Under the pieces are notes generated by a model. The model ran no database searches and was not told the origin of the DNA. It was given only the letters and a program-made list of their open reading frames with translations. From Candidatus Poribacteria bacterium (lineage in GTDB: Bacteria; Poribacteria; WGA-4E; PCPOR2b), in the NCBI GenBank assembly GCA_963665285.1, contig OY762266.1, positions 2,120,059 to 2,184,058 on the forward strand: DNA of 64,000 bases, given 5' to 3'. The first letter of the stretch is position 1. The number at the start of each line of letters is the position of its first letter. Positions 1 to 64,000 of the stretch are shown one piece after another. The translations under genes were made by a program, and so were the position numbers.

Positions 1-108
1 AAATACGCACGCGAACACGGCTACAATGAAATCACGCCGGAAATCATGAAAGCTGTTAAGGATAGGTTTGATAAAACAGGCATTCCGTCTTTCAGACCTC
101 GGCGGTAA
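1..108 (+). CDS. 3' end of a hypothetical protein that enters the window from upstream (partial)
   Basis: Frame 1 is open from position 1 to TAA at 106-108. The translation is ...KYAREHGYNEITPEIMKAVKDRFDKTGIPSFRPRR. It is followed by a gene with a PCP_red-like C-terminus, and this tail weakly resembles the same domain. It is absent from the ORF track only because its start lies outside the window. Confidence 0.3.
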   Translation, partial: KYAREHGYNEITPEIMKAVKDRFDKTGIPSFRPRR

Positions 109-150
109 ACTATAGCTGACAGAGATATTTTCAATTGAGGAGAGAAAACA

Positions 151-564
151 ATGAACAGCGAAAACAGAGTTGAGGAGCGACTATCCGCGGTTGAAGACAG
201 GTTGAATCGCTTAGAAGATCTACTGGTTGGTATCAGCCAGAAATTAGATCAGAAACCCCAGCCGGCTGCAATTGACGAGGAGAAGGGCGAAGCGTTCAAA
301 GGTTGGGTGACCGATTACGTTTCAATGCGCTTGCAGCAGCTCGTGCCGGAGACGTGTGACCATCCATCTGAAGCAAAAGCGCAAGAAGGTCCATTCTTGG
401 GTAACACCTCAATCCGTTGCACGGAGGAAGTTGTCCATCGTGTCAAGCGCATCCCCATCCCATTTGTTCGAGAGATGGTTGTCCAGCGCGTCGCTGACAA
501 TGCCCGACATGCGAATGTGGATGTGGTAGAGATTGACTTCTTTGAAAAAGCAGCAACTTTTTGA
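151..564 (+). CDS. Small protein with an N-terminal coiled coil and a C-terminal PCP_red-like domain (protochlorophyllide reductase B C-terminal-like motif)
   Basis: The C-terminal motif VKRIPIPFVREMVVQRVADNARHANVDVVEIDFFEKA resembles the BchB/ChlB C-terminal PCP_red domain consensus (rlPfFvRgkvrrntE.fAre.g...it.e.l..AK). GAGGAGAG lies upstream of the ATG at 151. Confidence 0.5.
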   Translation: MNSENRVEERLSAVEDRLNRLEDLLVGISQKLDQKPQPAAIDEEKGEAFKGWVTDYVSMRLQQLVPETCDHPSEAKAQEGPFLGNTSIRCTEEVVHRVKRIPIPFVREMVVQRVADNARHANVDVVEIDFFEKAATF

Positions 565-651
565 CAATGCGAAGCAACGGAGGAGTTTCCTCTGCCACAC
601 TTCCACTGGGAGGATTTCTTAACATCTCCTCTCTGAGATGATACCAATTCC

Positions 652-1146
652 ATGCCAACATACCCACTCAATGAGAATCAGCAGGCAGCCTATCAAGCCT
701 TAGCCGCTCATATCGATTCCGGGTCTGAGCACGGGACGATTTGTCTCGTCGGAGAGTTTCAATCTGGCAAGACAAACTTGGTCAAGCATTTACTGGACGA
801 AAAATTGGGAGATTCTACAGATTATTACGTAAACCTGAATCTGTATCTGCTTGATGAATTAGATAAACAACGTGCGTCAATCGCTTACGCCGGCGCGAAA
901 GCAAAAATACACCTCCTGATACAGATCGCTATTGAAGATCTGCTGGACAGACATTTCCAAACGCACAATTTCCTCGTCCTTGATGCTATCGAAATGATTT
1001 ACTCCTATGAGCTCAATCTTGTTACGATTACCGATCGCTTTGCCCGCGACGGTAAGCGCTGCATCATCTGTGTTCCTGAAAGCAAAAAACATAACTACTA
1101 CTTTGATTTTAATTGGGGACTTGCAGAGGCAATCCGAATCAACTGA
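652..1146 (+). CDS. Hypothetical P-loop NTPase-like protein
   Basis: A Walker-A-like motif GEFQSGKT is near the N-terminus. There is no other recognisable family signature. Confidence 0.45.
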   Translation: MPTYPLNENQQAAYQALAAHIDSGSEHGTICLVGEFQSGKTNLVKHLLDEKLGDSTDYYVNLNLYLLDELDKQRASIAYAGAKAKIHLLIQIAIEDLLDRHFQTHNFLVLDAIEMIYSYELNLVTITDRFARDGKRCIICVPESKKHNYYFDFNWGLAEAIRIN

Positions 1147-1402
1147 AAATGGAATTGGGTGTGTTTATAAAGCTGCTGTAAGGCATCGGTAGAACCTCTC
1201 CTGTCTACCGCCCCAGTCTCTTTGCCTATTTGCGCATCTCTATCTGACTTTGGTGTTGACTGAGATTGCGAAATGTGATATAGTTATTTAGTAATGTTAT
1301 AATTGATAACCTTCCTTGATATTGAGGCGGCTTGATAAAGGGAGCGACGTGAGTATGATCTAAGTGAATTCCAAGGATTGGAGATAAACTGCAAGTGATT
1401 CG

Positions 1403-1978
1403 ATGCTCACGAGTGCTAACATCAAGCCTACACAACCCACCTATACCACCAGATTGGAAAGATTCATGAGTAAGCAAGCTGAAATCGCTAACGACCGAGC
1501 CATTGAATATTGGAAACAGAATCGTTTTGACGAGGCGATTGCTCAATGGGAAGAAATCGTTCGTAAAGATCCGAATCTTGCGGAGATACACTATAACCTT
1601 GGAAATGCTTACATGTACCAAGGCAAAATTGAAAGTGCGGTCGATGCATTTAAGCGGACGCTATCTGTCGATCCTACTCTGCCTGAAGCGTACAACAAGT
1701 TAGGAATTATCTGTTACAAGCAAGGCAATGCAGGACTAGCGTTCGCCTGTTGGAAGCAGGCATTAATGATTAATCCGGACTTTGAGGAAGCGCGCCGTAA
1801 TATTGGATTAATCCAGAACGCTCCCCAGTTTGATGTAGAAGACGAGATACCTGCTTACCAGCATGTAACAGAGGGCGATGCAGAAGATGATGAAAACGCA
1901 AGCATTGAGAATAGCGACGACCTACCCACTTGGAAAAATAAAATTCGTCAGGGTTGGGGCGCATTTCGAAAAAGATAA
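1403..1978 (+). CDS. TPR repeat protein
   Basis: Tandem TPR-like 34-mers (AIAQWEEIVRKDPNLAEIHYNLGNAYMYQGKIESAVDAFKRTLSVDP...). The start may instead be the internal ATG (MSKQAEI) near 1466. Confidence 0.7.
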   Translation: MLTSANIKPTQPTYTTRLERFMSKQAEIANDRAIEYWKQNRFDEAIAQWEEIVRKDPNLAEIHYNLGNAYMYQGKIESAVDAFKRTLSVDPTLPEAYNKLGIICYKQGNAGLAFACWKQALMINPDFEEARRNIGLIQNAPQFDVEDEIPAYQHVTEGDAEDDENASIENSDDLPTWKNKIRQGWGAFRKR

Positions 1979-2103
1979 AGCGGTTTCCATGACCGGAAAG
2001 TAATCGAAACAAGATCCACTGATCTGGCTCTATTTTTTAAGAACGGCAGGAGCTTCTCAGCTAGTTCTCTGCTGTACCCTGCATTGATTCTGTCTATCCC
2101 AAT

Positions 2104-2131
2104 AAAAAAAGCCCTCAATTGCTTGAGAGCC
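2104..2131 (-). terminator. Rho-independent terminator downstream of the cold-shock gene
   Basis: On the minus strand: GCTCTCAA-GCAA-TTGAGGGC, an 8-bp stem with a G.U wobble and a GNRA loop, followed by T7. Confidence 0.5.
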
Positions 2132-2182
2132 TTTCTTCCCCGGTTTTACTTTTTTTATATGGTATTGTCAGCTTTACTTGCC

Positions 2183-2383
2183 TTAAATTTTTCTGACTTC
2201 TTCGGCTTGGAGCCCCTTTTCCCCTTCTACAACATTAAATTCGACCTCTTGTCCTTCATCAAGGGTTTTGAAGCCACTTCCGTCAATGTTGGAATAATGG
2301 ACGAAGACATCTTGCCCTTCATCAGTTACGATGAATCCGTAACCTTTCTGATCGCTGAACCATTTCACTCGACCTGTTGCCAT
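2183..2383 (-). CDS. cspA: Cold-shock protein (CspA family, S1-like cold-shock domain)
   Basis: The 66-aa product [18 protein letters not shown]...FVHYSNI is the canonical CSD, with RNP1 (KGYGFI) and RNP2 (VFVHY) motifs. A long AT-rich 5' leader (2384-2688) is typical of csp genes. Confidence 0.95.
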
Positions 2384-2688
2384 CAGTGTATACCTCCTTT
2401 CCTAGAGATTCAGAACTGCAAATGAAAATCAAGTTTTAGCGCAAGAGGTACAAAATATAGCATATGGCCGGGGAAATGCTTCCATTTGAACCTAACACCA
2501 CTTCTTTAATCCATTGTACAGTTACATCTAAAATTATACTTGATTCAAAATAGGAATGCAAGCAAGAATTCTAGTGAAAATCATTTAATAGCGAATTTGA
2601 TGTTGAATTTACGTAGGATGAATGCTTTCTGAACGTTTTATTGCGCTCAATTTTATGGGTTGATGGTCTGTATCAAATTTAGTCGTCC

Positions 2689-3450
2689 CTAATGTTGCAG
2701 CGTTTGGGAAATAAAAAGTTGAGTACGTTCGTTCTGCGGATTATCGAAGAAAACCCCTGGTGCTGCCTCTTCTACAATCGCTCCTTCATCCATAAAGATT
2801 ACCCGATCTGCTACCTCACGAGCAAAACCCATCTCATGTGTGACAACCAGCATTGTCATGCCAGACGCAGCTAACTCACGCATTACATCTAGAACTTCGT
2901 TAATCATCTCAGGGTCAAGGGCACTTGTCGGCTCGTCGAATAGCATAATTTTGGGCTGCATTGCCAAAGCCCTTGCAATTGCCACACGCTGTTGTTGCCC
3001 TCCCGAAATCTGTGCGGGAAATTTGTGAGCTTGTTCTTCAATACCAACTCTTTCTAATAACGCTAAAGCCTCCGATTCCGCTTCACTTTTTGATAGCTTC
3101 TTCACCCAGATAGGGCTTAACGTTACATTTTGCAGGACACTCAGGTGAGGAAATAGGTTGAACTGTTGGAAGACCATGCCGACTTCTTGGCGGATACGGT
3201 CTATATTGCGGAGGTCGTCGCTGAGCTCGATACCATCAACGATGATGCGACCCCTTTGGTGTATCTCCAAACGATTTATTGTACGGATGAACGTAGACTT
3301 ACCCGACCCTGAAGGTCCGCATATCACAACTTTCTCCCCTTTTTTGAACGCAGTAGTAATCCCTTTGAGTACGTGGAAATCGTCGAACCATTTATGAACA
3401 TCCTTACAGATAATAATCGAATCGTCCAGAGTATTTTCAAGATCTGCCAC
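2689..3450 (-). CDS. Polar amino-acid ABC transporter ATP-binding protein (AapP/GlnQ-like)
   Basis: Walker A (GPSGSGKST), ABC signature ([15 protein letters not shown]), Walker B ([12 protein letters not shown]) and an H-loop. It is the last gene of a four-gene transporter operon. Confidence 0.9.
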
Positions 3451-3494
3451 TGTTCTGTCTCTCCCTTCCTAGTATGCACCAAATAATCTCAGTC

Positions 3495-4685
3495 CTACCC
3501 GACCCCCAGAGCATCTTCAATTCTCTGACTGATATATGACATGGAGTAACTGAAAACGAAATAGATCGCCGCAGCAAACAGATATACTTCAGCCTGCAGT
3601 CCCAACCAGTCGGGGTTTGCAATAACCGTTTTGGCTATACCCAATAGATCTAGCAGCCCGATGACAGTAACCAGCGATGTGTCCTTAAAGAGGCTAATGA
3701 ACTGCCCAACAATTGCCGGGATGACTGAGCGAAGTGCCTGTGGTAAGACGATGAGTAACATCGTAAGTGGATAATTGAGTCCGAGCGCATGGGCGGCTTC
3801 GTGCTGTCCTTTCGGAATCGCTTGCAACCCGCCACGGACGTTCTCTGCCATGTAAGCCGCGGAAAAAAGTGTGATACCGAGCATCGCCCGCAAAATTTTG
3901 TCAAGGCGAAAATCAGGCAAGAAAATGGGGACCATAATCTGTGCCATGAACAGAATTGTTACCAAAGGCACGCCGCGTACTGTCTCAATATACGCTGTCG
4001 AAAACCATTTAATCGCAGGGAGATTGCTCCGCCGTCCAAGAGCCAGAAGAACGCCTAGCGGAAACGAAACAACGATGCCCACAGCCGCCAGAATTAACGT
4101 TAGGAGAAGCCCACCCCAATTACTTGTAAAAACAGTGGGCAGGCCTGCGAATCCGTGGAGCCATATCATAGTCCAAGGAAATGATAGCAGCCAACCGCCC
4201 AAAACCCAAAGGCGCAACTCTTTTCTGCCGCGTCCCAGAAAAAGGGAGCCTGCTAGCAATGCCACCCCGCCCAACAGACCGAATCTATTCGAGAGGGCAG
4301 CGGGGAAAAAGGCGAGGATAATCCCGACTCCTCCCCCTACGCCTCCGATGACAAGCGCGAGCCGGAGGGCTAGCCCTCCCCAAATTCCAGCACTTAACCC
4401 CAATAGCAGTCCTAAAGTATAAATTACAATCCATACACGCCATATTTCGTCTTTTGGATAAGCACCGACTAGAAAAATTTGCAGGTTAGCGGGTATAACG
4501 CCCCAATTTGCCTCAGTGAATGCCCAAGTCAAAAGTCCCTTGAAGACAACGTATAAAAAAACAACCGCTAAAAGGGTGAAGAGTGCGTTATACCAAGTAT
4601 TAAAAAGATTTTCTTTCGTCCACCGCAATATGCCCTTCGATTTGGTGGGTGGTTTCATTACTGGACTCGGGGCTTGTTCTTCCAC
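3495..4685 (-). CDS. Amino-acid ABC transporter permease (AapM-like, extended N-terminal TM region)
   Basis: Multi-TM protein carrying the EAA-like permease motif region (AAHALGLNYPLTMLLIVLPQALR). It sits between the second permease and the ATPase. Confidence 0.85.
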   Translation of the reverse strand: MEEQAPSPVMKPPTKSKGILRWTKENLFNTWYNALFTLLAVVFLYVVFKGLLTWAFTEANWGVIPANLQIFLVGAYPKDEIWRVWIVIYTLGLLLGLSAGIWGGLALRLALVIGGVGGGVGIILAFFPAALSNRFGLLGGVALLAGSLFLGRGRKELRLWVLGGWLLSFPWTMIWLHGFAGLPTVFTSNWGGLLLTLILAAVGIVVSFPLGVLLALGRRSNLPAIKWFSTAYIETVRGVPLVTILFMAQIMVPIFLPDFRLDKILRAMLGITLFSAAYMAENVRGGLQAIPKGQHEAAHALGLNYPLTMLLIVLPQALRSVIPAIVGQFISLFKDTSLVTVIGLLDLLGIAKTVIANPDWLGLQAEVYLFAAAIYFVFSYSMSYISQRIEDALGVG

Positions 4686-4700
4686 GCGCTTCTTTTCCTC

Positions 4701-5885
4701 TCATCGTCCAATTTGGTTGATCCGACGGTTGTACCAATTCATGTACGCCGACGTGGTCAAGCTGATGATCAGATAGCTCATCATGATCATGCCAAAAATC
4801 GGGATGGATTGTCCGGTTTGGTTCATCATCGTGTTACCGACGTTAAATAGATCTGGGAAGCCGATTGCGACAGCTAGACTGGAATTTTTGGTGAGGTTCA
4901 AATATTGGCTGGTGAGTGGGGGTGCAATCACGCGCAACGCTTGGGGGAGGACAATCAATCTCAATGTTTGAAATTCATTTAAGCCTATCGCTTTAGCAGC
5001 CTCTCGTTGTCCCTTCGCCACGGCCTGTATTCCACTTCTCACTACTTCAGCGATGAAAGCTCCGGTATAAATAACAAGTCCAATTAAAAGGGCGGAGAAT
5101 TCGGGTGAAAGGTATGTCCCCCCAGCAAAATTGAAACCCTTCAAAGCTGGCAGTTCCCAAGTAAATGGCCTCCCCGGCGTCAGAAACCATCCCACAAAAG
5201 CAACCAACAGAAACGCTGGCAGCGCCCACTTTGCAGGAAAGCCGGGCTGTTCCATCTGTCGAAGTTTTCTCAACCGCACAAGATAGAGAATGACTGCTAA
5301 AATGACCCCTCCGGCGAGGCAACCAAGCCAGATCTGCACGCCTGATGTGGCTTGAGGCGAGGGCAGATACACCCCTCGTTGGTTGATAAACACGCCTCCG
5401 AAGAATGTAAAGCTCTGCCGGACTGAGGGCAGTTGAAGGATTACAGCGGTATACCAAAACAGAATCTGTAGCAGGAGTGGTATATTGCGAAAACATTCGA
5501 CGTAAATGGCTGCGATATTTCTGACCAACCAGTTGCTTGATAGCCGAGCGATGCCGACAACAAGTCCTAGGATTGTGGCGCATACAATTCCTATAATACT
5601 AACTTTGATGGTGTTTATCACGCCCACCCAAAACGCTCTTAGATAGGTGTCTGAAGGTTCGTAAGCAATCCCTTCAGATATTCCAAACCCAGCTTCATCA
5701 TTAAGAAAGTCGAGGTTCAAGGTCAAACCGAGACCGCGAAGCCCCCTTAACATATTCATGTAGAGGATACCAGCTAACAGGAGGATTCCAATAAGGAAGC
5801 CAACCTGAAACAGCACGCGCAGGACCCGAACATCCCGCCAGAAGGGTATTTTCTCTGATACACTTTTAGGTAAGTTGTTTTCCAT
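4701..5885 (-). CDS. Amino-acid ABC transporter permease (AapQ-like)
   Basis: Multi-TM permease with the motif REAAKAIGLNEFQTLRLIVLPQALR. The ORF-track start at 5972 overlaps the upstream gene. An internal ATG (MENNLPKSV) at 5885 is the more likely start. Confidence 0.8.
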   Translation of the reverse strand: MENNLPKSVSEKIPFWRDVRVLRVLFQVGFLIGILLLAGILYMNMLRGLRGLGLTLNLDFLNDEAGFGISEGIAYEPSDTYLRAFWVGVINTIKVSIIGIVCATILGLVVGIARLSSNWLVRNIAAIYVECFRNIPLLLQILFWYTAVILQLPSVRQSFTFFGGVFINQRGVYLPSPQATSGVQIWLGCLAGGVILAVILYLVRLRKLRQMEQPGFPAKWALPAFLLVAFVGWFLTPGRPFTWELPALKGFNFAGGTYLSPEFSALLIGLVIYTGAFIAEVVRSGIQAVAKGQREAAKAIGLNEFQTLRLIVLPQALRVIAPPLTSQYLNLTKNSSLAVAIGFPDLFNVGNTMMNQTGQSIPIFGMIMMSYLIISLTTSAYMNWYNRRINQIGR

Positions 5886-5929
5886 GATGTTGGATGGCTT
5901 CAGCGACTGCGCTGCATTTGAAAGACTCT

Positions 5930-6946
5930 TTAACGGAACGGCATCGCGTACAACAGCCCACCTTGAGTCCAAGGCTTGTTGACACCGCGCGGTAGACCAA
6001 TCGGGGTAAGATTGCGTTCAAAAATTTCACCATAGTTACCAACGGCAGCGATAACCTGACGCGCCCAATCTTTCGACAGACCAAGTTTCCCGCCCATATC
6101 GCCGGTTTCCCCCAAGAAGCGTCCAATCTCTGGGTTTTTCGATTTATAAGTGCCAACATTCGATTGGGTGATTCCCTGTTCCTCGGCGAAGAATGTGGCA
6201 TAAACAACCCAGCTAACGACATCGTTCCATTTGTTGTCGCCATGGATAGTGACGGGTCCCAGCGGTTCCTTCGAGATAGTCACATCAAGGATAACGTGCG
6301 CCTCCGGGTTCTTCAATACGTTGCGACGAGCAGCTAGCTGCGATTTATCACTTGTAACTACATCACAACGATCTTGTTCGTAACTGTTGTAAAGGGTATC
6401 AATCTCCTCAAAAACAACAGGCTTAAAATCTACCCCTAAAGCCCGCATCGTATCCGCTAGATTTAGCTCAGTCGTGCTACCAGCCGTGACGCAAATACTC
6501 GCGCCTGCCAACTCCTCTAAGGAGGTGACGCCAAGGTTTTTACGCAGCATGAACCCCTGCCCATCGTAGAAGGTAGGTGGGGTGAAGTCTGCCCCCACTT
6601 GGGTGTCACGGGTAAGCGTCCAAGTAGTGTTTCGGATTAAGACATCTATCTCCCCTGTCTGAAGAGCGGGAAAACGTTCCGGTGCCTTTAACGGCACGAA
6701 CTCGACCTTTTCGGGATCGCCGAGAATGGCTGCAGCGATTGCCCGACAATAATCCACGTCGAAGCCACTCCACTTACCATCTTGGCTAAGAAAACTGAAA
6801 CCGGGCAAGCCGCCATATACTCCACAAACGAGCCTTCCCCTGTTTTTTACCTTGTCCAATACACTGTCCTGTGCGCCGACAAATGACGGAACTGTCAGTG
6901 AAATAGCTAGAACGAGTACTAAAGTGCTAAACCAAAGTCTACGCAT
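5930..6946 (-). CDS. General L-amino-acid ABC transporter periplasmic substrate-binding protein (AapJ-like)
   Basis: The signal peptide MRRLWFSTLVLVLAISLTVPSFVGA is followed by a type-II SBP fold. AGGAGAAT lies 5 nt upstream of the ATG at 6946. This is the first gene of the operon. Confidence 0.85.
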   Translation of the reverse strand: MRRLWFSTLVLVLAISLTVPSFVGAQDSVLDKVKNRGRLVCGVYGGLPGFSFLSQDGKWSGFDVDYCRAIAAAILGDPEKVEFVPLKAPERFPALQTGEIDVLIRNTTWTLTRDTQVGADFTPPTFYDGQGFMLRKNLGVTSLEELAGASICVTAGSTTELNLADTMRALGVDFKPVVFEEIDTLYNSYEQDRCDVVTSDKSQLAARRNVLKNPEAHVILDVTISKEPLGPVTIHGDNKWNDVVSWVVYATFFAEEQGITQSNVGTYKSKNPEIGRFLGETGDMGGKLGLSKDWARQVIAAVGNYGEIFERNLTPIGLPRGVNKPWTQGGLLYAMPFR

Positions 6947-7276
6947 AAAAATTCTCCTTTTTGCTTTAGAATGAGGACAAACTGAAAACCCTCTACTATC
7001 AGAATTCAACAGCCTGAAATAGCTTGGCTTCAACAAGAATTCTAACACAATTGTAAGTGGCTGTCAATCAATCCGCTACCAAAGGCAACAGTGAGATACC
7101 CCTACGCCCTACGAATTAAGCCATCAATTCAGAAGCATGACAGATCAGTTTTTCGTGCCGTTCTCTATGGAATTATGGTATAATGAGCAACCGTTCCGCC
7201 GAGCGGCACACTGAGAAACACGATACTGCTGTAGGCGCGAGAATTCACGATACATCACTTCTACGAGGTCTGCCTC

Positions 7277-9040
7277 ATGTCATTCGATAGTCTAGCTTTA
7301 CATCTTGTAACGGATGAACTCCGACATACAATTCTGAATGGGACGATTCGGCATATTGAACAGTTGAACCCTCACAGCATTGTACTGAAAATCTCTAAGT
7401 CAACCCAGACTCACTTTTTACTTATTTCAACCCACTCTATTCATGCCCGTGCACATCTAATTGAACGCCCACCGAAAGGACAGTCTAGATCCCACTTTGC
7501 AGACTTCCTGATAAAGCACGTTATGCGTGGTCAAATCACAGCAGTAGAACAGGTTGGCTTGGATCGAGTCCTAAAGCTCACTATCGCCCCCGTATCCGAC
7601 GTTCTCGAAGCGTCACCTAAATCGATTATTGCAGAGGTAATGGGTAAATACAGTAATATCATTCTTGTTGATGAAGAGAGTGGTAACATCCTCGAAAGTA
7701 TCAAACATATTGACGAAACGATGAGTCGCTATCGTGAGGTGTTGCCCGGTCTGCCCTATACTCCGCCACCGCAGCAGGATAAATGGGACCCACTCAAGTT
7801 AGACCAAGACACCTTTGTTTCGCTTGTTGAAAATCGGGAAGTCGGTTGGCGATTTCTGTTTAACCAGATTGATGGCTTAAGCCCAACGCTCGCTAAGGAG
7901 ATTATCGCCCGTGCCGGCGATCAGTCTACTCCAGCGCACCTGTGGGAGGCATATCAACAGGTTGTGACGTGTTTCCACCTCTCTTGCAGCCGCCCCCAAG
8001 TACTTATTGAAGGGGGTACTTCGGTCAAACAGTCCCAAGCAGTGGAGGACGCAAACAACCACACCTACTTGAAGGACGAAGATAAAGTTGTCGATGTATC
8101 TGCGTTAAAGCTGACGCAATTTCCAAACACTGAGAGCCTGTTTTTTGAAACGATGAACGAAGCTCTATCCGCCTACTACGATGCAGTTATTCGTGATGAG
8201 ACGATGCAATCTGAGCGGAATGCCTTACGTCAGATTTTGGACAAAATGAGTGCAGCACTAGAGCGGAAACAGGTGTCACTACGACAGGACTTGGCAAATG
8301 CGGAACAGGCTGAAGACTATCGGATCAAAGGAGAACTCCTCACGGCGAATTTGCACCAAGTCGAGCGAGGACAGGCGATTATTGAGGTACAGAACTACTA
8401 CAGTCCAGATTTAAGTGAGCTATCGATCGAGCTTGATCCGCAGCTCAGTCCCTCAGACAACGCCCAACAGTACTTCAAGAGGTACACCAAAGCAAAACGC
8501 GGGATTTCGGTTATCCATCGGTTAATTGCTGATAATGAAGCCGAGCAGGAGGCTTTAAATGCTTATACCTCGGAGGTTGAGGCGGCGAAGGGGTTGAAGG
8601 AACTTCGAGCAATCCAGTCTGAGTTTGTAAAAAAAGGTTGGATAAAAGAAACCAAGCGTCAGTCCAAGCAGAGCGAATCCGCTGGTGCATTTCGGAAATA
8701 TACATCGCCCGATGGTTTTCAGATTTATGTGGGACGCAATAGCAAGGAAAATGATCTGCTCCTTCGCCGAATCGCTTCAAGTCGGGATATGTGGTTACAC
8801 ACAAAGCAGATTCACGGTTCACACGTTATTATTCGCAATCCTGAAAAGAAGCCGGGTATTCCAATGCCAACGCTGCTAAAAGCCGCTCAGATTGCAGCGT
8901 TTTTCAGTAAAGCACAACACGCTAGCTATGTCCCGGTTGATTATACGTGGTTTCGGTATGTCATCAAGCCCAAGGGAACCGCTTCAGGCTTCGTGACTTA
9001 TACCCATGAAAAGACATTGTATGTTGAACCGGGCGTGTAA
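7277..9040 (+). CDS. rqcH: RqcH/FbpA-family ribosome quality-control protein (NFACT-N, coiled coil, NFACT-R/DUF814)
   Basis: The N-terminal NFACT-N region, a central coiled coil, and the C-terminal NFACT-R motif (HTKQIHGSHVIIRNPEKKPG...AAQIAAFFSKA) match the Rqc2/RqcH architecture. Confidence 0.8.
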   Translation: MSFDSLALHLVTDELRHTILNGTIRHIEQLNPHSIVLKISKSTQTHFLLISTHSIHARAHLIERPPKGQSRSHFADFLIKHVMRGQITAVEQVGLDRVLKLTIAPVSDVLEASPKSIIAEVMGKYSNIILVDEESGNILESIKHIDETMSRYREVLPGLPYTPPPQQDKWDPLKLDQDTFVSLVENREVGWRFLFNQIDGLSPTLAKEIIARAGDQSTPAHLWEAYQQVVTCFHLSCSRPQVLIEGGTSVKQSQAVEDANNHTYLKDEDKVVDVSALKLTQFPNTESLFFETMNEALSAYYDAVIRDETMQSERNALRQILDKMSAALERKQVSLRQDLANAEQAEDYRIKGELLTANLHQVERGQAIIEVQNYYSPDLSELSIELDPQLSPSDNAQQYFKRYTKAKRGISVIHRLIADNEAEQEALNAYTSEVEAAKGLKELRAIQSEFVKKGWIKETKRQSKQSESAGAFRKYTSPDGFQIYVGRNSKENDLLLRRIASSRDMWLHTKQIHGSHVIIRNPEKKPGIPMPTLLKAAQIAAFFSKAQHASYVPVDYTWFRYVIKPKGTASGFVTYTHEKTLYVEPGV

Positions 9041-9099
9041 AAGGTAAAGCAGTAACCCTCTTTTTACATCTGCCCCATTAACTTTAACAGGTATACGCA

Positions 9100-10857
9100 T
9101 CAAATCTTGAAAATCTCGCCCAAACGTCCCCCTAGGATACGGCCCGCAGAAACTAAGCACGCTATCAGAATAAACATGCCCACCACACCCAACGCACAAG
9201 CAATATACGACCCACCAACCGGACGTTGTGACAGATTCCAAATCGCTTTGGTGATTGGATTATACTGATCTCGCATAGCAAGAATCAAGCTGTCAGCAAC
9301 TTCCAGCATCGAGAACGAGAACACGAGGATTGAGCCAGCGATGACATTGGCAATTACAAGGGGCAGCGTAATCTTATACAGCGTCCGTGCTGAACTTGCG
9401 CCAAGATTCTGTGACGCCTCCTCCAGTGTTACGCTGGTCTGCTGAAGACCCGCATAGATTGAGCGGAGCATATACGGTAAACGCCTGACCGCGTAACTAA
9501 CGATTAGCAATAGAATCGGGTTTTGTCGAGGATCTAAGATGGATACGATGGATTGGGGCAAATGACGGAGTAAAAGCGTCGTATCCGCGAAACTACCTAC
9601 ATAGCCAAATGCGAGCGCAACACCCGGCAGGGCTAAAGGTAACATCGCAATAGCATCGAGTAGGTTCTTAAAGGGGATGCGCCTACGGGTGAGAAGGTAC
9701 GCGAGTGTAATTCCGAGGACGAGGGCGAGTAGCGTGCTGCACACGCTGTAGAATAAACTATTCTTGATACTTAGCAGCGTATCTTCCAATTTGCTTTCAT
9801 GGCTAAAAACCTCCGAGTAATGCTGCAACGTATAGCTTTGGGGCAGTACACTCAGCCGCCACTGACTCGCATCAGGTGTTAGTGAGGTCAAGACAATACT
9901 GATATGCGGCAACAGTGCCATGAATACGATGAATCCCACGAAGCAATAGATGATAGCACACATCCAACGATTCGCTTGGATTTCACGTGAACCGACATGT
10001 CCGCGTCCAAGCATCTCATACCGTCCTGTGCCAGTCCAACGCTTGGAGATATAGAACGCGAGCGCAGTCAGTACAACAATCAAAACGACGAGTGCATAGC
10101 CCATCGGGTTGACGTTGGCATCGGTAACTTGGCGGAAGATCCGCACGGCGATAACTTCATTGTAGTTGAAAATCAGCGGTGTGCCTAGATCGGTGAACGC
10201 CCAAATGAACACTAGGATGGCACCTGCGAAATATCCGGGGAGCATGAGTGGAAGCGTCACCGTGCGGAAAAGCGTGAAGCGCGATGCCCCCATGTTTTCT
10301 GCTGCTTCCTCCAAGCTTGGATCTACATTTGCTAGCACCGCAACGACGTTGAGATACATTATTGGATAGAGATGCAGCGTTGACAGCAGGATAACTCCCC
10401 AAAATCCGCTACCGAACCAATCGATCGGTGCTGCCAAATCGATAAGCCCAATTTTGTTCAGAAAGATATTCACGCTACCGTACAGACCAAAAAGCTGCTT
10501 CATACCGATTGCCCCGACGAAGGGCGGCATGATAATCGGAATCAGAATAATCCCTTGGAGAACGTTACGTCCGGGGAAGCGGTAGCGGGTGAGGAAATAA
10601 GCGAGTGGCAGGGTAATAAGTGTTGTCGCCAGCGTCACCACAACGCCCATATTGAAGCTATTGATGACTAACTTGCGGATACTTTCATCCGTAACCATCA
10701 GCTTGAAATATTCAATGCTCAGATGGTTATTAATCCAGAAAGATTCTTTGAAAATGTACAGGAGAGGGTATATCAGGAAGACAAAGAAAAAGAAAATAAT
10801 CGGTAGGAGGAGCAGTAGGACAGAGGGTGTTAAGTCGTATTTTCTCAGCATAGACAT
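9100..10857 (-). CDS. Fused double-domain ABC transporter permease (FbpB/ThiP-like, two BPD-transport domains)
   Basis: About 585 aa with around 12 TM segments and two permease cores carrying EAA-like motifs (EAAENMGASRFTLFRTVTLPL and EEASQNLGASSARTLYKITLPL). No ATPase or SBP gene lies next to it. Confidence 0.6.
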   Translation of the reverse strand: MSMLRKYDLTPSVLLLLLPIIFFFFVFLIYPLLYIFKESFWINNHLSIEYFKLMVTDESIRKLVINSFNMGVVVTLATTLITLPLAYFLTRYRFPGRNVLQGIILIPIIMPPFVGAIGMKQLFGLYGSVNIFLNKIGLIDLAAPIDWFGSGFWGVILLSTLHLYPIMYLNVVAVLANVDPSLEEAAENMGASRFTLFRTVTLPLMLPGYFAGAILVFIWAFTDLGTPLIFNYNEVIAVRIFRQVTDANVNPMGYALVVLIVVLTALAFYISKRWTGTGRYEMLGRGHVGSREIQANRWMCAIIYCFVGFIVFMALLPHISIVLTSLTPDASQWRLSVLPQSYTLQHYSEVFSHESKLEDTLLSIKNSLFYSVCSTLLALVLGITLAYLLTRRRIPFKNLLDAIAMLPLALPGVALAFGYVGSFADTTLLLRHLPQSIVSILDPRQNPILLLIVSYAVRRLPYMLRSIYAGLQQTSVTLEEASQNLGASSARTLYKITLPLVIANVIAGSILVFSFSMLEVADSLILAMRDQYNPITKAIWNLSQRPVGGSYIACALGVVGMFILIACLVSAGRILGGRLGEIFKI

Positions 10858-10918
10858 TTGAGCGGGCTTGCAGAGGGTAGGGAATATCCTCTGCAAGCAT
10901 ATCCATCTGCACTAATCA

Positions 10919-12400
10919 TTAATACTTTTTTGCCATAGCGAGGTTGGGAGGAAGTCCAACCATGAGCTCTCGAGGTTTGAAATTTGGCGAGAAATCGTAC
11001 AGACCATAATCGAGCAGCCCATCATTTTGAACAATCCTGCCTTCAGCGGGGTCAAAAGCAAGTGCTTTCAGATATTCGTTTTTATTCCCGATCCGTTGTG
11101 CCTCCATGTTACGCCGCTCTATAGTATCCACAGCTTCTTGGAGTTCAGGTGGAATCAACTCTTGATTTTGGCGCATTTCCAGATATGTTCTCATCACATG
11201 CCAGCGCTTGGGACCGCCGTTGTAAAAGGTATAATACGCCCAATGATAGGGCTGTAGATCTTGCTTAAGATCGAGTTCAACTTTGAGGGCTCTGGCATTT
11301 TTCCTGTAAAAGTCCAAGCAATCCTCGAAGCGGTAGGTTTTATCGCGCTTTATGTGGTAGGCTGCCAAGAACGCACCAATGTGAGGGGCTTTGAGAAGAT
11401 CTGTGTAATATTTTCCATACGGATTTTTTTGACGATCATAAGTTCCCGCTAGTTCTTCTTCTAACCGGGGCAAGTATTCATTCCAAGAGAGTTGATTCCC
11501 TTCCCAATCCGTCCCGGGACTAAGAAACTCAAAAAAAGGAGAGTATGCTGGCATGTTCGGATCTAAGATGTGACGAATCAAGTTAGGTAAGACAGCAAGA
11601 TTATTCTGGGCAATGCCAATATCATCTTCGCCATCTTCGGTTTGACTGGGCCCTACTAGGATTTCATCAAAGCCGGTCTCAATTTCAAAAATCTTCAATA
11701 GAAGCAGTGGATCTATGTCAGCAACTCGCCCGGCAATCAGCGCAAATGGGAAATAGCGTCGTGCATTAAATAGAGCCTGTTCCAACGCTTTCGTACTATA
11801 TCCCGGCACATTCAATCCTTTTTGATATATCAGCTCGTTTGTGGTAATCCCATATACTTCTTGCTCGGTTTTCGGATCGAAATTGTTATAAATCTGATAT
11901 GCTTGTGCGAGTGACGGTTGAATTGCTTGTTCGTAGATTTTCTTGTGATCCGCCTGCGCCCCTAGGTCGTAAATGATAGGAATTTGTTGCGCGGTGCTTT
12001 GGGTGTATCCGTCTAGCTGAAGTTGAATCAGCCGCTCTTCCATTGTTTTACCGGAGGCTGTAAGTGTTTCCAGAACACTATAGGTTGCGGTGTCCTGCAC
12101 TTTCTTCCCTTGCGTCAGGGTGAGGACAATGCTGTGATTTTTTGTAAGGTAGTACCAGAAGGTATCTTTCTCCTTCACTGCACAATGCGCTAAAAATCCA
12201 CACAGTGCCAAAAAAGACAGAAGACAAATGATCAGTGTGATTCGGGCAAAGATCCGAAACAGACGCTTCCCTCGCGTAGTGAGCGATGTTTCCGATATAT
12301 AGGGCGGGAGAATCTCACTCAAACGGTCATTTAGCTCCTGCTGTTCAGAGAAGTATGGCTTAACGGGGTAGGCTTCTAATTTCTTCGGTAACAAGTCCAT
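10919..12400 (-). CDS. Hypothetical membrane-anchored protein (single N-terminal TM, large extracytoplasmic domain)
   Basis: A TM helix (ARITLIICLLSFLALCGFLAHCAV) follows a cytoplasmic N-terminus. There is a weak lytic-transglycosylase-like motif (IFEIETGF...IGIAQNN). It ends 22 nt upstream of the permease gene. Confidence 0.5.
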   Translation of the reverse strand: MDLLPKKLEAYPVKPYFSEQQELNDRLSEILPPYISETSLTTRGKRLFRIFARITLIICLLSFLALCGFLAHCAVKEKDTFWYYLTKNHSIVLTLTQGKKVQDTATYSVLETLTASGKTMEERLIQLQLDGYTQSTAQQIPIIYDLGAQADHKKIYEQAIQPSLAQAYQIYNNFDPKTEQEVYGITTNELIYQKGLNVPGYSTKALEQALFNARRYFPFALIAGRVADIDPLLLLKIFEIETGFDEILVGPSQTEDGEDDIGIAQNNLAVLPNLIRHILDPNMPAYSPFFEFLSPGTDWEGNQLSWNEYLPRLEEELAGTYDRQKNPYGKYYTDLLKAPHIGAFLAAYHIKRDKTYRFEDCLDFYRKNARALKVELDLKQDLQPYHWAYYTFYNGGPKRWHVMRTYLEMRQNQELIPPELQEAVDTIERRNMEAQRIGNKNEYLKALAFDPAEGRIVQNDGLLDYGLYDFSPNFKPRELMVGLPPNLAMAKKY

Positions 12401-12576
12401 GTCCTCCAGATAATTAAAGTAAGGGCGGGGGATTAAAATCCGACTATTAGTCCATTAATTAACTCCTTAAGAGCCCATAGTGACCCCTATCCGTATGTAC
12501 AACGTAGAAGAAGCAGCTTACGTTTCACATTTTTGTTTCATTTTTAGCAGTTTTTTTATTTTTTTGGAGATGGAGG

Positions 12577-14712
12577 TTAAGCAGTGCTTCTAAAGAAATA
12601 CTCCAACTGTTCAAGTGGAGTATCCAGTTGCATCGGCATCAATTCATTAATAAGAGATCTGAGCTGATGTTCACGACCTGGGACGCTCTGAAGTTGCAGG
12701 TTTTGTGTGTTCAAGTATTTCTTCAGTTGTTCCACAAGGAAGGTCTGCAATCCTTTGCCTGATTCGTGCAACTGTGTTGGCAGTAATGCAGGAACGTTAA
12801 TTCCGCTGATAAAGATTTCAATCAACTCCAGTTGGTAGTCGATCTGTTCAGCAACTTGATCATATTTCTCAATTGCAGACTCACGCACCTTATCGTTCAA
12901 CGCTGCGACCTCACTATGGACAAACTTTGTATAGGCTGTATTCCAACTGTTTTCGTTGAATTGCTCGTTAGCGGTACAAAGCTTTTCCAACTTGTTGGTT
13001 ATCTTCGTTAGCTGGTCCGATAGAGTGATTTTGATACTCTCATGGAGGGTAGTGGCAAGCTGCGCGAGCGTTTTGATGAATTCAAGCTCAAATTCCTTAT
13101 AATTGTCGTCCGATTCCCGCTGCATTAGTTCAATCAGTTGATTAGAAATATCGCGCACGTCCGGAGACTCCTTCAAATGAAGTTGAACTAAAATATAAGC
13201 GGATTTCGCCAAACTAAAAGCAACATCATGAGCGGAATTACTAGCTTGCTCTTGAACCTCGTGAACAGTTTTCTGGACTTCCAGCAGCCGCTCGTAAAAG
13301 CTAATTTGTTCCTTTGTGCTATCAAGGGTGTAGGTACGGGGGTTAGGAACTTCAAACGCTTTCTTTGTCAAGATCTCACGTTTGTCACTGATTTCACGAC
13401 GGCGTTGTTTATCTTCGGCATCCTCAAGTGCTTCTGAAAGTGATTGGACAGATTCTTGAAGCGAATCGATTTGGGTAGTAATGGGGGGATAGTGGAGGTA
13501 GCGAAAATCTGTTGTAATGTCACGGATTCCCTCCAACAACTCGACGAGGATTTCTTCATACGCTTGATCTTCGAGGGGTGAGTATACCTCTTCTTCTGGT
13601 TCATCTTCTTCATCTAGTAGTCGTTGTACAAATTGATAGAGATATTCAAGTTGATGTTTTTGTAGTACAGCCGCCTCTGTATAGGAACAAAGCTTATCCC
13701 CCAGAATTGCACAACCATCAGTGACTGCTCCCCGATCCAAACCCAACGCTGCGAGGCTAATGTGCATCAAATCTTCTTCAATTTCTGGAAAATTTTTCTC
13801 AAAAGCGAAAGCTAACATTTCATACATCTCATCCGGTATCGGATCAGGGCGGCTTTTATCGACAGTTGAACGGTGACTAGCATCTCCTCTACGCACCCGT
13901 TGGCGTGTTTTCGTGATGATTAAGGGCTGCTCTTCGTCCTCGTACAAACCGGCGGATCTGCGCCTTGAAGTTTTTTGGTTATATAGATTGAGAGCATCTT
14001 GGTAGTGGTAGAGCAGTTCCTCACTTCCAAGTTCAATCAGCAATGATTCGATAGTGCTTTTCGGATCGACCGCAATACCTTCTTGCGAGAGTAATCGATT
14101 CGACAAAGCGGCAAACCCATCGGCACCCAGATTCCGGAACGGACGCAGCAAATATGCCCGCTGATCGTCTATGCAGATTTTATGTTGACCAAGCGGAAAA
14201 AAACCTTTTACATCCTTTTGATCACTATCAAACCAGATTTCCAGAGGGTAAGTCTGGTTATAAATTTGGAAATTGATGGATCTAGTATTGAGCTGATCAA
14301 ATATCTCCTGACTCACACGCGCCAGATCATTGGCATCAATAAGGATGGAAGAAGCCTTGGCATTCGTATAGAAGTTGGCTTCAATAATCCGGTCTTCTGG
14401 GAGGAAGTGACGGCGTTCAATAATATGTGTCCCCGTTGCGTTTTCATTTGTAATCGCAATCCGCGGAATATCATACGCATCGTAGTAGTAATACGATTTC
14501 CAACTGAAGGTGCGCCGTCTCATTTTCTCAAACAGCTGATACGACAAGCGTTCTTTGACCTGCTTTTCACCCCGTGTTTCCCTTCCTTCATAGATAGCGA
14601 TCTGCTCAGAAGTTTCGGGTGGTTGCAGGCTAATTTGTGGAAGCGTCGAAGTCTTTTGCTTGCCTGACAGGCGATCCAGCGTGCTTGCAATATACTCACT
14701 CCAGTTTGCCAT
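12577..14712 (-). CDS. Large hypothetical protein (711 aa, acidic, coiled-coil-rich C-terminal half)
   Basis: Long ORF with protein-like composition and no recognisable domain. It is on the same strand as, and upstream of, the 493-aa protein and the permease. Confidence 0.5.
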   Translation of the reverse strand: MANWSEYIASTLDRLSGKQKTSTLPQISLQPPETSEQIAIYEGRETRGEKQVKERLSYQLFEKMRRRTFSWKSYYYYDAYDIPRIAITNENATGTHIIERRHFLPEDRIIEANFYTNAKASSILIDANDLARVSQEIFDQLNTRSINFQIYNQTYPLEIWFDSDQKDVKGFFPLGQHKICIDDQRAYLLRPFRNLGADGFAALSNRLLSQEGIAVDPKSTIESLLIELGSEELLYHYQDALNLYNQKTSRRRSAGLYEDEEQPLIITKTRQRVRRGDASHRSTVDKSRPDPIPDEMYEMLAFAFEKNFPEIEEDLMHISLAALGLDRGAVTDGCAILGDKLCSYTEAAVLQKHQLEYLYQFVQRLLDEEDEPEEEVYSPLEDQAYEEILVELLEGIRDITTDFRYLHYPPITTQIDSLQESVQSLSEALEDAEDKQRRREISDKREILTKKAFEVPNPRTYTLDSTKEQISFYERLLEVQKTVHEVQEQASNSAHDVAFSLAKSAYILVQLHLKESPDVRDISNQLIELMQRESDDNYKEFELEFIKTLAQLATTLHESIKITLSDQLTKITNKLEKLCTANEQFNENSWNTAYTKFVHSEVAALNDKVRESAIEKYDQVAEQIDYQLELIEIFISGINVPALLPTQLHESGKGLQTFLVEQLKKYLNTQNLQLQSVPGREHQLRSLINELMPMQLDTPLEQLEYFFRSTA

Positions 14713-14787
14713 GTTATCTCCTTAAAATCTTTACTTATGATGACGGGTTAAAGTGGACCCCTTGTCCAGGCCAAAATAATGAATAAA

Positions 14788-15350
14788 TAAGTAAGATAAT
14801 TGAGAGTCCCCGACGCGACTTTAGCCGAGACAGACCTCAGCCGGTGTTGCATAGTTGAGACTCTGGTGAGGTCGTTTGTAACTATAGAACAGGCTGTAAT
14901 GAGTTAATCCATCAAACAAGGCTTTTGCCGTTGGGTAGAGTTTCTGATAGACATCTTCATACTTGACGCTTCTCCAAAACCGCTCAATGTAAATGTTGTC
15001 AATGGCTCTGCCGACGCTGTTCATACTCATAGCACAGCCAGCGGCTTCGACCGTCTCGGTGAAAGCATTGGCAGTAAACTGGACACCTTGGTCTGTCATT
15101 TTGCTCACGCTGTCCCTTGGTGGGAGTGGCAGCGAAAATATCGCTACCCTGTTCAAGCAACTGTTTCTTCCATTGGCTGATTTGGCTCGGCTGCAACTGG
15201 TGCTCACTTGCCAATTGGTTGATAGTTTTATCTGACTGGATGGCTTCAACGGCAATTTGAAACTTGAATTTCGCTGTATGCCGAATCCTTTTGGTTGACA
15301 TTTTCAATCCTCCATTTATACGGGTGAGTTAGACCAAATTTCTTACTTAA
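14788..15350 (-). mobile_element. IS3-family insertion sequence remnant (internally deleted; about 560 bp)
   Basis: OrfA-like HTH N-terminus (MKMSTKRIRHTAKFKFQIAVEAIQSDKTINQLASEHQLQPSQISQWKKQLLEQGSDIFAATPTKGQREQ) is directly joined to the C-terminal third of an OrfB integrase core (...IDNIYIERFWRSVKYEDVY...YKRPHQSLNYATPAE). Putative imperfect terminal inverted repeats, both beginning TAAGTAAGA, are at 14788-14808 and 15327-15350. Confidence 0.6.
14821..15307 (-). pseudogene. Truncated and fused IS3 transposase orfA/orfB fragments
   Basis: Two overlapping ORFs (102 aa and 144 aa) cover about 490 bp. An intact IS3 orfAB spans about 1.2 kb. The frameshift/leucine-zipper region and the DDE catalytic N-terminal portion are missing. 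Confidence 0.65.
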
Positions 15351-15602
15351 CTCCTGGCCCGAATATTGGGGACCATTATAGGTTATCCTAAAAATAAAGT
15401 GTTTTAACAGGTGCCCAAAGAATCATCAAGAATCCAATCGCAGTCAATAGCCCTGCTATGTCAAACACTTTTGCTGAAATTGTTGTTTTATTTTCAATCG
15501 ATATAGTGTATAATTTCTACGGTTTATAACAACAAATCTACAAAAACATTTGAGCATCTTATCTCTTATTAGAGTAAATAATCTATTATAGCACAACTTC
15601 GC

Positions 15603-16583
15603 ATGAAAGAAAAGAAGAATTTAGCGGTAGCAGATAACTCTCAGCAATTGATAACTTCTAAGTCAATAACAGAAATAACTCAGTTGACTTCGGAGTCTCT
15701 TAAAAAGACATTGTTAGAGTTGAATCTATTGGCAGAAGACTTTGAGAAATCTGATAATTTTGTGGATCAGATTGAACATTTAATCGCGGCACCTCTGGAG
15801 TTTGATATATTCCAGAGAAAGATAGCGCGCCTCACTGAAAATCTCAAAGTAATCACTGAACGCGCGGCCGAAAATCACCGCTATCTCGCTGATACTATCG
15901 AAGGTACATACGGACACGCTGTTGAACTCATAAATGTCATTGGCGAGACCCGCGCTAGTATTAACGCCCGCTTCAAATTCTGGCTCCACTCTTTTCAAAC
16001 AGGAGATCAATCCGAAGAACAGAAATCACGCGAACTTTCAGGTTTTTCGGAATTTCTCGACCTGTTCGCTGAAAAACCGGCACGCTATGCGTACTTTTTA
16101 GCATCGTTCCAATCAAAACCGCTTCTCATTTGCCAGTATATCTCTCCGGACACTGAACCACAGAAAAATGTCACCTATTCCCTGTCCTCTTATGTTGCCC
16201 CGCCATCTGGATCATTTCGCAGCTTAAAAAGGGCTTGGAACAAACTCTTCAAATCCCCCAATAGAAGTGTGTTACATCTTTTTCACAGTTCTCACCCCCA
16301 GTCATCCCTCGGTACGTTCAAAGGGCGTTCGCCTTTCTTGGCTGGACAGTATGCTCCCCATCAACATGGCGAGCTAGATCAGCTGCCCAAAATTATCTAT
16401 GATTTCATCAATATCTACGGTATTTCCGGCTGCATTCACGTACATCTGTTGAAGAGCGAGGATCAGTGTGCTATCTTCACAACACAGCGCCATGTTGAAT
16501 GTGATGGGAATTCAGTTCAGTTGGCTGATACAGACTGTCCTGCCGGATCACCGAAAGATCGTCATCAATTAATCATTGAATAG
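15603..16583 (+). CDS. Hypothetical protein in an AT-rich segment
   Basis: The 326-aa ORF has an N-terminus whose codon usage is much more AT-rich than neighbouring genes. No family signature. It lies next to the IS remnant. Confidence 0.4.
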   Translation: MKEKKNLAVADNSQQLITSKSITEITQLTSESLKKTLLELNLLAEDFEKSDNFVDQIEHLIAAPLEFDIFQRKIARLTENLKVITERAAENHRYLADTIEGTYGHAVELINVIGETRASINARFKFWLHSFQTGDQSEEQKSRELSGFSEFLDLFAEKPARYAYFLASFQSKPLLICQYISPDTEPQKNVTYSLSSYVAPPSGSFRSLKRAWNKLFKSPNRSVLHLFHSSHPQSSLGTFKGRSPFLAGQYAPHQHGELDQLPKIIYDFINIYGISGCIHVHLLKSEDQCAIFTTQRHVECDGNSVQLADTDCPAGSPKDRHQLIIE

Positions 16584-16608
16584 ATAAACCGAGGTAACTA
16601 TTAAAGAG

Positions 16609-16637
16609 TTGACAACCCCAATCAGATTTGGTATGCT
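16609..16637 (+). promoter_or_regulatory. Sigma-70-like promoter upstream of the molybdenum hydroxylase operon
   Basis: TTGACA (16609-16614), a 17-nt spacer, then TATGCT (16632-16637). This is about 80 nt upstream of the operon start. Confidence 0.45.
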
Positions 16638-16717
16638 TTAGCGACTTCAAACTACATTCAGACTCAACCATTTTGCGAGGCGCGGGATGCCTCGTACATA
16701 ACAGGGAGGTCATAAAA

Positions 16718-17584
16718 TTGAGGAATTTTGAGTTTTTTGAACCAACGACGATTGAAGAAGCGTCAGCCCTGCTGACAAAATATAACGGCAAAGCAAAGCT
16801 CTTGGCCGGTGGAACAGACCTCATTATAGAAATGAAGGCACGGACAGCGACGCCTGAGTACGTTATTAGCTTAGAAAAAATCCCCGGATTAGTGGGTATT
16901 GACTACGATGAATGCACCGGTCTGCGAATCGGCGCGCTAACGAAGATGCGTACAGTGGAAAAGGATCCAACAATCCGTGAACGCTATACTGCCCTTGCTG
17001 AAGGTGCCGGTGAGGTTGGCGGTGTCCAGATTCGTCACCTTGCAACAATAGGGGGTAACATTAGTCACGGTTCCCCCGCTGCGGATACTGCAGCACCCCT
17101 TTTGGCACTTGGCGCACAGGTTAATATTGCTAGTGCCAATGGTGAGCGTACCGTGCCCATTGAAACCTTCTTTTTGGGTCCGGGGCAAACCGTATTAGAA
17201 ACCGGAGAGATTGTCACAGCATTTGAATGTCCTCCCCGCGGTGCGGATGAAGGTTCACAGTACATCAAGCAAAAAATTAGAGAAGTGATGGATCTTGCTT
17301 TCGTCGGCGTGGCGTCCTCTGCAAAGGCGGATAATGGCACCGTATCAGACGTTAAGATCGGTCTTGCCGCTGTTGCCCCCACACCGCTTCGAGCTACCGA
17401 TGCCGAAGCCGTTGTCAACGGAAATTCCCTGACAGCAGAACTGTTAGAACAAGCCGCTACGGCTGCTTCAGCGCAATCAAGCCCCATTTCGGACCTGCGG
17501 TGTTCGGCAGAACATCGTCGGGAAATGGTTGGTGTTTTGACCCGGCGGACACTTCAAGCCGCAGCCGACCGTGCGCAAGGCTAA
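16718..17584 (+). CDS. Molybdenum hydroxylase FAD-binding (medium) subunit, CoxM/CutM/XdhB-like
   Basis: FAD-binding domain of the molybdopterin dehydrogenase family (LLAGGTDLIIEMK..., CO-dehydrogenase-flavoprotein C-terminal-like tail). GGGAGG is 9 nt upstream of a TTG at 16718. The ORF-track start at 16628 has no RBS. Confidence 0.8.
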   Translation: MRNFEFFEPTTIEEASALLTKYNGKAKLLAGGTDLIIEMKARTATPEYVISLEKIPGLVGIDYDECTGLRIGALTKMRTVEKDPTIRERYTALAEGAGEVGGVQIRHLATIGGNISHGSPAADTAAPLLALGAQVNIASANGERTVPIETFFLGPGQTVLETGEIVTAFECPPRGADEGSQYIKQKIREVMDLAFVGVASSAKADNGTVSDVKIGLAAVAPTPLRATDAEAVVNGNSLTAELLEQAATAASAQSSPISDLRCSAEHRREMVGVLTRRTLQAAADRAQG

Positions 17585-17697
17585 CCAGCAAATTAAGGTC
17601 AGCGAATACCGATCCATCGGACCCGCGAAAATTCAGAACGTCATATTCATTCTATATTTATCCCCAAATTTATTCGGGGAACAGAAAGGATAATCCA

Positions 17698-18174
17698 ATG
17701 AAGAAACATCCAGTCAGTTTAACGGTCAACACTGATACATATGATCTGTTAATTGAACCGAGAAAGACATTGTTAGCAACCCTTCGTGATACAATCGGTT
17801 TAACAGGTACAAAAGAGGGCTGCAGCACCGGCGATTGTGGCGCGTGCACAGTTATTGTAGATGGAAAAGCGGTGACATCTTGTATGATGCTCGGTGTCAG
17901 TGCCGACGGTAAGGAAATCACGACTGTAGAAGGGCTTGCAAGCCGAGATCAGCTGCACCCCATTCAGCAAGCATTTATGGATAAAGGCGGATACCAGTGT
18001 GGTTTCTGTACGCCGGGGTTCATCGTGGCATCCAAAGCGTTTCTTGATGAAAATCCCAATGCAACAGAAGCTGAGATTAGACACGCACTTGGTAATAACA
18101 TCTGTCGATGCACAGGGTATACGAAGATCATTGAAGCCGTGATGAGTGCGGCGGAAGTCATGCGTAATTCGTGA
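17698..18174 (+). CDS. Molybdenum hydroxylase [2Fe-2S] (small) subunit, CoxS-like
   Basis: Plant-ferredoxin-type cluster (CSTGDCGACTV) plus a second cluster (QCGFCTPGF...CRCTGY). AAAGGA lies upstream of the ATG at 17698. The upstream ORF-track extension is out of context. Confidence 0.9.
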   Translation: MKKHPVSLTVNTDTYDLLIEPRKTLLATLRDTIGLTGTKEGCSTGDCGACTVIVDGKAVTSCMMLGVSADGKEITTVEGLASRDQLHPIQQAFMDKGGYQCGFCTPGFIVASKAFLDENPNATEAEIRHALGNNICRCTGYTKIIEAVMSAAEVMRNS

Positions 18175-18258
18175 TCTCGCTGCGTATTGATATCGAAATT
18201 TGAGTTATCATGTTTGAATCATCATGTTTCACGCTCCATTCTAAAAAGGAGAATTTTC

Positions 18259-20556
18259 ATGTCAGAATATGCAGTTCTTGGCAAAAGAGTAACGAGAGTT
18301 GATGCCCTTGAGAAAGTCACAGGGGCGGCACAGTATGGAGGGGATGTCCACCTGCCCGGTATGCTTCACGGTAAGTTTGTCCGCAGCGCACACCCACACG
18401 CAAGGATCTTGGACATTGATACCAGTGAAGCTGAAAAATTACCCGGCGTGCGAGCAGTTGTCACCCAAGACGATGTTGAGAGCGGACGACGAGTCTTTGC
18501 TACTGACAAGGTTCTGTATCTTGGTGAACCGATTGCAGCGGTCGCAGCAACGGATCCAGACATTGCGGAGGAAGCTGCAGATCTAATCAAAATCGACTAC
18601 GAAGTGCTCCCCGCCGTTCAGGATGTGATGGAAGCCATTCAGCCGGACGCACCACGTCTGCACAGCGATGATACGAAAGACGGACCTGCCCGTCGAGCGA
18701 TTCGAGCCGACTTGAGAAAGCTGGAGCGCGATAAATCGCAAGACCACAGCGCGGAGATCGCCGAGCTAAACGCGCAGTTAGAAGCGATTGAAGAGGATGT
18801 CTATTACAATATCTCCGCCGAAACACACTCTGCCGCCGGTGATATCGAACAGGGCTTCGCCGAATCAGATCTAGTTGTCGAAGATACCTATGTTATTCCA
18901 CGGGTGCATCAGACCTACATGGAGCCACACGTCTCCGTCGCTGATGCCGATTCCACCGGGAAAGTGACAGTTTGGGCAAGCACCCAAGGTCCCTTCGCCA
19001 TCCGTTCCGGCATTGCGGGCACACTCGGTATTCCACTCAATCAGATTAATGTCGTTGCGACAACAATGGGCGGTGGATTTGGTGGACGCTTTGGCGTTGC
19101 GCTCACGCACGTCCCCGCGGTTCTTCTTTCCCAAAAGACAGGTCGTCCGGTGAAGATTCAGATGACCCGCGAAGAGGAGTTTACTGATGGTCGTCCGGCA
19201 CCGGGCTGTGTGATTAAGCTGAAGACCGGTGTGAAAAACGACGGCACAATCCTTGCCCGTGAAGGGTTGGCTTTCTGGGATTCCGGTTCCGTATCGGGAG
19301 CCTCAATCGGTAGTACTATCCGCCTACGTGGTGTCTACAAGTTTCCGCACCTAAAGGTTGATGCGTATGGTGTTTACACAAACAAGTCTGGCACCGCTGC
19401 CTATCGCGCACCGGGAACCCCACAAGTTGCTTTTGCCGGCGAATCCCAGCTTGACGATATTGCCCGTAAACTCAACCTTGACCCTGTGGAGTTTCGCCTG
19501 AAAAATATGCGGGTCGAGGGCGATCCAGTGCCCGCGGGACCGAATGAGCCGAAGGTTGGTTATAAGGAAACCCTGCAAGCGGTCGCGGATGCGGTGGATT
19601 GGAAGAATCGCACACAAGGACCGAATCAAGGTTGGGGTGTGGCGATAGGTGATTGGACAAATGGCTGTGGTCCCGGTGGGATGTTCGTCTCTATCCACGA
19701 AGATGGAAGTGCGCGAATTTTCCACGGCTCCATGGATATCACCGGCACAGATACAGCACTCGCCCAAATTGTCGCAGAAATCCTAACCCTTCCGTATGAG
19801 GAGGTCACAATCTCGCGCGGTGACACCAACTCAGCGCCCTACGCCACCGGTTCCGGCGGCAGTGTTGTCACCTTTACGATGGGCAATACCGCCAAGCTCG
19901 CAGCGGAGGATACGCGGAGACGCCTTCTCGAACTCGCTGCTGAACGGTTGAACACCGATGTTGAATCCCTCGAACTGAAAGATGGTAAAGTTTCAACCAT
20001 TGAGGCTGATCCGCCGAAGTCGATTGGGTTTGGTGAATTGGCTGCATACAGTCTTTCAACAACAGGTGGTCCCATCGTTGGCAAAGGTTCGTTTGCTCGA
20101 AAGCCTTCAACACCTGCCCTTGCCGCACAGATCGCCAAAGTCGAGATTGATCCAGAGACCGGCAGAATCAAGGTACTGAAGATGGCGTCCTCACAAGATG
20201 TCGGTTTTGCTATCAACCCGATGGCAGTCGAAGGACAGATTGAGGGCGGCACGGTGCAAGGTTACGCTTGGGCGACCATGGAGGAGATGCAATATAACGA
20301 GCAGGGCAACGTGAATCCTGGCTTCGTTGATTATCGCGTGCCTACCACCGCAGACTTACCCACCGTTGAGGCTGTTATCGTTGAAGTGGAGGCACCCGAT
20401 GGTCCATTTGGCGCGAAGGGTGTCGGTGAACCGCCAATCACTCCAACGTTAGCGACGATGGCAAATGCTGTCGCCGATGCGGTTGGCATCCGGATTACTG
20501 AACTTCCAATGAAACCGGAAAAGGTTGTTGATGCGTTGCACGGCAACGGGAAGTAA
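18259..20556 (+). CDS. Molybdenum hydroxylase molybdopterin-binding (large) subunit, xanthine dehydrogenase/CoxL family
   Basis: Aldehyde-oxidase/xanthine-dehydrogenase a/b hammerhead and MoCo-binding domains (GGGFGGR, AYRAPG, GEPP...). AAAGGAG lies upstream of the ATG at 18259. The form-I CODH active-site loop (VAYRCSFR) is absent. Confidence 0.9.
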   Translation: MSEYAVLGKRVTRVDALEKVTGAAQYGGDVHLPGMLHGKFVRSAHPHARILDIDTSEAEKLPGVRAVVTQDDVESGRRVFATDKVLYLGEPIAAVAATDPDIAEEAADLIKIDYEVLPAVQDVMEAIQPDAPRLHSDDTKDGPARRAIRADLRKLERDKSQDHSAEIAELNAQLEAIEEDVYYNISAETHSAAGDIEQGFAESDLVVEDTYVIPRVHQTYMEPHVSVADADSTGKVTVWASTQGPFAIRSGIAGTLGIPLNQINVVATTMGGGFGGRFGVALTHVPAVLLSQKTGRPVKIQMTREEEFTDGRPAPGCVIKLKTGVKNDGTILAREGLAFWDSGSVSGASIGSTIRLRGVYKFPHLKVDAYGVYTNKSGTAAYRAPGTPQVAFAGESQLDDIARKLNLDPVEFRLKNMRVEGDPVPAGPNEPKVGYKETLQAVADAVDWKNRTQGPNQGWGVAIGDWTNGCGPGGMFVSIHEDGSARIFHGSMDITGTDTALAQIVAEILTLPYEEVTISRGDTNSAPYATGSGGSVVTFTMGNTAKLAAEDTRRRLLELAAERLNTDVESLELKDGKVSTIEADPPKSIGFGELAAYSLSTTGGPIVGKGSFARKPSTPALAAQIAKVEIDPETGRIKVLKMASSQDVGFAINPMAVEGQIEGGTVQGYAWATMEEMQYNEQGNVNPGFVDYRVPTTADLPTVEAVIVEVEAPDGPFGAKGVGEPPITPTLATMANAVADAVGIRITELPMKPEKVVDALHGNGK

Positions 20557-20580
20557 GAGCATAACTGATTAAAAACAGAA

Positions 20581-20623
20581 CCGGTAGGGGCATAGTATAA
20601 ACTGCCTCTGCCGGTTTTTTTTT
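20581..20623. terminator. Bidirectional rho-independent terminator between convergent genes
   Basis: CCGGTAGGGGC ... GCCTCTGCCGG forms an 11-bp stem with two G.U wobbles, followed by T9. An A-run on the 5' side gives a T-run on the opposite strand. Confidence 0.6.
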
Positions 20624-20652
20624 GCGTAGTTCTGTGGGTTGAGGATAACTAT

Positions 20653-22683
20653 TTAGGCGGACCGTTCATCGCGTAGAATGCGGCGCATGATTTTGTTGGA
20701 GGCAGTTCGGGGTAGGGCATCGACGACAATGACATCGTGAATCCGAAAGAGGGGATTGAGATGGCTCCGGATCGCCGATTGTAAAGAAGTGGTCAGTGAG
20801 CTGGTATCTGCTCCCGGCAGAAGTACGGCGTAAATAACCAGTTGGCTAGGACCGCCATTGGGTGGAGGCACAGCAATCGCTGCAACTTCTTGAATACCGT
20901 CCACGGAATTGAGAACCCCCTCGATCTCTGCGGAACTAATCTTGATACCACCAAGATTCATCGTATCATCCACCCGTCCGTGGATGCGGTAGTAGCCGTC
21001 AGCCAATCGTTCCACCCCGTCCCCATGACGACGGAGGGACGGCAGCTTCGGCAGTTGCGGAGTTTCCTCAAAGTATACCTCGTGATGGTCTTTATTTAGC
21101 AATTCGGTAGATAGCCCGATGGATGGTGGTGTCACAAAAACCTCACCGTTATCCGTTAGTTGACCTTTTTCGTCGCAGATGACTATATCCAATCCCAAGG
21201 CAGGGGTTGTAAAGGTCGCCGGAGCGGCAGGCTGGATAGTCGTGCCGGTGAGATAGCCACCGCCAATCTCGGTGCCGCCACAATACTCAATAATCGGACG
21301 GTATCCCGCCAAAGACATCAGAAACAGCATATCTTCCGTGTTAGAACACTCACCTGTAGAACTGAAGGCTTTGATAGCACCCCAATCAAGCCCCTTCATA
21401 CAATCCGTATTTTTCCAAGCCCTTACTATACTTGGCACGATACCGAGCATTGTAACGCGAGCGTCCCCCACAAACTCGCCAAATTCCCTTTCCGTTGCGG
21501 TGCCATCGTATAACGCAATCGTCCCCTGATTGATTAAACTAGCGTAAATGAGCCACGGTCCCATCATCCACCCAAGGTTCGTGGGCCAAGCCAACACATC
21601 TCCGTGCTGAATGTCGTGATGTAGGTAGGCATCCACAGCGCATTTAATCGGTGTCGTTTGCGTCCACGGAATCGCTTTGGGTTCTCCTGTCGTTCCCGAA
21701 GAAAACAGGATATTCGTGTGGTGGTGTGGATCACAGCCAACCGAATCAAACTGATCGCTATCGCTGAGAAATTCCTCCCAAGTTAAATCGCCGTTTCGTA
21801 ATTCAATCAAGGACTCGTCTCCACGGGACAGCACAATCGCTTTTGGCGCGTTCGCGTCAACCACCCTTGCATATAACGGCAACTGTTTTCCAGCGCGGCG
21901 GATATGGTCTTGCGTAAAAATCCCCTTTGCGTTTGCAATACGCAGCCGCATCTGGATCTCATCTGGTGCAAAACTGTCCGCAATCGCAATCACGACGCAA
22001 CCCGCTTTGATGATACCGAGATAGATTGCAACCGATTCGGGGTGCATTGACATATTTATGCCGATAGGATCGCCCGGCTGGAAGCCGGCATCCACCAATC
22101 CGTTAGCAACCCGATTGGTCAGTGTGTTGAGTTCGCCGTAGGTCATCGTTGAAAGCGTCGAACCCTCCGACTGAAACACAATCGCGGTAGCATCGCTTGG
22201 TGCCTTAAAACAGCTTTCAACGATGTTAAGCCGCGCGTCCACAAGCCATCTGGGAAACTCAGCCCCTTTGGACAGATCCATCACCTCACTGAATTTTCGA
22301 TGGAATCGAATCCCAAGCCTTTCAATCATCAACTCCCAGAAATCGGCGCGATGGCGAACCGACCATGAATGGAGTGCCTCGTAAGAATCGAGATCTAACT
22401 CCTGCATAACCGCCGCGATGTTTGTTTTCTCAATTTTATCTTCAGCCGGAAACCAAGCGGGGGCAGCCACACCCTCCCAGTCGGCAAAAACTGTCTTGTG
22501 GAGGAGTTGATGAAGGGCGAATGGGTGGTCGGGGGTTAGAATGGTTTGCGAAATTTTTCCCCAACAGGCTGCCGCTGGAAGCGATATGAGTAATGGATTG
22601 ATGCGCGCTAGCAAACGATCCGATGTGGATTTGTCCAACCCGCATTCGATGAGGTTTTCACGCGTAAGTTTCTTTGTCATCAA
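20653..22683 (-). CDS. AMP-forming acyl-CoA synthetase (long acetoacetyl-/acetyl-CoA-synthetase-like type, 676 aa)
   Basis: AMP-binding signature FSSGTTGEPKAI and a C-terminal domain. It starts 22 nt downstream of the soxG-like gene on the same strand. Confidence 0.85.
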   Translation of the reverse strand: MMTKKLTRENLIECGLDKSTSDRLLARINPLLISLPAAACWGKISQTILTPDHPFALHQLLHKTVFADWEGVAAPAWFPAEDKIEKTNIAAVMQELDLDSYEALHSWSVRHRADFWELMIERLGIRFHRKFSEVMDLSKGAEFPRWLVDARLNIVESCFKAPSDATAIVFQSEGSTLSTMTYGELNTLTNRVANGLVDAGFQPGDPIGINMSMHPESVAIYLGIIKAGCVVIAIADSFAPDEIQMRLRIANAKGIFTQDHIRRAGKQLPLYARVVDANAPKAIVLSRGDESLIELRNGDLTWEEFLSDSDQFDSVGCDPHHHTNILFSSGTTGEPKAIPWTQTTPIKCAVDAYLHHDIQHGDVLAWPTNLGWMMGPWLIYASLINQGTIALYDGTATEREFGEFVGDARVTMLGIVPSIVRAWKNTDCMKGLDWGAIKAFSSTGECSNTEDMLFLMSLAGYRPIIEYCGGTEIGGGYLTGTTIQPAAPATFTTPALGLDIVICDEKGQLTDNGEVFVTPPSIGLSTELLNKDHHEVYFEETPQLPKLPSLRRHGDGVERLADGYYRIHGRVDDTMNLGGIKISSAEIEGVLNSVDGIQEVAAIAVPPPNGGPSQLVIYAVLLPGADTSSLTTSLQSAIRSHLNPLFRIHDVIVVDALPRTASNKIMRRILRDERSA

Positions 22684-22704
22684 AGGAGACCTTCCTCCCT
22701 ATTT

Positions 22705-23391
22705 TTACGCTTCTATTAACGCGGCTAACGCTGCCCTACCAATCGGGACAAGCCCAAATTCTTTGCCCGCCTCCATCATAGTATCCCAAACATAGGGACC
22801 CAGCGACTGTGTCCCTATGATCGAAAATGCCGGTAACTCGCCGATGTCTCCGCGGATGATCAGCTGCGTTGTCTTGGCGAGGCTGCTCTGTTTCGCCGTT
22901 TCGTTTGGGAACGCTGAAGAGTGAAAATCTAATCCACACAGCTTGCTCAAAAGTGCCTGACTATCAGTACCAATCACCCGAATCTCCACTCGTCCGTGTG
23001 TAACCTCTGTGATTGTGACAAACTGTTCAGATGCTGCCGATCCAGTCATCAATTTTTTCTGCGTCCGAACCTCTCTGCCGGGCGGCGTGCTAATAAAAAA
23101 GAGGTCGTTCCGCAACCGATAGATTCCATCGCGTCCTTCGTTAATTTTGAGCGAGCCTAAATCGAAAGCATCCATCAACACGGATTCGGCACCCTCTCCT
23201 TCGATCAGCAGTTTTCCATTCGGCGTTTCGTCAGCGAGAGCAACCCGTTCACTGGCTGTGGCAATTTCCGCTTCCGGTGTCGTATAAACCTCTGGAATGC
23301 GCCAACCGTGTTGTTCGATGAAAGTTGCCCCCAAGCGTTGGGCGATGGGGTGTAAAGGGGTCAACTTGATGGGTGTTTTTTGGGTGCTCAC
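22705..23391 (-). CDS. soxG: Heterotetrameric sarcosine-oxidase-like gamma subunit (SoxG family, GcvT-like)
   Basis: Size about 228 aa, GcvT-like fold signature, and position after the alpha subunit, with an ATGA start/stop overlap with the upstream gene. Confidence 0.65.
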   Translation of the reverse strand: MSTQKTPIKLTPLHPIAQRLGATFIEQHGWRIPEVYTTPEAEIATASERVALADETPNGKLLIEGEGAESVLMDAFDLGSLKINEGRDGIYRLRNDLFFISTPPGREVRTQKKLMTGSAASEQFVTITEVTHGRVEIRVIGTDSQALLSKLCGLDFHSSAFPNETAKQSSLAKTTQLIIRGDIGELPAFSIIGTQSLGPYVWDTMMEAGKEFGLVPIGRAALAALIEA

Positions 23392-26351
23392 GTGCGTAAC
23401 CTTTCTCCGTCGGGGTCATAAAAGGCTCCGTGGTGGACACGCGCTTCTGCCAGATGTTTATCCATGCGAATCGTAAAGGGTGCACCGTTTTGAGATGCCA
23501 AATCCGCCGGCAGCCAACAGAGTCCAATTGCCTCCTTTAAGGTCGGGCTGAATCGACTGGAGGTGACCCAACCTATAATTTTCAGACCGCCATCCGCTTC
23601 GGGCTGAACGATCTGTAGCCCTTCATCGGGAACAACGTCGGATTCAACCATCTTGAAACCTACTAGAAGCTGCTTCGGTCCTTCAGCAGAGATCCGCATC
23701 AGCGAGGGTTTTCCCAGAAAATCGGGCTTGTCCAATTTTACCGCCCACGCCATATTAGCAGAGAGTGGATCGGACATAGCGTCGGTGTCCTGCCCCACAA
23801 TAAGGTGTGCCTTCTCCAATCGCAGTATGCGCTGCGCCTCTACGCCAAAGGGAACGATACCAAACTCCCTGCCCGCGTCCATCAATGTTTCCCAGACGTG
23901 CAGTGCATAACCGGACGGACAGTGAACCTCATAAGATAGTTCACCGGTGAAACCGAGACGCAGCAACCGACACGGTACATCCGCAATTCTAGCAGAGCGG
24001 ATACGCATGTAAGGGAAGGCTTTGTTGGCGAGGTTCCGGTCTGTCAATTTCTCTAGCACCGCTCGCGATTGGGGACCCGCCAAGTTGAAAGCGGAATAGA
24101 TATCCGTCAGGTCAGTTAGGTGGACACCTTCGCCCCACCCCGATTGTAGCCACCATTGCAACCACTCGAAGATCGTTGTTGCGCCGGTGGAGGTGGTGGT
24201 CATGTACCACGTATCATCCCTCAGATGTGCGCAGACCCCATCGTTTAGCACCACACCTTCATCATTACACATCACGCCATAGCGCACCCTTCCCACGCGG
24301 AGGTTGTCCCATTGGTTGATGTAGATGCGTTCCAGTAGTTCAGGGACGCCGGGACCCGTGAGTTGTAGTTTTCCCAACGGGCTTACGTCAATAAGACCGA
24401 CCCGATTACGGACCCCCAACGCTTCCGCCGCTGGATCGCCGTAGTGGTTTGGACGCAACCAGAGTCCCGCGACCATCATGTCTGCACCTTGATCGAGATG
24501 CCATTGATGAAGCGGGGTTGTCTGTACCGGCTCCATGTTTTGCCCTGCCAAAGCCCCTAGCGTCACCGGCGTAGTGGGAGGCCTCGCGGTCGTCGTGCCG
24601 GTTTCCTGCACCGTCCAACCGTTGGCGCGGGCGCAGAGATGGATGGTGTTCATAGAACACATAGCACCCTGACAGGGTCCCATTGAGATGGTACTGTATC
24701 GTTTGAGCAACTCGATGCTGTCGTACCCTTCCGCAATTGCTGTTTCGACATCCTCGTCGGTGACATCTTCGCAATAACAGACGAATCGCTTCTTTTTGCC
24801 GGGGACGCACACCCGTTCGGAAGTGCGGCGCGGTTCTAAGACACCAGAAGGTTGTGCTGCCGGCTCATCAAGTTCGCCAAAGCCTGCAAAGGCGGCTGCG
24901 TTCGATCCTGCCTGTTGCGCTTCGGCAATCTGTGAGTCAACAGCGTGTGTTCCCGCCGCTCGTCCTGCCACATAGATACCGGGTGGAGTGGATACCGGTA
25001 GTATTTCCGCTCGATCTTCGTTGTATTCCGATTTTCCGCCTGTCATATAGGCAAGTTCAGTAGCAGGTGTCCAACCCACACTCGTCACGATGAGATCGCA
25101 CTGCAGCGATTGTGCCGTCGAAGGAGAGATTTCACCGCCTCCGTCGAGACGTGCAATCTTTGCCCCGCTTACTGCGTTTGAGCCGAGAGCCTCAAGGATG
25201 GTATGCCGATAGAACACCGGGACACCGGCATTCACCAACCCATCTTGGTATGGACTGGAACAGGCGTTGGGTTCCCGTTCTTCCACGATAGCCGCCACGT
25301 TTACTCCCAGCGACTGGAGATCGGCGGCTACATCCCAGCCATCCTCGTTAGCGGTTACAATCACAACCTGTCTGCCGGGGAGGACGCCGAAAAGGTGAAC
25401 CAGACGCTGTACAGCACTTCCCAGCATAACGCCCGGCAGATCGTTGTTATCGAAAATAAGTGGCATTTCGTAGGCACCGGTCGCCACAACCATTGATTTC
25501 GTCCGTATCTTGAACAGACGCGTTCCCTTCACGGCGCAAAGCCAGTTGTCCTGATACCAACCCAGAACACTGGTGTCAGCGAAAACCGTAATATTCGGTT
25601 GCTGATTAATCGCTTCTAATAGCTCCGGTAGCTCTTTGGACGCGTGTCCCGACTCGTCGGGATCCTCGGAACGGGATGTGGTCGAGGTAGATTCCAGAGG
25701 AACAGTGAAGCGGAGGTGACCTCCAAGATCTGGGTTCTCGTCGAAAAGCAGCACCTGTGCACCGGCTTCGGCTGTACTCAATGCCGCACTAAGCCCTGCC
25801 GGTCCGCCACCTACTACGACGACATCGGTATGTAGATATTGCTTATCAAACTCGCCTGGGGGTGTGTCAAGATTGACCTCACCCAAGCCAGCGATATGGC
25901 GTAATGTATGTTCGTAGAGGGGCCATAGCTTTTGCGGACGGATGAAAGTCTTATAGTAAAACCCGACCGGCATAAAACGCGATCCCAGTTGGGTCAGAGA
26001 GAGCAGATCCCGGTTGAGCGAGGGCCAAACGTTCTGTGCATGCACATCCATTCCTTCTTCGACAGGTCTGGTACAGGCGCGGACGTTTGGCTCATCTCCG
26101 ATTTGCACCAGACAGTTGGGGCAATGTCCGGAGCAACAGAGCACCCCACGCGGACGATGATACTTAAACGAGCGGCTCAAGACTTTGACACCCGCTGCTG
26201 TTAGAGCCGATGCTACGGTATCGCCGGGATAGGCAGTATACTCTACCCCATCAAAAGTGAATCGAATCGTGGTAGAGCGATCAATGACCTCACCTTGCTT
26301 TGGGTGGAGTCGATTGGGTGCTGTTGTTAGTGCATCTTGTTCAGTTCGCAT
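23388..26351 (-). CDS. soxA: Heterotetrameric sarcosine-oxidase-like alpha subunit (SoxA family: N-terminal ferredoxin-like domain, NAD/FAD-binding domain, C-terminal GcvT-like folate-binding domain)
   Basis: The N-terminus (TIRFTFDGVEYTAYPGDTVASALTAAGV...RGVLCCSGHCPNCLVQIG) matches the SoxA family. A Rossmann motif (VVVVGGGPAGLSAAL) and a C-terminal aminomethyltransferase-like domain follow. The product is 987 aa. Confidence 0.85.
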   Translation of the reverse strand: MRTEQDALTTAPNRLHPKQGEVIDRSTTIRFTFDGVEYTAYPGDTVASALTAAGVKVLSRSFKYHRPRGVLCCSGHCPNCLVQIGDEPNVRACTRPVEEGMDVHAQNVWPSLNRDLLSLTQLGSRFMPVGFYYKTFIRPQKLWPLYEHTLRHIAGLGEVNLDTPPGEFDKQYLHTDVVVVGGGPAGLSAALSTAEAGAQVLLFDENPDLGGHLRFTVPLESTSTTSRSEDPDESGHASKELPELLEAINQQPNITVFADTSVLGWYQDNWLCAVKGTRLFKIRTKSMVVATGAYEMPLIFDNNDLPGVMLGSAVQRLVHLFGVLPGRQVVIVTANEDGWDVAADLQSLGVNVAAIVEEREPNACSSPYQDGLVNAGVPVFYRHTILEALGSNAVSGAKIARLDGGGEISPSTAQSLQCDLIVTSVGWTPATELAYMTGGKSEYNEDRAEILPVSTPPGIYVAGRAAGTHAVDSQIAEAQQAGSNAAAFAGFGELDEPAAQPSGVLEPRRTSERVCVPGKKKRFVCYCEDVTDEDVETAIAEGYDSIELLKRYSTISMGPCQGAMCSMNTIHLCARANGWTVQETGTTTARPPTTPVTLGALAGQNMEPVQTTPLHQWHLDQGADMMVAGLWLRPNHYGDPAAEALGVRNRVGLIDVSPLGKLQLTGPGVPELLERIYINQWDNLRVGRVRYGVMCNDEGVVLNDGVCAHLRDDTWYMTTTSTGATTIFEWLQWWLQSGWGEGVHLTDLTDIYSAFNLAGPQSRAVLEKLTDRNLANKAFPYMRIRSARIADVPCRLLRLGFTGELSYEVHCPSGYALHVWETLMDAGREFGIVPFGVEAQRILRLEKAHLIVGQDTDAMSDPLSANMAWAVKLDKPDFLGKPSLMRISAEGPKQLLVGFKMVESDVVPDEGLQIVQPEADGGLKIIGWVTSSRFSPTLKEAIGLCWLPADLASQNGAPFTIRMDKHLAEARVHHGAFYDPDGERLRT

Positions 26352-26400
26352 TCATTCTCCAGTTACCACATGTCTCATAGACAATCGCAACGCTCACATT

Positions 26401-26667
26401 TCACGCATCACGTTTGGCGTAGGGATAGGTCTTTATCACCTCATTAGTTCGTGTATGCCGTTCAGCTAGAAACCATAGACCACAGCCGGCGTTGTGATGC
26501 CACCACTCCGTTTGTGCATCCATGACATTATTGCGCATGTAAAGATAGTTTGCCCATTCTGCATTGCTGAGAGCCGAAGGATCTTTAGGGCGCGAACTGA
26601 GTTCTCCACCAAAGTGAAATTCGCTGACATTTCGATCCCCGCAGTTGGGACAGGTTAATAGTAACAT
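26401..26667 (-). CDS. soxD: Sarcosine-oxidase-like delta subunit (SoxD family)
   Basis: MLLLTCPNCGDRNVSEFHFGGE... matches the SoxD N-terminus (MLLIHCPYCG.R.E.EF). GGAG is 6 nt upstream of the internal ATG at 26667. Confidence 0.8.
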   Translation of the reverse strand: MLLLTCPNCGDRNVSEFHFGGELSSRPKDPSALSNAEWANYLYMRNNVMDAQTEWWHHNAGCGLWFLAERHTRTNEVIKTYPYAKRDA

Positions 26668-26686
26668 ATTGATCTCCATTCACGCT

Positions 26687-27925
26687 TTAATGTCCCACCG
26701 CCGCCGCGCCTTTCTCACCGACCAGATCATTTTCCTCAAAACGCGATAGACGGAAGGGAGCGATGAGGGTTGGGGTCTTGCTTGTGGCGATTAACTCTGC
26801 CAAAGTTTTACCGGCAATAGGGGACGCTTTGAATCCATAAGTGCCCCAACCAACATCTATCAGAAATCCATTGATAGGTGTGAACCCCATGATTGGGCTA
26901 TAGTCGGGAGGCATCTCGCAGATACCAGCCCACTGACGCAGAATACGGACATGGCTCAGAGAGGGGAAAAGTTCAAGGACGTGACCAGCGATACCTTCGA
27001 GAAACGTGAGTGAACCCGCCATCGAATACGAGGAAAAAGGATCTACGCTCGCACCCATCACTAACTCCCCCCGGTCCGTCTGACTGATGTAGACATGCAG
27101 ACTACCGGAGACAACAACCACATCTAAAAAAGGCTTGAGTGGTTCAGTCACGCAGGCTTGCAGGGGGATAGTGGTCAACGGCAGATCAATCCCCACCATC
27201 GCTGTGATTGTTGAAGCCCAGCCTGCGGTTGCGTTGAGGACCGTCCCGGTCTTGATGTGACCACGACTTGTTTCCACGCCGGTCACTTTGCCGTCCTGTA
27301 CCTTCAGTCCGGTTACCTCGGTATTCTGATGGATATGGACACCGCGCACGTCCGCTTGATGGGCATAACCCCAAACGACCGCATCGTGGCGAATGATACC
27401 GCCGGGCGGATGGTAGAGTGCCGCTAAAATGGGATAACGGGGATGGTCGCTTACATCGAGAGAGGGGCAGAGGCTTTTGATTTCATCAGGAAAGATTAGA
27501 CGCGAGTCAACGTCTTCGATCTGGTTGACCTCCGCCCGACGCCGCATGGTATTGACACCGCCGTCCGTGTGGGCGAGGGTCAGGTGCCCCCGCTGGCTGA
27601 ACATCACATTGAAATTGAGTTCATCCGACAGTTGTTCGTAGAGTTTGACGCTATCGTTGTAAAAGCGGACACCTTCTGGGGTGAGGTAGTTGCTGCGGAT
27701 AATTGCGGTGTTGCGACCACTGCCGCCCGCACCGATGTAGCTTTTTTCTAACACCGCTACATCGGTGATGCCGTGCTCTTTGGCGAGATAGTAGGCACAG
27801 GCAAGCCCGTGTGCCCCTCCGCCGATGATAACGACATCATACTGTTCTTTGAGTTCATGTGAGCGCCACATTTTCGGTGGCGGTCGGTTGCCGTTAAAGG
27901 CTTGTCGAATGAGTTGGATTGACAT
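26687..27925 (-). CDS. soxB: Sarcosine-oxidase-like beta subunit (FAD-dependent oxidoreductase, DAO family)
   Basis: N-terminal FAD-binding motif DVVIIGGGAHGLACAYYL and a DAO fold. It is the first gene of the soxBDAG-order operon. Confidence 0.85.
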   Translation of the reverse strand: MSIQLIRQAFNGNRPPPKMWRSHELKEQYDVVIIGGGAHGLACAYYLAKEHGITDVAVLEKSYIGAGGSGRNTAIIRSNYLTPEGVRFYNDSVKLYEQLSDELNFNVMFSQRGHLTLAHTDGGVNTMRRRAEVNQIEDVDSRLIFPDEIKSLCPSLDVSDHPRYPILAALYHPPGGIIRHDAVVWGYAHQADVRGVHIHQNTEVTGLKVQDGKVTGVETSRGHIKTGTVLNATAGWASTITAMVGIDLPLTTIPLQACVTEPLKPFLDVVVVSGSLHVYISQTDRGELVMGASVDPFSSYSMAGSLTFLEGIAGHVLELFPSLSHVRILRQWAGICEMPPDYSPIMGFTPINGFLIDVGWGTYGFKASPIAGKTLAELIATSKTPTLIAPFRLSRFEENDLVGEKGAAAVGH

Positions 27926-27992
27926 CTGTTTTCCGTAGATAGAATTCTGACAGGACGATATGATCGGTTGGCTTCACTTCAATTCGTCTCGG

Positions 27993-28844
27993 CTACCTGA
28001 TATCCCCTTTCCGTGATCGCTCCTGTAACTCATATAGCGACACACTGCTCTCTTTGTAGTAAGGGACAGGGAATTCCTTCATCGTAAAGCGTGCCATCTG
28101 TGCCCGATGTCCACGGACCAGTCGTGTGTGTGTTTCGACATGACTCGTCATCTCCCCGTAGTAGATGGGGAAAGCATCAGCAGCGCGGTAACTAAGAATC
28201 AGCGTACGTCGTGGACGATTTGAGCGATTGGTAATCGAGGCGTGTGGCGTCATGCAGTGCATGAAGACTGCTGTGCCGGCTTTGCCCTCAACCAACTTCG
28301 CCTCTGAGCTATCAACTGCTTCTGTAGCTCTACCTTGAAAATATCCTTCGCGCGTATGGGCGAGCAGATCCCCTTCGTGCCTGCCCGGCAACATCTGTAG
28401 ACAGCCGTTTTCTGCATCCGCATCATCAAGGTAAAACAGTACGGCAAGCGAATCTCGGTTTGTCATCGGATAGTAGGAGAGGTCTTGATGCCATTCCACG
28501 ACCGAACCGATTTCGGGCGGTTTCATATTGAGTTTGCTGTAGTGATACAGGATATTTGAACCTATCAAACCCTCCACGGCATCTAGCAGTTTTCCGGATT
28601 CGGATAACGTCTTGAAGGGCGGGTAATAGCTGCACGGTTCATAGAGCCGGCGCACCTTTGCCCCGTCTGGGGGCTGGTCTGGTTCCATTTCCAGTCGATC
28701 TTTATCGTGATTCGCGAGCGTGTTGCCGCTGATAATCTTCTCGGTTTCAGAGAGCAACTGAGCAACTTCGTCTGGGGTCAAGAAATTTGGACAAACGGTG
28801 TATCCGTCCTGATGATATTCAGTTATTTGGGTGTTGTTTAACAT
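27993..28844 (-). CDS. Phytanoyl-CoA dioxygenase (PhyH) family Fe(II)/2-oxoglutarate-dependent oxygenase
   Basis: The N-terminus (EYHQDGYTVCPNFLTPDEVAQL) and the WHQD motif region are typical of the PhyH family. GCCTCCT (AGGAGGC on the coding strand) lies upstream of the ATG at 28844. Confidence 0.75.
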   Translation of the reverse strand: MLNNTQITEYHQDGYTVCPNFLTPDEVAQLLSETEKIISGNTLANHDKDRLEMEPDQPPDGAKVRRLYEPCSYYPPFKTLSESGKLLDAVEGLIGSNILYHYSKLNMKPPEIGSVVEWHQDLSYYPMTNRDSLAVLFYLDDADAENGCLQMLPGRHEGDLLAHTREGYFQGRATEAVDSSEAKLVEGKAGTAVFMHCMTPHASITNRSNRPRRTLILSYRAADAFPIYYGEMTSHVETHTRLVRGHRAQMARFTMKEFPVPYYKESSVSLYELQERSRKGDIR

Positions 28845-28910
28845 CGCAGCCTCCTGTTCGATGCGAATACTACGGGTCATCTATATTTTGCCTGTGTCTT
28901 CTGATCTTGG

Positions 28911-31214
28911 CTATCGCGCTACATAGTCCACGTAAATCGGGCTGCTCCAAGCCATCTCCATGTCCGTCTGGATGACCCGCACCCAGTAAGGATTAATACC
29001 GGGGTTTGGCGATGGGTCGGCAAATGAGAATTTAGCCTCACCAGCCTCCTGTACCGTGGGTGCCAATGACATCGTCACCCGCCGATTTAACCCGCCGATC
29101 TCCATCGTCACGGGACCTTGCTTCAATTCATTCAGGTTGATATTGATAGCCACTTTCTCCGCCGGGGCGTAGGACATCCGCCGAGGAGGATTAATTCCGC
29201 TTTCCCCATACAGTGGTCCCGTGATCACCGAGGTATTTACCACCAACTCCAGTTCTCCATCATCTTCTCCAGTCAGATCCAAGATTATTCCGCTTCGGTA
29301 GCCACAGGTCACCGAATACCAGCGCAAGCCATAATCTTCCACGTCGAACACCCGGGAGCGTGGACTGTCGAACCGAATCTTATCTACGTTTGCAACACGA
29401 CGACCGGCGACCCGCAATTTCCCCTCCCAGATCACCCCTGAATAACTACTTTGCCGACTGGCACCCTCCCAAAGGATGCGCACACGGTTGCTGTCCACGC
29501 CGCGATTCACGGGATGGCTGTAAATTCGCTCTAGCCCCCGAAATAGTTCCACCGATTCAAACGGTGCTGTGCCAGCGATAAACGCGGAAATCTGCGGTTT
29601 TTCTGATGTGGTGAACTCGGCTCCCATTAAGTGTCCTGTTGCTTTGGTGTGCATCAAAATCCGTGCGCCCGTTGTTGCGTAAATGCGTCTGTCTTTATAC
29701 GCCGAAAGCACCGCAGGAATCGTCAATTCGGGTGCATACACAGCTGCCAATCCGGCTTTGGCATAGCGCCGGTGCTGGAAGCCCGGTGTATCGTTTCCCG
29801 GACGGCCATTGTGGCTGTCGCTGCCGCCGAAAAAGCCCATTTTGTAGTTCCGCTCAAGTGCTTCCTCCAAAATCCACTCGAACGTCCCGTGGTCGGAGGT
29901 CACCTCTACTGCTGGCTCTAATGCGGGATCATGGTAGGTCAAATCCGAGTGTTCACCACCAACGTGAGCGGTAATCACTGCGTCCGAATTTCGGAAAGCT
30001 TCGTAGACATCTTGGATATGATACAGGTCCGTGTCAGCGTCCGACTTGTCTTCCAATCCGCTGTGGTCAGAGCGTCGAATGGGTTGGTCATGTCGCCGGA
30101 AATAGACGTTGTGATGCCCGCCCCGGCTGGTGTTGGCTGACCATTCGTAACCGGGCAGAGCCACAAACCGTCCGGGTTGATCGTAGGCGCGTTCTGCCGC
30201 TTGTTGTAACGCCCAATCCCGCTTGGATAGCACATGATCGTTCCGCTGATAGCCTGCGAAGTGGATTGCGGCGACGTCCCGGGCGTACTGAAAGAAATCG
30301 GGAATCTTCTCTGCCATCGCCACCTGTCCGCCGTGCGAATCCCCCCAGTAGAGGTTATAGGATGCCTTGGTCTCCTCGCACAAGGTTGGATTGCTCTGTG
30401 CAGTCAACCTCGCTTTTTCATCAGTCACGGTCAGTCTGTGAATTCCCGTCTGGGTAACAGTGCACCCGTCGATCCACTGTACCCCCTTATCCCCTTCGCT
30501 AAACGTTGACTGCTCCGTTGGCACACTCACATTTCCTGACTGAATCGCGACTGTCCCCCGGTACGCCATGGCGGGATTTCCCCATGCATCCTCTGCCCTG
30601 ATCTGGATCTGGAACCGTTCTCCTGCAACAACCGTTGAAGGTACGGTCACTACCAGTTTTTCGGCTGTCCCACCGACGATACTTAAATACGGCGGTTCGG
30701 GCAGCGTCACGCTGTTTCCATCGCCCGCACTGTCCACATCTACCCAGAAATAGTGTCGTGCCTCCTGAAACGTCTGTGACCGGAAGCCCGGTCCGCCCTT
30801 GCTCCGGTCTCCGTAGATCACAGCCACCTGCTCGCCCGGTTCAAGTGCTCGACCGTTCACTGTCAACACCACCGAAAGCACACTCTGGACTAGCACCCCT
30901 ATCCGCGCGGCTTGCGGTGCTTCTATCGTCAGGTAATCTGCACCTGCGGGATCGTCCATCTGCGGTGTCGCCCGATCCGAATCCGCATCAGTGTAAATCC
31001 TTATCCGTCCCCCTGTTGCTACGCCCTTTTTGCCTGCGGTATAGGTCAGCGTCCATGTCCCGTAACTACCCGCTACCACCTCGTCCTGCGGCTCAAGACG
31101 CACTTCACCATACAGTTGATGAATGTCTGCATTAGACATGTTCAATTGCTCCGAGGGATTCATTTTGAAGACCGGATTTTTTCTTATCGACGACGACCGC
31201 CGCTTGTTCTTCAC
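28911..31214 (-). CDS. Large hypothetical protein, DUF3604-like (PHP-fold metal-dependent hydrolase-like), 767 aa
   Basis: His-rich motifs (WGDSHGG, HFAGYQRNDH, GGHHNVYF, GGEHSD, GGSDSHNGRPG) resemble the DUF3604/PHP-like family. The GTG start is uncertain. An internal ATG (MNPSEQ) is 51 nt downstream. Confidence 0.45.
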   Translation of the reverse strand: MKNKRRSSSIRKNPVFKMNPSEQLNMSNADIHQLYGEVRLEPQDEVVAGSYGTWTLTYTAGKKGVATGGRIRIYTDADSDRATPQMDDPAGADYLTIEAPQAARIGVLVQSVLSVVLTVNGRALEPGEQVAVIYGDRSKGGPGFRSQTFQEARHYFWVDVDSAGDGNSVTLPEPPYLSIVGGTAEKLVVTVPSTVVAGERFQIQIRAEDAWGNPAMAYRGTVAIQSGNVSVPTEQSTFSEGDKGVQWIDGCTVTQTGIHRLTVTDEKARLTAQSNPTLCEETKASYNLYWGDSHGGQVAMAEKIPDFFQYARDVAAIHFAGYQRNDHVLSKRDWALQQAAERAYDQPGRFVALPGYEWSANTSRGGHHNVYFRRHDQPIRRSDHSGLEDKSDADTDLYHIQDVYEAFRNSDAVITAHVGGEHSDLTYHDPALEPAVEVTSDHGTFEWILEEALERNYKMGFFGGSDSHNGRPGNDTPGFQHRRYAKAGLAAVYAPELTIPAVLSAYKDRRIYATTGARILMHTKATGHLMGAEFTTSEKPQISAFIAGTAPFESVELFRGLERIYSHPVNRGVDSNRVRILWEGASRQSSYSGVIWEGKLRVAGRRVANVDKIRFDSPRSRVFDVEDYGLRWYSVTCGYRSGIILDLTGEDDGELELVVNTSVITGPLYGESGINPPRRMSYAPAEKVAININLNELKQGPVTMEIGGLNRRVTMSLAPTVQEAGEAKFSFADPSPNPGINPYWVRVIQTDMEMAWSSPIYVDYVAR

Positions 31215-31458
31215 ACATTAAGAGCTGCTCCTTATCAATCCTGGCTGCCGAGAATCTGAATCAAGTAGGAGGACACCATTCTTATATCACAATTTATTCG
31301 GAGCGTCAACAGAAAAGCATTATCCGTCATATGTTTTTATGTTCTCCTTTTGGGCCGGATATGCTACTATGTTATACCGTTTCTGAATAATTTTGTCACA
31401 CGATTTGGGACTCGGATCACAATCTAACAGATCGTGCTACAAAAGACATTCAGACGTG

Positions 31459-31487
31459 TTGACGTTTTGATGTTCCCAATTTAGTAA
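31459..31487 (+). promoter_or_regulatory. Candidate sigma-70-like promoter for the enolase-superfamily operon
   Basis: TTGACG, a 17-nt spacer, then TAGTAA. It lies in a 376-nt divergent intergenic region about 105 nt upstream of the ATG at 31591. Confidence 0.3.
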
Positions 31488-31590
31488 ATGCTATCATCTT
31501 CTCGCTTCAACAATGCGTTATCCTTTACCAGAATTGGTATTAGTCTGTCAGCAACCTCAAATCTAATCTTTCAGAGTTAAGGAGTCTTTC

Positions 31591-32697
31591 ATGTCAAATC
31601 AACCAAAAATCGAAGATAGCGGATCTCAAATCAGAGTTACTGCGCTACACGCCTTTCCCATGGGCGTCAAAGCCTATGTCAAAATCGAAACCAACATGGG
31701 AGTGACGGGTTGGGGCGAGATTAACAATATGGATAACAATGTTACCTGCCGCCTTGCAGAATCGCTCTCGGAAATCATTATCGGTGAAAACCCGACTCGC
31801 ATTGAGCATCACTGGCAACGCCTGTTTCGCGCCCACCGCAACATCCGTGGCGGCGGATTGATGGTGCATACCATCTCCGCAATTGACATGGCGTTGTGGG
31901 ACATCGCCGGCAAACTCTGGAACGTCCCTGTCTACCGCCTACTTGGTGGACCCTGCCGCGACAAGATATGGAAGTATCCAAGCCCCAAAGCCATCAAAAC
32001 AGGTCCCGGCGGTTCCAAACCGTTTGCCGGAACGCCCACGGAGATCGAAGAGTTAGTTCAGAAAGTACGGGAGGCACGTGAAAAGGTTGGACCCGATGGC
32101 GCTGTGATGTTCGACGCACATAGTTGTTTGCCTCCCCCTATTGTGAAACAGTTTGCAAGCTACCTGAAAGCTGATGACCTACTTTTCTTGGAAGAAGCGT
32201 GGGTGCCCGGCAACATTGAAGTGATGCGAAAAATCCGTGAATCGGTCCCCGTCCCGCTTGCAACTGGAGAGCGTGATCGGACTATTTGGGAGGTTCGTGA
32301 AATACTTGAAGCACAGGTGATTGACATCCTTCAACCGGACTGTGGTCATGGTGGCGGCATCAGCCAGATGAAGAAGGTCGCAGCTCTCGCAGAAGCCCAT
32401 CACGTCCCGCTTGCACCACACTGCACAATGTCTCATCTCGGCTTGACCGCCAGCCTACATGTGGCAGCAGCTGTCCCGTTTTTCTTAATTCATGAAGGCT
32501 ACGAAGGTGTCTTACCGGAAGGTGTGGCGCGGAAGACATGGGAGATGGACGAGGAAGGCTATGTGTCGTTACCAGAGGGTCCGGGTTTGGGTGTTGAGGT
32601 TGATGAGGCAGCCGTGATTGAGACAGGAAAAGATCCTAATCGGAAGTTTGATTGGCCCGACAGTCGATTGAAAGATGGCTCAGTTGCAGATTATTAA
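31591..32697 (+). CDS. Enolase-superfamily enzyme (mandelate racemase/muconate lactonizing family; sugar-acid dehydratase-like)
   Basis: An N-terminal capping domain and a TIM-barrel carrying metal-ligand residues are recognisable. GAGTTAAGGAG lies upstream of the ATG. Confidence 0.85.
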   Translation: MSNQPKIEDSGSQIRVTALHAFPMGVKAYVKIETNMGVTGWGEINNMDNNVTCRLAESLSEIIIGENPTRIEHHWQRLFRAHRNIRGGGLMVHTISAIDMALWDIAGKLWNVPVYRLLGGPCRDKIWKYPSPKAIKTGPGGSKPFAGTPTEIEELVQKVREAREKVGPDGAVMFDAHSCLPPPIVKQFASYLKADDLLFLEEAWVPGNIEVMRKIRESVPVPLATGERDRTIWEVREILEAQVIDILQPDCGHGGGISQMKKVAALAEAHHVPLAPHCTMSHLGLTASLHVAAAVPFFLIHEGYEGVLPEGVARKTWEMDEEGYVSLPEGPGLGVEVDEAAVIETGKDPNRKFDWPDSRLKDGSVADY

Positions 32698-32725
32698 ATT
32701 TGATTGAGTCCTTGAGAGGTGCACT

Positions 32726-33814
32726 ATGAAGGTAACTTCGGTTGAGAGTTTCCGTGTTGAAGTTCCGATATCCGAGGAGGAACGGCAGCGGAGATACTAC
32801 AATTCTTCGGCGATTACGCGAGTCCGTACCGATGAAGGGATCACAGGTTATGGGTTCGAGCCGGTGGATGTTGGTGTTGTTAGCCAAATCTTGGTAGGGG
32901 CAGATCCGTTTCAGATTGAGCGACACCTTGAAGCCGGTTTGGATAAATGGTTCGGCGCAGAAAATGCGCTGTGGGACATCGTGGGCAAAGCTGCGGGGCT
33001 CCCCCTGCATAAGTTAATGGGTGCCTATCGCGCTGAGATTCCGCTATACCTGACCTGTGTTTGGCCCGGCGCAGCGGATCAGACCGACGTAACGCCACAA
33101 CAACAGGCTGAAGATGTGTTGCGATATTCGGAACAAGGGTGGAAAGCGTTCAAAATTCGCATTTTCCGACCAGATCTGATGGAGGATGTCGAAGCCATCA
33201 GATTAATGCGTGAACGGGTTGGTGGGCGCGATAAGATAGAAGTGATGGTGGACAGAACAGGGGAATACTCAGGTTCCACATGGGATTATGATACCGCCCT
33301 CCGTGCCGCTAGGGCATTGGAGGAGGTTGATGCGACTTGGTTGGAAGAACCTTTCACTCGCGGCGACATACATCTTCATGCGCGGCTGCGGGCGGAAACA
33401 GACATCGCTATCACCGGTGGAGAACATCAACCAGATGAGGTATATCGGGGATATGCTCAAGGCGAAGCGTTTGATATTGTCCAACCCCATTGTGCCAACC
33501 TAATCACTACCCTAAAGAAGGTGGCAAGTATGGCTGAGATGTTTGGCACGGAATGTATTTTTCACGGCTCGCACGGGATGGATCTGATCTATTCGCTGCA
33601 GGTCGCTGCGACCATCCGTACATGCCGGATGCAAGAGTTGGTGTATACAACCCCGCCAATCCGCCCTGAGGACGCTTGGTCACCTTTGAACAAGCTGGTC
33701 AAAGCCGATACGCTATACACGGTAAAAGATGGCTGCGTTCAGATTCCGCAAGGGCCGGGGATGGGAATAGAAATTGATGAGGAAGCAATTGAGCGGTATC
33801 GGGTTGCTGGCTAA
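32726..33814 (+). CDS. Second enolase-superfamily enzyme (MR/MLE family)
   Basis: MKVTSVESFRVEVPI...GITGYG... plus barrel-domain acidic ligands. It is a paralogous neighbour of the preceding gene. Confidence 0.8.
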   Translation: MKVTSVESFRVEVPISEEERQRRYYNSSAITRVRTDEGITGYGFEPVDVGVVSQILVGADPFQIERHLEAGLDKWFGAENALWDIVGKAAGLPLHKLMGAYRAEIPLYLTCVWPGAADQTDVTPQQQAEDVLRYSEQGWKAFKIRIFRPDLMEDVEAIRLMRERVGGRDKIEVMVDRTGEYSGSTWDYDTALRAARALEEVDATWLEEPFTRGDIHLHARLRAETDIAITGGEHQPDEVYRGYAQGEAFDIVQPHCANLITTLKKVASMAEMFGTECIFHGSHGMDLIYSLQVAATIRTCRMQELVYTTPPIRPEDAWSPLNKLVKADTLYTVKDGCVQIPQGPGMGIEIDEEAIERYRVAG

Positions 33815-33857
33815 CAGGCATGAGGAGGCAATCTTAACACCATAGAGGAGGATATAA

Positions 33858-34652
33858 ATGATGAATCGTTTCGGCTTTGATGTTTCAGGTCAACCGATTG
33901 AGGACTTGATTCGCTGGGCATCCGAAAATGGTTTTTGGTACATTGATTTTCAAGCAGACCTGCCCCCGAATGACATTGCCTCATTCGACGCCGCGCGTGT
34001 TCGGGGAGTGCGAGACCTCTGCGAAAGGCATGATATTGCCACTGGCATCCATCCATCGTCCGCAATAAATAACGCCGAATATGTGCCTATCATGGCGGAA
34101 GCGGTGGATGAATATCTGTTTGCTAACCTCGACTTGGCTGCCCGACTCGGCTGCGGTTGGCTTGTGGGACATGGCGGGTATCATTTCGGTGATGTCCCGC
34201 GACGACGGGAGGTGGCGGTTGAACGGATGAAGCGATTGGTAGACAGAGCAGAGCGAGTAGACGTCCCTATCTTCTTCGAGAACCACAACAAAGAACCCGA
34301 TTATGCCGAAATCCACTACATCCCGCACAACGTCGAAGAGACTCACTGGTTCTTTGATGCGATTCAATCGCCGTACTTTCAGTGGGCGTTCAATGTTGCC
34401 CACGGCCATCTTGTGCCCGAAGGTTGGGTGGGGTTCCTTGATGCGTTTGGCGTGGAGAATATTGGTCAGGTACGCCTCAACGATAACACCGGCGATTATG
34501 AGGTGCATCTCGTCCCCGGTGAGGGCACGATTGACTTTGAAGCACTGTTTGCAAGGCTGAAAACAGACGGCTATTCCGGTTGGTTCAGCCTCGGTTTTGG
34601 CAACGATGCGGATAAGGTGCGGGTGCGGGATTGGTTTGCTACTCTGGTGTAA
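33858..34652 (+). CDS. Sugar phosphate isomerase/epimerase (xylose-isomerase-like TIM barrel, AP endonuclease family 2)
   Basis: TIM-barrel family signature (histidine and acidic metal ligands; HGGYHFG, FENHN). GGAGGA lies upstream of the ATG. Confidence 0.7.
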   Translation: MMNRFGFDVSGQPIEDLIRWASENGFWYIDFQADLPPNDIASFDAARVRGVRDLCERHDIATGIHPSSAINNAEYVPIMAEAVDEYLFANLDLAARLGCGWLVGHGGYHFGDVPRRREVAVERMKRLVDRAERVDVPIFFENHNKEPDYAEIHYIPHNVEETHWFFDAIQSPYFQWAFNVAHGHLVPEGWVGFLDAFGVENIGQVRLNDNTGDYEVHLVPGEGTIDFEALFARLKTDGYSGWFSLGFGNDADKVRVRDWFATLV

Positions 34653-35095
34653 CAAAATCAAGCCTCATCTGTTCTTTTGCTCTAATTTTTTTTTTGATTG
34701 CTAACTAGTAGCAAATCCAGTGCTTTAGGGTTGAATCCAACCCCTTTAATTTTGTTTGTTTTTCTCAATAAAATATGGTATAGTTGATATATCGCCTTGT
34801 GGGAGAATGCTATCGCCACTGCTAAGTGGTGTCTCCCACACTCCTATAGCATGGATAGTAAAAGGCGGATTGGGCGATAACTAAGCCCTTAAAATCAATA
34901 CTCGCTGCGGGACACGCAGAGAGTCTAAACGCCCGTGGAAAGATGGTAAGACTCTGGCTTTCAGAGCATGTCTCGCCGAAGCGGGAATACAGCAACCTTA
35001 ACGGGAGTCAGTCTGTCGAAAGAATCCCAAGCGTTTATGCTTGGGAGTAGATCAGTGCTAACATTTACCCGTATTGTGTCTGAATAAATTATGGT

Positions 35096-35169
35096 CGGGG
35101 CGTAGCGCAGTCCGGAAGCGTGCTTGAATGGGGTTCAAGAGGTCGCTGGTTCAAATCCAGTCGCCCCGA
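35096..35169 (+). tRNA. tRNA-Pro (anticodon GGG)
   Basis: A 74-nt cloverleaf. The acceptor stem is CGGGGCG/CGCCCCG. The D-arm is GCGC-AGTCCGGAA-GCGT. The anticodon stem CTTGA/TCAAG carries the loop ATGGGGT (anticodon GGG, G37). The T-arm is GCTGG-TTCAAAT-CCAGT, with discriminator A. CCA is not encoded. Confidence 0.8.
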
Positions 35170-35189
35170 TTTCTTTGTGTAGAGAGGTA

Positions 35190-36512
35190 GTGGTGGATAA
35201 CAGCATCAATGTGGGGCTTCTTGGCTGGGGCACAGTCGGTACGGGTGTGTCCAAGATTTTGCTCAACCAGAGCGATCTGATTGAACAGAATGCCGGGATT
35301 CAACTCCGTTTAATCAAAATTGCAAAGCGTACGTTACCTGCATCTCGCCCCGGGGTTGAATTGGGCGCGGATCGTCTGACGACAAATCCCGCCGAGATTG
35401 TCGAGAACCCTGAGATCGATATAGTTGTAGAGTTGATGGGCGGGACCGATGAAGCGCGTCTTTTAGTCACTCAAGCTATCCGTAACGGCAAGCATGTTGT
35501 GACAGCGAACAAGGCGTTATTGGCAGCGCACGGATTTGAGCTCTTTCAACTTGCTGATAAGCATAATGTCAGTCTGAATTTTGAGGCGAGTGCCGCCGGG
35601 GGCATCCCAATAATCAAAACCCTACGGGAGAGTTTCGCCGCAAACCGCATCCATTCAATCTACGGCATCATCAACGGCACCTGCAACTACATCTTGACGG
35701 AGATGCACGAAAACGAAGTCGATTTTGACGAAGTGCTGAAAGATGCACAAGCCAAAGGGTATGCTGAGGCAGATCCGACATTTGATGTTGAAGGGATTGA
35801 TGCCGCGCATAAGCTGACCCTCCTCACTTCCCTCGCTTACGGTTTTGCCATGCCGATGGATGGGGTTTACACGGAAGGTATCACACATATCACGCCCAAT
35901 GAGATTCAGTACGCTCGTGAACTCGGATACGTGATCAAACTCCTTGCTATCGCGAAACTGAATCAAGACCGGGTTGAAACGCGTGTCCATCCGACATTGG
36001 TGCCCGTGCGCAGTATGCTCGCAAATGTTGGTGGTGCATTCAATACTGTCTGTGTCATTGGCGATGCCGTTGGTCCAACCCTGTTCTATGGACAAGGTGC
36101 CGGCGAAATGCCGACAGCGAGCGCTGTTGTTGCGGATATTATTGATGCGGCGAAATCGATTAGCGGTAGGGTGAGATCTCAGGTCCCGCGCGGTTGGCTC
36201 TCCGGGTCGCAAGCTAACATCTCTCTCTGTCCTATTGATGATGTTCAAACTCGTTACTATGTCCGTCTCGTTGTTCTAGATCAGCCGGGGGTGTTAGCAC
36301 AGATTAGCAATATCCTCGGAGAACACCGTATCAGCATTGCCTCCGTCATCCAGAAAGAACGCCATGAAATTGACGATACTGCTTCACTTGTTATCGTAAC
36401 ACACAAAGCTGTTGAGAAAAACATGCAGATGGCAATTCGAGAGATTGATACACTTGGTGTTGTCAAGGGGACAAGCCGACTGATCCGCATTGAAGAGGAA
36501 GTTGCCTTTTAA
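35190..36512 (+). CDS. hom: Homoserine dehydrogenase
   Basis: N-terminal NAD-binding motif ([13 protein letters not shown]), a catalytic domain and a C-terminal ACT domain. GAGAGG lies upstream of GTG at 35190 and 35193. The ORF-track start at 35124 overlaps the tRNA and was rejected. Confidence 0.9.
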
Positions 36513-36526
36513 GGAAATCGCAGCGA

Positions 36527-37588
36527 ATGGTCTGGAACGGTGTCATTCATCACTACCGTGCATATCTACCGGTTACATCAGAAACCCCAATTATTACGCT
36601 CAAGGAAGGGAATACACCCCTCGTTGAGGCGACAAACTTAAATGAGGCAATTGGTAACGACCTGCGCCTCTACCTGAAATGCGAGGGACTAAATCCGACG
36701 AGTTCCTTCAAAGATCGGGGCATGACCGTTGCTATCTCCAAATCCGTTGAGGATGGCGCTCAAGCAGTAATGTGTGCCTCAACTGGCAACACGTCGGCGT
36801 CTGCTGCTGCCTACGCTGCCAAAGCGAAACTGAAATGTATTGTACTGGTTCCGAAGGGGGAAATTGCCCTTGGGAAATTGGCACAAGCGTTGATGCACGA
36901 TGCAAAAGTCCTTGCGGTTGATGGAAATTTCGACAAAGCACTTCAGCTTGTGCGAGACGTTACCGAAAAGCACCCAATTCATCTGGTAAATTCGCTTAAC
37001 CCCTATCGCATCGAAGGACAGAAGACAGGTGCCTTTGAGGTCATTGACCATCTTGGCTTTGTGCCTGATTATCAAGCGATGCCTGTTGGTAATGCTGGGA
37101 ATATTACCGCTTATTGGAAAGGATACAAGGAGTATTACAACTGTGGCAAGGCAGAGAGTCTTCCCAAAATGCTTGGCTTTCAGGCTGCCCAAGCGGCACC
37201 GATAGTCTTAGGGCATGCTATTGAGGAACCGCAGACAGTTGCGAGTGCAATTAGGATAGGCAATCCCGCAAGTTGGCGGACTGCGGAGGAAGCGCGGGAC
37301 GAATCGAAAGGATTAATCGGTTACGTGTCGGACGACGAAATTTTGCAAGCCTATCAGATGGTGGCAAAATTAGAGGGGTTGTTTGTTGAACCTGCTTCCG
37401 CAGCTTCAATCGCTGGCGTTATCAAATTGAATCGGAGCGGATATTTCAAGCCGAGTTCAACAATCGTTTGTATCCTGACCGGACATGGCTTGAAAGATCC
37501 GGACACCGCGCTAGGAGAAATCGGGGGTGAGCCGATCACAGTGTCTGCGAGTGAAGATGCAATTCTGAAATATGTTTATGAAGTGTGA
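36527..37588 (+). CDS. thrC: Threonine synthase
   Basis: PLP-dependent enzyme with the lysine motif SFKDRG. The length and N-terminus fit the family. Confidence 0.9.
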
Positions 37589-37672
37589 GCGGTGTGAAGC
37601 GTGAGGCGTGAACACAATTGGTTCATTAGGTAATTAATGAACGGGTGAACGAATGAATGAATACAATGAACT
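37589..37672. repeat. Intergenic repeat copy X1 (GTGAAGCGTGAGGCG motif plus several AATGAAC direct repeats)
   Basis: It shares the GTGAARCGTGAKGCG motif and ATGAACC-type direct repeats with the copies at 39913-39985 and 48683-48731. It also contains the palindrome GTTCATT-N8-AATGAAC. Confidence 0.5.
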
Positions 37673-37799
37673 TGTTGCGACCCTCTCACCAACTCGTACC
37701 AAAGGTTAAAGAAGATGCTCACATTAAGAAATGGTGCAACAGAAACCGAGTTTTTGTCAGGGATGTACTGCAAATCTGCGTTCACTCTGCACAGAGCAC

Positions 37800-39848
37800 A
37801 TGCTTGTTGACAATCAATTTTCAGCAAAAGAACACTTTAACGTGAAAACAGTCGGAATCGGTCTTATTCTTTTGATTCTATTTTTACCGAACACCTTTGC
37901 CCAAGATCACACGCAATGGGGGTTACCCGACGGTGCTAAGGTGCGCCTCGGTAAAGGGCTGGTAACCGAGATACAGTATTCGCCCGATGGAAAGCGGCTC
38001 GCAGTGGCGGGTAGTATCGGTATTTGGCTTTATGATACGGTGACCTATCAAGAGGTCGCCTTGTTGACTGGGCATATGATTAGTGTCGTAAGCGTTGCAT
38101 TCAGTCCTGATGGTAGCACGCTTGCAACTGGGAGTGAAGACACTACGGTGCGGCTATGGGATGTGAACACAGGGACACCCATCCACACTCTCGAAGGGCA
38201 TACGAGTTGGGTCTATAGCGTGTCGTTCAGTCCCGATGGTAGCACACTTGCAACTGGGAATTGGGGCGATACGGCGCAACTGTGGGATGTGAACACAGGG
38301 ACACCCATCCGCACCCTTGAAGGGCATAGAGGCGAGGTCGAGAGTGTAGCGTTCAGTCCCGATGGTAGCACGCTTGCAACTGGGAGTGAAGACACTACGG
38401 TGCGACTGTGGGATGTGAACACAGGGACACCCATCCACACCCTCGAAGGGCATAGGGGCGAGGTCGAGAGTGTAGCGTTTAGTCCCGATGGTAGCACGCT
38501 TGCAACTGGGTATTGGGACCGGACAGTGCAACTGTGGGATGTGAACACAGGGACGCCCATCCGCACCCTTGAAGGGCATACGGATAGGGTCTATAGCGTG
38601 TCGTTCAGCCCCGATGGTAGCACGCTTGCAACTGGGAGTTTTGACGGTAGGGTACGACTGTGGGATGTGAACACAGGTGCCCCCATCCGCACCCTTGAAG
38701 GGCATACGGATAGGGTCTATAGCGTGTCGTTCAGTCCTGATGGTAGCACGCTTGCAAGTGGGAGTTTCGACGATACGGTGCGACTGTGGGATGTGAACAC
38801 AGGTGCCCCCATCCGCAGCCTTAAAGGGCATAGGGGTGAGGTCATGAGTGTAGCGTTCAGTCCTGATGGTAGCACGCTTGCAAGTGGGAGTTTGGACGGT
38901 ACGGTGCGACTGTGGGCTGTGAACACAGGTGCCCCCATCCGCAGCCTTGAAGTGTATTGGGCGTATTGGTTTTCGGTCAGTAGTGTGTCGTTCAGTCCCG
39001 ATGGTAGCACGCTTGCAAGTGGGTATTGGGACCGGACAGTGCAACTATGGGATGTGAACACAGGTGCCCCCATCCGCAGCCTTGAAGGGCATACGGGTAG
39101 GGTCACAAGCGTGTCGTTCAGTCCTGATGGTAGCACACTTGCCAGTGGGAGTGGGGACGGTACGGTGCGACTGTGGGAACTCACCCCGTCCGTCACACAG
39201 GAGGAAGAACAGGTCGAAGGGGATATCAATGGGGATGGTGTGGTCAACATCCAAGATTTATTCCTCATTGCCGGGTGGCTCGGACAGACGGGACAGAATG
39301 ATGCTGATGTCAACGGAGATGGCGTGGTCAACATCCAAGATTTAGTCTTCGTTGCTGGGCGGCTTGGAAGCACTGCAGCCCCGCGTGCCTTTCACCCACA
39401 GGCCCTTGCAGCCCTCACCGCCGCTGATGTCGAAGGATGGCTTATCCAAGCGCAGCAAATGGGACTGATAGATCCCGTCTCTCTGCGCGGCCTTGCTGTG
39501 TTGGGGCAACTTCTTGCGGCATTGACTCCGAAAGAGACCGCCCTGTTGTCCAACTACCCAAACCCGTTCAACCCGGAGACATGGATACCGTATCACCTCG
39601 CTCACGCTGCCGATGTAACGCTCACGATTTATGACACTCAAGGCACGCTGATACGGCGGTTGGATTTGGGGCATCAGCAGGCGGACTATTACACGAATCG
39701 GGCAAAGGCGGCGTATTGGGATGGGACCAATGATGCCGGTGAAGAGGTCGCTAGTGGTATCTATTTCTATCAACTGTTGGTGTCTTCATCTCGATCTATC
39801 GGGGCGGGAGAGTATGCCGCCACGAAACGAATGGTAATTGTCAAGTAG
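37800..39848 (+). CDS. Secreted WD40 beta-propeller protein with two dockerin-like Ca-binding repeats and a Por/T9SS-type C-terminal sorting domain
   Basis: Signal peptide (KTVGIGLILLILFLPNTFAQ). About 10 WD40 blades (GH..V.SVAFSPDGSTLATGS.D.TVRLWDVNTG.PI.TLEGH). DINGDGVVNIQDL and DVNGDGVVNIQDL are dockerin-type motifs. The C-terminal NYPNPFNPETWIPY...LTIYDTQG...GIYFYQL matches the Por_Secre_tail/TIGR04183-type domain. The start is ambiguous among 37731, 37800 (ATG) and 37842 (GTG). Confidence 0.8.
   Translation: MLVDNQFSAKEHFNVKTVGIGLILLILFLPNTFAQDHTQWGLPDGAKVRLGKGLVTEIQYSPDGKRLAVAGSIGIWLYDTVTYQEVALLTGHMISVVSVAFSPDGSTLATGSEDTTVRLWDVNTGTPIHTLEGHTSWVYSVSFSPDGSTLATGNWGDTAQLWDVNTGTPIRTLEGHRGEVESVAFSPDGSTLATGSEDTTVRLWDVNTGTPIHTLEGHRGEVESVAFSPDGSTLATGYWDRTVQLWDVNTGTPIRTLEGHTDRVYSVSFSPDGSTLATGSFDGRVRLWDVNTGAPIRTLEGHTDRVYSVSFSPDGSTLASGSFDDTVRLWDVNTGAPIRSLKGHRGEVMSVAFSPDGSTLASGSLDGTVRLWAVNTGAPIRSLEVYWAYWFSVSSVSFSPDGSTLASGYWDRTVQLWDVNTGAPIRSLEGHTGRVTSVSFSPDGSTLASGSGDGTVRLWELTPSVTQEEEQVEGDINGDGVVNIQDLFLIAGWLGQTGQNDADVNGDGVVNIQDLVFVAGRLGSTAAPRAFHPQALAALTAADVEGWLIQAQQMGLIDPVSLRGLAVLGQLLAALTPKETALLSNYPNPFNPETWIPYHLAHAADVTLTIYDTQGTLIRRLDLGHQQADYYTNRAKAAYWDGTNDAGEEVASGIYFYQLLVSSSRSIGAGEYAATKRMVIVK
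38095..39185 (+). repeat. Nucleotide-level tandem repeats (period about 126 bp, about 8-9 copies) encoding the WD40 blades
   Basis: Long near-identical segments recur, for example CTGTGGGATGTGAACACAGG[GT][AG]C[AC]CCCATCC[AG]CA[CG]CCT[TC]GAAGGGCATA. The spurious antisense ORFs with repeated CKRATIGTERH also reflect this. Confidence 0.75.
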
Positions 39849-39912
39849 GCATGTAAAGAACCACTGGTGCTAGTTTGCAACTGTTAATGCGCTCTTCAGT
39901 CAGAGACCGAGA

Positions 39913-39985
39913 GTGATACGTGAAGCGTGATGCGCCACGAGAGGGTTCAACCAAGATGCTACACAAATGAACCAATGAACCAAGA
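39913..39985. repeat. Intergenic repeat copy X2 (GTGAAGCGTGATGCG ... AATGAACCAATGAACC)
   Basis: Same two motifs as X1, in the same order. It lies immediately upstream of lysC. Confidence 0.5.
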
Positions 39986-39996
39986 GGTAAGTAAGC

Positions 39997-41220
39997 GTGG
40001 GAATCATTGTCCAAAAATTTGGTGGGAGTTCTGTCGCGGATGCTACAAAGATCAAAAATGTTGCCAAGCGAATCGCACTAGCACGGGAGGGTGGACACGC
40101 TGTTGTGGTAGCTGTGTCTGCGATGGGAGATACGACTGATAATCTGATTCGACTTGCCCACGAAATTTCTGTAGATCCCCCTGAACGGGAACTGGATATG
40201 CTGCTGTCCACCGGGGAACAGGTCTCAATTGCCCTGTTGGCGATGGCGGTTTCAGAGCTGGGATACGAAGCGATCTCCCTCACCGGGACGCAGGTCGGCA
40301 TTATCACCAGCGGCTTCTATAGCAATGCCCGAATTCAGAGCATCAACAAAGAGCGTATCCTATCGGAACTTGAGCGTGGAAGGATTGTTATACTGGCGGG
40401 TTTTCAGGGGGTAACCATTGATAACGAGATTACGACCCTCGGACGAGGTGCCTCTGATACCACTGCTGTTGCCATTGCCGCAACGTTAGAGGCTGATCGT
40501 TGTGATATTTATACGGATGTAGAAGGCGTTTACACAGCAGACCCACGTGTCGTTCCAAATGCCCGTAAGCACGACCAGATTACCCATGATGAAATGCTTG
40601 AGATGGCGAGACTTGGTGCAAGGGTCTTGCACTCTCGATGTGTAGAGCTTGCGAAGAAATTTAGTGTTCATCTTTGCGTCCGCTCTAGCTTCAGTGAAGC
40701 CGAAGGCACAATGGTGGTAAAGGAAGACGAGATGATAGAAGAAGTTGTCGTCAGTGCGGTGACCTCTGATAAAGACCAGGCAAAGGTATCGCTGCTCGGT
40801 GTGCCGGACATACCGGGGATCGCGGCGCGTATTTTTCAGGCAGTTGCTGATGCCCACATCAGTATTGATATGGTCATTCAGACGACAAATCCGGGGGGTA
40901 CAGCCGACATAGCGTTTACAGTTACTGAGAAGGACCTGCAAGCAACAATTAAAATCATCGAAGGACTCAAAAGCGAAGTGGGTTTCGCCAGCGTTAGCCC
41001 AGACAAAAACATTGCGCAGGTGTCGTTAGTCGGAATTGGGATGAAGAGTCATGTGGGTATCGCTGCCCGAATGTTCCAAGCCCTCGCTGATGCAAATATC
41101 AATATTCAGATGATTAGTTCTTCAGAAATCACAATTTCTTGTGTGATTGATGAGAATGAAACGGAACGTGCTGTGCGTACGATTCACGATCGATTTGAAC
41201 TCGGAGGCACTGCTTCGTGA
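39997..41220 (+). CDS. lysC: Aspartate kinase (monofunctional, two C-terminal ACT domains)
   Basis: The N-terminus [11 protein letters not shown] is the amino-acid kinase family signature. Tandem ACT domains follow. GTG start. Confidence 0.9.
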
Positions 41221-41765
41221 AAACGCTTGAATTCATTGTTAGAGAAATCTCTGACAGCCAAGTCACACGACACGAGGTTTGGGTTCCTCCGGCGGAAGTG
41301 GACTTAGGGCTAGAAGAAGCACAGTTTGTTGGAGAGATTCACGGACATTTACAACTCTCACGCCGCGTCGAAGATGTTTACGTGAAAGGGAGTTTTTCCG
41401 CCTCGGTTGAGGTCGAGTGTCGTTGCTGTATTGAGCCGTTTACGACCAGTGTTGCGGGGGACATTGAAGTCCAGTTTTCTCCAACAGATGCAGTGGCGGC
41501 CCCCTCAGATCCGTGGCAAGCGGATACCGGCGAGCGATACTATTTGGGAGATACAATCGATTTATCGGAGGAAACCCGGCAAAGCCTCATACTCGAAATA
41601 CCCAATTGGCCCCTATGCTCGGAGGAATGCAAGGGACTCTGTCCGCAATGTGGAGAAAACCGCAACATTGTTGACTGCGGTTGTCAGATCTCTGAAGAGA
41701 GCTCCTCTCCATTTGCTGCTTTGGCGGATCTATTGGACCGGTCTGATAGCGCGCTTGAAAGCTGA
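41217..41765 (+). CDS. yceD: DUF177/YceD-family protein (23S rRNA accumulation protein)
   Basis: Conserved Cys cluster (CRCC...[17 protein letters not shown]). The classic position is immediately upstream of rpmF. The start overlaps the lysC stop (GTGA). Confidence 0.8.
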
Positions 41766-41812
41766 TTTTTCCGATGTTAAAATATACAATTCATGTAATA
41801 AGGAGATGACCT

Positions 41813-41998
41813 ATGGCACATCCAAAACGTCGCACTTCAAAATCAAAAAAACGAATGCGAAGAAGCCACCATGCACTTGGGGAAAAATTTGTTTCAACAT
41901 GTCCCCACTGTTCAGAAACAATCCTATCTCATCGTGTTTGTCCGAGCTGTGGATACTATAACGGGCGGGTTGTGGTGAAAACGGCTGAAGAAGTTTAA
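41813..41998 (+). CDS. rpmF: 50S ribosomal protein L32
   Basis: MAHPKRRTSKSKKRMRRSHHAL... followed by a CxxC...CxxC zinc ribbon. AAGGAGATGA lies upstream. Confidence 0.9.
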   Translation: MAHPKRRTSKSKKRMRRSHHALGEKFVSTCPHCSETILSHRVCPSCGYYNGRVVVKTAEEV

Positions 41999-42066
41999 GC
42001 CTATACTATAATCAGCTTCAATTGTGGGATTGAATAACGGCTGAAACCAAAAAGGACGCTATCATA

Positions 42067-43056
42067 ATGGCTCGACATACAGCAATTACCGGGACGGGTT
42101 CATACCTGCCGGAGGGAGTTTTAACAAACCTTGACCTAGAAAAACTGGTCGATACTAGCGATGAATGGATTCGACAGCGAACTGGCATTGTAGAGCGACG
42201 CATTGCGGAACCTGATATGGCAACCTCGGATTTATGTGTTCGAGCTAGTCGCCAAGCTATTAAAGCCGCCGATATTGATCCGCTTGACGTTGAGATGGTC
42301 ATTGTTGGTACTGCGACCCCTGATACATTTTTTCCTTCAACTGCATGTTATGTGCAGCAAGGCATCGGTGCCAAAAACGCTTGTGCTTTTGATCTCTCGG
42401 CAGCTTGTGCAGGGTTTATCTATGGACTTGACCTTGCTGACGGTATGATTCTGTCCGGACGTTATCAAACGATTCTAGTTGTCGGTGGAGAGGTTTTTAA
42501 TAAAATTCTTGATTGGGAAGACCGGAATACCTGTGTTTTGTTCGGAGATGCGGCAGGTGCTGCAATCGTACAGGGGACAGATGAGGAAAAAGGAATTCTG
42601 GCATCTTATATCGGATCTGATGGCGATTATGCCGATACAGATCTTTTAGGGATGCCCGCAGGCGGTACACGCCTTCCGGCAAGCCATGAGACCGTTGATG
42701 ACAGAATGCATTCGATCAAAATGCGTGGACGAGAGGTGTTCAAGCTGGGTACCCGTATTATGCCAGAAGCTGCTCAACGGGCGTTGGACATGGCAGGACT
42801 GACCGTTGATGATATCGATCTGCTTATCCCACATCAGGCGAATATCCGTATCATCGAAGCCGTGGGAGAGCGGATCGGGATTGATCCAGAAAAAGTGTAT
42901 ATCAATGTTGATAAGTACGGAAATACCTCTGCTGCTACCACAATCGTTGCGCTTGACGAAGCCCTCCGGTCCGGACGGGTTAAGCCGGGTGACTTAGTGT
43001 TGCTGGTCACATTCGGTGCAGGACTGACATGGGGAAGCACCCTGATTAAAATCTAA
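42067..43056 (+). CDS. fabH: 3-oxoacyl-ACP synthase III
   Basis: The N-terminus ITGTGSYLPEGVLTNLDLEK and the active-site Cys region (AACAGF) are typical. Length 329 aa. Confidence 0.9.
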   Translation: MARHTAITGTGSYLPEGVLTNLDLEKLVDTSDEWIRQRTGIVERRIAEPDMATSDLCVRASRQAIKAADIDPLDVEMVIVGTATPDTFFPSTACYVQQGIGAKNACAFDLSAACAGFIYGLDLADGMILSGRYQTILVVGGEVFNKILDWEDRNTCVLFGDAAGAAIVQGTDEEKGILASYIGSDGDYADTDLLGMPAGGTRLPASHETVDDRMHSIKMRGREVFKLGTRIMPEAAQRALDMAGLTVDDIDLLIPHQANIRIIEAVGERIGIDPEKVYINVDKYGNTSAATTIVALDEALRSGRVKPGDLVLLVTFGAGLTWGSTLIKI

Positions 43057-43088
43057 ACGAACCAGAGATTTAGGTTTCATTTCTGATT

Positions 43089-44078
43089 ATGATCGAATCC
43101 TCGATAAAAGACTCATTTGCTTTCCTCTTCCCCGGTCAAGGTGCCCAAAAAGTGGGAATGGGTTTGGAACTTTCCCAAGAATACGCCGCAGCTCGTGCGA
43201 TCTTTGACGAGGCGGACGCGATCCTGAGCCGGAAGCTGAGCCAGCTCTGCTTTGAAGGGCCCGCGGAAGCACTGAAACAGACGGAAAATACACAACTGGC
43301 AATTCTGACATGCAGCGTTGCAGCGTTGCGAGTCTTGAGCGAACACGGAATTGCCCCGACAGCTGTTGCTGGTCATAGCCTCGGAGAGTATTCCGCCCTC
43401 GTTGCGGCGAATGTGCTTGCCTTCTCAGATGCGCTGAAGTTGGTCGAGTATCGGGCGCAGGTCATGGCGGAGGCTTCCCAGCGACAAGATTGCACAATGG
43501 CGGCAATTTTAGGGTTGGATGAAGCAACGTTACAGGATCTCTGCGAAGCTGCATCATCTGCTGAAGCAACTTCCAGTGGGCAGGATGCAAGTGCCGGTGT
43601 GGTTCAAATCGCAAATTATAACTGTCCTGGTCAACTCATTGTTTCTGGTGATACCGCCGCTGTTGAACGGGTCATGGGTAGCGCGAAGGATGCAGGTGCT
43701 AGACGTTGCCTCCGACTTGAAGTAAGTGGCGCATTTCATTCTTCCTTAATGGCACCGGCAAAAGAGCAACTTCAAGCTGTAATCAACAATTTCCATTTCA
43801 ACGATCCAAGTATTCAAGTGGCTGCTAACGTAACGGGCAACTTTGTTCAAACTGCGGACGAAGTTCGCCGATTGTTGATAGCACAAGTAACCTCCGCTGT
43901 TCAGTGGGAGAAGTCGACACGGACTATTGGGGCTGCCGGTATCTCGCACTTTGTGGAGGTAGGACCCGGAACAGTGCTTTCTGGGATGGTACGTCGCACC
44001 CTTCCAGAGGCGATTTGCCTGAATGTCGAGGATACCAAGAGTCTTAATAAAGTGATGGATATAGCGTATAAGGGTTGA
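43089..44078 (+). CDS. fabD: Malonyl-CoA:ACP transacylase
   Basis: FLFPGQGAQKVGMG and the active-site motif GHSLGEYSAL. Confidence 0.9.
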   Translation: MIESSIKDSFAFLFPGQGAQKVGMGLELSQEYAAARAIFDEADAILSRKLSQLCFEGPAEALKQTENTQLAILTCSVAALRVLSEHGIAPTAVAGHSLGEYSALVAANVLAFSDALKLVEYRAQVMAEASQRQDCTMAAILGLDEATLQDLCEAASSAEATSSGQDASAGVVQIANYNCPGQLIVSGDTAAVERVMGSAKDAGARRCLRLEVSGAFHSSLMAPAKEQLQAVINNFHFNDPSIQVAANVTGNFVQTADEVRRLLIAQVTSAVQWEKSTRTIGAAGISHFVEVGPGTVLSGMVRRTLPEAICLNVEDTKSLNKVMDIAYKG

Positions 44079-44082
44079 TTAA

Positions 44083-44823
44083 ATGATACTTAAGGACAAA
44101 GTGGCAATTGTAACAGGTGCATCGCGTGGAATTGGGGAAGCAATCGCTCGAAAATTCTGTCAGGAAGGTGCAAGTGTGATGCTCTGTTCGCGCTCCGCTG
44201 AATCGGTTGCTACCATCACTGAATCCCTTTCAGACGAAATTGGAAACGCAAAATCTACTCAAGCCGATATCGCCACCAAAGCTGATGTAGAAGCACTGGT
44301 AGATTTAACGCTGGAAGAATTTGGCAGTGTTGATATCCTTGTAAATAATGCTGGCATTACCCGCGATGCCTTGTTCATGCGGATGAAGGATGAAGACTGG
44401 GAGGCGGTCTTAAACACCAATCTCACCGGAACGGCGTATTGTATGCGGGCAGTTATCCGTTCGATGATGCGCCAAAGAAGTGGACGAATCATTAATATTT
44501 CATCAGTGGTGGGAGTCGCAGGAAACGCTGGACAAGCGAACTACGCCGCTTCCAAAGCCGGCATCATTGGCTTGACAAAATCTGTTGCAAAAGAGGCTGG
44601 CAGTCGTGGTATCACGGTGAATGCGATTACCCCCGGTTTTATCACAACTGATATGACGGAAAAAATATCGGAAGCAGATCAACAGAAAATGTTAGAGATG
44701 ATTCCAGCGGGCAGTTTCGGCACACCAGAAGATGTTGCAGAAACTGCTCTGTTTTTAGCATCAGATGCCGCCCGATACATTACAGGGCAAGCCATCCAAG
44801 TTGATGGCGGTATGTTTATGTAA
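44083..44823 (+). CDS. fabG: 3-oxoacyl-ACP reductase (SDR)
   Basis: TGASRGIG cofactor motif, NAG and YxxxK catalytic motifs (YAASKAG), and the C-terminus IQVDGGM. Confidence 0.9.
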   Translation: MILKDKVAIVTGASRGIGEAIARKFCQEGASVMLCSRSAESVATITESLSDEIGNAKSTQADIATKADVEALVDLTLEEFGSVDILVNNAGITRDALFMRMKDEDWEAVLNTNLTGTAYCMRAVIRSMMRQRSGRIINISSVVGVAGNAGQANYAASKAGIIGLTKSVAKEAGSRGITVNAITPGFITTDMTEKISEADQQKMLEMIPAGSFGTPEDVAETALFLASDAARYITGQAIQVDGGMFM

Positions 44824-44869
44824 GTGAATCCATATACAATTTTCAATAACTTTGGAGGTTAATAAATCA

Positions 44870-45103
44870 ATGGCAATAGATCAAAATCAGATTATCAAGA
44901 TGATTGCAGATCAGTTACAGATTGACGAAGAACAGGTTAAACCTGATGCCTCGTTTATGGATGATTTAGGGGCTGACTCGTTGGATACAGTGGAACTAAT
45001 CATGGCACTTGAAGAGGAATTTGATATTGAAATTCCAGACAGTGAAGCTGAAAAGATTCGCACTGTGCAGCAGGCACTTAATTACTTAGATGAGAATGCC
45101 TAA
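44870..45103 (+). CDS. acpP: Acyl carrier protein
   Basis: The [26 protein letters not shown] motif includes the phosphopantetheine-attachment Ser. GGAGG is 9 nt upstream of the ATG at 44870. The ORF-track start at 44852 overlaps the RBS. Confidence 0.9.
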
Positions 45104-45170
45104 CAGTTGTATGCGCTCAGTTTGAGTATTGTAACTACCGATTCGGTAGACAGTTTCTGCTTATTATCTG

Positions 45171-45217
45171 GGGAGTATGTGCTATCAACCTTTGGTTTTG
45201 TAATAGCACATACTCCC
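45171..45217 (+). promoter_or_regulatory. Perfect 15-bp-stem hairpin in the acpP-fabF intergenic region
   Basis: GGGAGTATGTGCTAT - 17-nt loop - ATAGCACATACTCCC. No U-run follows. This is a possible processing or attenuation structure between acpP and fabF. Confidence 0.35.
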
Positions 45218-45264
45218 TTTCCACTAATCTATTCCTATATTTCTAAAGCGAAAGAGGTATATTC

Positions 45265-46506
45265 GTGGGGAATCGAGTTGTTATCACTGGAATGGGAGTT
45301 GTCTGTTCGGTAGGCAACACCAAAGATGAGTTTTGGGAATCAATTGCGGTAGGTAAAAGCGGTATCGATCGTGTTACGCATTTTGATCCGCAGGATTTTC
45401 GTACGCAAATTGGGGGCGAGATCAAAGGGTTTGCGCCGGAGACATATCTTCCGCGGAAGGCTGTGGCGCGTTTGCCGTTGTTCATCCAATATGCACTGGT
45501 ATCTGCAATCCAAGCCCAGCAGGACGCGGATCTCGATCTCTCCTCAGTAGACCCTTATCGCGTCGGTGTTGGCGTCGGATCCGGAATCGGTGGCATTGGC
45601 GTTCTAGAGGACAATCACCGAATCTTGCTAGAAAAAGGACCGAGAAGGGTCAGTCCGTTTTTTGTGCCTTACGAGATTATTAACATGGCTGCTGGACAGA
45701 TCTCGATCCATTTGAAACTCAAGGGACCCAATTTCGCATCTGTTACCGCTTGTGCAACCGCAAACAACGCCATTGGGGAATCGTTCAAGATCGTTCAGCG
45801 TGGCGATGCCGATGTGATGTTTGCCGGCGGTTCAGAGGACGCAATTACCCCATTAAGTTTTGCCGGGTTCTGCGCCATGCGGGCGATGTCTATGCGTAAT
45901 GATGAACCGCAGCGAGCAAGCCGTCCATTTGATAAAGAGCGCGATGGATTTGTGATGGGAGAAGGGGCAGGTGTGCTAGTCTTGGAATCCCTCTCACACG
46001 CTTTGAAACGCAATGCCCCTATCTATGGCGAGATTGTTGGCTATGGGATGAGTGCTGACGCGTATGATATGGTGCACCCGAGTGAAAACGGAGAAGGTGC
46101 TGCCAAGTCAATGGAATTGGCACTCAAAGATGCCCAAATTGCACCGCAGGACGTTGATTATATCAATGCCCACGGCACCTCAACGCCATCGGGTGATATT
46201 GCAGAAACACTTGCTGTTAAATCGCTTTTTGGGGACCACGCCAACCGGCTTGCCATGAGTGCAACCAAATCTATGGTGGGTCACCTGCTTGGTGCTGCCG
46301 GCGCAGTTGAATTGATTGCCACCTTGTGTGCAATGGAAAACGATTATATTCCGCCAACCATCAACTACGAAAACCCCGATCCGGAATGTGATTTGGACTG
46401 TGTGCCGAATCAAGGCAGATCTGCGAGTATTCAGGTCGCACTGTCCAACGCCTTCGGCTTTGGTGGACACAACACATCCATTGCTGTCCGCAAATATGTG
46501 GCGTGA
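45265..46506 (+). CDS. fabF: 3-oxoacyl-ACP synthase II
   Basis: N-terminus RVVITGMG. Active-site Cys (TACAT) and His ([15 protein letters not shown]) motifs. AAGAGG is 7 nt upstream of a GTG start. Confidence 0.9.
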
Positions 46507-46576
46507 GAGGTCGATCTCTGTTAGGTGAAAACCAACGAAGATTCACGTTTCATTCTTAACTCAGGTAAATAAATCG

Positions 46577-46620
46577 TGCAACAGAAACCGAGTTTTTTTG
46601 AAAACTCGGTTTCTTTTTGC
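46577..46620 (+). terminator. REP-like palindromic element acting as the fab operon terminator (copy 2 of a 3-copy family)
   Basis: GTGCAACAGAAACCGAGTTTTTTTGAAAACTCGGTTTCTTTTTGCG forms a 12-bp stem (AAACCGAGTTTT/AAAACTCGGTTT) followed by a U-rich tract. The 22-mer GTGCAACAGAAACCGAGTTTTT is identical at 37735-37756. A related palindrome is at 56486-56526. Confidence 0.55.
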
Positions 46621-46666
46621 GTATTGCACTTTCTTGTGATATGAGCCAATCCTTTATTATCATGGC

Positions 46667-48007
46667 TTAGAACTGTTGGAACGCAGCCCGAACTTCGGAC
46701 ACCAATCTGTCGATATGTGCCTCCGTCATCGGGAGTGATATATTTCCACCGCTCGTCCAGTGAATCCCGTGGTTCAAGAGCCAGAAAAAGAGATAATCCT
46801 GCAATAGCTTGTCATCTTGAGCGGCTTCTCGATAGTTCCGTGGCGGACGGGGTAGAAAGTGGACGCGGAAAAGTGAGCCGATCACAGTGACTTGAGCTTC
46901 GACTCCTACCTCAGCAAACACACTTTCTAATTTTGCGCCCAACCGTTGCGCCAGCGCACCGATTTTGTCGTATGCCTCCGGTGTCATTGTTTGAAGTGTG
47001 ACGAGTCCGGCGACCGTGGCGATGGGATTTGCGTTGTAGGTTCCCGACTGAGGAATCTTTGCTCCGGATATGGGACTATACAATTCCATCACATCAGCGC
47101 GTCCACCGAAGGCAGCTCCCGCGGTTCCACCTGCAATGACTTTTGCCATGCACGTCAAATCAGGTCTCACGCCGTAAAATTCCTGTGCGCCGCCAGGGGA
47201 AGCCCTGAAACTGATAATCTCATCAAAAACTAGGAGCGCACCTATCTGTGTCGTAAGTTCTCTCAGGCGGGACAGGAAACCATCTACTGGGAGACACGTA
47301 CCCGCACCCGTTGCCAGCGGATCTACGATTACAGCTGCCAAATCATCCGCATTTTCGTTAATGATTTCTGCACAGGCATCTGCGTCGTTGAATGGCAGCA
47401 CCAACACCTCTTCGAGGACTGCTGGCGAAAGCCCTGCTGTCGAAGGAACTGACCGAGGACGGTCGGCGGGACCTAAGTCTGGTCCCAACGGGGGAACATA
47501 GCTAACTAGCGCGTATTCACCCACACCGTGATATGCCCCTTCAAATCTCGCAATTTTACGTTTGCCCGTGAAACCCCTAGCGACCCTCAATGCGTTGAGT
47601 ACCGCCTCAGTTCCAGAGCTACAGAAGCGAATTCGTTCCAAGGATGGCACCCGTTCCTGCAGCAACTCCGCCATTTCGACTTCAAGGGCTGTTGGTCGAG
47701 AAAACGCTGTTCCTTTAGTCACACGGTCCTGAAGTGCTTCAACAATCGCAGGGTGAGCGTGCCCCAGAATCAAAGCGGTGTTGTTGTTGACAAAGTCCAA
47801 TAAGCGATGACCATCTAAGTCATAGAAATAGACGCCTTCACCACGCTCTATATAAATTGGAAAGGGAGACATATACGCGCCAGTGCGGGTGTTACCCCCC
47901 GGCAGCGATGCCTTTGCCCGCTCAAACATCTCCCCTGAGCGTGGATTATTAGTCACATATTCCGTGATTAAGCTATCCAGCGAATTTTGTAATGCTTGCT
48001 TATCCAT
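46667..48007 (-). CDS. Class-III (GSA-aminomutase/acetylornithine-aminotransferase-like) PLP-dependent aminotransferase
   Basis: Aminotransferase class III fold. N-terminus LPGGNTRTGAYMSPFPIYIERGEGVYFYDLDGHRLLDF. PLP-lysine region. Confidence 0.85.
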   Translation of the reverse strand: MDKQALQNSLDSLITEYVTNNPRSGEMFERAKASLPGGNTRTGAYMSPFPIYIERGEGVYFYDLDGHRLLDFVNNNTALILGHAHPAIVEALQDRVTKGTAFSRPTALEVEMAELLQERVPSLERIRFCSSGTEAVLNALRVARGFTGKRKIARFEGAYHGVGEYALVSYVPPLGPDLGPADRPRSVPSTAGLSPAVLEEVLVLPFNDADACAEIINENADDLAAVIVDPLATGAGTCLPVDGFLSRLRELTTQIGALLVFDEIISFRASPGGAQEFYGVRPDLTCMAKVIAGGTAGAAFGGRADVMELYSPISGAKIPQSGTYNANPIATVAGLVTLQTMTPEAYDKIGALAQRLGAKLESVFAEVGVEAQVTVIGSLFRVHFLPRPPRNYREAAQDDKLLQDYLFFWLLNHGIHWTSGGNISLPMTEAHIDRLVSEVRAAFQQF

Positions 48008-48033
48008 ATTACCCCCTTATTTACTGCCGACTT

Positions 48034-48498
48034 TTATTCTGACTTAATTTCTATCTTTGGTGGTTGGAAAAATTCCATCGTGATTCCATCCGGATCTATC
48101 ATATAAATCGCCCAAGCACCTCTGTTTGCACCTGCCGTAATCTCGACAGGCGATGAACGGAACTTCACATCCGCAGCGCACAATTCTTCATACGCTGCCC
48201 GCAGGTCATCTACCAGAAATGCGATGTGTGAACTGCCCACATTTTTGGTGCGAACATCGGCGGAGACACCGCGTGGAACGACGTACTCAATCAACTCGAT
48301 GGCGTGGGTGGAGCCGGGAATGCTCAACATTGCCATTTTCGCAACACTATCAGGATAGCCTACAATATCGCGGAAGTACTGGTCGCGGTTTTCGCGCTGC
48401 CAAATCACCTCGCAGCCGAGCAATCCGACATAGAATTCAAGCGAGCGTTCAAGATTAGAAACGGTGTAACTGGTATGGTGCGCGCCGGTGATTTTCAT
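48034..48498 (-). CDS. VOC-family protein (glyoxalase/bleomycin-resistance/dioxygenase fold)
   Basis: Two beta-alpha-beta-beta-beta modules. MKITGAHHTSYTVSNLERSLEFYVGLLG is typical of the family. Confidence 0.8.
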   Translation of the reverse strand: MKITGAHHTSYTVSNLERSLEFYVGLLGCEVIWQRENRDQYFRDIVGYPDSVAKMAMLSIPGSTHAIELIEYVVPRGVSADVRTKNVGSSHIAFLVDDLRAAYEELCAADVKFRSSPVEITAGANRGAWAIYMIDPDGITMEFFQPPKIEIKSE

Positions 48499-48682
48499 GC
48501 CGCCTCCTCAAGGTTGCACGTCATTGGGGAACTGATGTATTTACTACCTCCGGGCATTCTACCAAAAATTCGATGTAGTGTCAATTAAGAATCTTGTTTC
48601 AGTCATCTGTAAATCGTGATATAATTGTACGCGGTACTATTGAATGCCGATAGCAGTAGTAACCTGTGGTGCGAGTTGGCTC

Positions 48683-48731
48683 GTTGATGAACCAATGTAC
48701 TAATGAACCAACCTACGCATCACGTTTCACT
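48683..48731. repeat. Intergenic repeat copy X3 (GATGAACCAATGTACTAATGAACCA followed by the reverse complement of the GTGAARCGTGATGC motif)
   Basis: Same motif pair as X1 and X2, in a different relative arrangement. It sits in the divergent region between the glyoxalase and the FtsX-like permease. Confidence 0.5.
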
Positions 48732-48823
48732 CTTCGATCAAGTGGTGAGTGTTAATCCTTACCTACTCAATTCCGTCTCAATGTATAAATGGGGATGACC
48801 TCAAAAAGATACAGGAGAATTGA

Positions 48824-50068
48824 ATGCAAATCATACAAAGTTTGTTCATTGGGTTGGCTGCTCTAAGACGGAATAAACTCAGATCGTTATTAACGATGCT
48901 CGGTATCATCATCGGTATTTCTGCGGTTGTCGGCATGGTCTCGATTGGCGATGGAGCAAAGTTTCTAGTCTTGGCGGAATTTGAACGGATGGGTGGATCT
49001 GATCTTATTATCTGTTTCCGTCCGCGCTGGATCCAAAAGGAGGATGGCGACTGGGAACAGAATAAAGCCCCTGTGTACCTCGAATATGAAGATATTGATG
49101 CAATTATGACAGCTTGTCCTTCGATAAAGAGTATCACGGGAGAGATTGATACGATGGCACGACCCATATCGTACAAAGGGGAGACGAAGCATTTCCGCTT
49201 TGAAGGGGTTACGCCGCTTTATCAGGAAGTACACAATTGGTATGTCCAATCTGGGCGTTTTGTCCAACAGGAGGATTTGGATCGGAACGAATCGGTCTGC
49301 GTGATTGGGGTTGAAGTTCAGCGAGATCTATTTGGCAAAACAGATCCAATCGGTCAAGAGTTAAAGATTGGCAGGCAGCGCTTTACCGTCATTGGGGTGA
49401 TGGAGGAGAAAGGCGACAGAATGGCGACGGAGGGTTGGGATAGAAAGTTGATTGTTCCGTTCACGACGATGTGGACCCGTTTCATCGGCGATCAGAAGCG
49501 GGGATTTGAATTATGGATGAAAGCGGAAAATTTTGAAAAAGTGGATCAGGCGCTGGCGGAAGTGATGATTACCCTGCGGCGCCGCCACGGTTCTGAAGAA
49601 CACTTCCAATTTTATACCGCAAAGGCGGTCTTGGAACAGGTCGGACAGGTCAGTCAGGTCCTCAAAATTCTGCTTGGCGGTGTGGCGAGCATCTCCTTAT
49701 TGGTCGGCGGCATCGGTATCATGAACATCATGCTCGTTTCTGTTACAGAACGTACACGGGAAATTGGGCTGCGCAAAGCCGTTGGTGCGCGACATCGAGA
49801 TATTCTGCAACAGTTTTTGATCGAATCCGTTGTTCTGAGCGTCTCTGGAGGGCTGATTGGGATTCTCATTAGCGGGTTCATCACTTTTGTGGTTGCATGG
49901 GGAGTCACAACGTTTCTCATCAAAGAGACAGAATGGCCCGCAGTAGTATCGCTATGGGCGGCGGCTGTTGCTTTCGGTTCTTCCGCGTTTATTGGTATAG
50001 TGTTTGGCATTCTTCCTGCGTATAAGGCGGCACGGTTGATGCCAACCGAAGCCTTGCGGCATGAATAA
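48824..50068 (+). CDS. MacB/FtsX-family ABC transporter permease (orphan, no adjacent ATPase)
   Basis: N-terminal TM, a large periplasmic MacB_PCD-like domain, and a C-terminal FtsX four-helix domain (LLVGGIGIMNIMLVSVTERTREIGLRKAVGA). Confidence 0.8.
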   Translation: MQIIQSLFIGLAALRRNKLRSLLTMLGIIIGISAVVGMVSIGDGAKFLVLAEFERMGGSDLIICFRPRWIQKEDGDWEQNKAPVYLEYEDIDAIMTACPSIKSITGEIDTMARPISYKGETKHFRFEGVTPLYQEVHNWYVQSGRFVQQEDLDRNESVCVIGVEVQRDLFGKTDPIGQELKIGRQRFTVIGVMEEKGDRMATEGWDRKLIVPFTTMWTRFIGDQKRGFELWMKAENFEKVDQALAEVMITLRRRHGSEEHFQFYTAKAVLEQVGQVSQVLKILLGGVASISLLVGGIGIMNIMLVSVTERTREIGLRKAVGARHRDILQQFLIESVVLSVSGGLIGILISGFITFVVAWGVTTFLIKETEWPAVVSLWAAAVAFGSSAFIGIVFGILPAYKAARLMPTEALRHE

Positions 50069-50153
50069 AGTTGCTATTGAGAAGAAACCACCATATAGGT
50101 GGAGGTAAGTTGACAAAAAATTAGAGAATGCAAGTTTGAAAGGAGGGATAGAT

Positions 50154-51248
50154 GTGATTAGATTATATGGCGAAGATTACCATCGCCTACAACTGCTTCG
50201 ACATGTCGGAGACATTTCCCAAATTGCCGGTGTGAAGCAGTATGAATTGGCGAGTGGATTGGAAAAGGGGGTGGCTGGCGTTGATTTTCGGACCGGTTCC
50301 GGGTTAAATTTTTCTGTCCTGCCGGACCGTGGATTGGACATCTCTTATGCGGAATACAACGGCATTCCATTGTGCTGGCGTTCCAGCACCGGCGATGTCG
50401 CACCGACCTATTATGAACCGGAGGGGAATGGCTGGCTGCGTGGATTCTTTGGTGGGTTACTAACCACCTGCGGCATGACGCACCTTGGCGAGCCGAACAC
50501 CGATGAGGAAGAGTCGCTAGGCTTGCACGGTCGTGTCTCTTATATCCCTGCCCAAAATGTATGGATCGATAGTCGTTGGGAAGGAGATCGGTATATTATG
50601 TGGGCTCAAGGCAAGGTGACAGAAACAACGGTTTACGGTGAAAACCTCAGTCGAACCCGTCGTATTTGGACAGAACTTGGCGCAACGAAACTCCATATCG
50701 AGGATATTGTTGAGAACCTTGGCTATCAGGACACACCGCACATGTACCTATTCCATATCAACCCCGGATTTCCAATCGTTGCTGAAGGTTCCGAGTTGAT
50801 TGCTCCTTCGGGGCAAGTAACCCCAATAGATGAACACTCAGCGGGAAAATTGAGCGGCCATACGCGGTGCGAAGCACCTACTGTCGATTTTCGTGAAGAG
50901 GTGTATTACCATGAGATGGAAGCGGATGAGGATAACCATATCTATGTTGCTCTGGTCAATCGGTCTTTCAACAATGGACAAGGGCTTGGACTGTACGTGA
51001 GATACCACAAAACGCAGCTTCCCAAATTCGTTCAGTGGAAAATGAATGGTGAGGGTCTCTATGTTATCGGCTTAGAACCGGCAAACTGCTGGGTTGATGG
51101 CAGATCAAAGGAGAGAGAACGAGGGACGCTGGAATTTCTGGAACCGGGTGGTCGCAGACATTATGAAGTTGAAATCGGTATTCTGACTTCTAACACAGAG
51201 ATTGAGAGGCTAGCAGAAAAGATTGAAGCGACAAAGAGGAATGGCTGA
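50154..51248 (+). CDS. DUF4432/aldose-1-epimerase-like (galactose-mutarotase fold) hypothetical protein
   Basis: Length and composition are consistent with the mutarotase-like family, but the assignment is tentative. AAGGAGG is 7 nt upstream of the in-frame GTG at 50154. The ORF-track TTG at 50136 lies inside the RBS. Confidence 0.45.
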   Translation: MIRLYGEDYHRLQLLRHVGDISQIAGVKQYELASGLEKGVAGVDFRTGSGLNFSVLPDRGLDISYAEYNGIPLCWRSSTGDVAPTYYEPEGNGWLRGFFGGLLTTCGMTHLGEPNTDEEESLGLHGRVSYIPAQNVWIDSRWEGDRYIMWAQGKVTETTVYGENLSRTRRIWTELGATKLHIEDIVENLGYQDTPHMYLFHINPGFPIVAEGSELIAPSGQVTPIDEHSAGKLSGHTRCEAPTVDFREEVYYHEMEADEDNHIYVALVNRSFNNGQGLGLYVRYHKTQLPKFVQWKMNGEGLYVIGLEPANCWVDGRSKERERGTLEFLEPGGRRHYEVEIGILTSNTEIERLAEKIEATKRNG

Positions 51249-51306
51249 TCTGGATCGACTGAAACCCCGACCCAGAAATCTTGGTCGGAGCCCCAACTAT
51301 GGTAAA

Positions 51307-51420
51307 TTTTAGAATTACTTATACACTGCCACTGCACAATCAACCCCCTAAATCCCCCTTATCAGGGGGACTTTGAAAACTTCGTGAAGATCGGAGTTAT
51401 TGGTAAATGCCTACTTATTT
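51307..51420. repeat. 114-nt intergenic repeat, copy A, containing the hairpin CCCCCT-TATC-AGGGGG
   Basis: About 85% identical to 62728-62841. Both copies lie immediately 3' of plus-strand genes. The loop differs (TATC versus TGTC) while the stem is preserved. Confidence 0.7.
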
Positions 51421-51651
51421 ATCTAGTTCACCATAAATCTTGTCAATCGAAGTAGTATGGGTTGTATTGGATAACGGCATGACAGTAATTCTTAAAGAAA
51501 TGCATCAAAATTTTCGCAATGTTGACCGAAACAGGTTGATATGCATTGATGAATTTACCGTGTAGAATTCTTGAGTCTATTGTAATACAGTATGATGCTA
51601 AAATCCGTTCTATATATCTACCATCTCACCTTTACAAAGGAGAAATAAATT

Positions 51652-53226
51652 ATGAAAATGCCCTGTCGTTTAACTGCCATAACGCTAATCTTGCTGACTA
51701 GCATCATGATATTGAGCTACAGCGGGAAAGAAACAGTGGCGGCACCCGATGTTGCTCCCGACAGCGTTTTGAATGTCATCCCCCAGGACACCGTTGGAGT
51801 CATTTACATACCCAGCTTACTGGGACTCAATGACGAAATTAACGCACTTATGGCAGGAATAATTCCTACAGATCCACCGCAAGAACTACCAGCTCAGATA
51901 CTAGCTGAGACCTTTGGTGCCGGTTTTGAGACGCTGGAAGAATTGGAAGAACTGGGTTTGGACATGCGGAGAAACTTCGCAGTGTTTCTCTCCGGTGTGA
52001 ATCCGCTGATGTATTCCGCTGCGGTTCACATTAAAGATGCGGAAAGCGTTAAACAGCTAATCGAAATGGAAGCGGAAGGCAGTAGTTCAGTTACCCATAA
52101 CGGTGTGACATATTATACTACGGGTGAAGAGGGGGCATTTGTTCTGATGGACGATGTGATGGTCTATTCAGGTTCAGCTGAGGTCTGTGAAAAGGTCATT
52201 GATACTCAGAAAAAAGCGATGCCATCGATTGTGGACAATACCGATTTTCAATCGCTCGAACTTGATACCACGTCCGGCGCAAATGATTTGGTTGCTTATT
52301 TTGCAATGGAGACTATCGTGGATGCCCTCCGTCCCACGCTGACTGAAAAAGCGGAAGAGTTAAAGGCAGAGATGAAGGCAAGCGCAGAAACCGCCCCAGA
52401 GCTCAGTGTCGGTTTAGGGCAGGCTGAAGGCGTAATTGACGGCGGTATATGGCTGTTGGATCAGTCAAAAACGTTAAGCCTCACCGTGCAACTTAAGGGC
52501 AGCGACCTACAAATTTCGCCGTTCCTCAAATTCAAAGGGGATAGCGAAATCCAAACATATATTAGTCAAATGCCGAGGGAACTGACACACCTCAAACACC
52601 TGCCCCAAACTGCGTTTCTCAATGGTGAAATGCAGTTTGAAGCGGAGAGGTTCATTGGACTAACAAAGGCAATGATGCAGTTATTTATCCCTTCGAGTTC
52701 AAACGCGGATACAGCGAAGATTGAAGAAGCAACCGAGGCACTTGTTGAAGCCGCAAAGGGTTTCTACGCAGGTTTGGGAGATAAGTTCGCTTTTTCCTTC
52801 AATTTTGGTGCTAGCCTGATGCCTGACATTTTGTACATCTACGACGTGACAGACGAAGAGCAGGTTAAAGCCTACATGGAGCAAGATTTCATCGAATATT
52901 TAGGAGTATCCATGGGATTGATGCAAGCGATGGGAGCTACTGAGGACCTCGCTGGTATGTACAGTGATGTGTCTGCAGGTCCCGCGGAAATATACAACGG
53001 TGTGGAGATTAAAAGTTATATTCTGCCAAATATCGACGCCATTTTCGCTGAACTTCCGCCCGGAATGGAAGTTGTTGCCCCAGAGCAGTGGAATATTTAC
53101 TATGCTATCAACGGTGGAAAAATGCTCTACGCAATGGCAGGTAACGCGCAACCGGTCAAAAACGCCCTAGACCGAATGGCAGGTATGGGGATAGGCTTTG
53201 ATCAGGGGCAGGCTACGCCAAGCTGA
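51652..53226 (+). CDS. Secreted hypothetical protein (signal peptide); probably continues to 53495 through a frameshift
   Basis: The signal peptide MKMPCRLTAITLILLTSIMILSYSG is followed by a 500-aa domain with no recognisable family. AAGGAGAAATAAATT lies upstream of the ATG. Confidence 0.6.
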   Translation: MKMPCRLTAITLILLTSIMILSYSGKETVAAPDVAPDSVLNVIPQDTVGVIYIPSLLGLNDEINALMAGIIPTDPPQELPAQILAETFGAGFETLEELEELGLDMRRNFAVFLSGVNPLMYSAAVHIKDAESVKQLIEMEAEGSSSVTHNGVTYYTTGEEGAFVLMDDVMVYSGSAEVCEKVIDTQKKAMPSIVDNTDFQSLELDTTSGANDLVAYFAMETIVDALRPTLTEKAEELKAEMKASAETAPELSVGLGQAEGVIDGGIWLLDQSKTLSLTVQLKGSDLQISPFLKFKGDSEIQTYISQMPRELTHLKHLPQTAFLNGEMQFEAERFIGLTKAMMQLFIPSSSNADTAKIEEATEALVEAAKGFYAGLGDKFAFSFNFGASLMPDILYIYDVTDEEQVKAYMEQDFIEYLGVSMGLMQAMGATEDLAGMYSDVSAGPAEIYNGVEIKSYILPNIDAIFAELPPGMEVVAPEQWNIYYAINGGKMLYAMAGNAQPVKNALDRMAGMGIGFDQGQATPS

Positions 53227-53495
53227 CCGGCGCATTGACCCTGAAAAACAACATGTTCATTGCGCTTTCACCTCTTACTGCGGTCAAGAACCTCGTACAG
53301 ATCTTTGCTCAAGCGGATCCGAACATCGGCATGGTCCAGATGTTTTTGGTGAACATACCCGAAACCTACAGCATCGGCATTGCCAGCAAAAATCGAGATC
53401 AAGGGGTTGCAGGAGAGCTATTTATCTCGATCGGCGATTTCAAGGAAATCATCCTTATGCTCATCAGTCTGCAACAAATGGAGGGAATGCAGTGA
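53202..53495 (+). pseudogene. Probable frameshifted C-terminal extension of the preceding secreted protein (shift at GGGG, 53205-53208)
   Basis: The +2 frame is open from 53202 and encodes protein-like sequence (…KLTGALTLKNNMFIALSPLTAVKNLVQIFAQADPNIGMVQMF…). The competing frame is Arg-rich junk. Confidence 0.35.
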
Positions 53496-53560
53496 TTCGA
53501 CGGTAGGTTTCATTGCGGAATCACCGAGCGGTGCTGTAGCGGTAGGAAGGAAAAAGTGAG

Positions 53561-53601
53561 AGAACGGAAGGTCTCGGTTCATTGATTCGACACCTTCCGT
53601 T
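53561..53601 (-). terminator. Hairpin terminator downstream of the candidate selenoprotein gene
   Basis: GAACGGAAGGT ... ACCTTCCGTTC is an 11-bp stem. On the minus strand it is followed by TCTCACTTTTT. Confidence 0.4.
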
Positions 53602-53623
53602 CACGCTGCAACCGTAGGAATTG

Positions 53624-54008
53624 ACTAATTTGTTGCGGTTTTCGCGCTGAAACCCGCTTTTCCGATAGCATCGGTCAATTGGTCAGCGTTGGCTTTGCCT
53701 TTTTCAAGTTTAACGATGGCTTTACCATCTGCTTGAGTAACATCGGCACTGATCACGCCAGGAACGTTTGTAAGTGCGGCCCGCACTTTGGATACACAGC
53801 CACCTCACGTCATTCCATCAACGTTTAATGTGATTTGTTCGTGAGCCGCCGGTGCTGCTTCAGACATATCCGTGCTTGCAGCGGTTTCGGCTTCTGTAGC
53901 TGCGGGGGCTGCTGTCTCAGCTGCCTTTTCCATCTTCTTCTCTGAAGCACATCCGATAGCAAGCAAAATTGCGACGCAGCAAATTAGTGTCAGTTTTAGT
54001 ATGCGCAT
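53624..54008 (-). CDS. Candidate selenoprotein: lipoprotein/periplasmic heavy-metal-associated (HMA, MerP/CopZ-like) domain protein with an in-frame UGA (Sec) replacing the first Cys of GMTCxxC
   Basis: The 67-aa ORF (signal/lipobox LLAIGC, Ala/Glu/Thr-rich linker, ...ITLNVDGMT) stops at TGA (53805-53807). The same frame continues as GGCVSKVRAALTNVPGVISADVTQADGKAIVKLEKGKANADQLTDAIGKAGFSAKTATN to TAG at 53624. Read through, this gives a complete beta-alpha-beta-beta-alpha-beta HMA domain reading GMT-U-GGC. A 7-bp stem hairpin AAGTGCG-GGC-CGCACTT lies 16 nt 3' of the UGA. AAGGAGG lies upstream of the ATG at 54008. Confidence 0.55.
53772..53788 (-). promoter_or_regulatory. SECIS-like stem-loop 16 nt downstream of the in-frame UGA
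   Basis: On the minus strand: AAGTGCG GGC CGCACTT, a 7-bp stem with a GGC apical loop (G in the first loop positions). It begins 16 nt after the UGA, consistent with bacterial SECIS geometry. Confidence 0.45.
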
Positions 54009-54317
54009 TTGGGTTACACCTCCTTTGGGCTTATAATTAAGTGCCTATTTATTGTATGCGACGATGTCACTTTTGTCAAATAGAATCCAACCCTGAAGTT
54101 GTCAATAAATGGCAATGTGTAACTTGAGTTACTAGGCTCTGCTGACATCTGATAGATTAAATCGATCTGGATGCACCTCTGATAAGATTGGGATGCAGAG
54201 CAGCTTGAGGCGATTTGGGACAACCGCCGGCTATTTGGTAGGTAGCGCGATAATTGCAGCGTTTCCCAAATCCACACAACGAAATGTCAACACCCGAATT
54301 AAAGAAAGAGCCTAACC

Positions 54318-55355
54318 ATGAGAATAGACGTAAATTGGGTGAGAACGGTTTATAATAACGGCAGGGGATGGCATGTCGGAAATATGGTGCAGTGGAAAGG
54401 GGTATACTACATCTGTTTCGTTGATGGGACCGGTCACGGAACCGAGGACTCCCAAATCAGGGTATGTGCCTCCACCGACTTAGTGAATTGGACCTCCCAG
54501 ATTGCTATTGGGAGAAAGACAATAGACCCGAACCTGCTGCCCGTTGGTGACAAACTACTGTTGTATGGGGTGAAGGAAAGTACAGGCGATTCTGAGTTTG
54601 GTTTTCCATCTCAGCAGGTAGTGACGTGGACGACGGACGGAACGACTTGGGTGCCACCGAAGAGATGCTTTCTGAAGGATCGCGATTTTTGGCATCCCAT
54701 CGAATTTGATGGTCGCTATTACGTGGCATGTGATACGGTTGGACATGCGCCGCTCGGCATCCACAATTCGGTTGATCTGCTTACTTCGGCTGATGGCGAA
54801 CGATGGGAGTGGGTCACGGAGATTGTCCACGGGTCGGAGGAACCAGCCTATTACGATACGACAGGTATTCACTTTGGTACACCGGCGCCCAGCGAAACCT
54901 CCCTCTGTTTCTTTGACGATGGTCGCCTGTTAGCGGTCACACGAGCGCGGGGACATTGTGCGTTGCTCTCCACCTCGGAACCACCTTATGATCAGTGGGA
55001 CCGCTACCTTTCCCGCGAATCCCGCTGCTACGGTTCAGCCATCGCTAGGGTCGGTGAGCATGTTATCGTCACGGGTAGAAGTTTTGCCAATGAAGGTGTT
55101 CGCGCCACAGAGAACCGGTTCAACGATAAGTTCAGCGACCACGACCAGAGCCAACTCAGAACCGGGGTCTTCCTATACGAAGATGGTGATATCCGTCTGC
55201 ATGCAGTCCTGCCTAGTGGCGGAGACACCGGCTACGGCGGTATTCTTCCCATCAGAGACAACCAAGTGCTTATCGCGTACTATTCGTCCCACGAATACGC
55301 ACCGGGCGATAAGCACGGTTCCAATGTTTACCTAGCCTCCATATCGCTGACGTGA
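54318..55355 (+). CDS. BNR/Asp-box repeat beta-propeller protein (sialidase/glycoside-hydrolase-like)
   Basis: Asp-box-like motifs (TTDGTTW, SADGERW) and a propeller-like repeat pattern. No signal peptide. Function is tentative. Confidence 0.45.
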   Translation: MRIDVNWVRTVYNNGRGWHVGNMVQWKGVYYICFVDGTGHGTEDSQIRVCASTDLVNWTSQIAIGRKTIDPNLLPVGDKLLLYGVKESTGDSEFGFPSQQVVTWTTDGTTWVPPKRCFLKDRDFWHPIEFDGRYYVACDTVGHAPLGIHNSVDLLTSADGERWEWVTEIVHGSEEPAYYDTTGIHFGTPAPSETSLCFFDDGRLLAVTRARGHCALLSTSEPPYDQWDRYLSRESRCYGSAIARVGEHVIVTGRSFANEGVRATENRFNDKFSDHDQSQLRTGVFLYEDGDIRLHAVLPSGGDTGYGGILPIRDNQVLIAYYSSHEYAPGDKHGSNVYLASISLT

Positions 55356-55394
55356 GTCGCTTCAATATACAACAGGGGACGACCAGAATTCCCG

Positions 55395-56468
55395 TTAGAC
55401 CTCCATCAACTCCGCCCGCAAACGCTCGACATCAACACGAGTACCCGTCTGCGCTGACGTGTTACACGCCTCCATCAATATCCACGTTCCCAATGTGGTT
55501 TCCTGCAACCATTCCCGATCTTTGCCGGTGGAGAGGGTATCTGCAAAGGCATCAAACTGAAGCCGATCGTCTTCGACGAGTCCGGGGTGGAGATCTTGAA
55601 GCTGATAATCTTCGACACATTCACCCTTACGGAAAAGCTGGAGATGTCCCGCATCCCGCCGAATATCCCCATTTTCCCCGTGAAATGTCCAATGACCACT
55701 CCATCCGAATGGGTTTGCATGGGAGGCGTTAGTTCCCGTATAGCAGAAAGGTGCACCGTTTGGGTATTCCAGCAACGCTTGACCACCCGCTGTTCCCCAA
55801 ACACCGGTCCGAGCGATATCATGGTCTTCCCGTAGGTGGACACACGCCGTCACATATTTCGGCAGTCCTTTCGCGGCAACAAGTTGATCGAGTTGATGTG
55901 CTGTGGCAGCGTGAAAGAAGATCCCTTCAACGTAAGCGTCCGGGTAACGTGAGTTATCCGCTCGCCAGAGATTTTGTCGAATCCAGAATCGACACTCTCC
56001 GCCAAGCATTTCGCCGATACCATCCGATCCACGCAGCCACTCGCGCATCTTGGAAGCGGCAGGGTTCCAGCGTTTATTTTGTCCCTGTACTAACATCAGA
56101 TCGGGATGCGCCTTGCGAACCTTGATAATTTCCCGAAACTCCTCCGACGTTGTCGCAATTGGTTTGACACACAACGTATGCATCCCAAGATTCAGGCTCT
56201 CGACGACCAGTTTGGCGTGCACCGGTGTCGAAGCGTAGATGAGGCATACCTCTGCGTGATGTCTCGCCCGCGCTTCAGTGATTGTCGTATAGATCCGGTC
56301 ACCAAGTCCTTCGGGCACATCGCCCTCCAACGACCCTACCCCCTCTCGCGCTTCGTCGAGGTTGATATCCACACAGGCGACAGGATACAACCCCTCGCAG
56401 TTGACCGACGCCTGAAGCCGCCCAAGGGCGAAATGGGTGCAGCCCACATGAATAGTTGGTATAGCCAT
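55395..56468 (-). CDS. Gfo/Idh/MocA-family NAD(P)-dependent oxidoreductase
   Basis: N-terminal Rossmann fold and C-terminal alpha/beta domain typical of the family. AAAGGAGGC lies upstream of the ATG at 56468. Confidence 0.8.
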   Translation of the reverse strand: MAIPTIHVGCTHFALGRLQASVNCEGLYPVACVDINLDEAREGVGSLEGDVPEGLGDRIYTTITEARARHHAEVCLIYASTPVHAKLVVESLNLGMHTLCVKPIATTSEEFREIIKVRKAHPDLMLVQGQNKRWNPAASKMREWLRGSDGIGEMLGGECRFWIRQNLWRADNSRYPDAYVEGIFFHAATAHQLDQLVAAKGLPKYVTACVHLREDHDIARTGVWGTAGGQALLEYPNGAPFCYTGTNASHANPFGWSGHWTFHGENGDIRRDAGHLQLFRKGECVEDYQLQDLHPGLVEDDRLQFDAFADTLSTGKDREWLQETTLGTWILMEACNTSAQTGTRVDVERLRAELMEV

Positions 56469-56485
56469 GATTGCCTCCTTTCAAG

Positions 56486-56526
56486 AAACCGAGTTTTTTC
56501 CTGAAAACTCGGTTTCTGTTGTACAC
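56486..56526. repeat. REP-like palindrome, copy 3 (AAGAAACCGAGTTTTTTCCTGAAAACTCGGTTTCTGTTGTACAC)
   Basis: Same 12-bp stem as the element at 46577. Its right arm is the reverse complement of GTGTACAACAGAAACCGAGTTTT. It lies between the HpcH-like and Gfo/Idh/MocA genes. Confidence 0.55.
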
Positions 56527-56543
56527 AACATGAGCTAACGGTG

Positions 56544-57326
56544 CTACTCTCCCAGTGCTTCGTCAAAATCTTGGATGTTGTGTTCCAACACAACTGTCAA
56601 TGAAAAATCTCCGCCGTAAGCCAACAACTGCGCTCCCATCCCACGGTACTTTTTGATCAGTTCAGGTGTGCCAGCGGGAATACCCCAAGCGATGCCGTGC
56701 CTTTTGGCTACATCGGCAACTTGGGCGATGGCTTCATCAAGACTAAGCTGTCCTTCGCCTTCACTATGGCTCAGGCGTAGCCCAAGATCTGCTGGACCGA
56801 CGAAGAGTGCATCCACTCCCTGCACAGCCGCAATCTCTTCGACATTCTCAAGTGCCTGCGGTGTCTCGATTTGAACCGCGATGAAGGTTTCTCGATTGGC
56901 ATCATTGGTATAGGTGCTGTCTGGACTCCAGACCTCAAGCCCGAAATCGCCATCTAGACCGGCACCGTCCATGCCACGATTGCCTTCAGGCGGAAATTTC
57001 ACAGCGTTCACAATATGTTGGGCGTCCGCTGCATCTGAGACCAAGGGCATCATCAAACCGGTCGCGCCATCTTCGAAGTAGCGATATAGGCGTGTCCGTT
57101 CTTGAGTAGGAGGCCGTACCATGCAGTCGATATCGTTGTGATGGCATAGTCCCAACAGACTCTGTACCTCACGATCGGTCATCGCTCGGTGCTCCAAGTC
57201 CAGCCAGATGACATCGTAGCCGAAATGTGCGGCGTAACGCACAAAAAACGGCAGGTAGTGTCCCAAGCCGCACACTCGTGCGCATCGGTTTTGGTGGATC
57301 TTCTTCAGGGTTTTACTGTTTCTCAT
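56544..57326 (-). CDS. HpcH/HpaI-family aldolase (2-keto-3-deoxy-acid aldolase/citrate-lyase beta-like)
   Basis: TIM-barrel aldolase family (…DVIWLDLEHRAM…, C-terminal LAYGGD). AGGAGGAAC lies upstream of the internal ATG (MRNSKT). The start coordinate is uncertain by ±1. Confidence 0.75.
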   Translation of the reverse strand: MRNSKTLKKIHQNRCARVCGLGHYLPFFVRYAAHFGYDVIWLDLEHRAMTDREVQSLLGLCHHNDIDCMVRPPTQERTRLYRYFEDGATGLMMPLVSDAADAQHIVNAVKFPPEGNRGMDGAGLDGDFGLEVWSPDSTYTNDANRETFIAVQIETPQALENVEEIAAVQGVDALFVGPADLGLRLSHSEGEGQLSLDEAIAQVADVAKRHGIAWGIPAGTPELIKKYRGMGAQLLAYGGDFSLTVVLEHNIQDFDEALGE

Positions 57327-57443
57327 GTTCCTCCTCGTTTGGGTTAAGGACATTTAGGTTTCCTGTAGGAGGGATCTCCGAATCCCGACATCCCGATCCC
57401 AACTTCCTACTCAGATAGGGAGAAAACCGAAAACTAAATTGCC

Positions 57444-58301
57444 CTAGTCACAGATAAAAATGGATTCCATAAGCCAATTCGTTACGTCGGGATATTGATC
57501 GAGATCCAAGACAAATTCCTGTCCCCGACTAGCACTCTTTAGGTAGGCATATCGATCATCGTGCCTCCAGCGGTCAAGTTTGGGGTGGTAAGTGAGTGGG
57601 CACTTGCCCTCATCAGGGTAGAAACACCGAGGCAAGCGCCAATCTGTTACCCCTGATCCATTTGGGTCTGTCAATATCAATCGTTCGTGAGATTTCAGGA
57701 AGCAGCCCGCGCCCTGTGCTATCGATCCACCGCCCAAATTCAACCCACAGGACGCAACATACACCGTGTTGGTCGAATCCTTATCTCGTGAGGGGTGTCG
57801 GTGCGGATGGTAGCGTGTCCATGGAAGTTCATCCTTCGCTAGTTCATCGACTTTGTGAATTTCTCCAATCTGAAGCCAGCCCCATAGGATATGTTGCCTA
57901 GGGGTGCCTTTGACAAAACACCACCTACCGGAAGTTTGTTCAATCTTTTGGAAGAGACCGAAAAATAGGAACAGATCGCCGATTTGCACCGCTTGGTTTT
58001 CTAGATGGCCTTGGGCTGCGCCCGACTGACCAAACAGGGGTTGCCAACCCGCTTGGCGCCGATAGGCAACGGGGTTGATGTCGGGGTCTAAGTGGGCATC
58101 GCGATCTCGCTTAACACATTTTCCGGTAAGGCCCTCGACTACCTCCCCGATATTTGTGTCGCCATGCCATAGGTCAGCGTAGGTGATTTCTGACGGGTCA
58201 TAAGGTATCGGTAGAGAGTACAGTGTGCTGTTAGGGAAAATGGGACTGGGACAACCGCCCGATTGTGAATCAAATCCCTTCCTGCTGAGAATCAATCTCA
58301 T
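57444..58301 (-). CDS. Hypothetical protein
   Basis: Protein-like ORF with no recognisable family. The likely start is the internal ATG (MRLILSRKGF). The ORF track extends it to 58346. Confidence 0.4.
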   Translation of the reverse strand: MRLILSRKGFDSQSGGCPSPIFPNSTLYSLPIPYDPSEITYADLWHGDTNIGEVVEGLTGKCVKRDRDAHLDPDINPVAYRRQAGWQPLFGQSGAAQGHLENQAVQIGDLFLFFGLFQKIEQTSGRWCFVKGTPRQHILWGWLQIGEIHKVDELAKDELPWTRYHPHRHPSRDKDSTNTVYVASCGLNLGGGSIAQGAGCFLKSHERLILTDPNGSGVTDWRLPRCFYPDEGKCPLTYHPKLDRWRHDDRYAYLKSASRGQEFVLDLDQYPDVTNWLMESIFICD

Positions 58302-58717
58302 GTCTGATGTGCTCCTTAACCAATTGAAAAGTTCCTTCAATCCCAAAAAAGATTGACCATTGGATTAATTAAGATGCCTTCCATTATAACCGATTGCCGT
58401 AGCGAAAAGGGATTAAAATTTGTGCGGTGTTTTTTTTGCCTGAAAACCCCCTTACGACTTACGCAGTTGAAAGATGAGACGTTGCAGTTCGGTGTTTCAT
58501 CACCAATGCGGGGCAAGATGCCCCGCCTACGATGGGTATGGAGTCTGAACATGTCGCTCGACGCCCGATAAATCGGGCAACTACAATCTGAAGTGCGTAA
58601 CTCCTACCCTCTATGAAAAGTGCGACTTTTTCGTTGCGGAATTGGACGGACTTTGCTATGATACCCGAAACTAAAGCCGAATCATGAATCTATTTTTCAG
58701 GCACATCGGAGGACTCA

Positions 58718-60451
58718 ATGCGACAAAAGATTAGCGGTACAGGCGGAATGATCCTAGTCAAGATGCTCAAGGAATGCGGGGTCGAATATCTCTTTACCAA
58801 CCCCGGCTCGGCAGAAACAGGGTTATTTGCAGCTGTTGCCGAAGATGGGGATTTGAAAATTGCTATGGCGAAACATGAGGGACTGGTCTCCGCCATGGCA
58901 GATGGATACTACCGCACCAGCGGCAAAGTAGGGGTAGCTATCGCCCATGTGACCGGCGGCTCGCTTCAGATGGCGGGTCAACTCTACAACGCCCAGATGG
59001 CAGGTTCGGCGGTGGTTGTCATCGCTGGAGATTGGACAATGGAGGTTCAGGATTTTCGAGGTTTAACACCTTTCCCCGGACTGAGTCAGGCAGAACTGAT
59101 GCGTGGCGTGACCAAAGAGGCACGGTGTGCTTATCAAGTGAGCTATCAACCGGAGGCACTTACGGTCGCAACAGCGAGGGCGATGCGGGAGGCGACGAAC
59201 CCACCAACGGGTCCCGTTTTTATCTCGGTGAACGCGAATCTGTTCCAGCAGGAGGACCTTGAGGCGGAGATCGGAGAGGGTGCAGGGTATCAGATCGAGG
59301 GGCCGGGAGCGGCACGACCCCAAACAATAGAGACGATTGCTCAAAAACTTGGCGAGTGTAGTTGCCCCGCATTGATGTTCGGTGATGATGTTTGGAACCA
59401 AAACGCACAAGACGAAGCAGTGCAATTGGCAGAATTGCTCGGCGCACCGGTTTTCAGCAGCCGGCAAACCAGTGCCAACTTCCCGACGCATCATCCGCTG
59501 TCCTGCGGCGGCTATCCAATAGAAAAGGACTTTTCTGAGATAACAGGTCTGCAACCCGATCTCCTGTTCATGGTTGGCTGTCGAGGACTTCATGGGGCTG
59601 CGGAGGAACCGACTGTGATGCAGATTGGTCCCAACCCAACGCTGATGGGGCGGCACTACCCGCTCGATCTGGCTGCCCAATGCAACCTAAAGGACACGCT
59701 ACCGGCCCTGTGTGAGACGATATCCAGCATGTACGGGGCTGATACCATCGAGTTGTGGCGCAACCAACGCGCCAAGGTCTCAACATACGCAAAACGCCTG
59801 ATTGAGCGCGAGGAAGCGGTGGTACGGGAGCATGCGGACGACGATGTGATTCACCCCAGTCTGCTGGAGGCACAGATGGCGACGCTCCTGCCGAAAGACT
59901 CGATAATTATTGGTGAAAATCCGACCGCCCGAACAACACTGCTGCCGTTTGGGTATCAGCAGATGTGGCGATTTGGCGGTGGTGGCGGCTCACTTGGTTG
60001 GGCGGTTGGCGGTGCAGTTGGCGCGAAGATTGGTATTGGAGAGGAAAGACCTGTCGTCCTGAGTATCGGCGACGGTTCGCTTACCTATAGCGCAGCAGGG
60101 TTCTGGTCTATGGCTCGCTACAAGACCCCTGTGTTGACAGTTGTTTCCAACAACGAAAGCTATCAGGTGGTTCGTATAAACTGGGCGCGGGAAATGCCGG
60201 ACAGTCAGATGGTGCAGGAAGGCAAGTATCCCGGACTCTTCCTTGGGGGACCGTCGATTGATTACGCTGGGCTCGCTCGTTCTCAGGGTGTGGGGGGCGA
60301 ACGTGTCACCGATCCTTCTGAACTGGAGGCGGCACTCAAGCGGGGAGTTGACTGTATCATGAAGGAAAATCGACCGTATCTGCTTGATGTCGTCGTCGCG
60401 CGAGAAGGAATTGGACATGAGTCCGAATGGCATCAAGGCTGGCAGATGTAG
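58718..60451 (+). CDS. Thiamine-pyrophosphate-dependent enzyme (acetolactate-synthase/benzoylformate-decarboxylase/sulfoacetaldehyde-acetyltransferase-like)
   Basis: N-terminal TPP-Pyr domain (EYLFTNPGS...), a central domain, and a C-terminal TPP-PP domain with a GDGS-type motif (SIGDGSLTYSAAGFWSMARYKTPVLTVVSNNESY). GGAGG is 5 nt upstream of the ATG. Confidence 0.85.
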   Translation: MRQKISGTGGMILVKMLKECGVEYLFTNPGSAETGLFAAVAEDGDLKIAMAKHEGLVSAMADGYYRTSGKVGVAIAHVTGGSLQMAGQLYNAQMAGSAVVVIAGDWTMEVQDFRGLTPFPGLSQAELMRGVTKEARCAYQVSYQPEALTVATARAMREATNPPTGPVFISVNANLFQQEDLEAEIGEGAGYQIEGPGAARPQTIETIAQKLGECSCPALMFGDDVWNQNAQDEAVQLAELLGAPVFSSRQTSANFPTHHPLSCGGYPIEKDFSEITGLQPDLLFMVGCRGLHGAAEEPTVMQIGPNPTLMGRHYPLDLAAQCNLKDTLPALCETISSMYGADTIELWRNQRAKVSTYAKRLIEREEAVVREHADDDVIHPSLLEAQMATLLPKDSIIIGENPTARTTLLPFGYQQMWRFGGGGGSLGWAVGGAVGAKIGIGEERPVVLSIGDGSLTYSAAGFWSMARYKTPVLTVVSNNESYQVVRINWAREMPDSQMVQEGKYPGLFLGGPSIDYAGLARSQGVGGERVTDPSELEAALKRGVDCIMKENRPYLLDVVVAREGIGHESEWHQGWQM

Positions 60452-60485
60452 AACAAATTTCCGCGTTTTGTGTAGGAGGAAAAAT

Positions 60486-62720
60486 ATGCGTTTTGGAGTA
60501 CAATTATGTGTTTTGGCTTTCTCAGCGATGTTGTCTATATCCATTATGGTCATTGCTGATGAGGAAGTTGAAGAGATTGTCATGCTGGAAGAGGTGATAG
60601 TTACCGCCCAAAAGCGTGAGCAGCGATCTTTTGATGTGCCGCTCTCTATTTCGACGCTGCAGGGCGAAAAATCCGACGCCTTGCGCTCATCTGGCATGGA
60701 TGTGCGATTTTTGTCGAACCGCACGCCCAGCTTGCAGATGGAATCCTCGTTTGGGCGTGTTTTCCCACGTTTTTATATCCGTGGCTTGGGCAATACGGAT
60801 TTTGATCTCAATGCTTCGCAGCCGGTTTCCGTTCTCTACGACGGGATTGTGCTTGAAAATGCTTTACTGAAAGGTTTTCCTGCTTTTGATCTTGATCGGA
60901 TTGAAGTGCTGCGAGGTCCACAAGGCACGCTGTTTGGACGTAATACCCCCGCAGGAATTGTCAAATTTGAATCGGCGCGTCCCACGCAAACATCCGAAGG
61001 ATATGGTCGGTTGAGCTACGGACAGTTCAACAGCAGTAATTTTGAGGGAGCGTGGTCTGGTCCGGTTATTCCATCTGTACTCGCCGCGAGACTTTCACTG
61101 CTTGTTCAGCAGCGGGGCGACTGGATAGATAACGAATACACCGAGGAGGAAGATGCCCTAGGGGGACATCGGGACATAGCCGGACGCTTGCAGTTTTTAT
61201 GGACACCCACCCCGGAACTGGAAGCATGGGTAAAAGTCCATGCCCGCGATCTCGATGGCACCGCGCGCTTGTTTCGCGCTAATACCCTGTCAGAGGGCGA
61301 GGGAGATCTAGTGTCGGGTTTTGACCGTGACCGCATCGCGCACGACGGGCGCAATGAGCAAACCTTGAGCACACAGGGCTTGGCGGCTGAACTGCGTTAT
61401 GACATAGGGGACTTCCAACTGGTTTCGCTGACGGGATTGGAGCGGCTTACCACCTTTTCGCGTGGAGACATTGACGGCGGATATGGCGCGGTCTTCACTG
61501 ATTCAAGTGGGCCCGGGACGATACCTTTTCCGTCTGAAACTGGGGCCGGTATTCCTGCGCTGCGCCAGTTTAGCCAAGAAGTTCGTCTGGTGAGCACAGG
61601 ACGCTACCGTCTCGCCTATCAGTTTGGGTTGTACTATTTCCGTGAATTTGTGGAGATGGAGGATTTTAACTACAATACTTTAGCTGAGGGCGCCCAAGAT
61701 GGGTTGGTGCGTCAAGAACAACTAGCCATCGCACGGGCGGCATTTGCGGCGTTGACCTTCCGATTGGTCGAGGATCTGGAATTGGGTGTTGGTTTACGAT
61801 TGTCTAATGATACGAAGGACTATACAGCGTGGAGGGAGGAGGCACCAGCTGTCACGGAGGCGGATCCCATCGGTCCCATCCACGAGAGTCCTGAAGCCAC
61901 GGTATGGAGCGGGGATCTGAGCCTGCGCTATGAGATCACGCCGAGTGTGCAGACGTATCTCCGCGCAGCGCGTGGTTTTCGCGCTCCCAGTATTCAAGGG
62001 CGTCTTCTGTTTGGCGATGAGGTTACAATAGCGGATACGGAGACTATTCTGTCTGTTGAAGGCGGCACAAAGTTGCGCCTGTTGGGGCAACGACTACACC
62101 TGAATCTGGCTGCGTTCCAGTATTTTATGCAGGATCAGCAGCTCACCGCGGTGGGCGGAGAAACCAATTTTAACCGGCTGGTGAACGCTGAGAGCACCGT
62201 CGGACGCGGCGTCGAAGCAGAATTGGTTCTCGCACCGATCACAGCACTGGAGGTTACAGCGGGAGTCAGTTACAACCAAACACGCATTGACGATCCAAGC
62301 TTGGCTATACAGGGCTGCGGCGCACCATGCACAGTGTTGAATCCGCGCGGGGCTGCTGAAGGGACTTTTTCCATTGACGGCAACAGTTTACCGCAGGCTC
62401 CGGGTTGGATTGCAGATATGACACTGCGCTACGCGCTTGATCTTCCGGCAGGCCTACGCCTCATCGCCTCTACAGATTGGGCTTATCGCAGCCGCGTGCG
62501 GTTCTTTCTCTACGATTCTGTCGAATATGCCGATGACTGGCTCTTAGAGGGCGGACTCCGCCTTGCCTGCTTATTACCATACGGCAACACAGAGGTGGCA
62601 ATCATAGGACGCAACATCCTTAACGACACGTCCCCCACCGGTGGCATCGACTTCAACAACCTAACTGGCTATGTGAATGAACCCCGGTTTTGGGGTCTGG
62701 AAGTGGTACGGCGATTTTAA
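60486..62720 (+). CDS. TonB-dependent outer-membrane receptor
   Basis: A signal peptide, a TonB-box/plug region (VIVTAQKREQRSFDVPLSISTL), a 22-strand barrel-length sequence, and a C-terminal aromatic (…VVRRF). AGGAGGA is 5 nt upstream of the ATG at 60486. Confidence 0.85.
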   Translation: MRFGVQLCVLAFSAMLSISIMVIADEEVEEIVMLEEVIVTAQKREQRSFDVPLSISTLQGEKSDALRSSGMDVRFLSNRTPSLQMESSFGRVFPRFYIRGLGNTDFDLNASQPVSVLYDGIVLENALLKGFPAFDLDRIEVLRGPQGTLFGRNTPAGIVKFESARPTQTSEGYGRLSYGQFNSSNFEGAWSGPVIPSVLAARLSLLVQQRGDWIDNEYTEEEDALGGHRDIAGRLQFLWTPTPELEAWVKVHARDLDGTARLFRANTLSEGEGDLVSGFDRDRIAHDGRNEQTLSTQGLAAELRYDIGDFQLVSLTGLERLTTFSRGDIDGGYGAVFTDSSGPGTIPFPSETGAGIPALRQFSQEVRLVSTGRYRLAYQFGLYYFREFVEMEDFNYNTLAEGAQDGLVRQEQLAIARAAFAALTFRLVEDLELGVGLRLSNDTKDYTAWREEAPAVTEADPIGPIHESPEATVWSGDLSLRYEITPSVQTYLRAARGFRAPSIQGRLLFGDEVTIADTETILSVEGGTKLRLLGQRLHLNLAAFQYFMQDQQLTAVGGETNFNRLVNAESTVGRGVEAELVLAPITALEVTAGVSYNQTRIDDPSLAIQGCGAPCTVLNPRGAAEGTFSIDGNSLPQAPGWIADMTLRYALDLPAGLRLIASTDWAYRSRVRFFLYDSVEYADDWLLEGGLRLACLLPYGNTEVAIIGRNILNDTSPTGGIDFNNLTGYVNEPRFWGLEVVRRF

Positions 62721-62727
62721 TAGTAGA

Positions 62728-62841
62728 TTTTAGAATTACTGATACACTTTCAATGCAAAACCAACCCCCTAAATCCCCCTTGTCAGGGGGACTTGGGAAA
62801 CTTCGAGCGGGGCGGAGTTATTGGTAAATGTCTTCTTATTT
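62728..62841. repeat. 114-nt intergenic repeat, copy B, containing the hairpin CCCCCT-TGTC-AGGGGG
   Basis: See copy A at 51307-51420. Confidence 0.7.
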
Positions 62842-62904
62842 CGCGTGTTTACTGTAAACAACCGCAAGGCATTCCTTCGATCCCTTGAATCTTGGATGTA
62901 AGAG

Positions 62905-64000
62905 ATGTTTAATAAATCCTTTTTGCCCAAAGCACTCTTTGAATTTGTCGTCATCTCCGATTCCCACTATATGCTCGATCCGGGCGGGGACTCTCTCGAA
63001 TTTGAGAATCGTCGCAAGCAATCTGTTCGGCGAGAAGTAGCCTTGCGCATGGCGGCGGCACTCGCACCTGAGTTTGTTGTGCACAACGGAGATATGGTTC
63101 AGGAATATCCCGACAATGCAGAGCGATTTTACAAATCGATGGACGAATCGCTTGAACAGATGCGAGCGTGTGGCATTGCGCCTTACTATGTTGCGGGAAA
63201 TCATGACATCGGCGATAAGCCCGATCCGACCGCGCCCGCTTCCCACGTCAGTCGAGAGGTGCTGGATTGGTATCATCGGAGGTTCGGGCAGTCGTGGTAT
63301 AGCTTTGATCAGGGGGATTGCCATTTTGTGGTACTCAATTCGCAGATCATGAATGGCACACTTCCTGATGCTGCTGAACAAGAGGCGTGGGTGGAAAAAG
63401 ACTTGGCTGAACATGCAAAGAAACGCCTTTTCATCCTTCTACACATGCCACCCTATCTGTTCGATGAAACCGAGCCTTCGATGGGGCATTACGACAATCT
63501 GGCAAATCCCACAAGAGTTTGGCTCCTCAATCTAGTGCGAATTTACAAAGTCGAGATGCTCCTCGGCGGGCATGTCCACTTCGCTTTCTTTGATCACCTA
63601 GCGGATACCCGATACGCGGTTTTAGCCTCCCCTGTTTTTACCCGCCCCGGATTTTCCTGCCTGTTTTCCGGTACCCCACCACCTGAACGAGGGCGAAATG
63701 ATGTGCCCAAATTTGGATTTTACCTAATGAGAGTGAGATCGGATAGCACGGACCTCCATTTCATTCGGACCGCCGGAGTTGAAAAGTTTTCACCAAATAC
63801 GGAAGAACGGCTCATCACACGGGTGAGCGGCACACTTCCTCACTCCCCACTCGGCATGACGCTGAGTCAGCCGCTGTCTACGACTGCTGAAATTCCACGT
63901 GCTTGGCCCGCTGCGATACGGGAGAAGGTGAGGAATGACTATCCCCTGCTTGCCTGCATGGAGATGGGGGTTGGATATGTCCGTGCGCCACTTACAGATT
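62905..64000 (+). CDS. Calcineurin-like metallophosphoesterase (partial, runs off the 3' end of the window)
   Basis: Manual translation from the ATG at 62905 is open to the window end. It shows the MPP motifs VVISDSHY, HNGDMV, GNHD and GGHVHF. It is absent from the ORF track because no stop codon falls inside the window. Confidence 0.75.
   Translation, partial: MFNKSFLPKALFEFVVISDSHYMLDPGGDSLEFENRRKQSVRREVALRMAAALAPEFVVHNGDMVQEYPDNAERFYKSMDESLEQMRACGIAPYYVAGNHDIGDKPDPTAPASHVSREVLDWYHRRFGQSWYSFDQGDCHFVVLNSQIMNGTLPDAAEQEAWVEKDLAEHAKKRLFILLHMPPYLFDETEPSMGHYDNLANPTRVWLLNLVRIYKVEMLLGGHVHFAFFDHLADTRYAVLASPVFTRPGFSCLFSGTPPPERGRNDVPKFGFYLMRVRSDSTDLHFIRTAGVEKFSPNTEERLITRVSGTLPHSPLGMTLSQPLSTTAEIPRAWPAAIREKVRNDYPLLACMEMGVGYVRAPLTD

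Follow-up and report, generated by a model that had tools for sequence, protein, structure and literature searches.

Within the 64,000-nt stretch of poribacterial DNA that was analysed (hereafter the window), an intact plus-strand ORF of 705 aa (37731–39848) lies between thrC (36527–37588) and lysC (39997–41220). The features assigned at this locus, together with two reference elements further downstream, are as follows.

36527 to 37588, plus strand: thrC (threonine synthase; PALP domain, 88–95% amino acid identity to poribacterial orthologues), the left border of the proposed insertion.
37589 to 37710, plus strand: X1, a complete copy of the X repeat, running from heptamers (GTGAWRC)n through TTGGTTCATT/AATGAAC motifs to the tail CCAACTCGTACCAAAGGTT.
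37718 to 37755, plus strand: relic of a terminator palindrome, left arm only (38 nt, 87% identical to 46560–46597).
37731 to 37841, plus strand: spurious 5' extension of the ORF.
37842 to 39848, plus strand: gene for a predicted secreted WD40–dockerin–CTD protein of 668 aa, starting at GTG 37842 (alternative start, ATG 37800).
37842 to 37904, plus strand: Sec-type signal peptide, MKTVGIGLILLILFLPNTFA followed by QD, assigned by inspection.
37905 to 39179, plus strand: array of 10 WD40 blades, assigned from HMM, repeat units, and fold matches.
39219 to 39365, plus strand: type I dockerin with two Ca-binding loop and helix segments, DINGDGVVNIQDL and DVNGDGVVNIQDL (PF00404; PDB profile).
39396 to 39524, plus strand: conserved helical linker of three predicted helices.
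39555 to 39845, plus strand: Ig-like beta-sandwich (FlgD_ig/T9SS-CTD-like) with the motif NYPNPFNPETWIPY (PF13860; Foldseek).
39913 to 39985, plus strand: X2, a partial, rearranged X copy, with heptamers GTGATAC GTGAAGC GTGATGC, then two inverted copies of TTGGTTCATT.
39997 to 41220, plus strand: lysC (aspartate kinase), the right border of the proposed insertion.
46576 to 46620, plus strand: complete terminator palindrome downstream of fabF (14-bp stem, then a U-run; fold z −4.6), the reference for the relic.
48650 to 48735, minus strand: X3, the third X copy in the window, in the spacer that separates the divergently oriented glyoxalase and MacB/FtsX genes.

The coding region was found to be shorter than the ORF. 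In the orthologue from one relative (L083), an in-frame TAG lies 6 nt ahead of the ATG equivalent to window position 37800, and the N termini of paralogues begin MKT, equivalent to GTG 37842; therefore, 37731–37841 is taken to be non-coding 5' spacer. The initial annotation had remarked that the 5' end of the gene overlaps a 22-nt piece of another repeat, but this overlap is an artefact of the over-extended ORF, the 22-mer lying upstream of the true start at GTG 37842, which has a weak ribosome-binding site. A promoter and terminator scan of 37400–40200 returned no more matches than shuffled sequence and no plus-strand promoter for the WD40 gene, and Rfam searches of both spacers gave no match at E ≤ 1, with no lysine riboswitch before lysC. 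GC content is 55–57% in the WD40 array versus 46–53% in neighbouring sequence; as a sign of foreign origin this was set aside as uninformative, because the Gly/Ser/Pro/Trp-rich repeat could itself account for the GC of the array. A frameshift in the L083 orthologue, if not an assembly error, may indicate that some strains are losing the gene. A TonB-dependent receptor is encoded in the window, which implies an outer membrane.

Paralogue fragments that were recovered show conservation of both the leader and the first blade, and NTFAQD and the hydrophobic core of the signal peptide are kept in 12 paralogue N termini. As the initial annotation had counted, there are about 10 WD40 blades: ten units were found, nine of them regular units of 42–45 aa, and WD40 (PF00400) matched nine stretches with 405 bits against a cut-off of 27 (E 1e-125). 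At the DNA level, the 126-nt units 3–8 and 10 share 77–92% mutual identity, whereas unit 2 stands at 60–67%. The single-sequence structural model of the array contains 39 strands (pLDDT 78), and its best fold matches are 2ymu (Nostoc) and 5yzv (Thermomonospora), both highly repetitive bacterial WD40 proteins. The likeness to these propellers extends to near-identical 42-aa blades (43–53% identity) and to repeats kept alike in the DNA. Unlike them, the window protein carries a Sec leader and a surface-sorting tail, and it has ten blades, whose arrangement into one ring or two is not settled by the model. Blade number also differs between strains, with 10 in the window and about 15 in L083.

Two dockerin-type repeats, likewise claimed at the outset, were borne out. 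A type I dockerin consists of two tandem segments of about 22 aa, each with a Ca loop of the form D-x-N-x-D-G-x-x-x-x-x-D followed by a helix. In the window protein the loops read DINGDGVVNIQD and DVNGDGVVNIQD, helices are predicted after each loop (model positions 31–39 and 59–69), the match to Pfam Dockerin_1 (PF00404) clears the cut-off of 22.9 with 37.2 bits, and the family profile matches solved cellulosomal dockerins (2y3n_B at E 4e-10). The linker that follows, modelled by AF2 with pLDDT of at least 90, is conserved across the tail family and matched no Pfam family. In its duplicated Ca-loop and helix, its PF00404 score, and its profile matches, the domain resembles the type I dockerins of clostridial cellulosomes. 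The window protein itself has no cohesin, but cohesin (PF00963) occurs in 24 of 50 sampled members of the tail family, so partners for the dockerin plausibly exist and, as with cellulosomal pairs, would be available, here within the same poribacterial protein family. In contrast to cellulosomal pairs, the poribacterial passenger is a WD40 or LRR interaction domain rather than an enzyme, the context is not carbohydrate-degrading, and dockerin and cohesin are often adjacent in one polypeptide. Non-cellulosomal cohesin and dockerin modules are on record (Peer et al. 2009, as cited in PMC8542988), and cohesin–dockerin–CTD scaffolds inferred in the Cloacimonadota (PMC8542988) provide a precedent for joining cohesin or dockerin to a CTD anchor.

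Dockerin, linker, and CTD together form a 229-aa module that gave 4,545 matches in the first protein search; all of the best 120 showed 60–90% identity over 88–100% of the query. At E ≤ 1e-30 the module is carried by 2,365 clusters (50% identity). It was always at the extreme C terminus in the 150 best matches, in proteins of 214–2,295 aa. Among the 50 sampled members, dockerin and FlgD_ig were each found in 48, WD40 in 21, and LRR in 20. The window protein belongs to this family by collinear full-length similarity over about 210–229 aa, including NYPNPFNPETWIPY. The search apparently favours proteins not much longer than the query: the 705-aa protein itself was missed, and a leader query returned N-terminal fragments only. 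The joining of WD40, dockerin, and CTD had been described as an unusual domain combination. In Poribacteria it is not, since the module recurs in more than 2,300 clusters, mostly on WD40 or LRR arrays. Close paralogues are named [quoted passage not shown] by NCBI, and a 2014 paper (Kamke et al., PMC3909097) had already reported poribacterial proteins that pair WD40 with TIGR04183, while finding no Por machinery. The present case agrees with that account in phylum, in the pairing of WD40 with a TIGR04183-like tail, and in the puzzle of the missing Por genes. That paper makes no mention of a dockerin, a helical linker, or frequent cohesin (the word "cohesin" was not found in it); as a further difference, the window copy varies between strains and lies within a block of housekeeping genes. 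The gene is real. It is one of the paralogues that make up the "eukaryote-like" WD40 proteins of Poribacteria, and its product is typical of the very numerous predicted secreted repeat proteins of the sponge-associated members of this phylum.

Comparison of the thrC–lysC site across relatives bears on how the gene came to lie there. A scan of genome contigs gave one poribacterial locus, and a ThrC scan of metagenome contigs gave no Poribacteria (best match, 69% identity); further relatives were found by protein search followed by contig look-up. In nine or ten contigs from four lineages (L003, L165–L169, L170, and L171–L173), thrC is followed directly by lysC, which agrees with the proposal in the initial annotation that the gene had been inserted between them. 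The spacers at these empty sites measure 38–100 bp, can be aligned with one another, and contain no X repeat. Filled sites, with the same gene in the same place, were seen only in the window, L083, and L084, and share none of the empty-site spacer. Homology between filled and empty sites stops at the last one or two codons of thrC and resumes 15 nt before the GTG of lysC at AAGAGGTnAGTAAGC, or possibly about 35 nt before it; the last ~30 nt of X2 may therefore be ancestral lysC leader. In L174, a more distant relative, thrC is followed by neither the WD40 gene nor lysC. Because the spacers of relatives are short and alignable and the gene is present only in the window and two relatives, the difference is best described as an insertion in which about 2.4 kb took the place of the ancestral spacer. 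Insertion between two housekeeping genes in a single sub-lineage thus appears largely established. The identity of the window to its relatives is mosaic, with a breakpoint within the last ~600 nt of thrC. In a tree of thrC plus lysC, the filled genomes are not clearly monophyletic (the window is 91.0% identical to the empty L165 group and 90.7% to L083); unless the tree lacks resolution, one insertion event can account for them only if lineages recombined afterwards.

The repeats on either side of the gene had been assigned to one family, and such a family does exist, with the third copy at 48650–48735 and others in relatives. X1 is orthologous in L083, and the repeat placed at 37589–37672 is real, although it ends at about 37710. 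The stretches common to X1 and X2 are short: 11–15 nt of heptamer sequence is shared directly, the motif TTGGTTCATT is shared as an inverted copy, and beyond these there are only a few 8-mers. Structured RNA was considered for the X repeats and rejected, with non-significant fold z-scores of −0.2 to −1.5 (X1, −0.16). The 22-mer at 37734–37755 is identical to 46576–46597 and is the left arm of the common terminator palindrome; its right half, a sign of insertion into a hairpin, was sought downstream of the WD40 gene and not found. L083 and L084 each have a different extra element in the 3' spacer. The flanking repeats belong to generic, genome-wide intergenic families, gained and lost independently. 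The X family, the terminator palindrome, and the CCCCCTAAATCCCCCTTATCAGGGGGAC element all resemble REP- and MITE-type repeats: each is a short non-coding sequence found between genes in several copies, and each is polymorphic between strains. The X repeat differs from these types in being built of heptamer and octamer motifs in variable copy number, with no clear terminal inverted repeats, consistent target duplication, or significant fold.

Two other histories were weighed against this insertion. If the gene were ancestral at thrC–lysC and had been deleted independently in the relatives, the window would preserve the old state; the lack of a clean clade for the window and L083, with the window about equally close to the empty L165 group, would be accommodated, and in L083 the gene could have been prone to deletion through the direct X repeats that flank it. 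Such a deletion, however, would leave one X copy behind, and L003, L165, L171, and L170 keep an alignable spacer with no X remnant, which independent deletions would not recreate; nor does L174 lend any support. This history is therefore regarded as very improbable. Transposition of the gene as cargo of a mobile cassette, with the X repeats as its ends (a MITE pair or composite element), is also unlikely, if a little less so. It would fit the polymorphic presence of the gene at a conserved site, the X-family sequence on both flanks and its absence from empty sites, the 58-nt direct repeat shared by the L083 flanks (88% identity, E 2e-11), an 18-nt imperfect inverted pair at 37618–37635 and 39966–39983 (83% complementarity), and the strain polymorphism of X-type and MITE-like elements, which suggests mobility. 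The hexamer ACACAA stands at both junctions and once in the empty site of L170 and could represent a target-site duplication, but this putative duplication is seen in one atypical 38-bp empty site and was kept only as a weak possibility. The 18-nt pair, the shared 11–15-mers, and the hexamer are all short, the X2 of the window is a rearranged fragment only, and the ancestral spacer was replaced rather than simply interrupted. Two X copies flanking one gene, with three copies among a few dozen spacers, are not significant alone (estimated p of about 0.15–0.25). The insert encodes neither a transposase nor an integrase, and none turned up when 20 window ORFs of 200 aa or more were scanned with Pfam or in the precomputed annotation covering 27.7–49.8 kb. 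At the two paralogue loci examined, L177 and L178, X repeats are lacking and no flanking DNA is shared except a generic terminator, and the constant position of the gene in L083 and L084 also counts against a mobile unit. Of the insertion cassette suggested initially, then, the insertion into the thrC–lysC pair holds, whereas a self-mobile cassette is not supported.

A further alternative concerns export: Poribacteria might possess a divergent T9SS for which the protein is a genuine substrate, its CTD being recognised and cleaved and the protein attached to the surface. The NYPNPFNPET domain lies at the extreme C terminus of the window protein, behind an N-terminal Sec signal judged by inspection, and NYPNPFNPETWIPY is invariant or nearly so (at least 90%) in family alignments. 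The AF2 model of the sandwich (pLDDT above 90) matched PorU (6za2, E 2.7e-5) and PorZ (5m11, E 2.6e-3) in Foldseek, and there are weak sequence matches to the models TIGR04183, PF18962, NF033707 (PorU), and NF052228 (PorZ). Many paralogues, moreover, have a precomputed PF18962 match in addition to the T9SS name given by NCBI. The domain thus resembles the T9SS type A CTDs of Bacteroidota such as Porphyromonas gingivalis in being an Ig-like sandwich of about 90 aa at the C terminus of a Sec-dependent protein. By score, however, the window protein falls narrowly below both curated cut-offs (20.9 against 27 for Por_Secre_tail, PF18962, and 20.7 against 23 for TIGR04183), so that of the HMM assignments proposed at the outset WD40 and Dockerin_1 pass and the two T9SS models do not, and of the T9SS-CTD claim it is the fold and position that survive. 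FlgD matches equally well or better, both by fold (7bhq, 7eha, and 3osv, E 1e-5 to 3e-4) and by sequence (FlgD_ig, PF13860, 40.8 bits against a cut-off of 27); this match is one of fold only and does not imply a role as flagellar hook cap. The poribacterial CTD is, moreover, always preceded by the conserved dockerin and three-helix linker, which is not so in Bacteroidota cargo. T9SS is established in the FCB group, outside which the Poribacteria lie. The core of such a system comprises SprA/Sov, PorK/L/M/N, PorV, and PorU. Neither the Pfam scan of the 20 longer window ORFs (200 aa and above) nor the precomputed annotation between 27.7 and 49.8 kb showed any T9SS family, and the Por structural genes were reported absent from poribacterial SAGs (Kamke et al. 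2014, PMC3909097), leaving a host phylum with no reported T9SS. A true type IX substrate is accordingly possible but doubtful.

The explanation preferred overall, with a probability of about 0.72, is that the gene is a paralogue of the WD40 family that would work in a surface coat and that reached its present site by an insertion of about 2.4 kb. Most of the history is borne out by the comparison of sites: the ancestral state was thrC, a spacer of about 40–100 bp, and lysC. In the sub-lineage of the window, L083, and L084, a segment comprising X repeat, terminator relic, gene, and X-like repeat displaced most of this spacer, most likely entering by illegitimate or homologous recombination rather than through a dedicated mobile element. 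Recombination between repeats probably altered the number of WD40 blades later, and the spacers went on gaining and losing small repeat elements. As for its working, the Sec leader would take the protein to the periplasm, and the C-terminal Ig-like domain may act as a tag for sorting to, or anchoring at, the outer surface. The dockerin is predicted to bind cohesin modules of sister proteins with the same tail, and such binding would yield a cross-linked surface coat in which the WD40 propeller is presumably the exposed, ligand-binding part. More tentatively, and with well under even odds, the conserved dockerin, linker, and CTD tail may serve as an address label for surface display in Poribacteria, in a system that does without a canonical T9SS and exports "eukaryote-like" WD40 and LRR proteins into a variable, sponge-facing coat cross-linked by cohesin and dockerin, which strain-specific insertions and changes in blade number would diversify.

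Taken alone, the locus adds little: the family had been noticed in Poribacteria before, this is a further copy of it, and the thrC–lysC position is a strain-level indel. Of wider interest is the tail module, in which cohesin lies next to dockerin in about half of the 50-protein sample. A module so large in number and so uniform suggests a way in which symbionts of sponges could assemble, and diversify, a surface made of eukaryote-like interaction domains. The secretion route, noted as missing in 2014, has become testable, since closed chromosomes of Poribacteria exist.

The interval between thrC and lysC holds a single intact open reading frame, which encodes the WD40 protein:

36527-37588: thrC, left neighbour of the WD40 gene
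37731-39848, + strand: intact ORF, the only one between thrC and lysC
39997-41220: lysC, right neighbour of the WD40 gene

The closest reference genome is the Candidatus Poribacteria chromosome OZ244825.1 (ThrC 92% identical). As the insertion proposed in the initial annotation would predict, thrC is followed directly by lysC in relatives, with spacers of 89 bp (contig L003), 38 bp (L170), 80 bp (L171-L173) and 100 bp (L165-L169, five contigs of which two are closed chromosomes). These empty-site spacers are mutually alignable and contain no sequence of the intergenic repeat family X. The WD40 gene occupies the same position in two further relatives, L083 and L084, the latter a short-read scaffold with a gap inside the WD40 array. 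When filled and empty sites are aligned, homology ends at the last thrC codons and returns 15 nt, possibly about 35 nt, 5' of the lysC GTG; therefore approximately 2.4 kb (roughly 37586 to 39950) has taken the place of the ancestral spacer. Gain of the WD40 gene is much more likely than loss, because separate deletion events would not arrive at one and the same spacer, and loss by deletion between X copies would still have left a single X.

Across thrC and lysC the window is 91.0% identical to the empty L165 group and 90.7% to the filled L083. Comparison of 33858-37585 with L171, L165 and L083 gave a mosaic, in which identity to L171 is 95-98% over most of the AP-endonuclease-hom stretch (89% in two 300-nt windows) but drops to 82-84% over the final ~600 nt of thrC, the part in which L083 is closest. 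This pattern points to a recombination breakpoint adjoining the insertion and suggests that the filled allele may have moved between lineages by homologous recombination. In L174, a freshwater relative from a lake metagenome (ThrC 74% identical), a nucleotidyltransferase/PIN toxin-antitoxin-like pair stands after thrC in place of lysC.

Several other features of the region were recorded. A tRNA gene (35096-35169, + strand; Rfam 59 bits) lies just 5' of hom, and a 462-aa hom ORF from TTG 35124 runs through it (MNGVQEVAGSNPVAPI...), whereas gene callers give 439-440 aa. At 1-947 of L167, 5' of conserved MR_MLE genes, there is a Cas12f1-like TnpB-type gene (PF07282), at a position occupied in other strains by a DUF3604 gene. 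Five window ORFs (326-711 aa) had no Pfam match at E<=1e-5:

10919-12400, - strand
12577-14712, - strand
15603-16583, + strand
51652-53226, + strand
54318-55355, + strand

The first 37 codons of the WD40 ORF are non-coding. The L083 orthologue has an in-frame TAG 6 nt 5' of the ATG matching window 37800, and alignment with 12 paralogue N-termini, which start MKT...NTFAQD, puts the window start at GTG 37842, giving the leader M-KTVGIGLILLILFLPNTFA|QD, judged by eye to be a Sec signal peptide. AAAAGGA precedes the ATG in the paralogue loci L177 and L178, and AAAAGAAC precedes the GTG in the window and L083. Long antisense ORFs within the gene are by-products of its repeats. Because of this later start, the 22-mer at 37734-37755, originally thought to overlap the 5' end of the gene, lies in the 5' spacer. 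It corresponds to the left arm of an intrinsic terminator with palindromic sequence, AGAAACCGAGTTTT(n)AAAACTCGGTTTCT (fold z -4.6); at 37734 the partner arm is missing and the 22-mer is a relic. The palindrome recurs 3' of unrelated genes (fabF in the window; a cohesin-dockerin-CTD gene in L178), with complete copies as follows:

Window 46576-46620 and 56484-56524
L166, 4016
L177, 281
L178, 8620

X is a real repeat family, whose copies comprise a 5' heptamer array (GTGAWRC)n, TTGGTTCATT/AATGAAC motifs and a tail CCAACTCGYACCAMAGGTT, with no significant fold and no Rfam match. X copies and a separate MITE-like element were located as follows:

37589-37710: X1
39913-39985: X2, a partial and partly inverted copy
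48650-48735, - strand: X3
L083 8177-8280 and 11090-11180: X copies
L083 MLE-AP-endonuclease spacer: further X copy
L165 AP-endonuclease-tRNA spacer: X copy
51299-51437 and 62720-62858 (82% identical), and L084 2005-2235: MITE-like intergenic element, 140-220 nt, core hairpin CCCCCTAAATCCCCCTTATCAGGGGGAC

Heptamer arrays with period 7 and an internal TGA are found at 37586-37612 and 39913-39933, so consecutive units put a stop codon into each of the three frames directly behind the thrC stop. L174 also has long inverted heptamer arrays, two of which form a long palindrome in its hom-thrC spacer (5840-5960).

Bracketing of the gene by one repeat family holds for X1 and only in part for X2. The 3' spacer between the WD40 gene and lysC is unlike across the three filled genomes. 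In L083 (10965-11190) it carries an extra X-type element of ~215 nt between 11-nt direct repeats, AATGCGC(T/G)CTT, which could be a target-site duplication; of the indications that X elements are mobile, this one with its AATGCGCKCTT flanks is the strongest. In L084 (2005-2235) there is a strain-specific MITE-like insertion of ~220 nt. Since the 3' spacers differ by repeat content, the repeats turn over independently of the gene. The insert contains no mobility gene; a Pfam scan of the 20 window ORFs with 200 aa or more revealed none either, nor did the precomputed annotation covering 27.7-49.8 kb. The DNA flanking the window gene is not shared by L177 or L178. Insertion of the gene, as first proposed, is supported, whereas arrival as a mobile cassette is unlikely.

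The estimate of about 10 WD40 blades was borne out (E 1e-125), with a divergent first blade and nine of 42-45 aa, encoded by 126-nt units of up to 92% mutual identity. A single-sequence model (pLDDT 78) has 39 strands; the best matches to it among solved structures are two bacterial WD40 proteins of highly repetitive sequence, 2ymu (43% identity) and 5yzv (53%). The L083 orthologue (8370-10930) has ~15 blades and is broken by a single frameshift into ORFs of 544 and 309 aa, which marks a genuine pseudogene or else an error in the long-read assembly (19x coverage).

The last 229 aa form a tail of dockerin, linker and C-terminal beta-sandwich. The dockerin, as annotated, is confirmed as type I (PF00404, 37.2 bits vs a cut-off of 22.9; profile match to the solved dockerin 2y3n_B, E 4e-10). 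The three-helix linker matches no Pfam family. The sandwich scores above the FlgD_ig cut-off (40.8 vs 27) and below those for T9SS CTDs (PF18962, 20.9 vs 27; TIGR04183, 20.7 vs 23), so the protein is not a formal member of the T9SS-CTD families. Structural comparison of an alignment-based tail model (pLDDT 82) gave hits to FlgD (E 1e-5), to the C-terminal domain of PorU (6za2, E 2.7e-5) and to PorZ (5m11, E 2.6e-3), and therefore the tail is predicted to have the FlgD/T9SS-CTD fold; of the Por-type sorting domain originally assigned, it is this fold that stands.

The combination of dockerin and T9SS-type CTD, initially considered unusual, turned out not to be so. A search with the tail returned 4,545 proteins, the best 120 of which share 60-90% identity over essentially its whole length; source-named matches among these 120 are labelled Poribacteria. 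When 1.84 billion cluster representatives were searched exhaustively, 2,365 matched at E<=1e-30, and in all of the best 150 the module lies at the extreme C-terminus of proteins of 214-2,295 aa. Among 50 sampled members, dockerin and FlgD_ig were each present in 48, with cohesin just upstream in 24, WD40 in 21 and LRR in 20. Both family alignments show the motif NYPNPFNPETWIPY to be invariant or almost so (>=90%), and the leader and first blade are likewise kept in recovered paralogue fragments. Poribacterial eukaryote-like proteins, "especially WD40 repeats", with a TIGR04183-like domain have been described, with Por structural genes missing (Kamke et al. 2014, PMC3909097). The dockerin/cohesin part was not found for Poribacteria in the searchable literature; in Cloacimonadota, cohesin-dockerin-CTD surface scaffolds have been inferred (PMC8542988).

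The protein would first be exported by Sec, and its C-terminal sandwich would then serve to sort it to the outer surface or anchor it there, the cell having an outer membrane given that the window encodes a TonB-dependent receptor. A divergent T9SS as the sorting route is conceivable but rather unlikely. The dockerin may in turn make Ca-dependent contacts with cohesins on sister proteins, with the WD40 propeller remaining exposed for binding.

Two L174 genes (288-2918 and 9189-11396) code for an SGL/Vgb-lyase-cohesin-dockerin-FlgD_ig protein of 876 aa and a FlgD_ig-tailed protein of 735 aa, so the module is not confined to sponge symbionts. The WD40 gene belongs to a known kind, and more interest attaches to the whole tail family than to the thrC-lysC locus.
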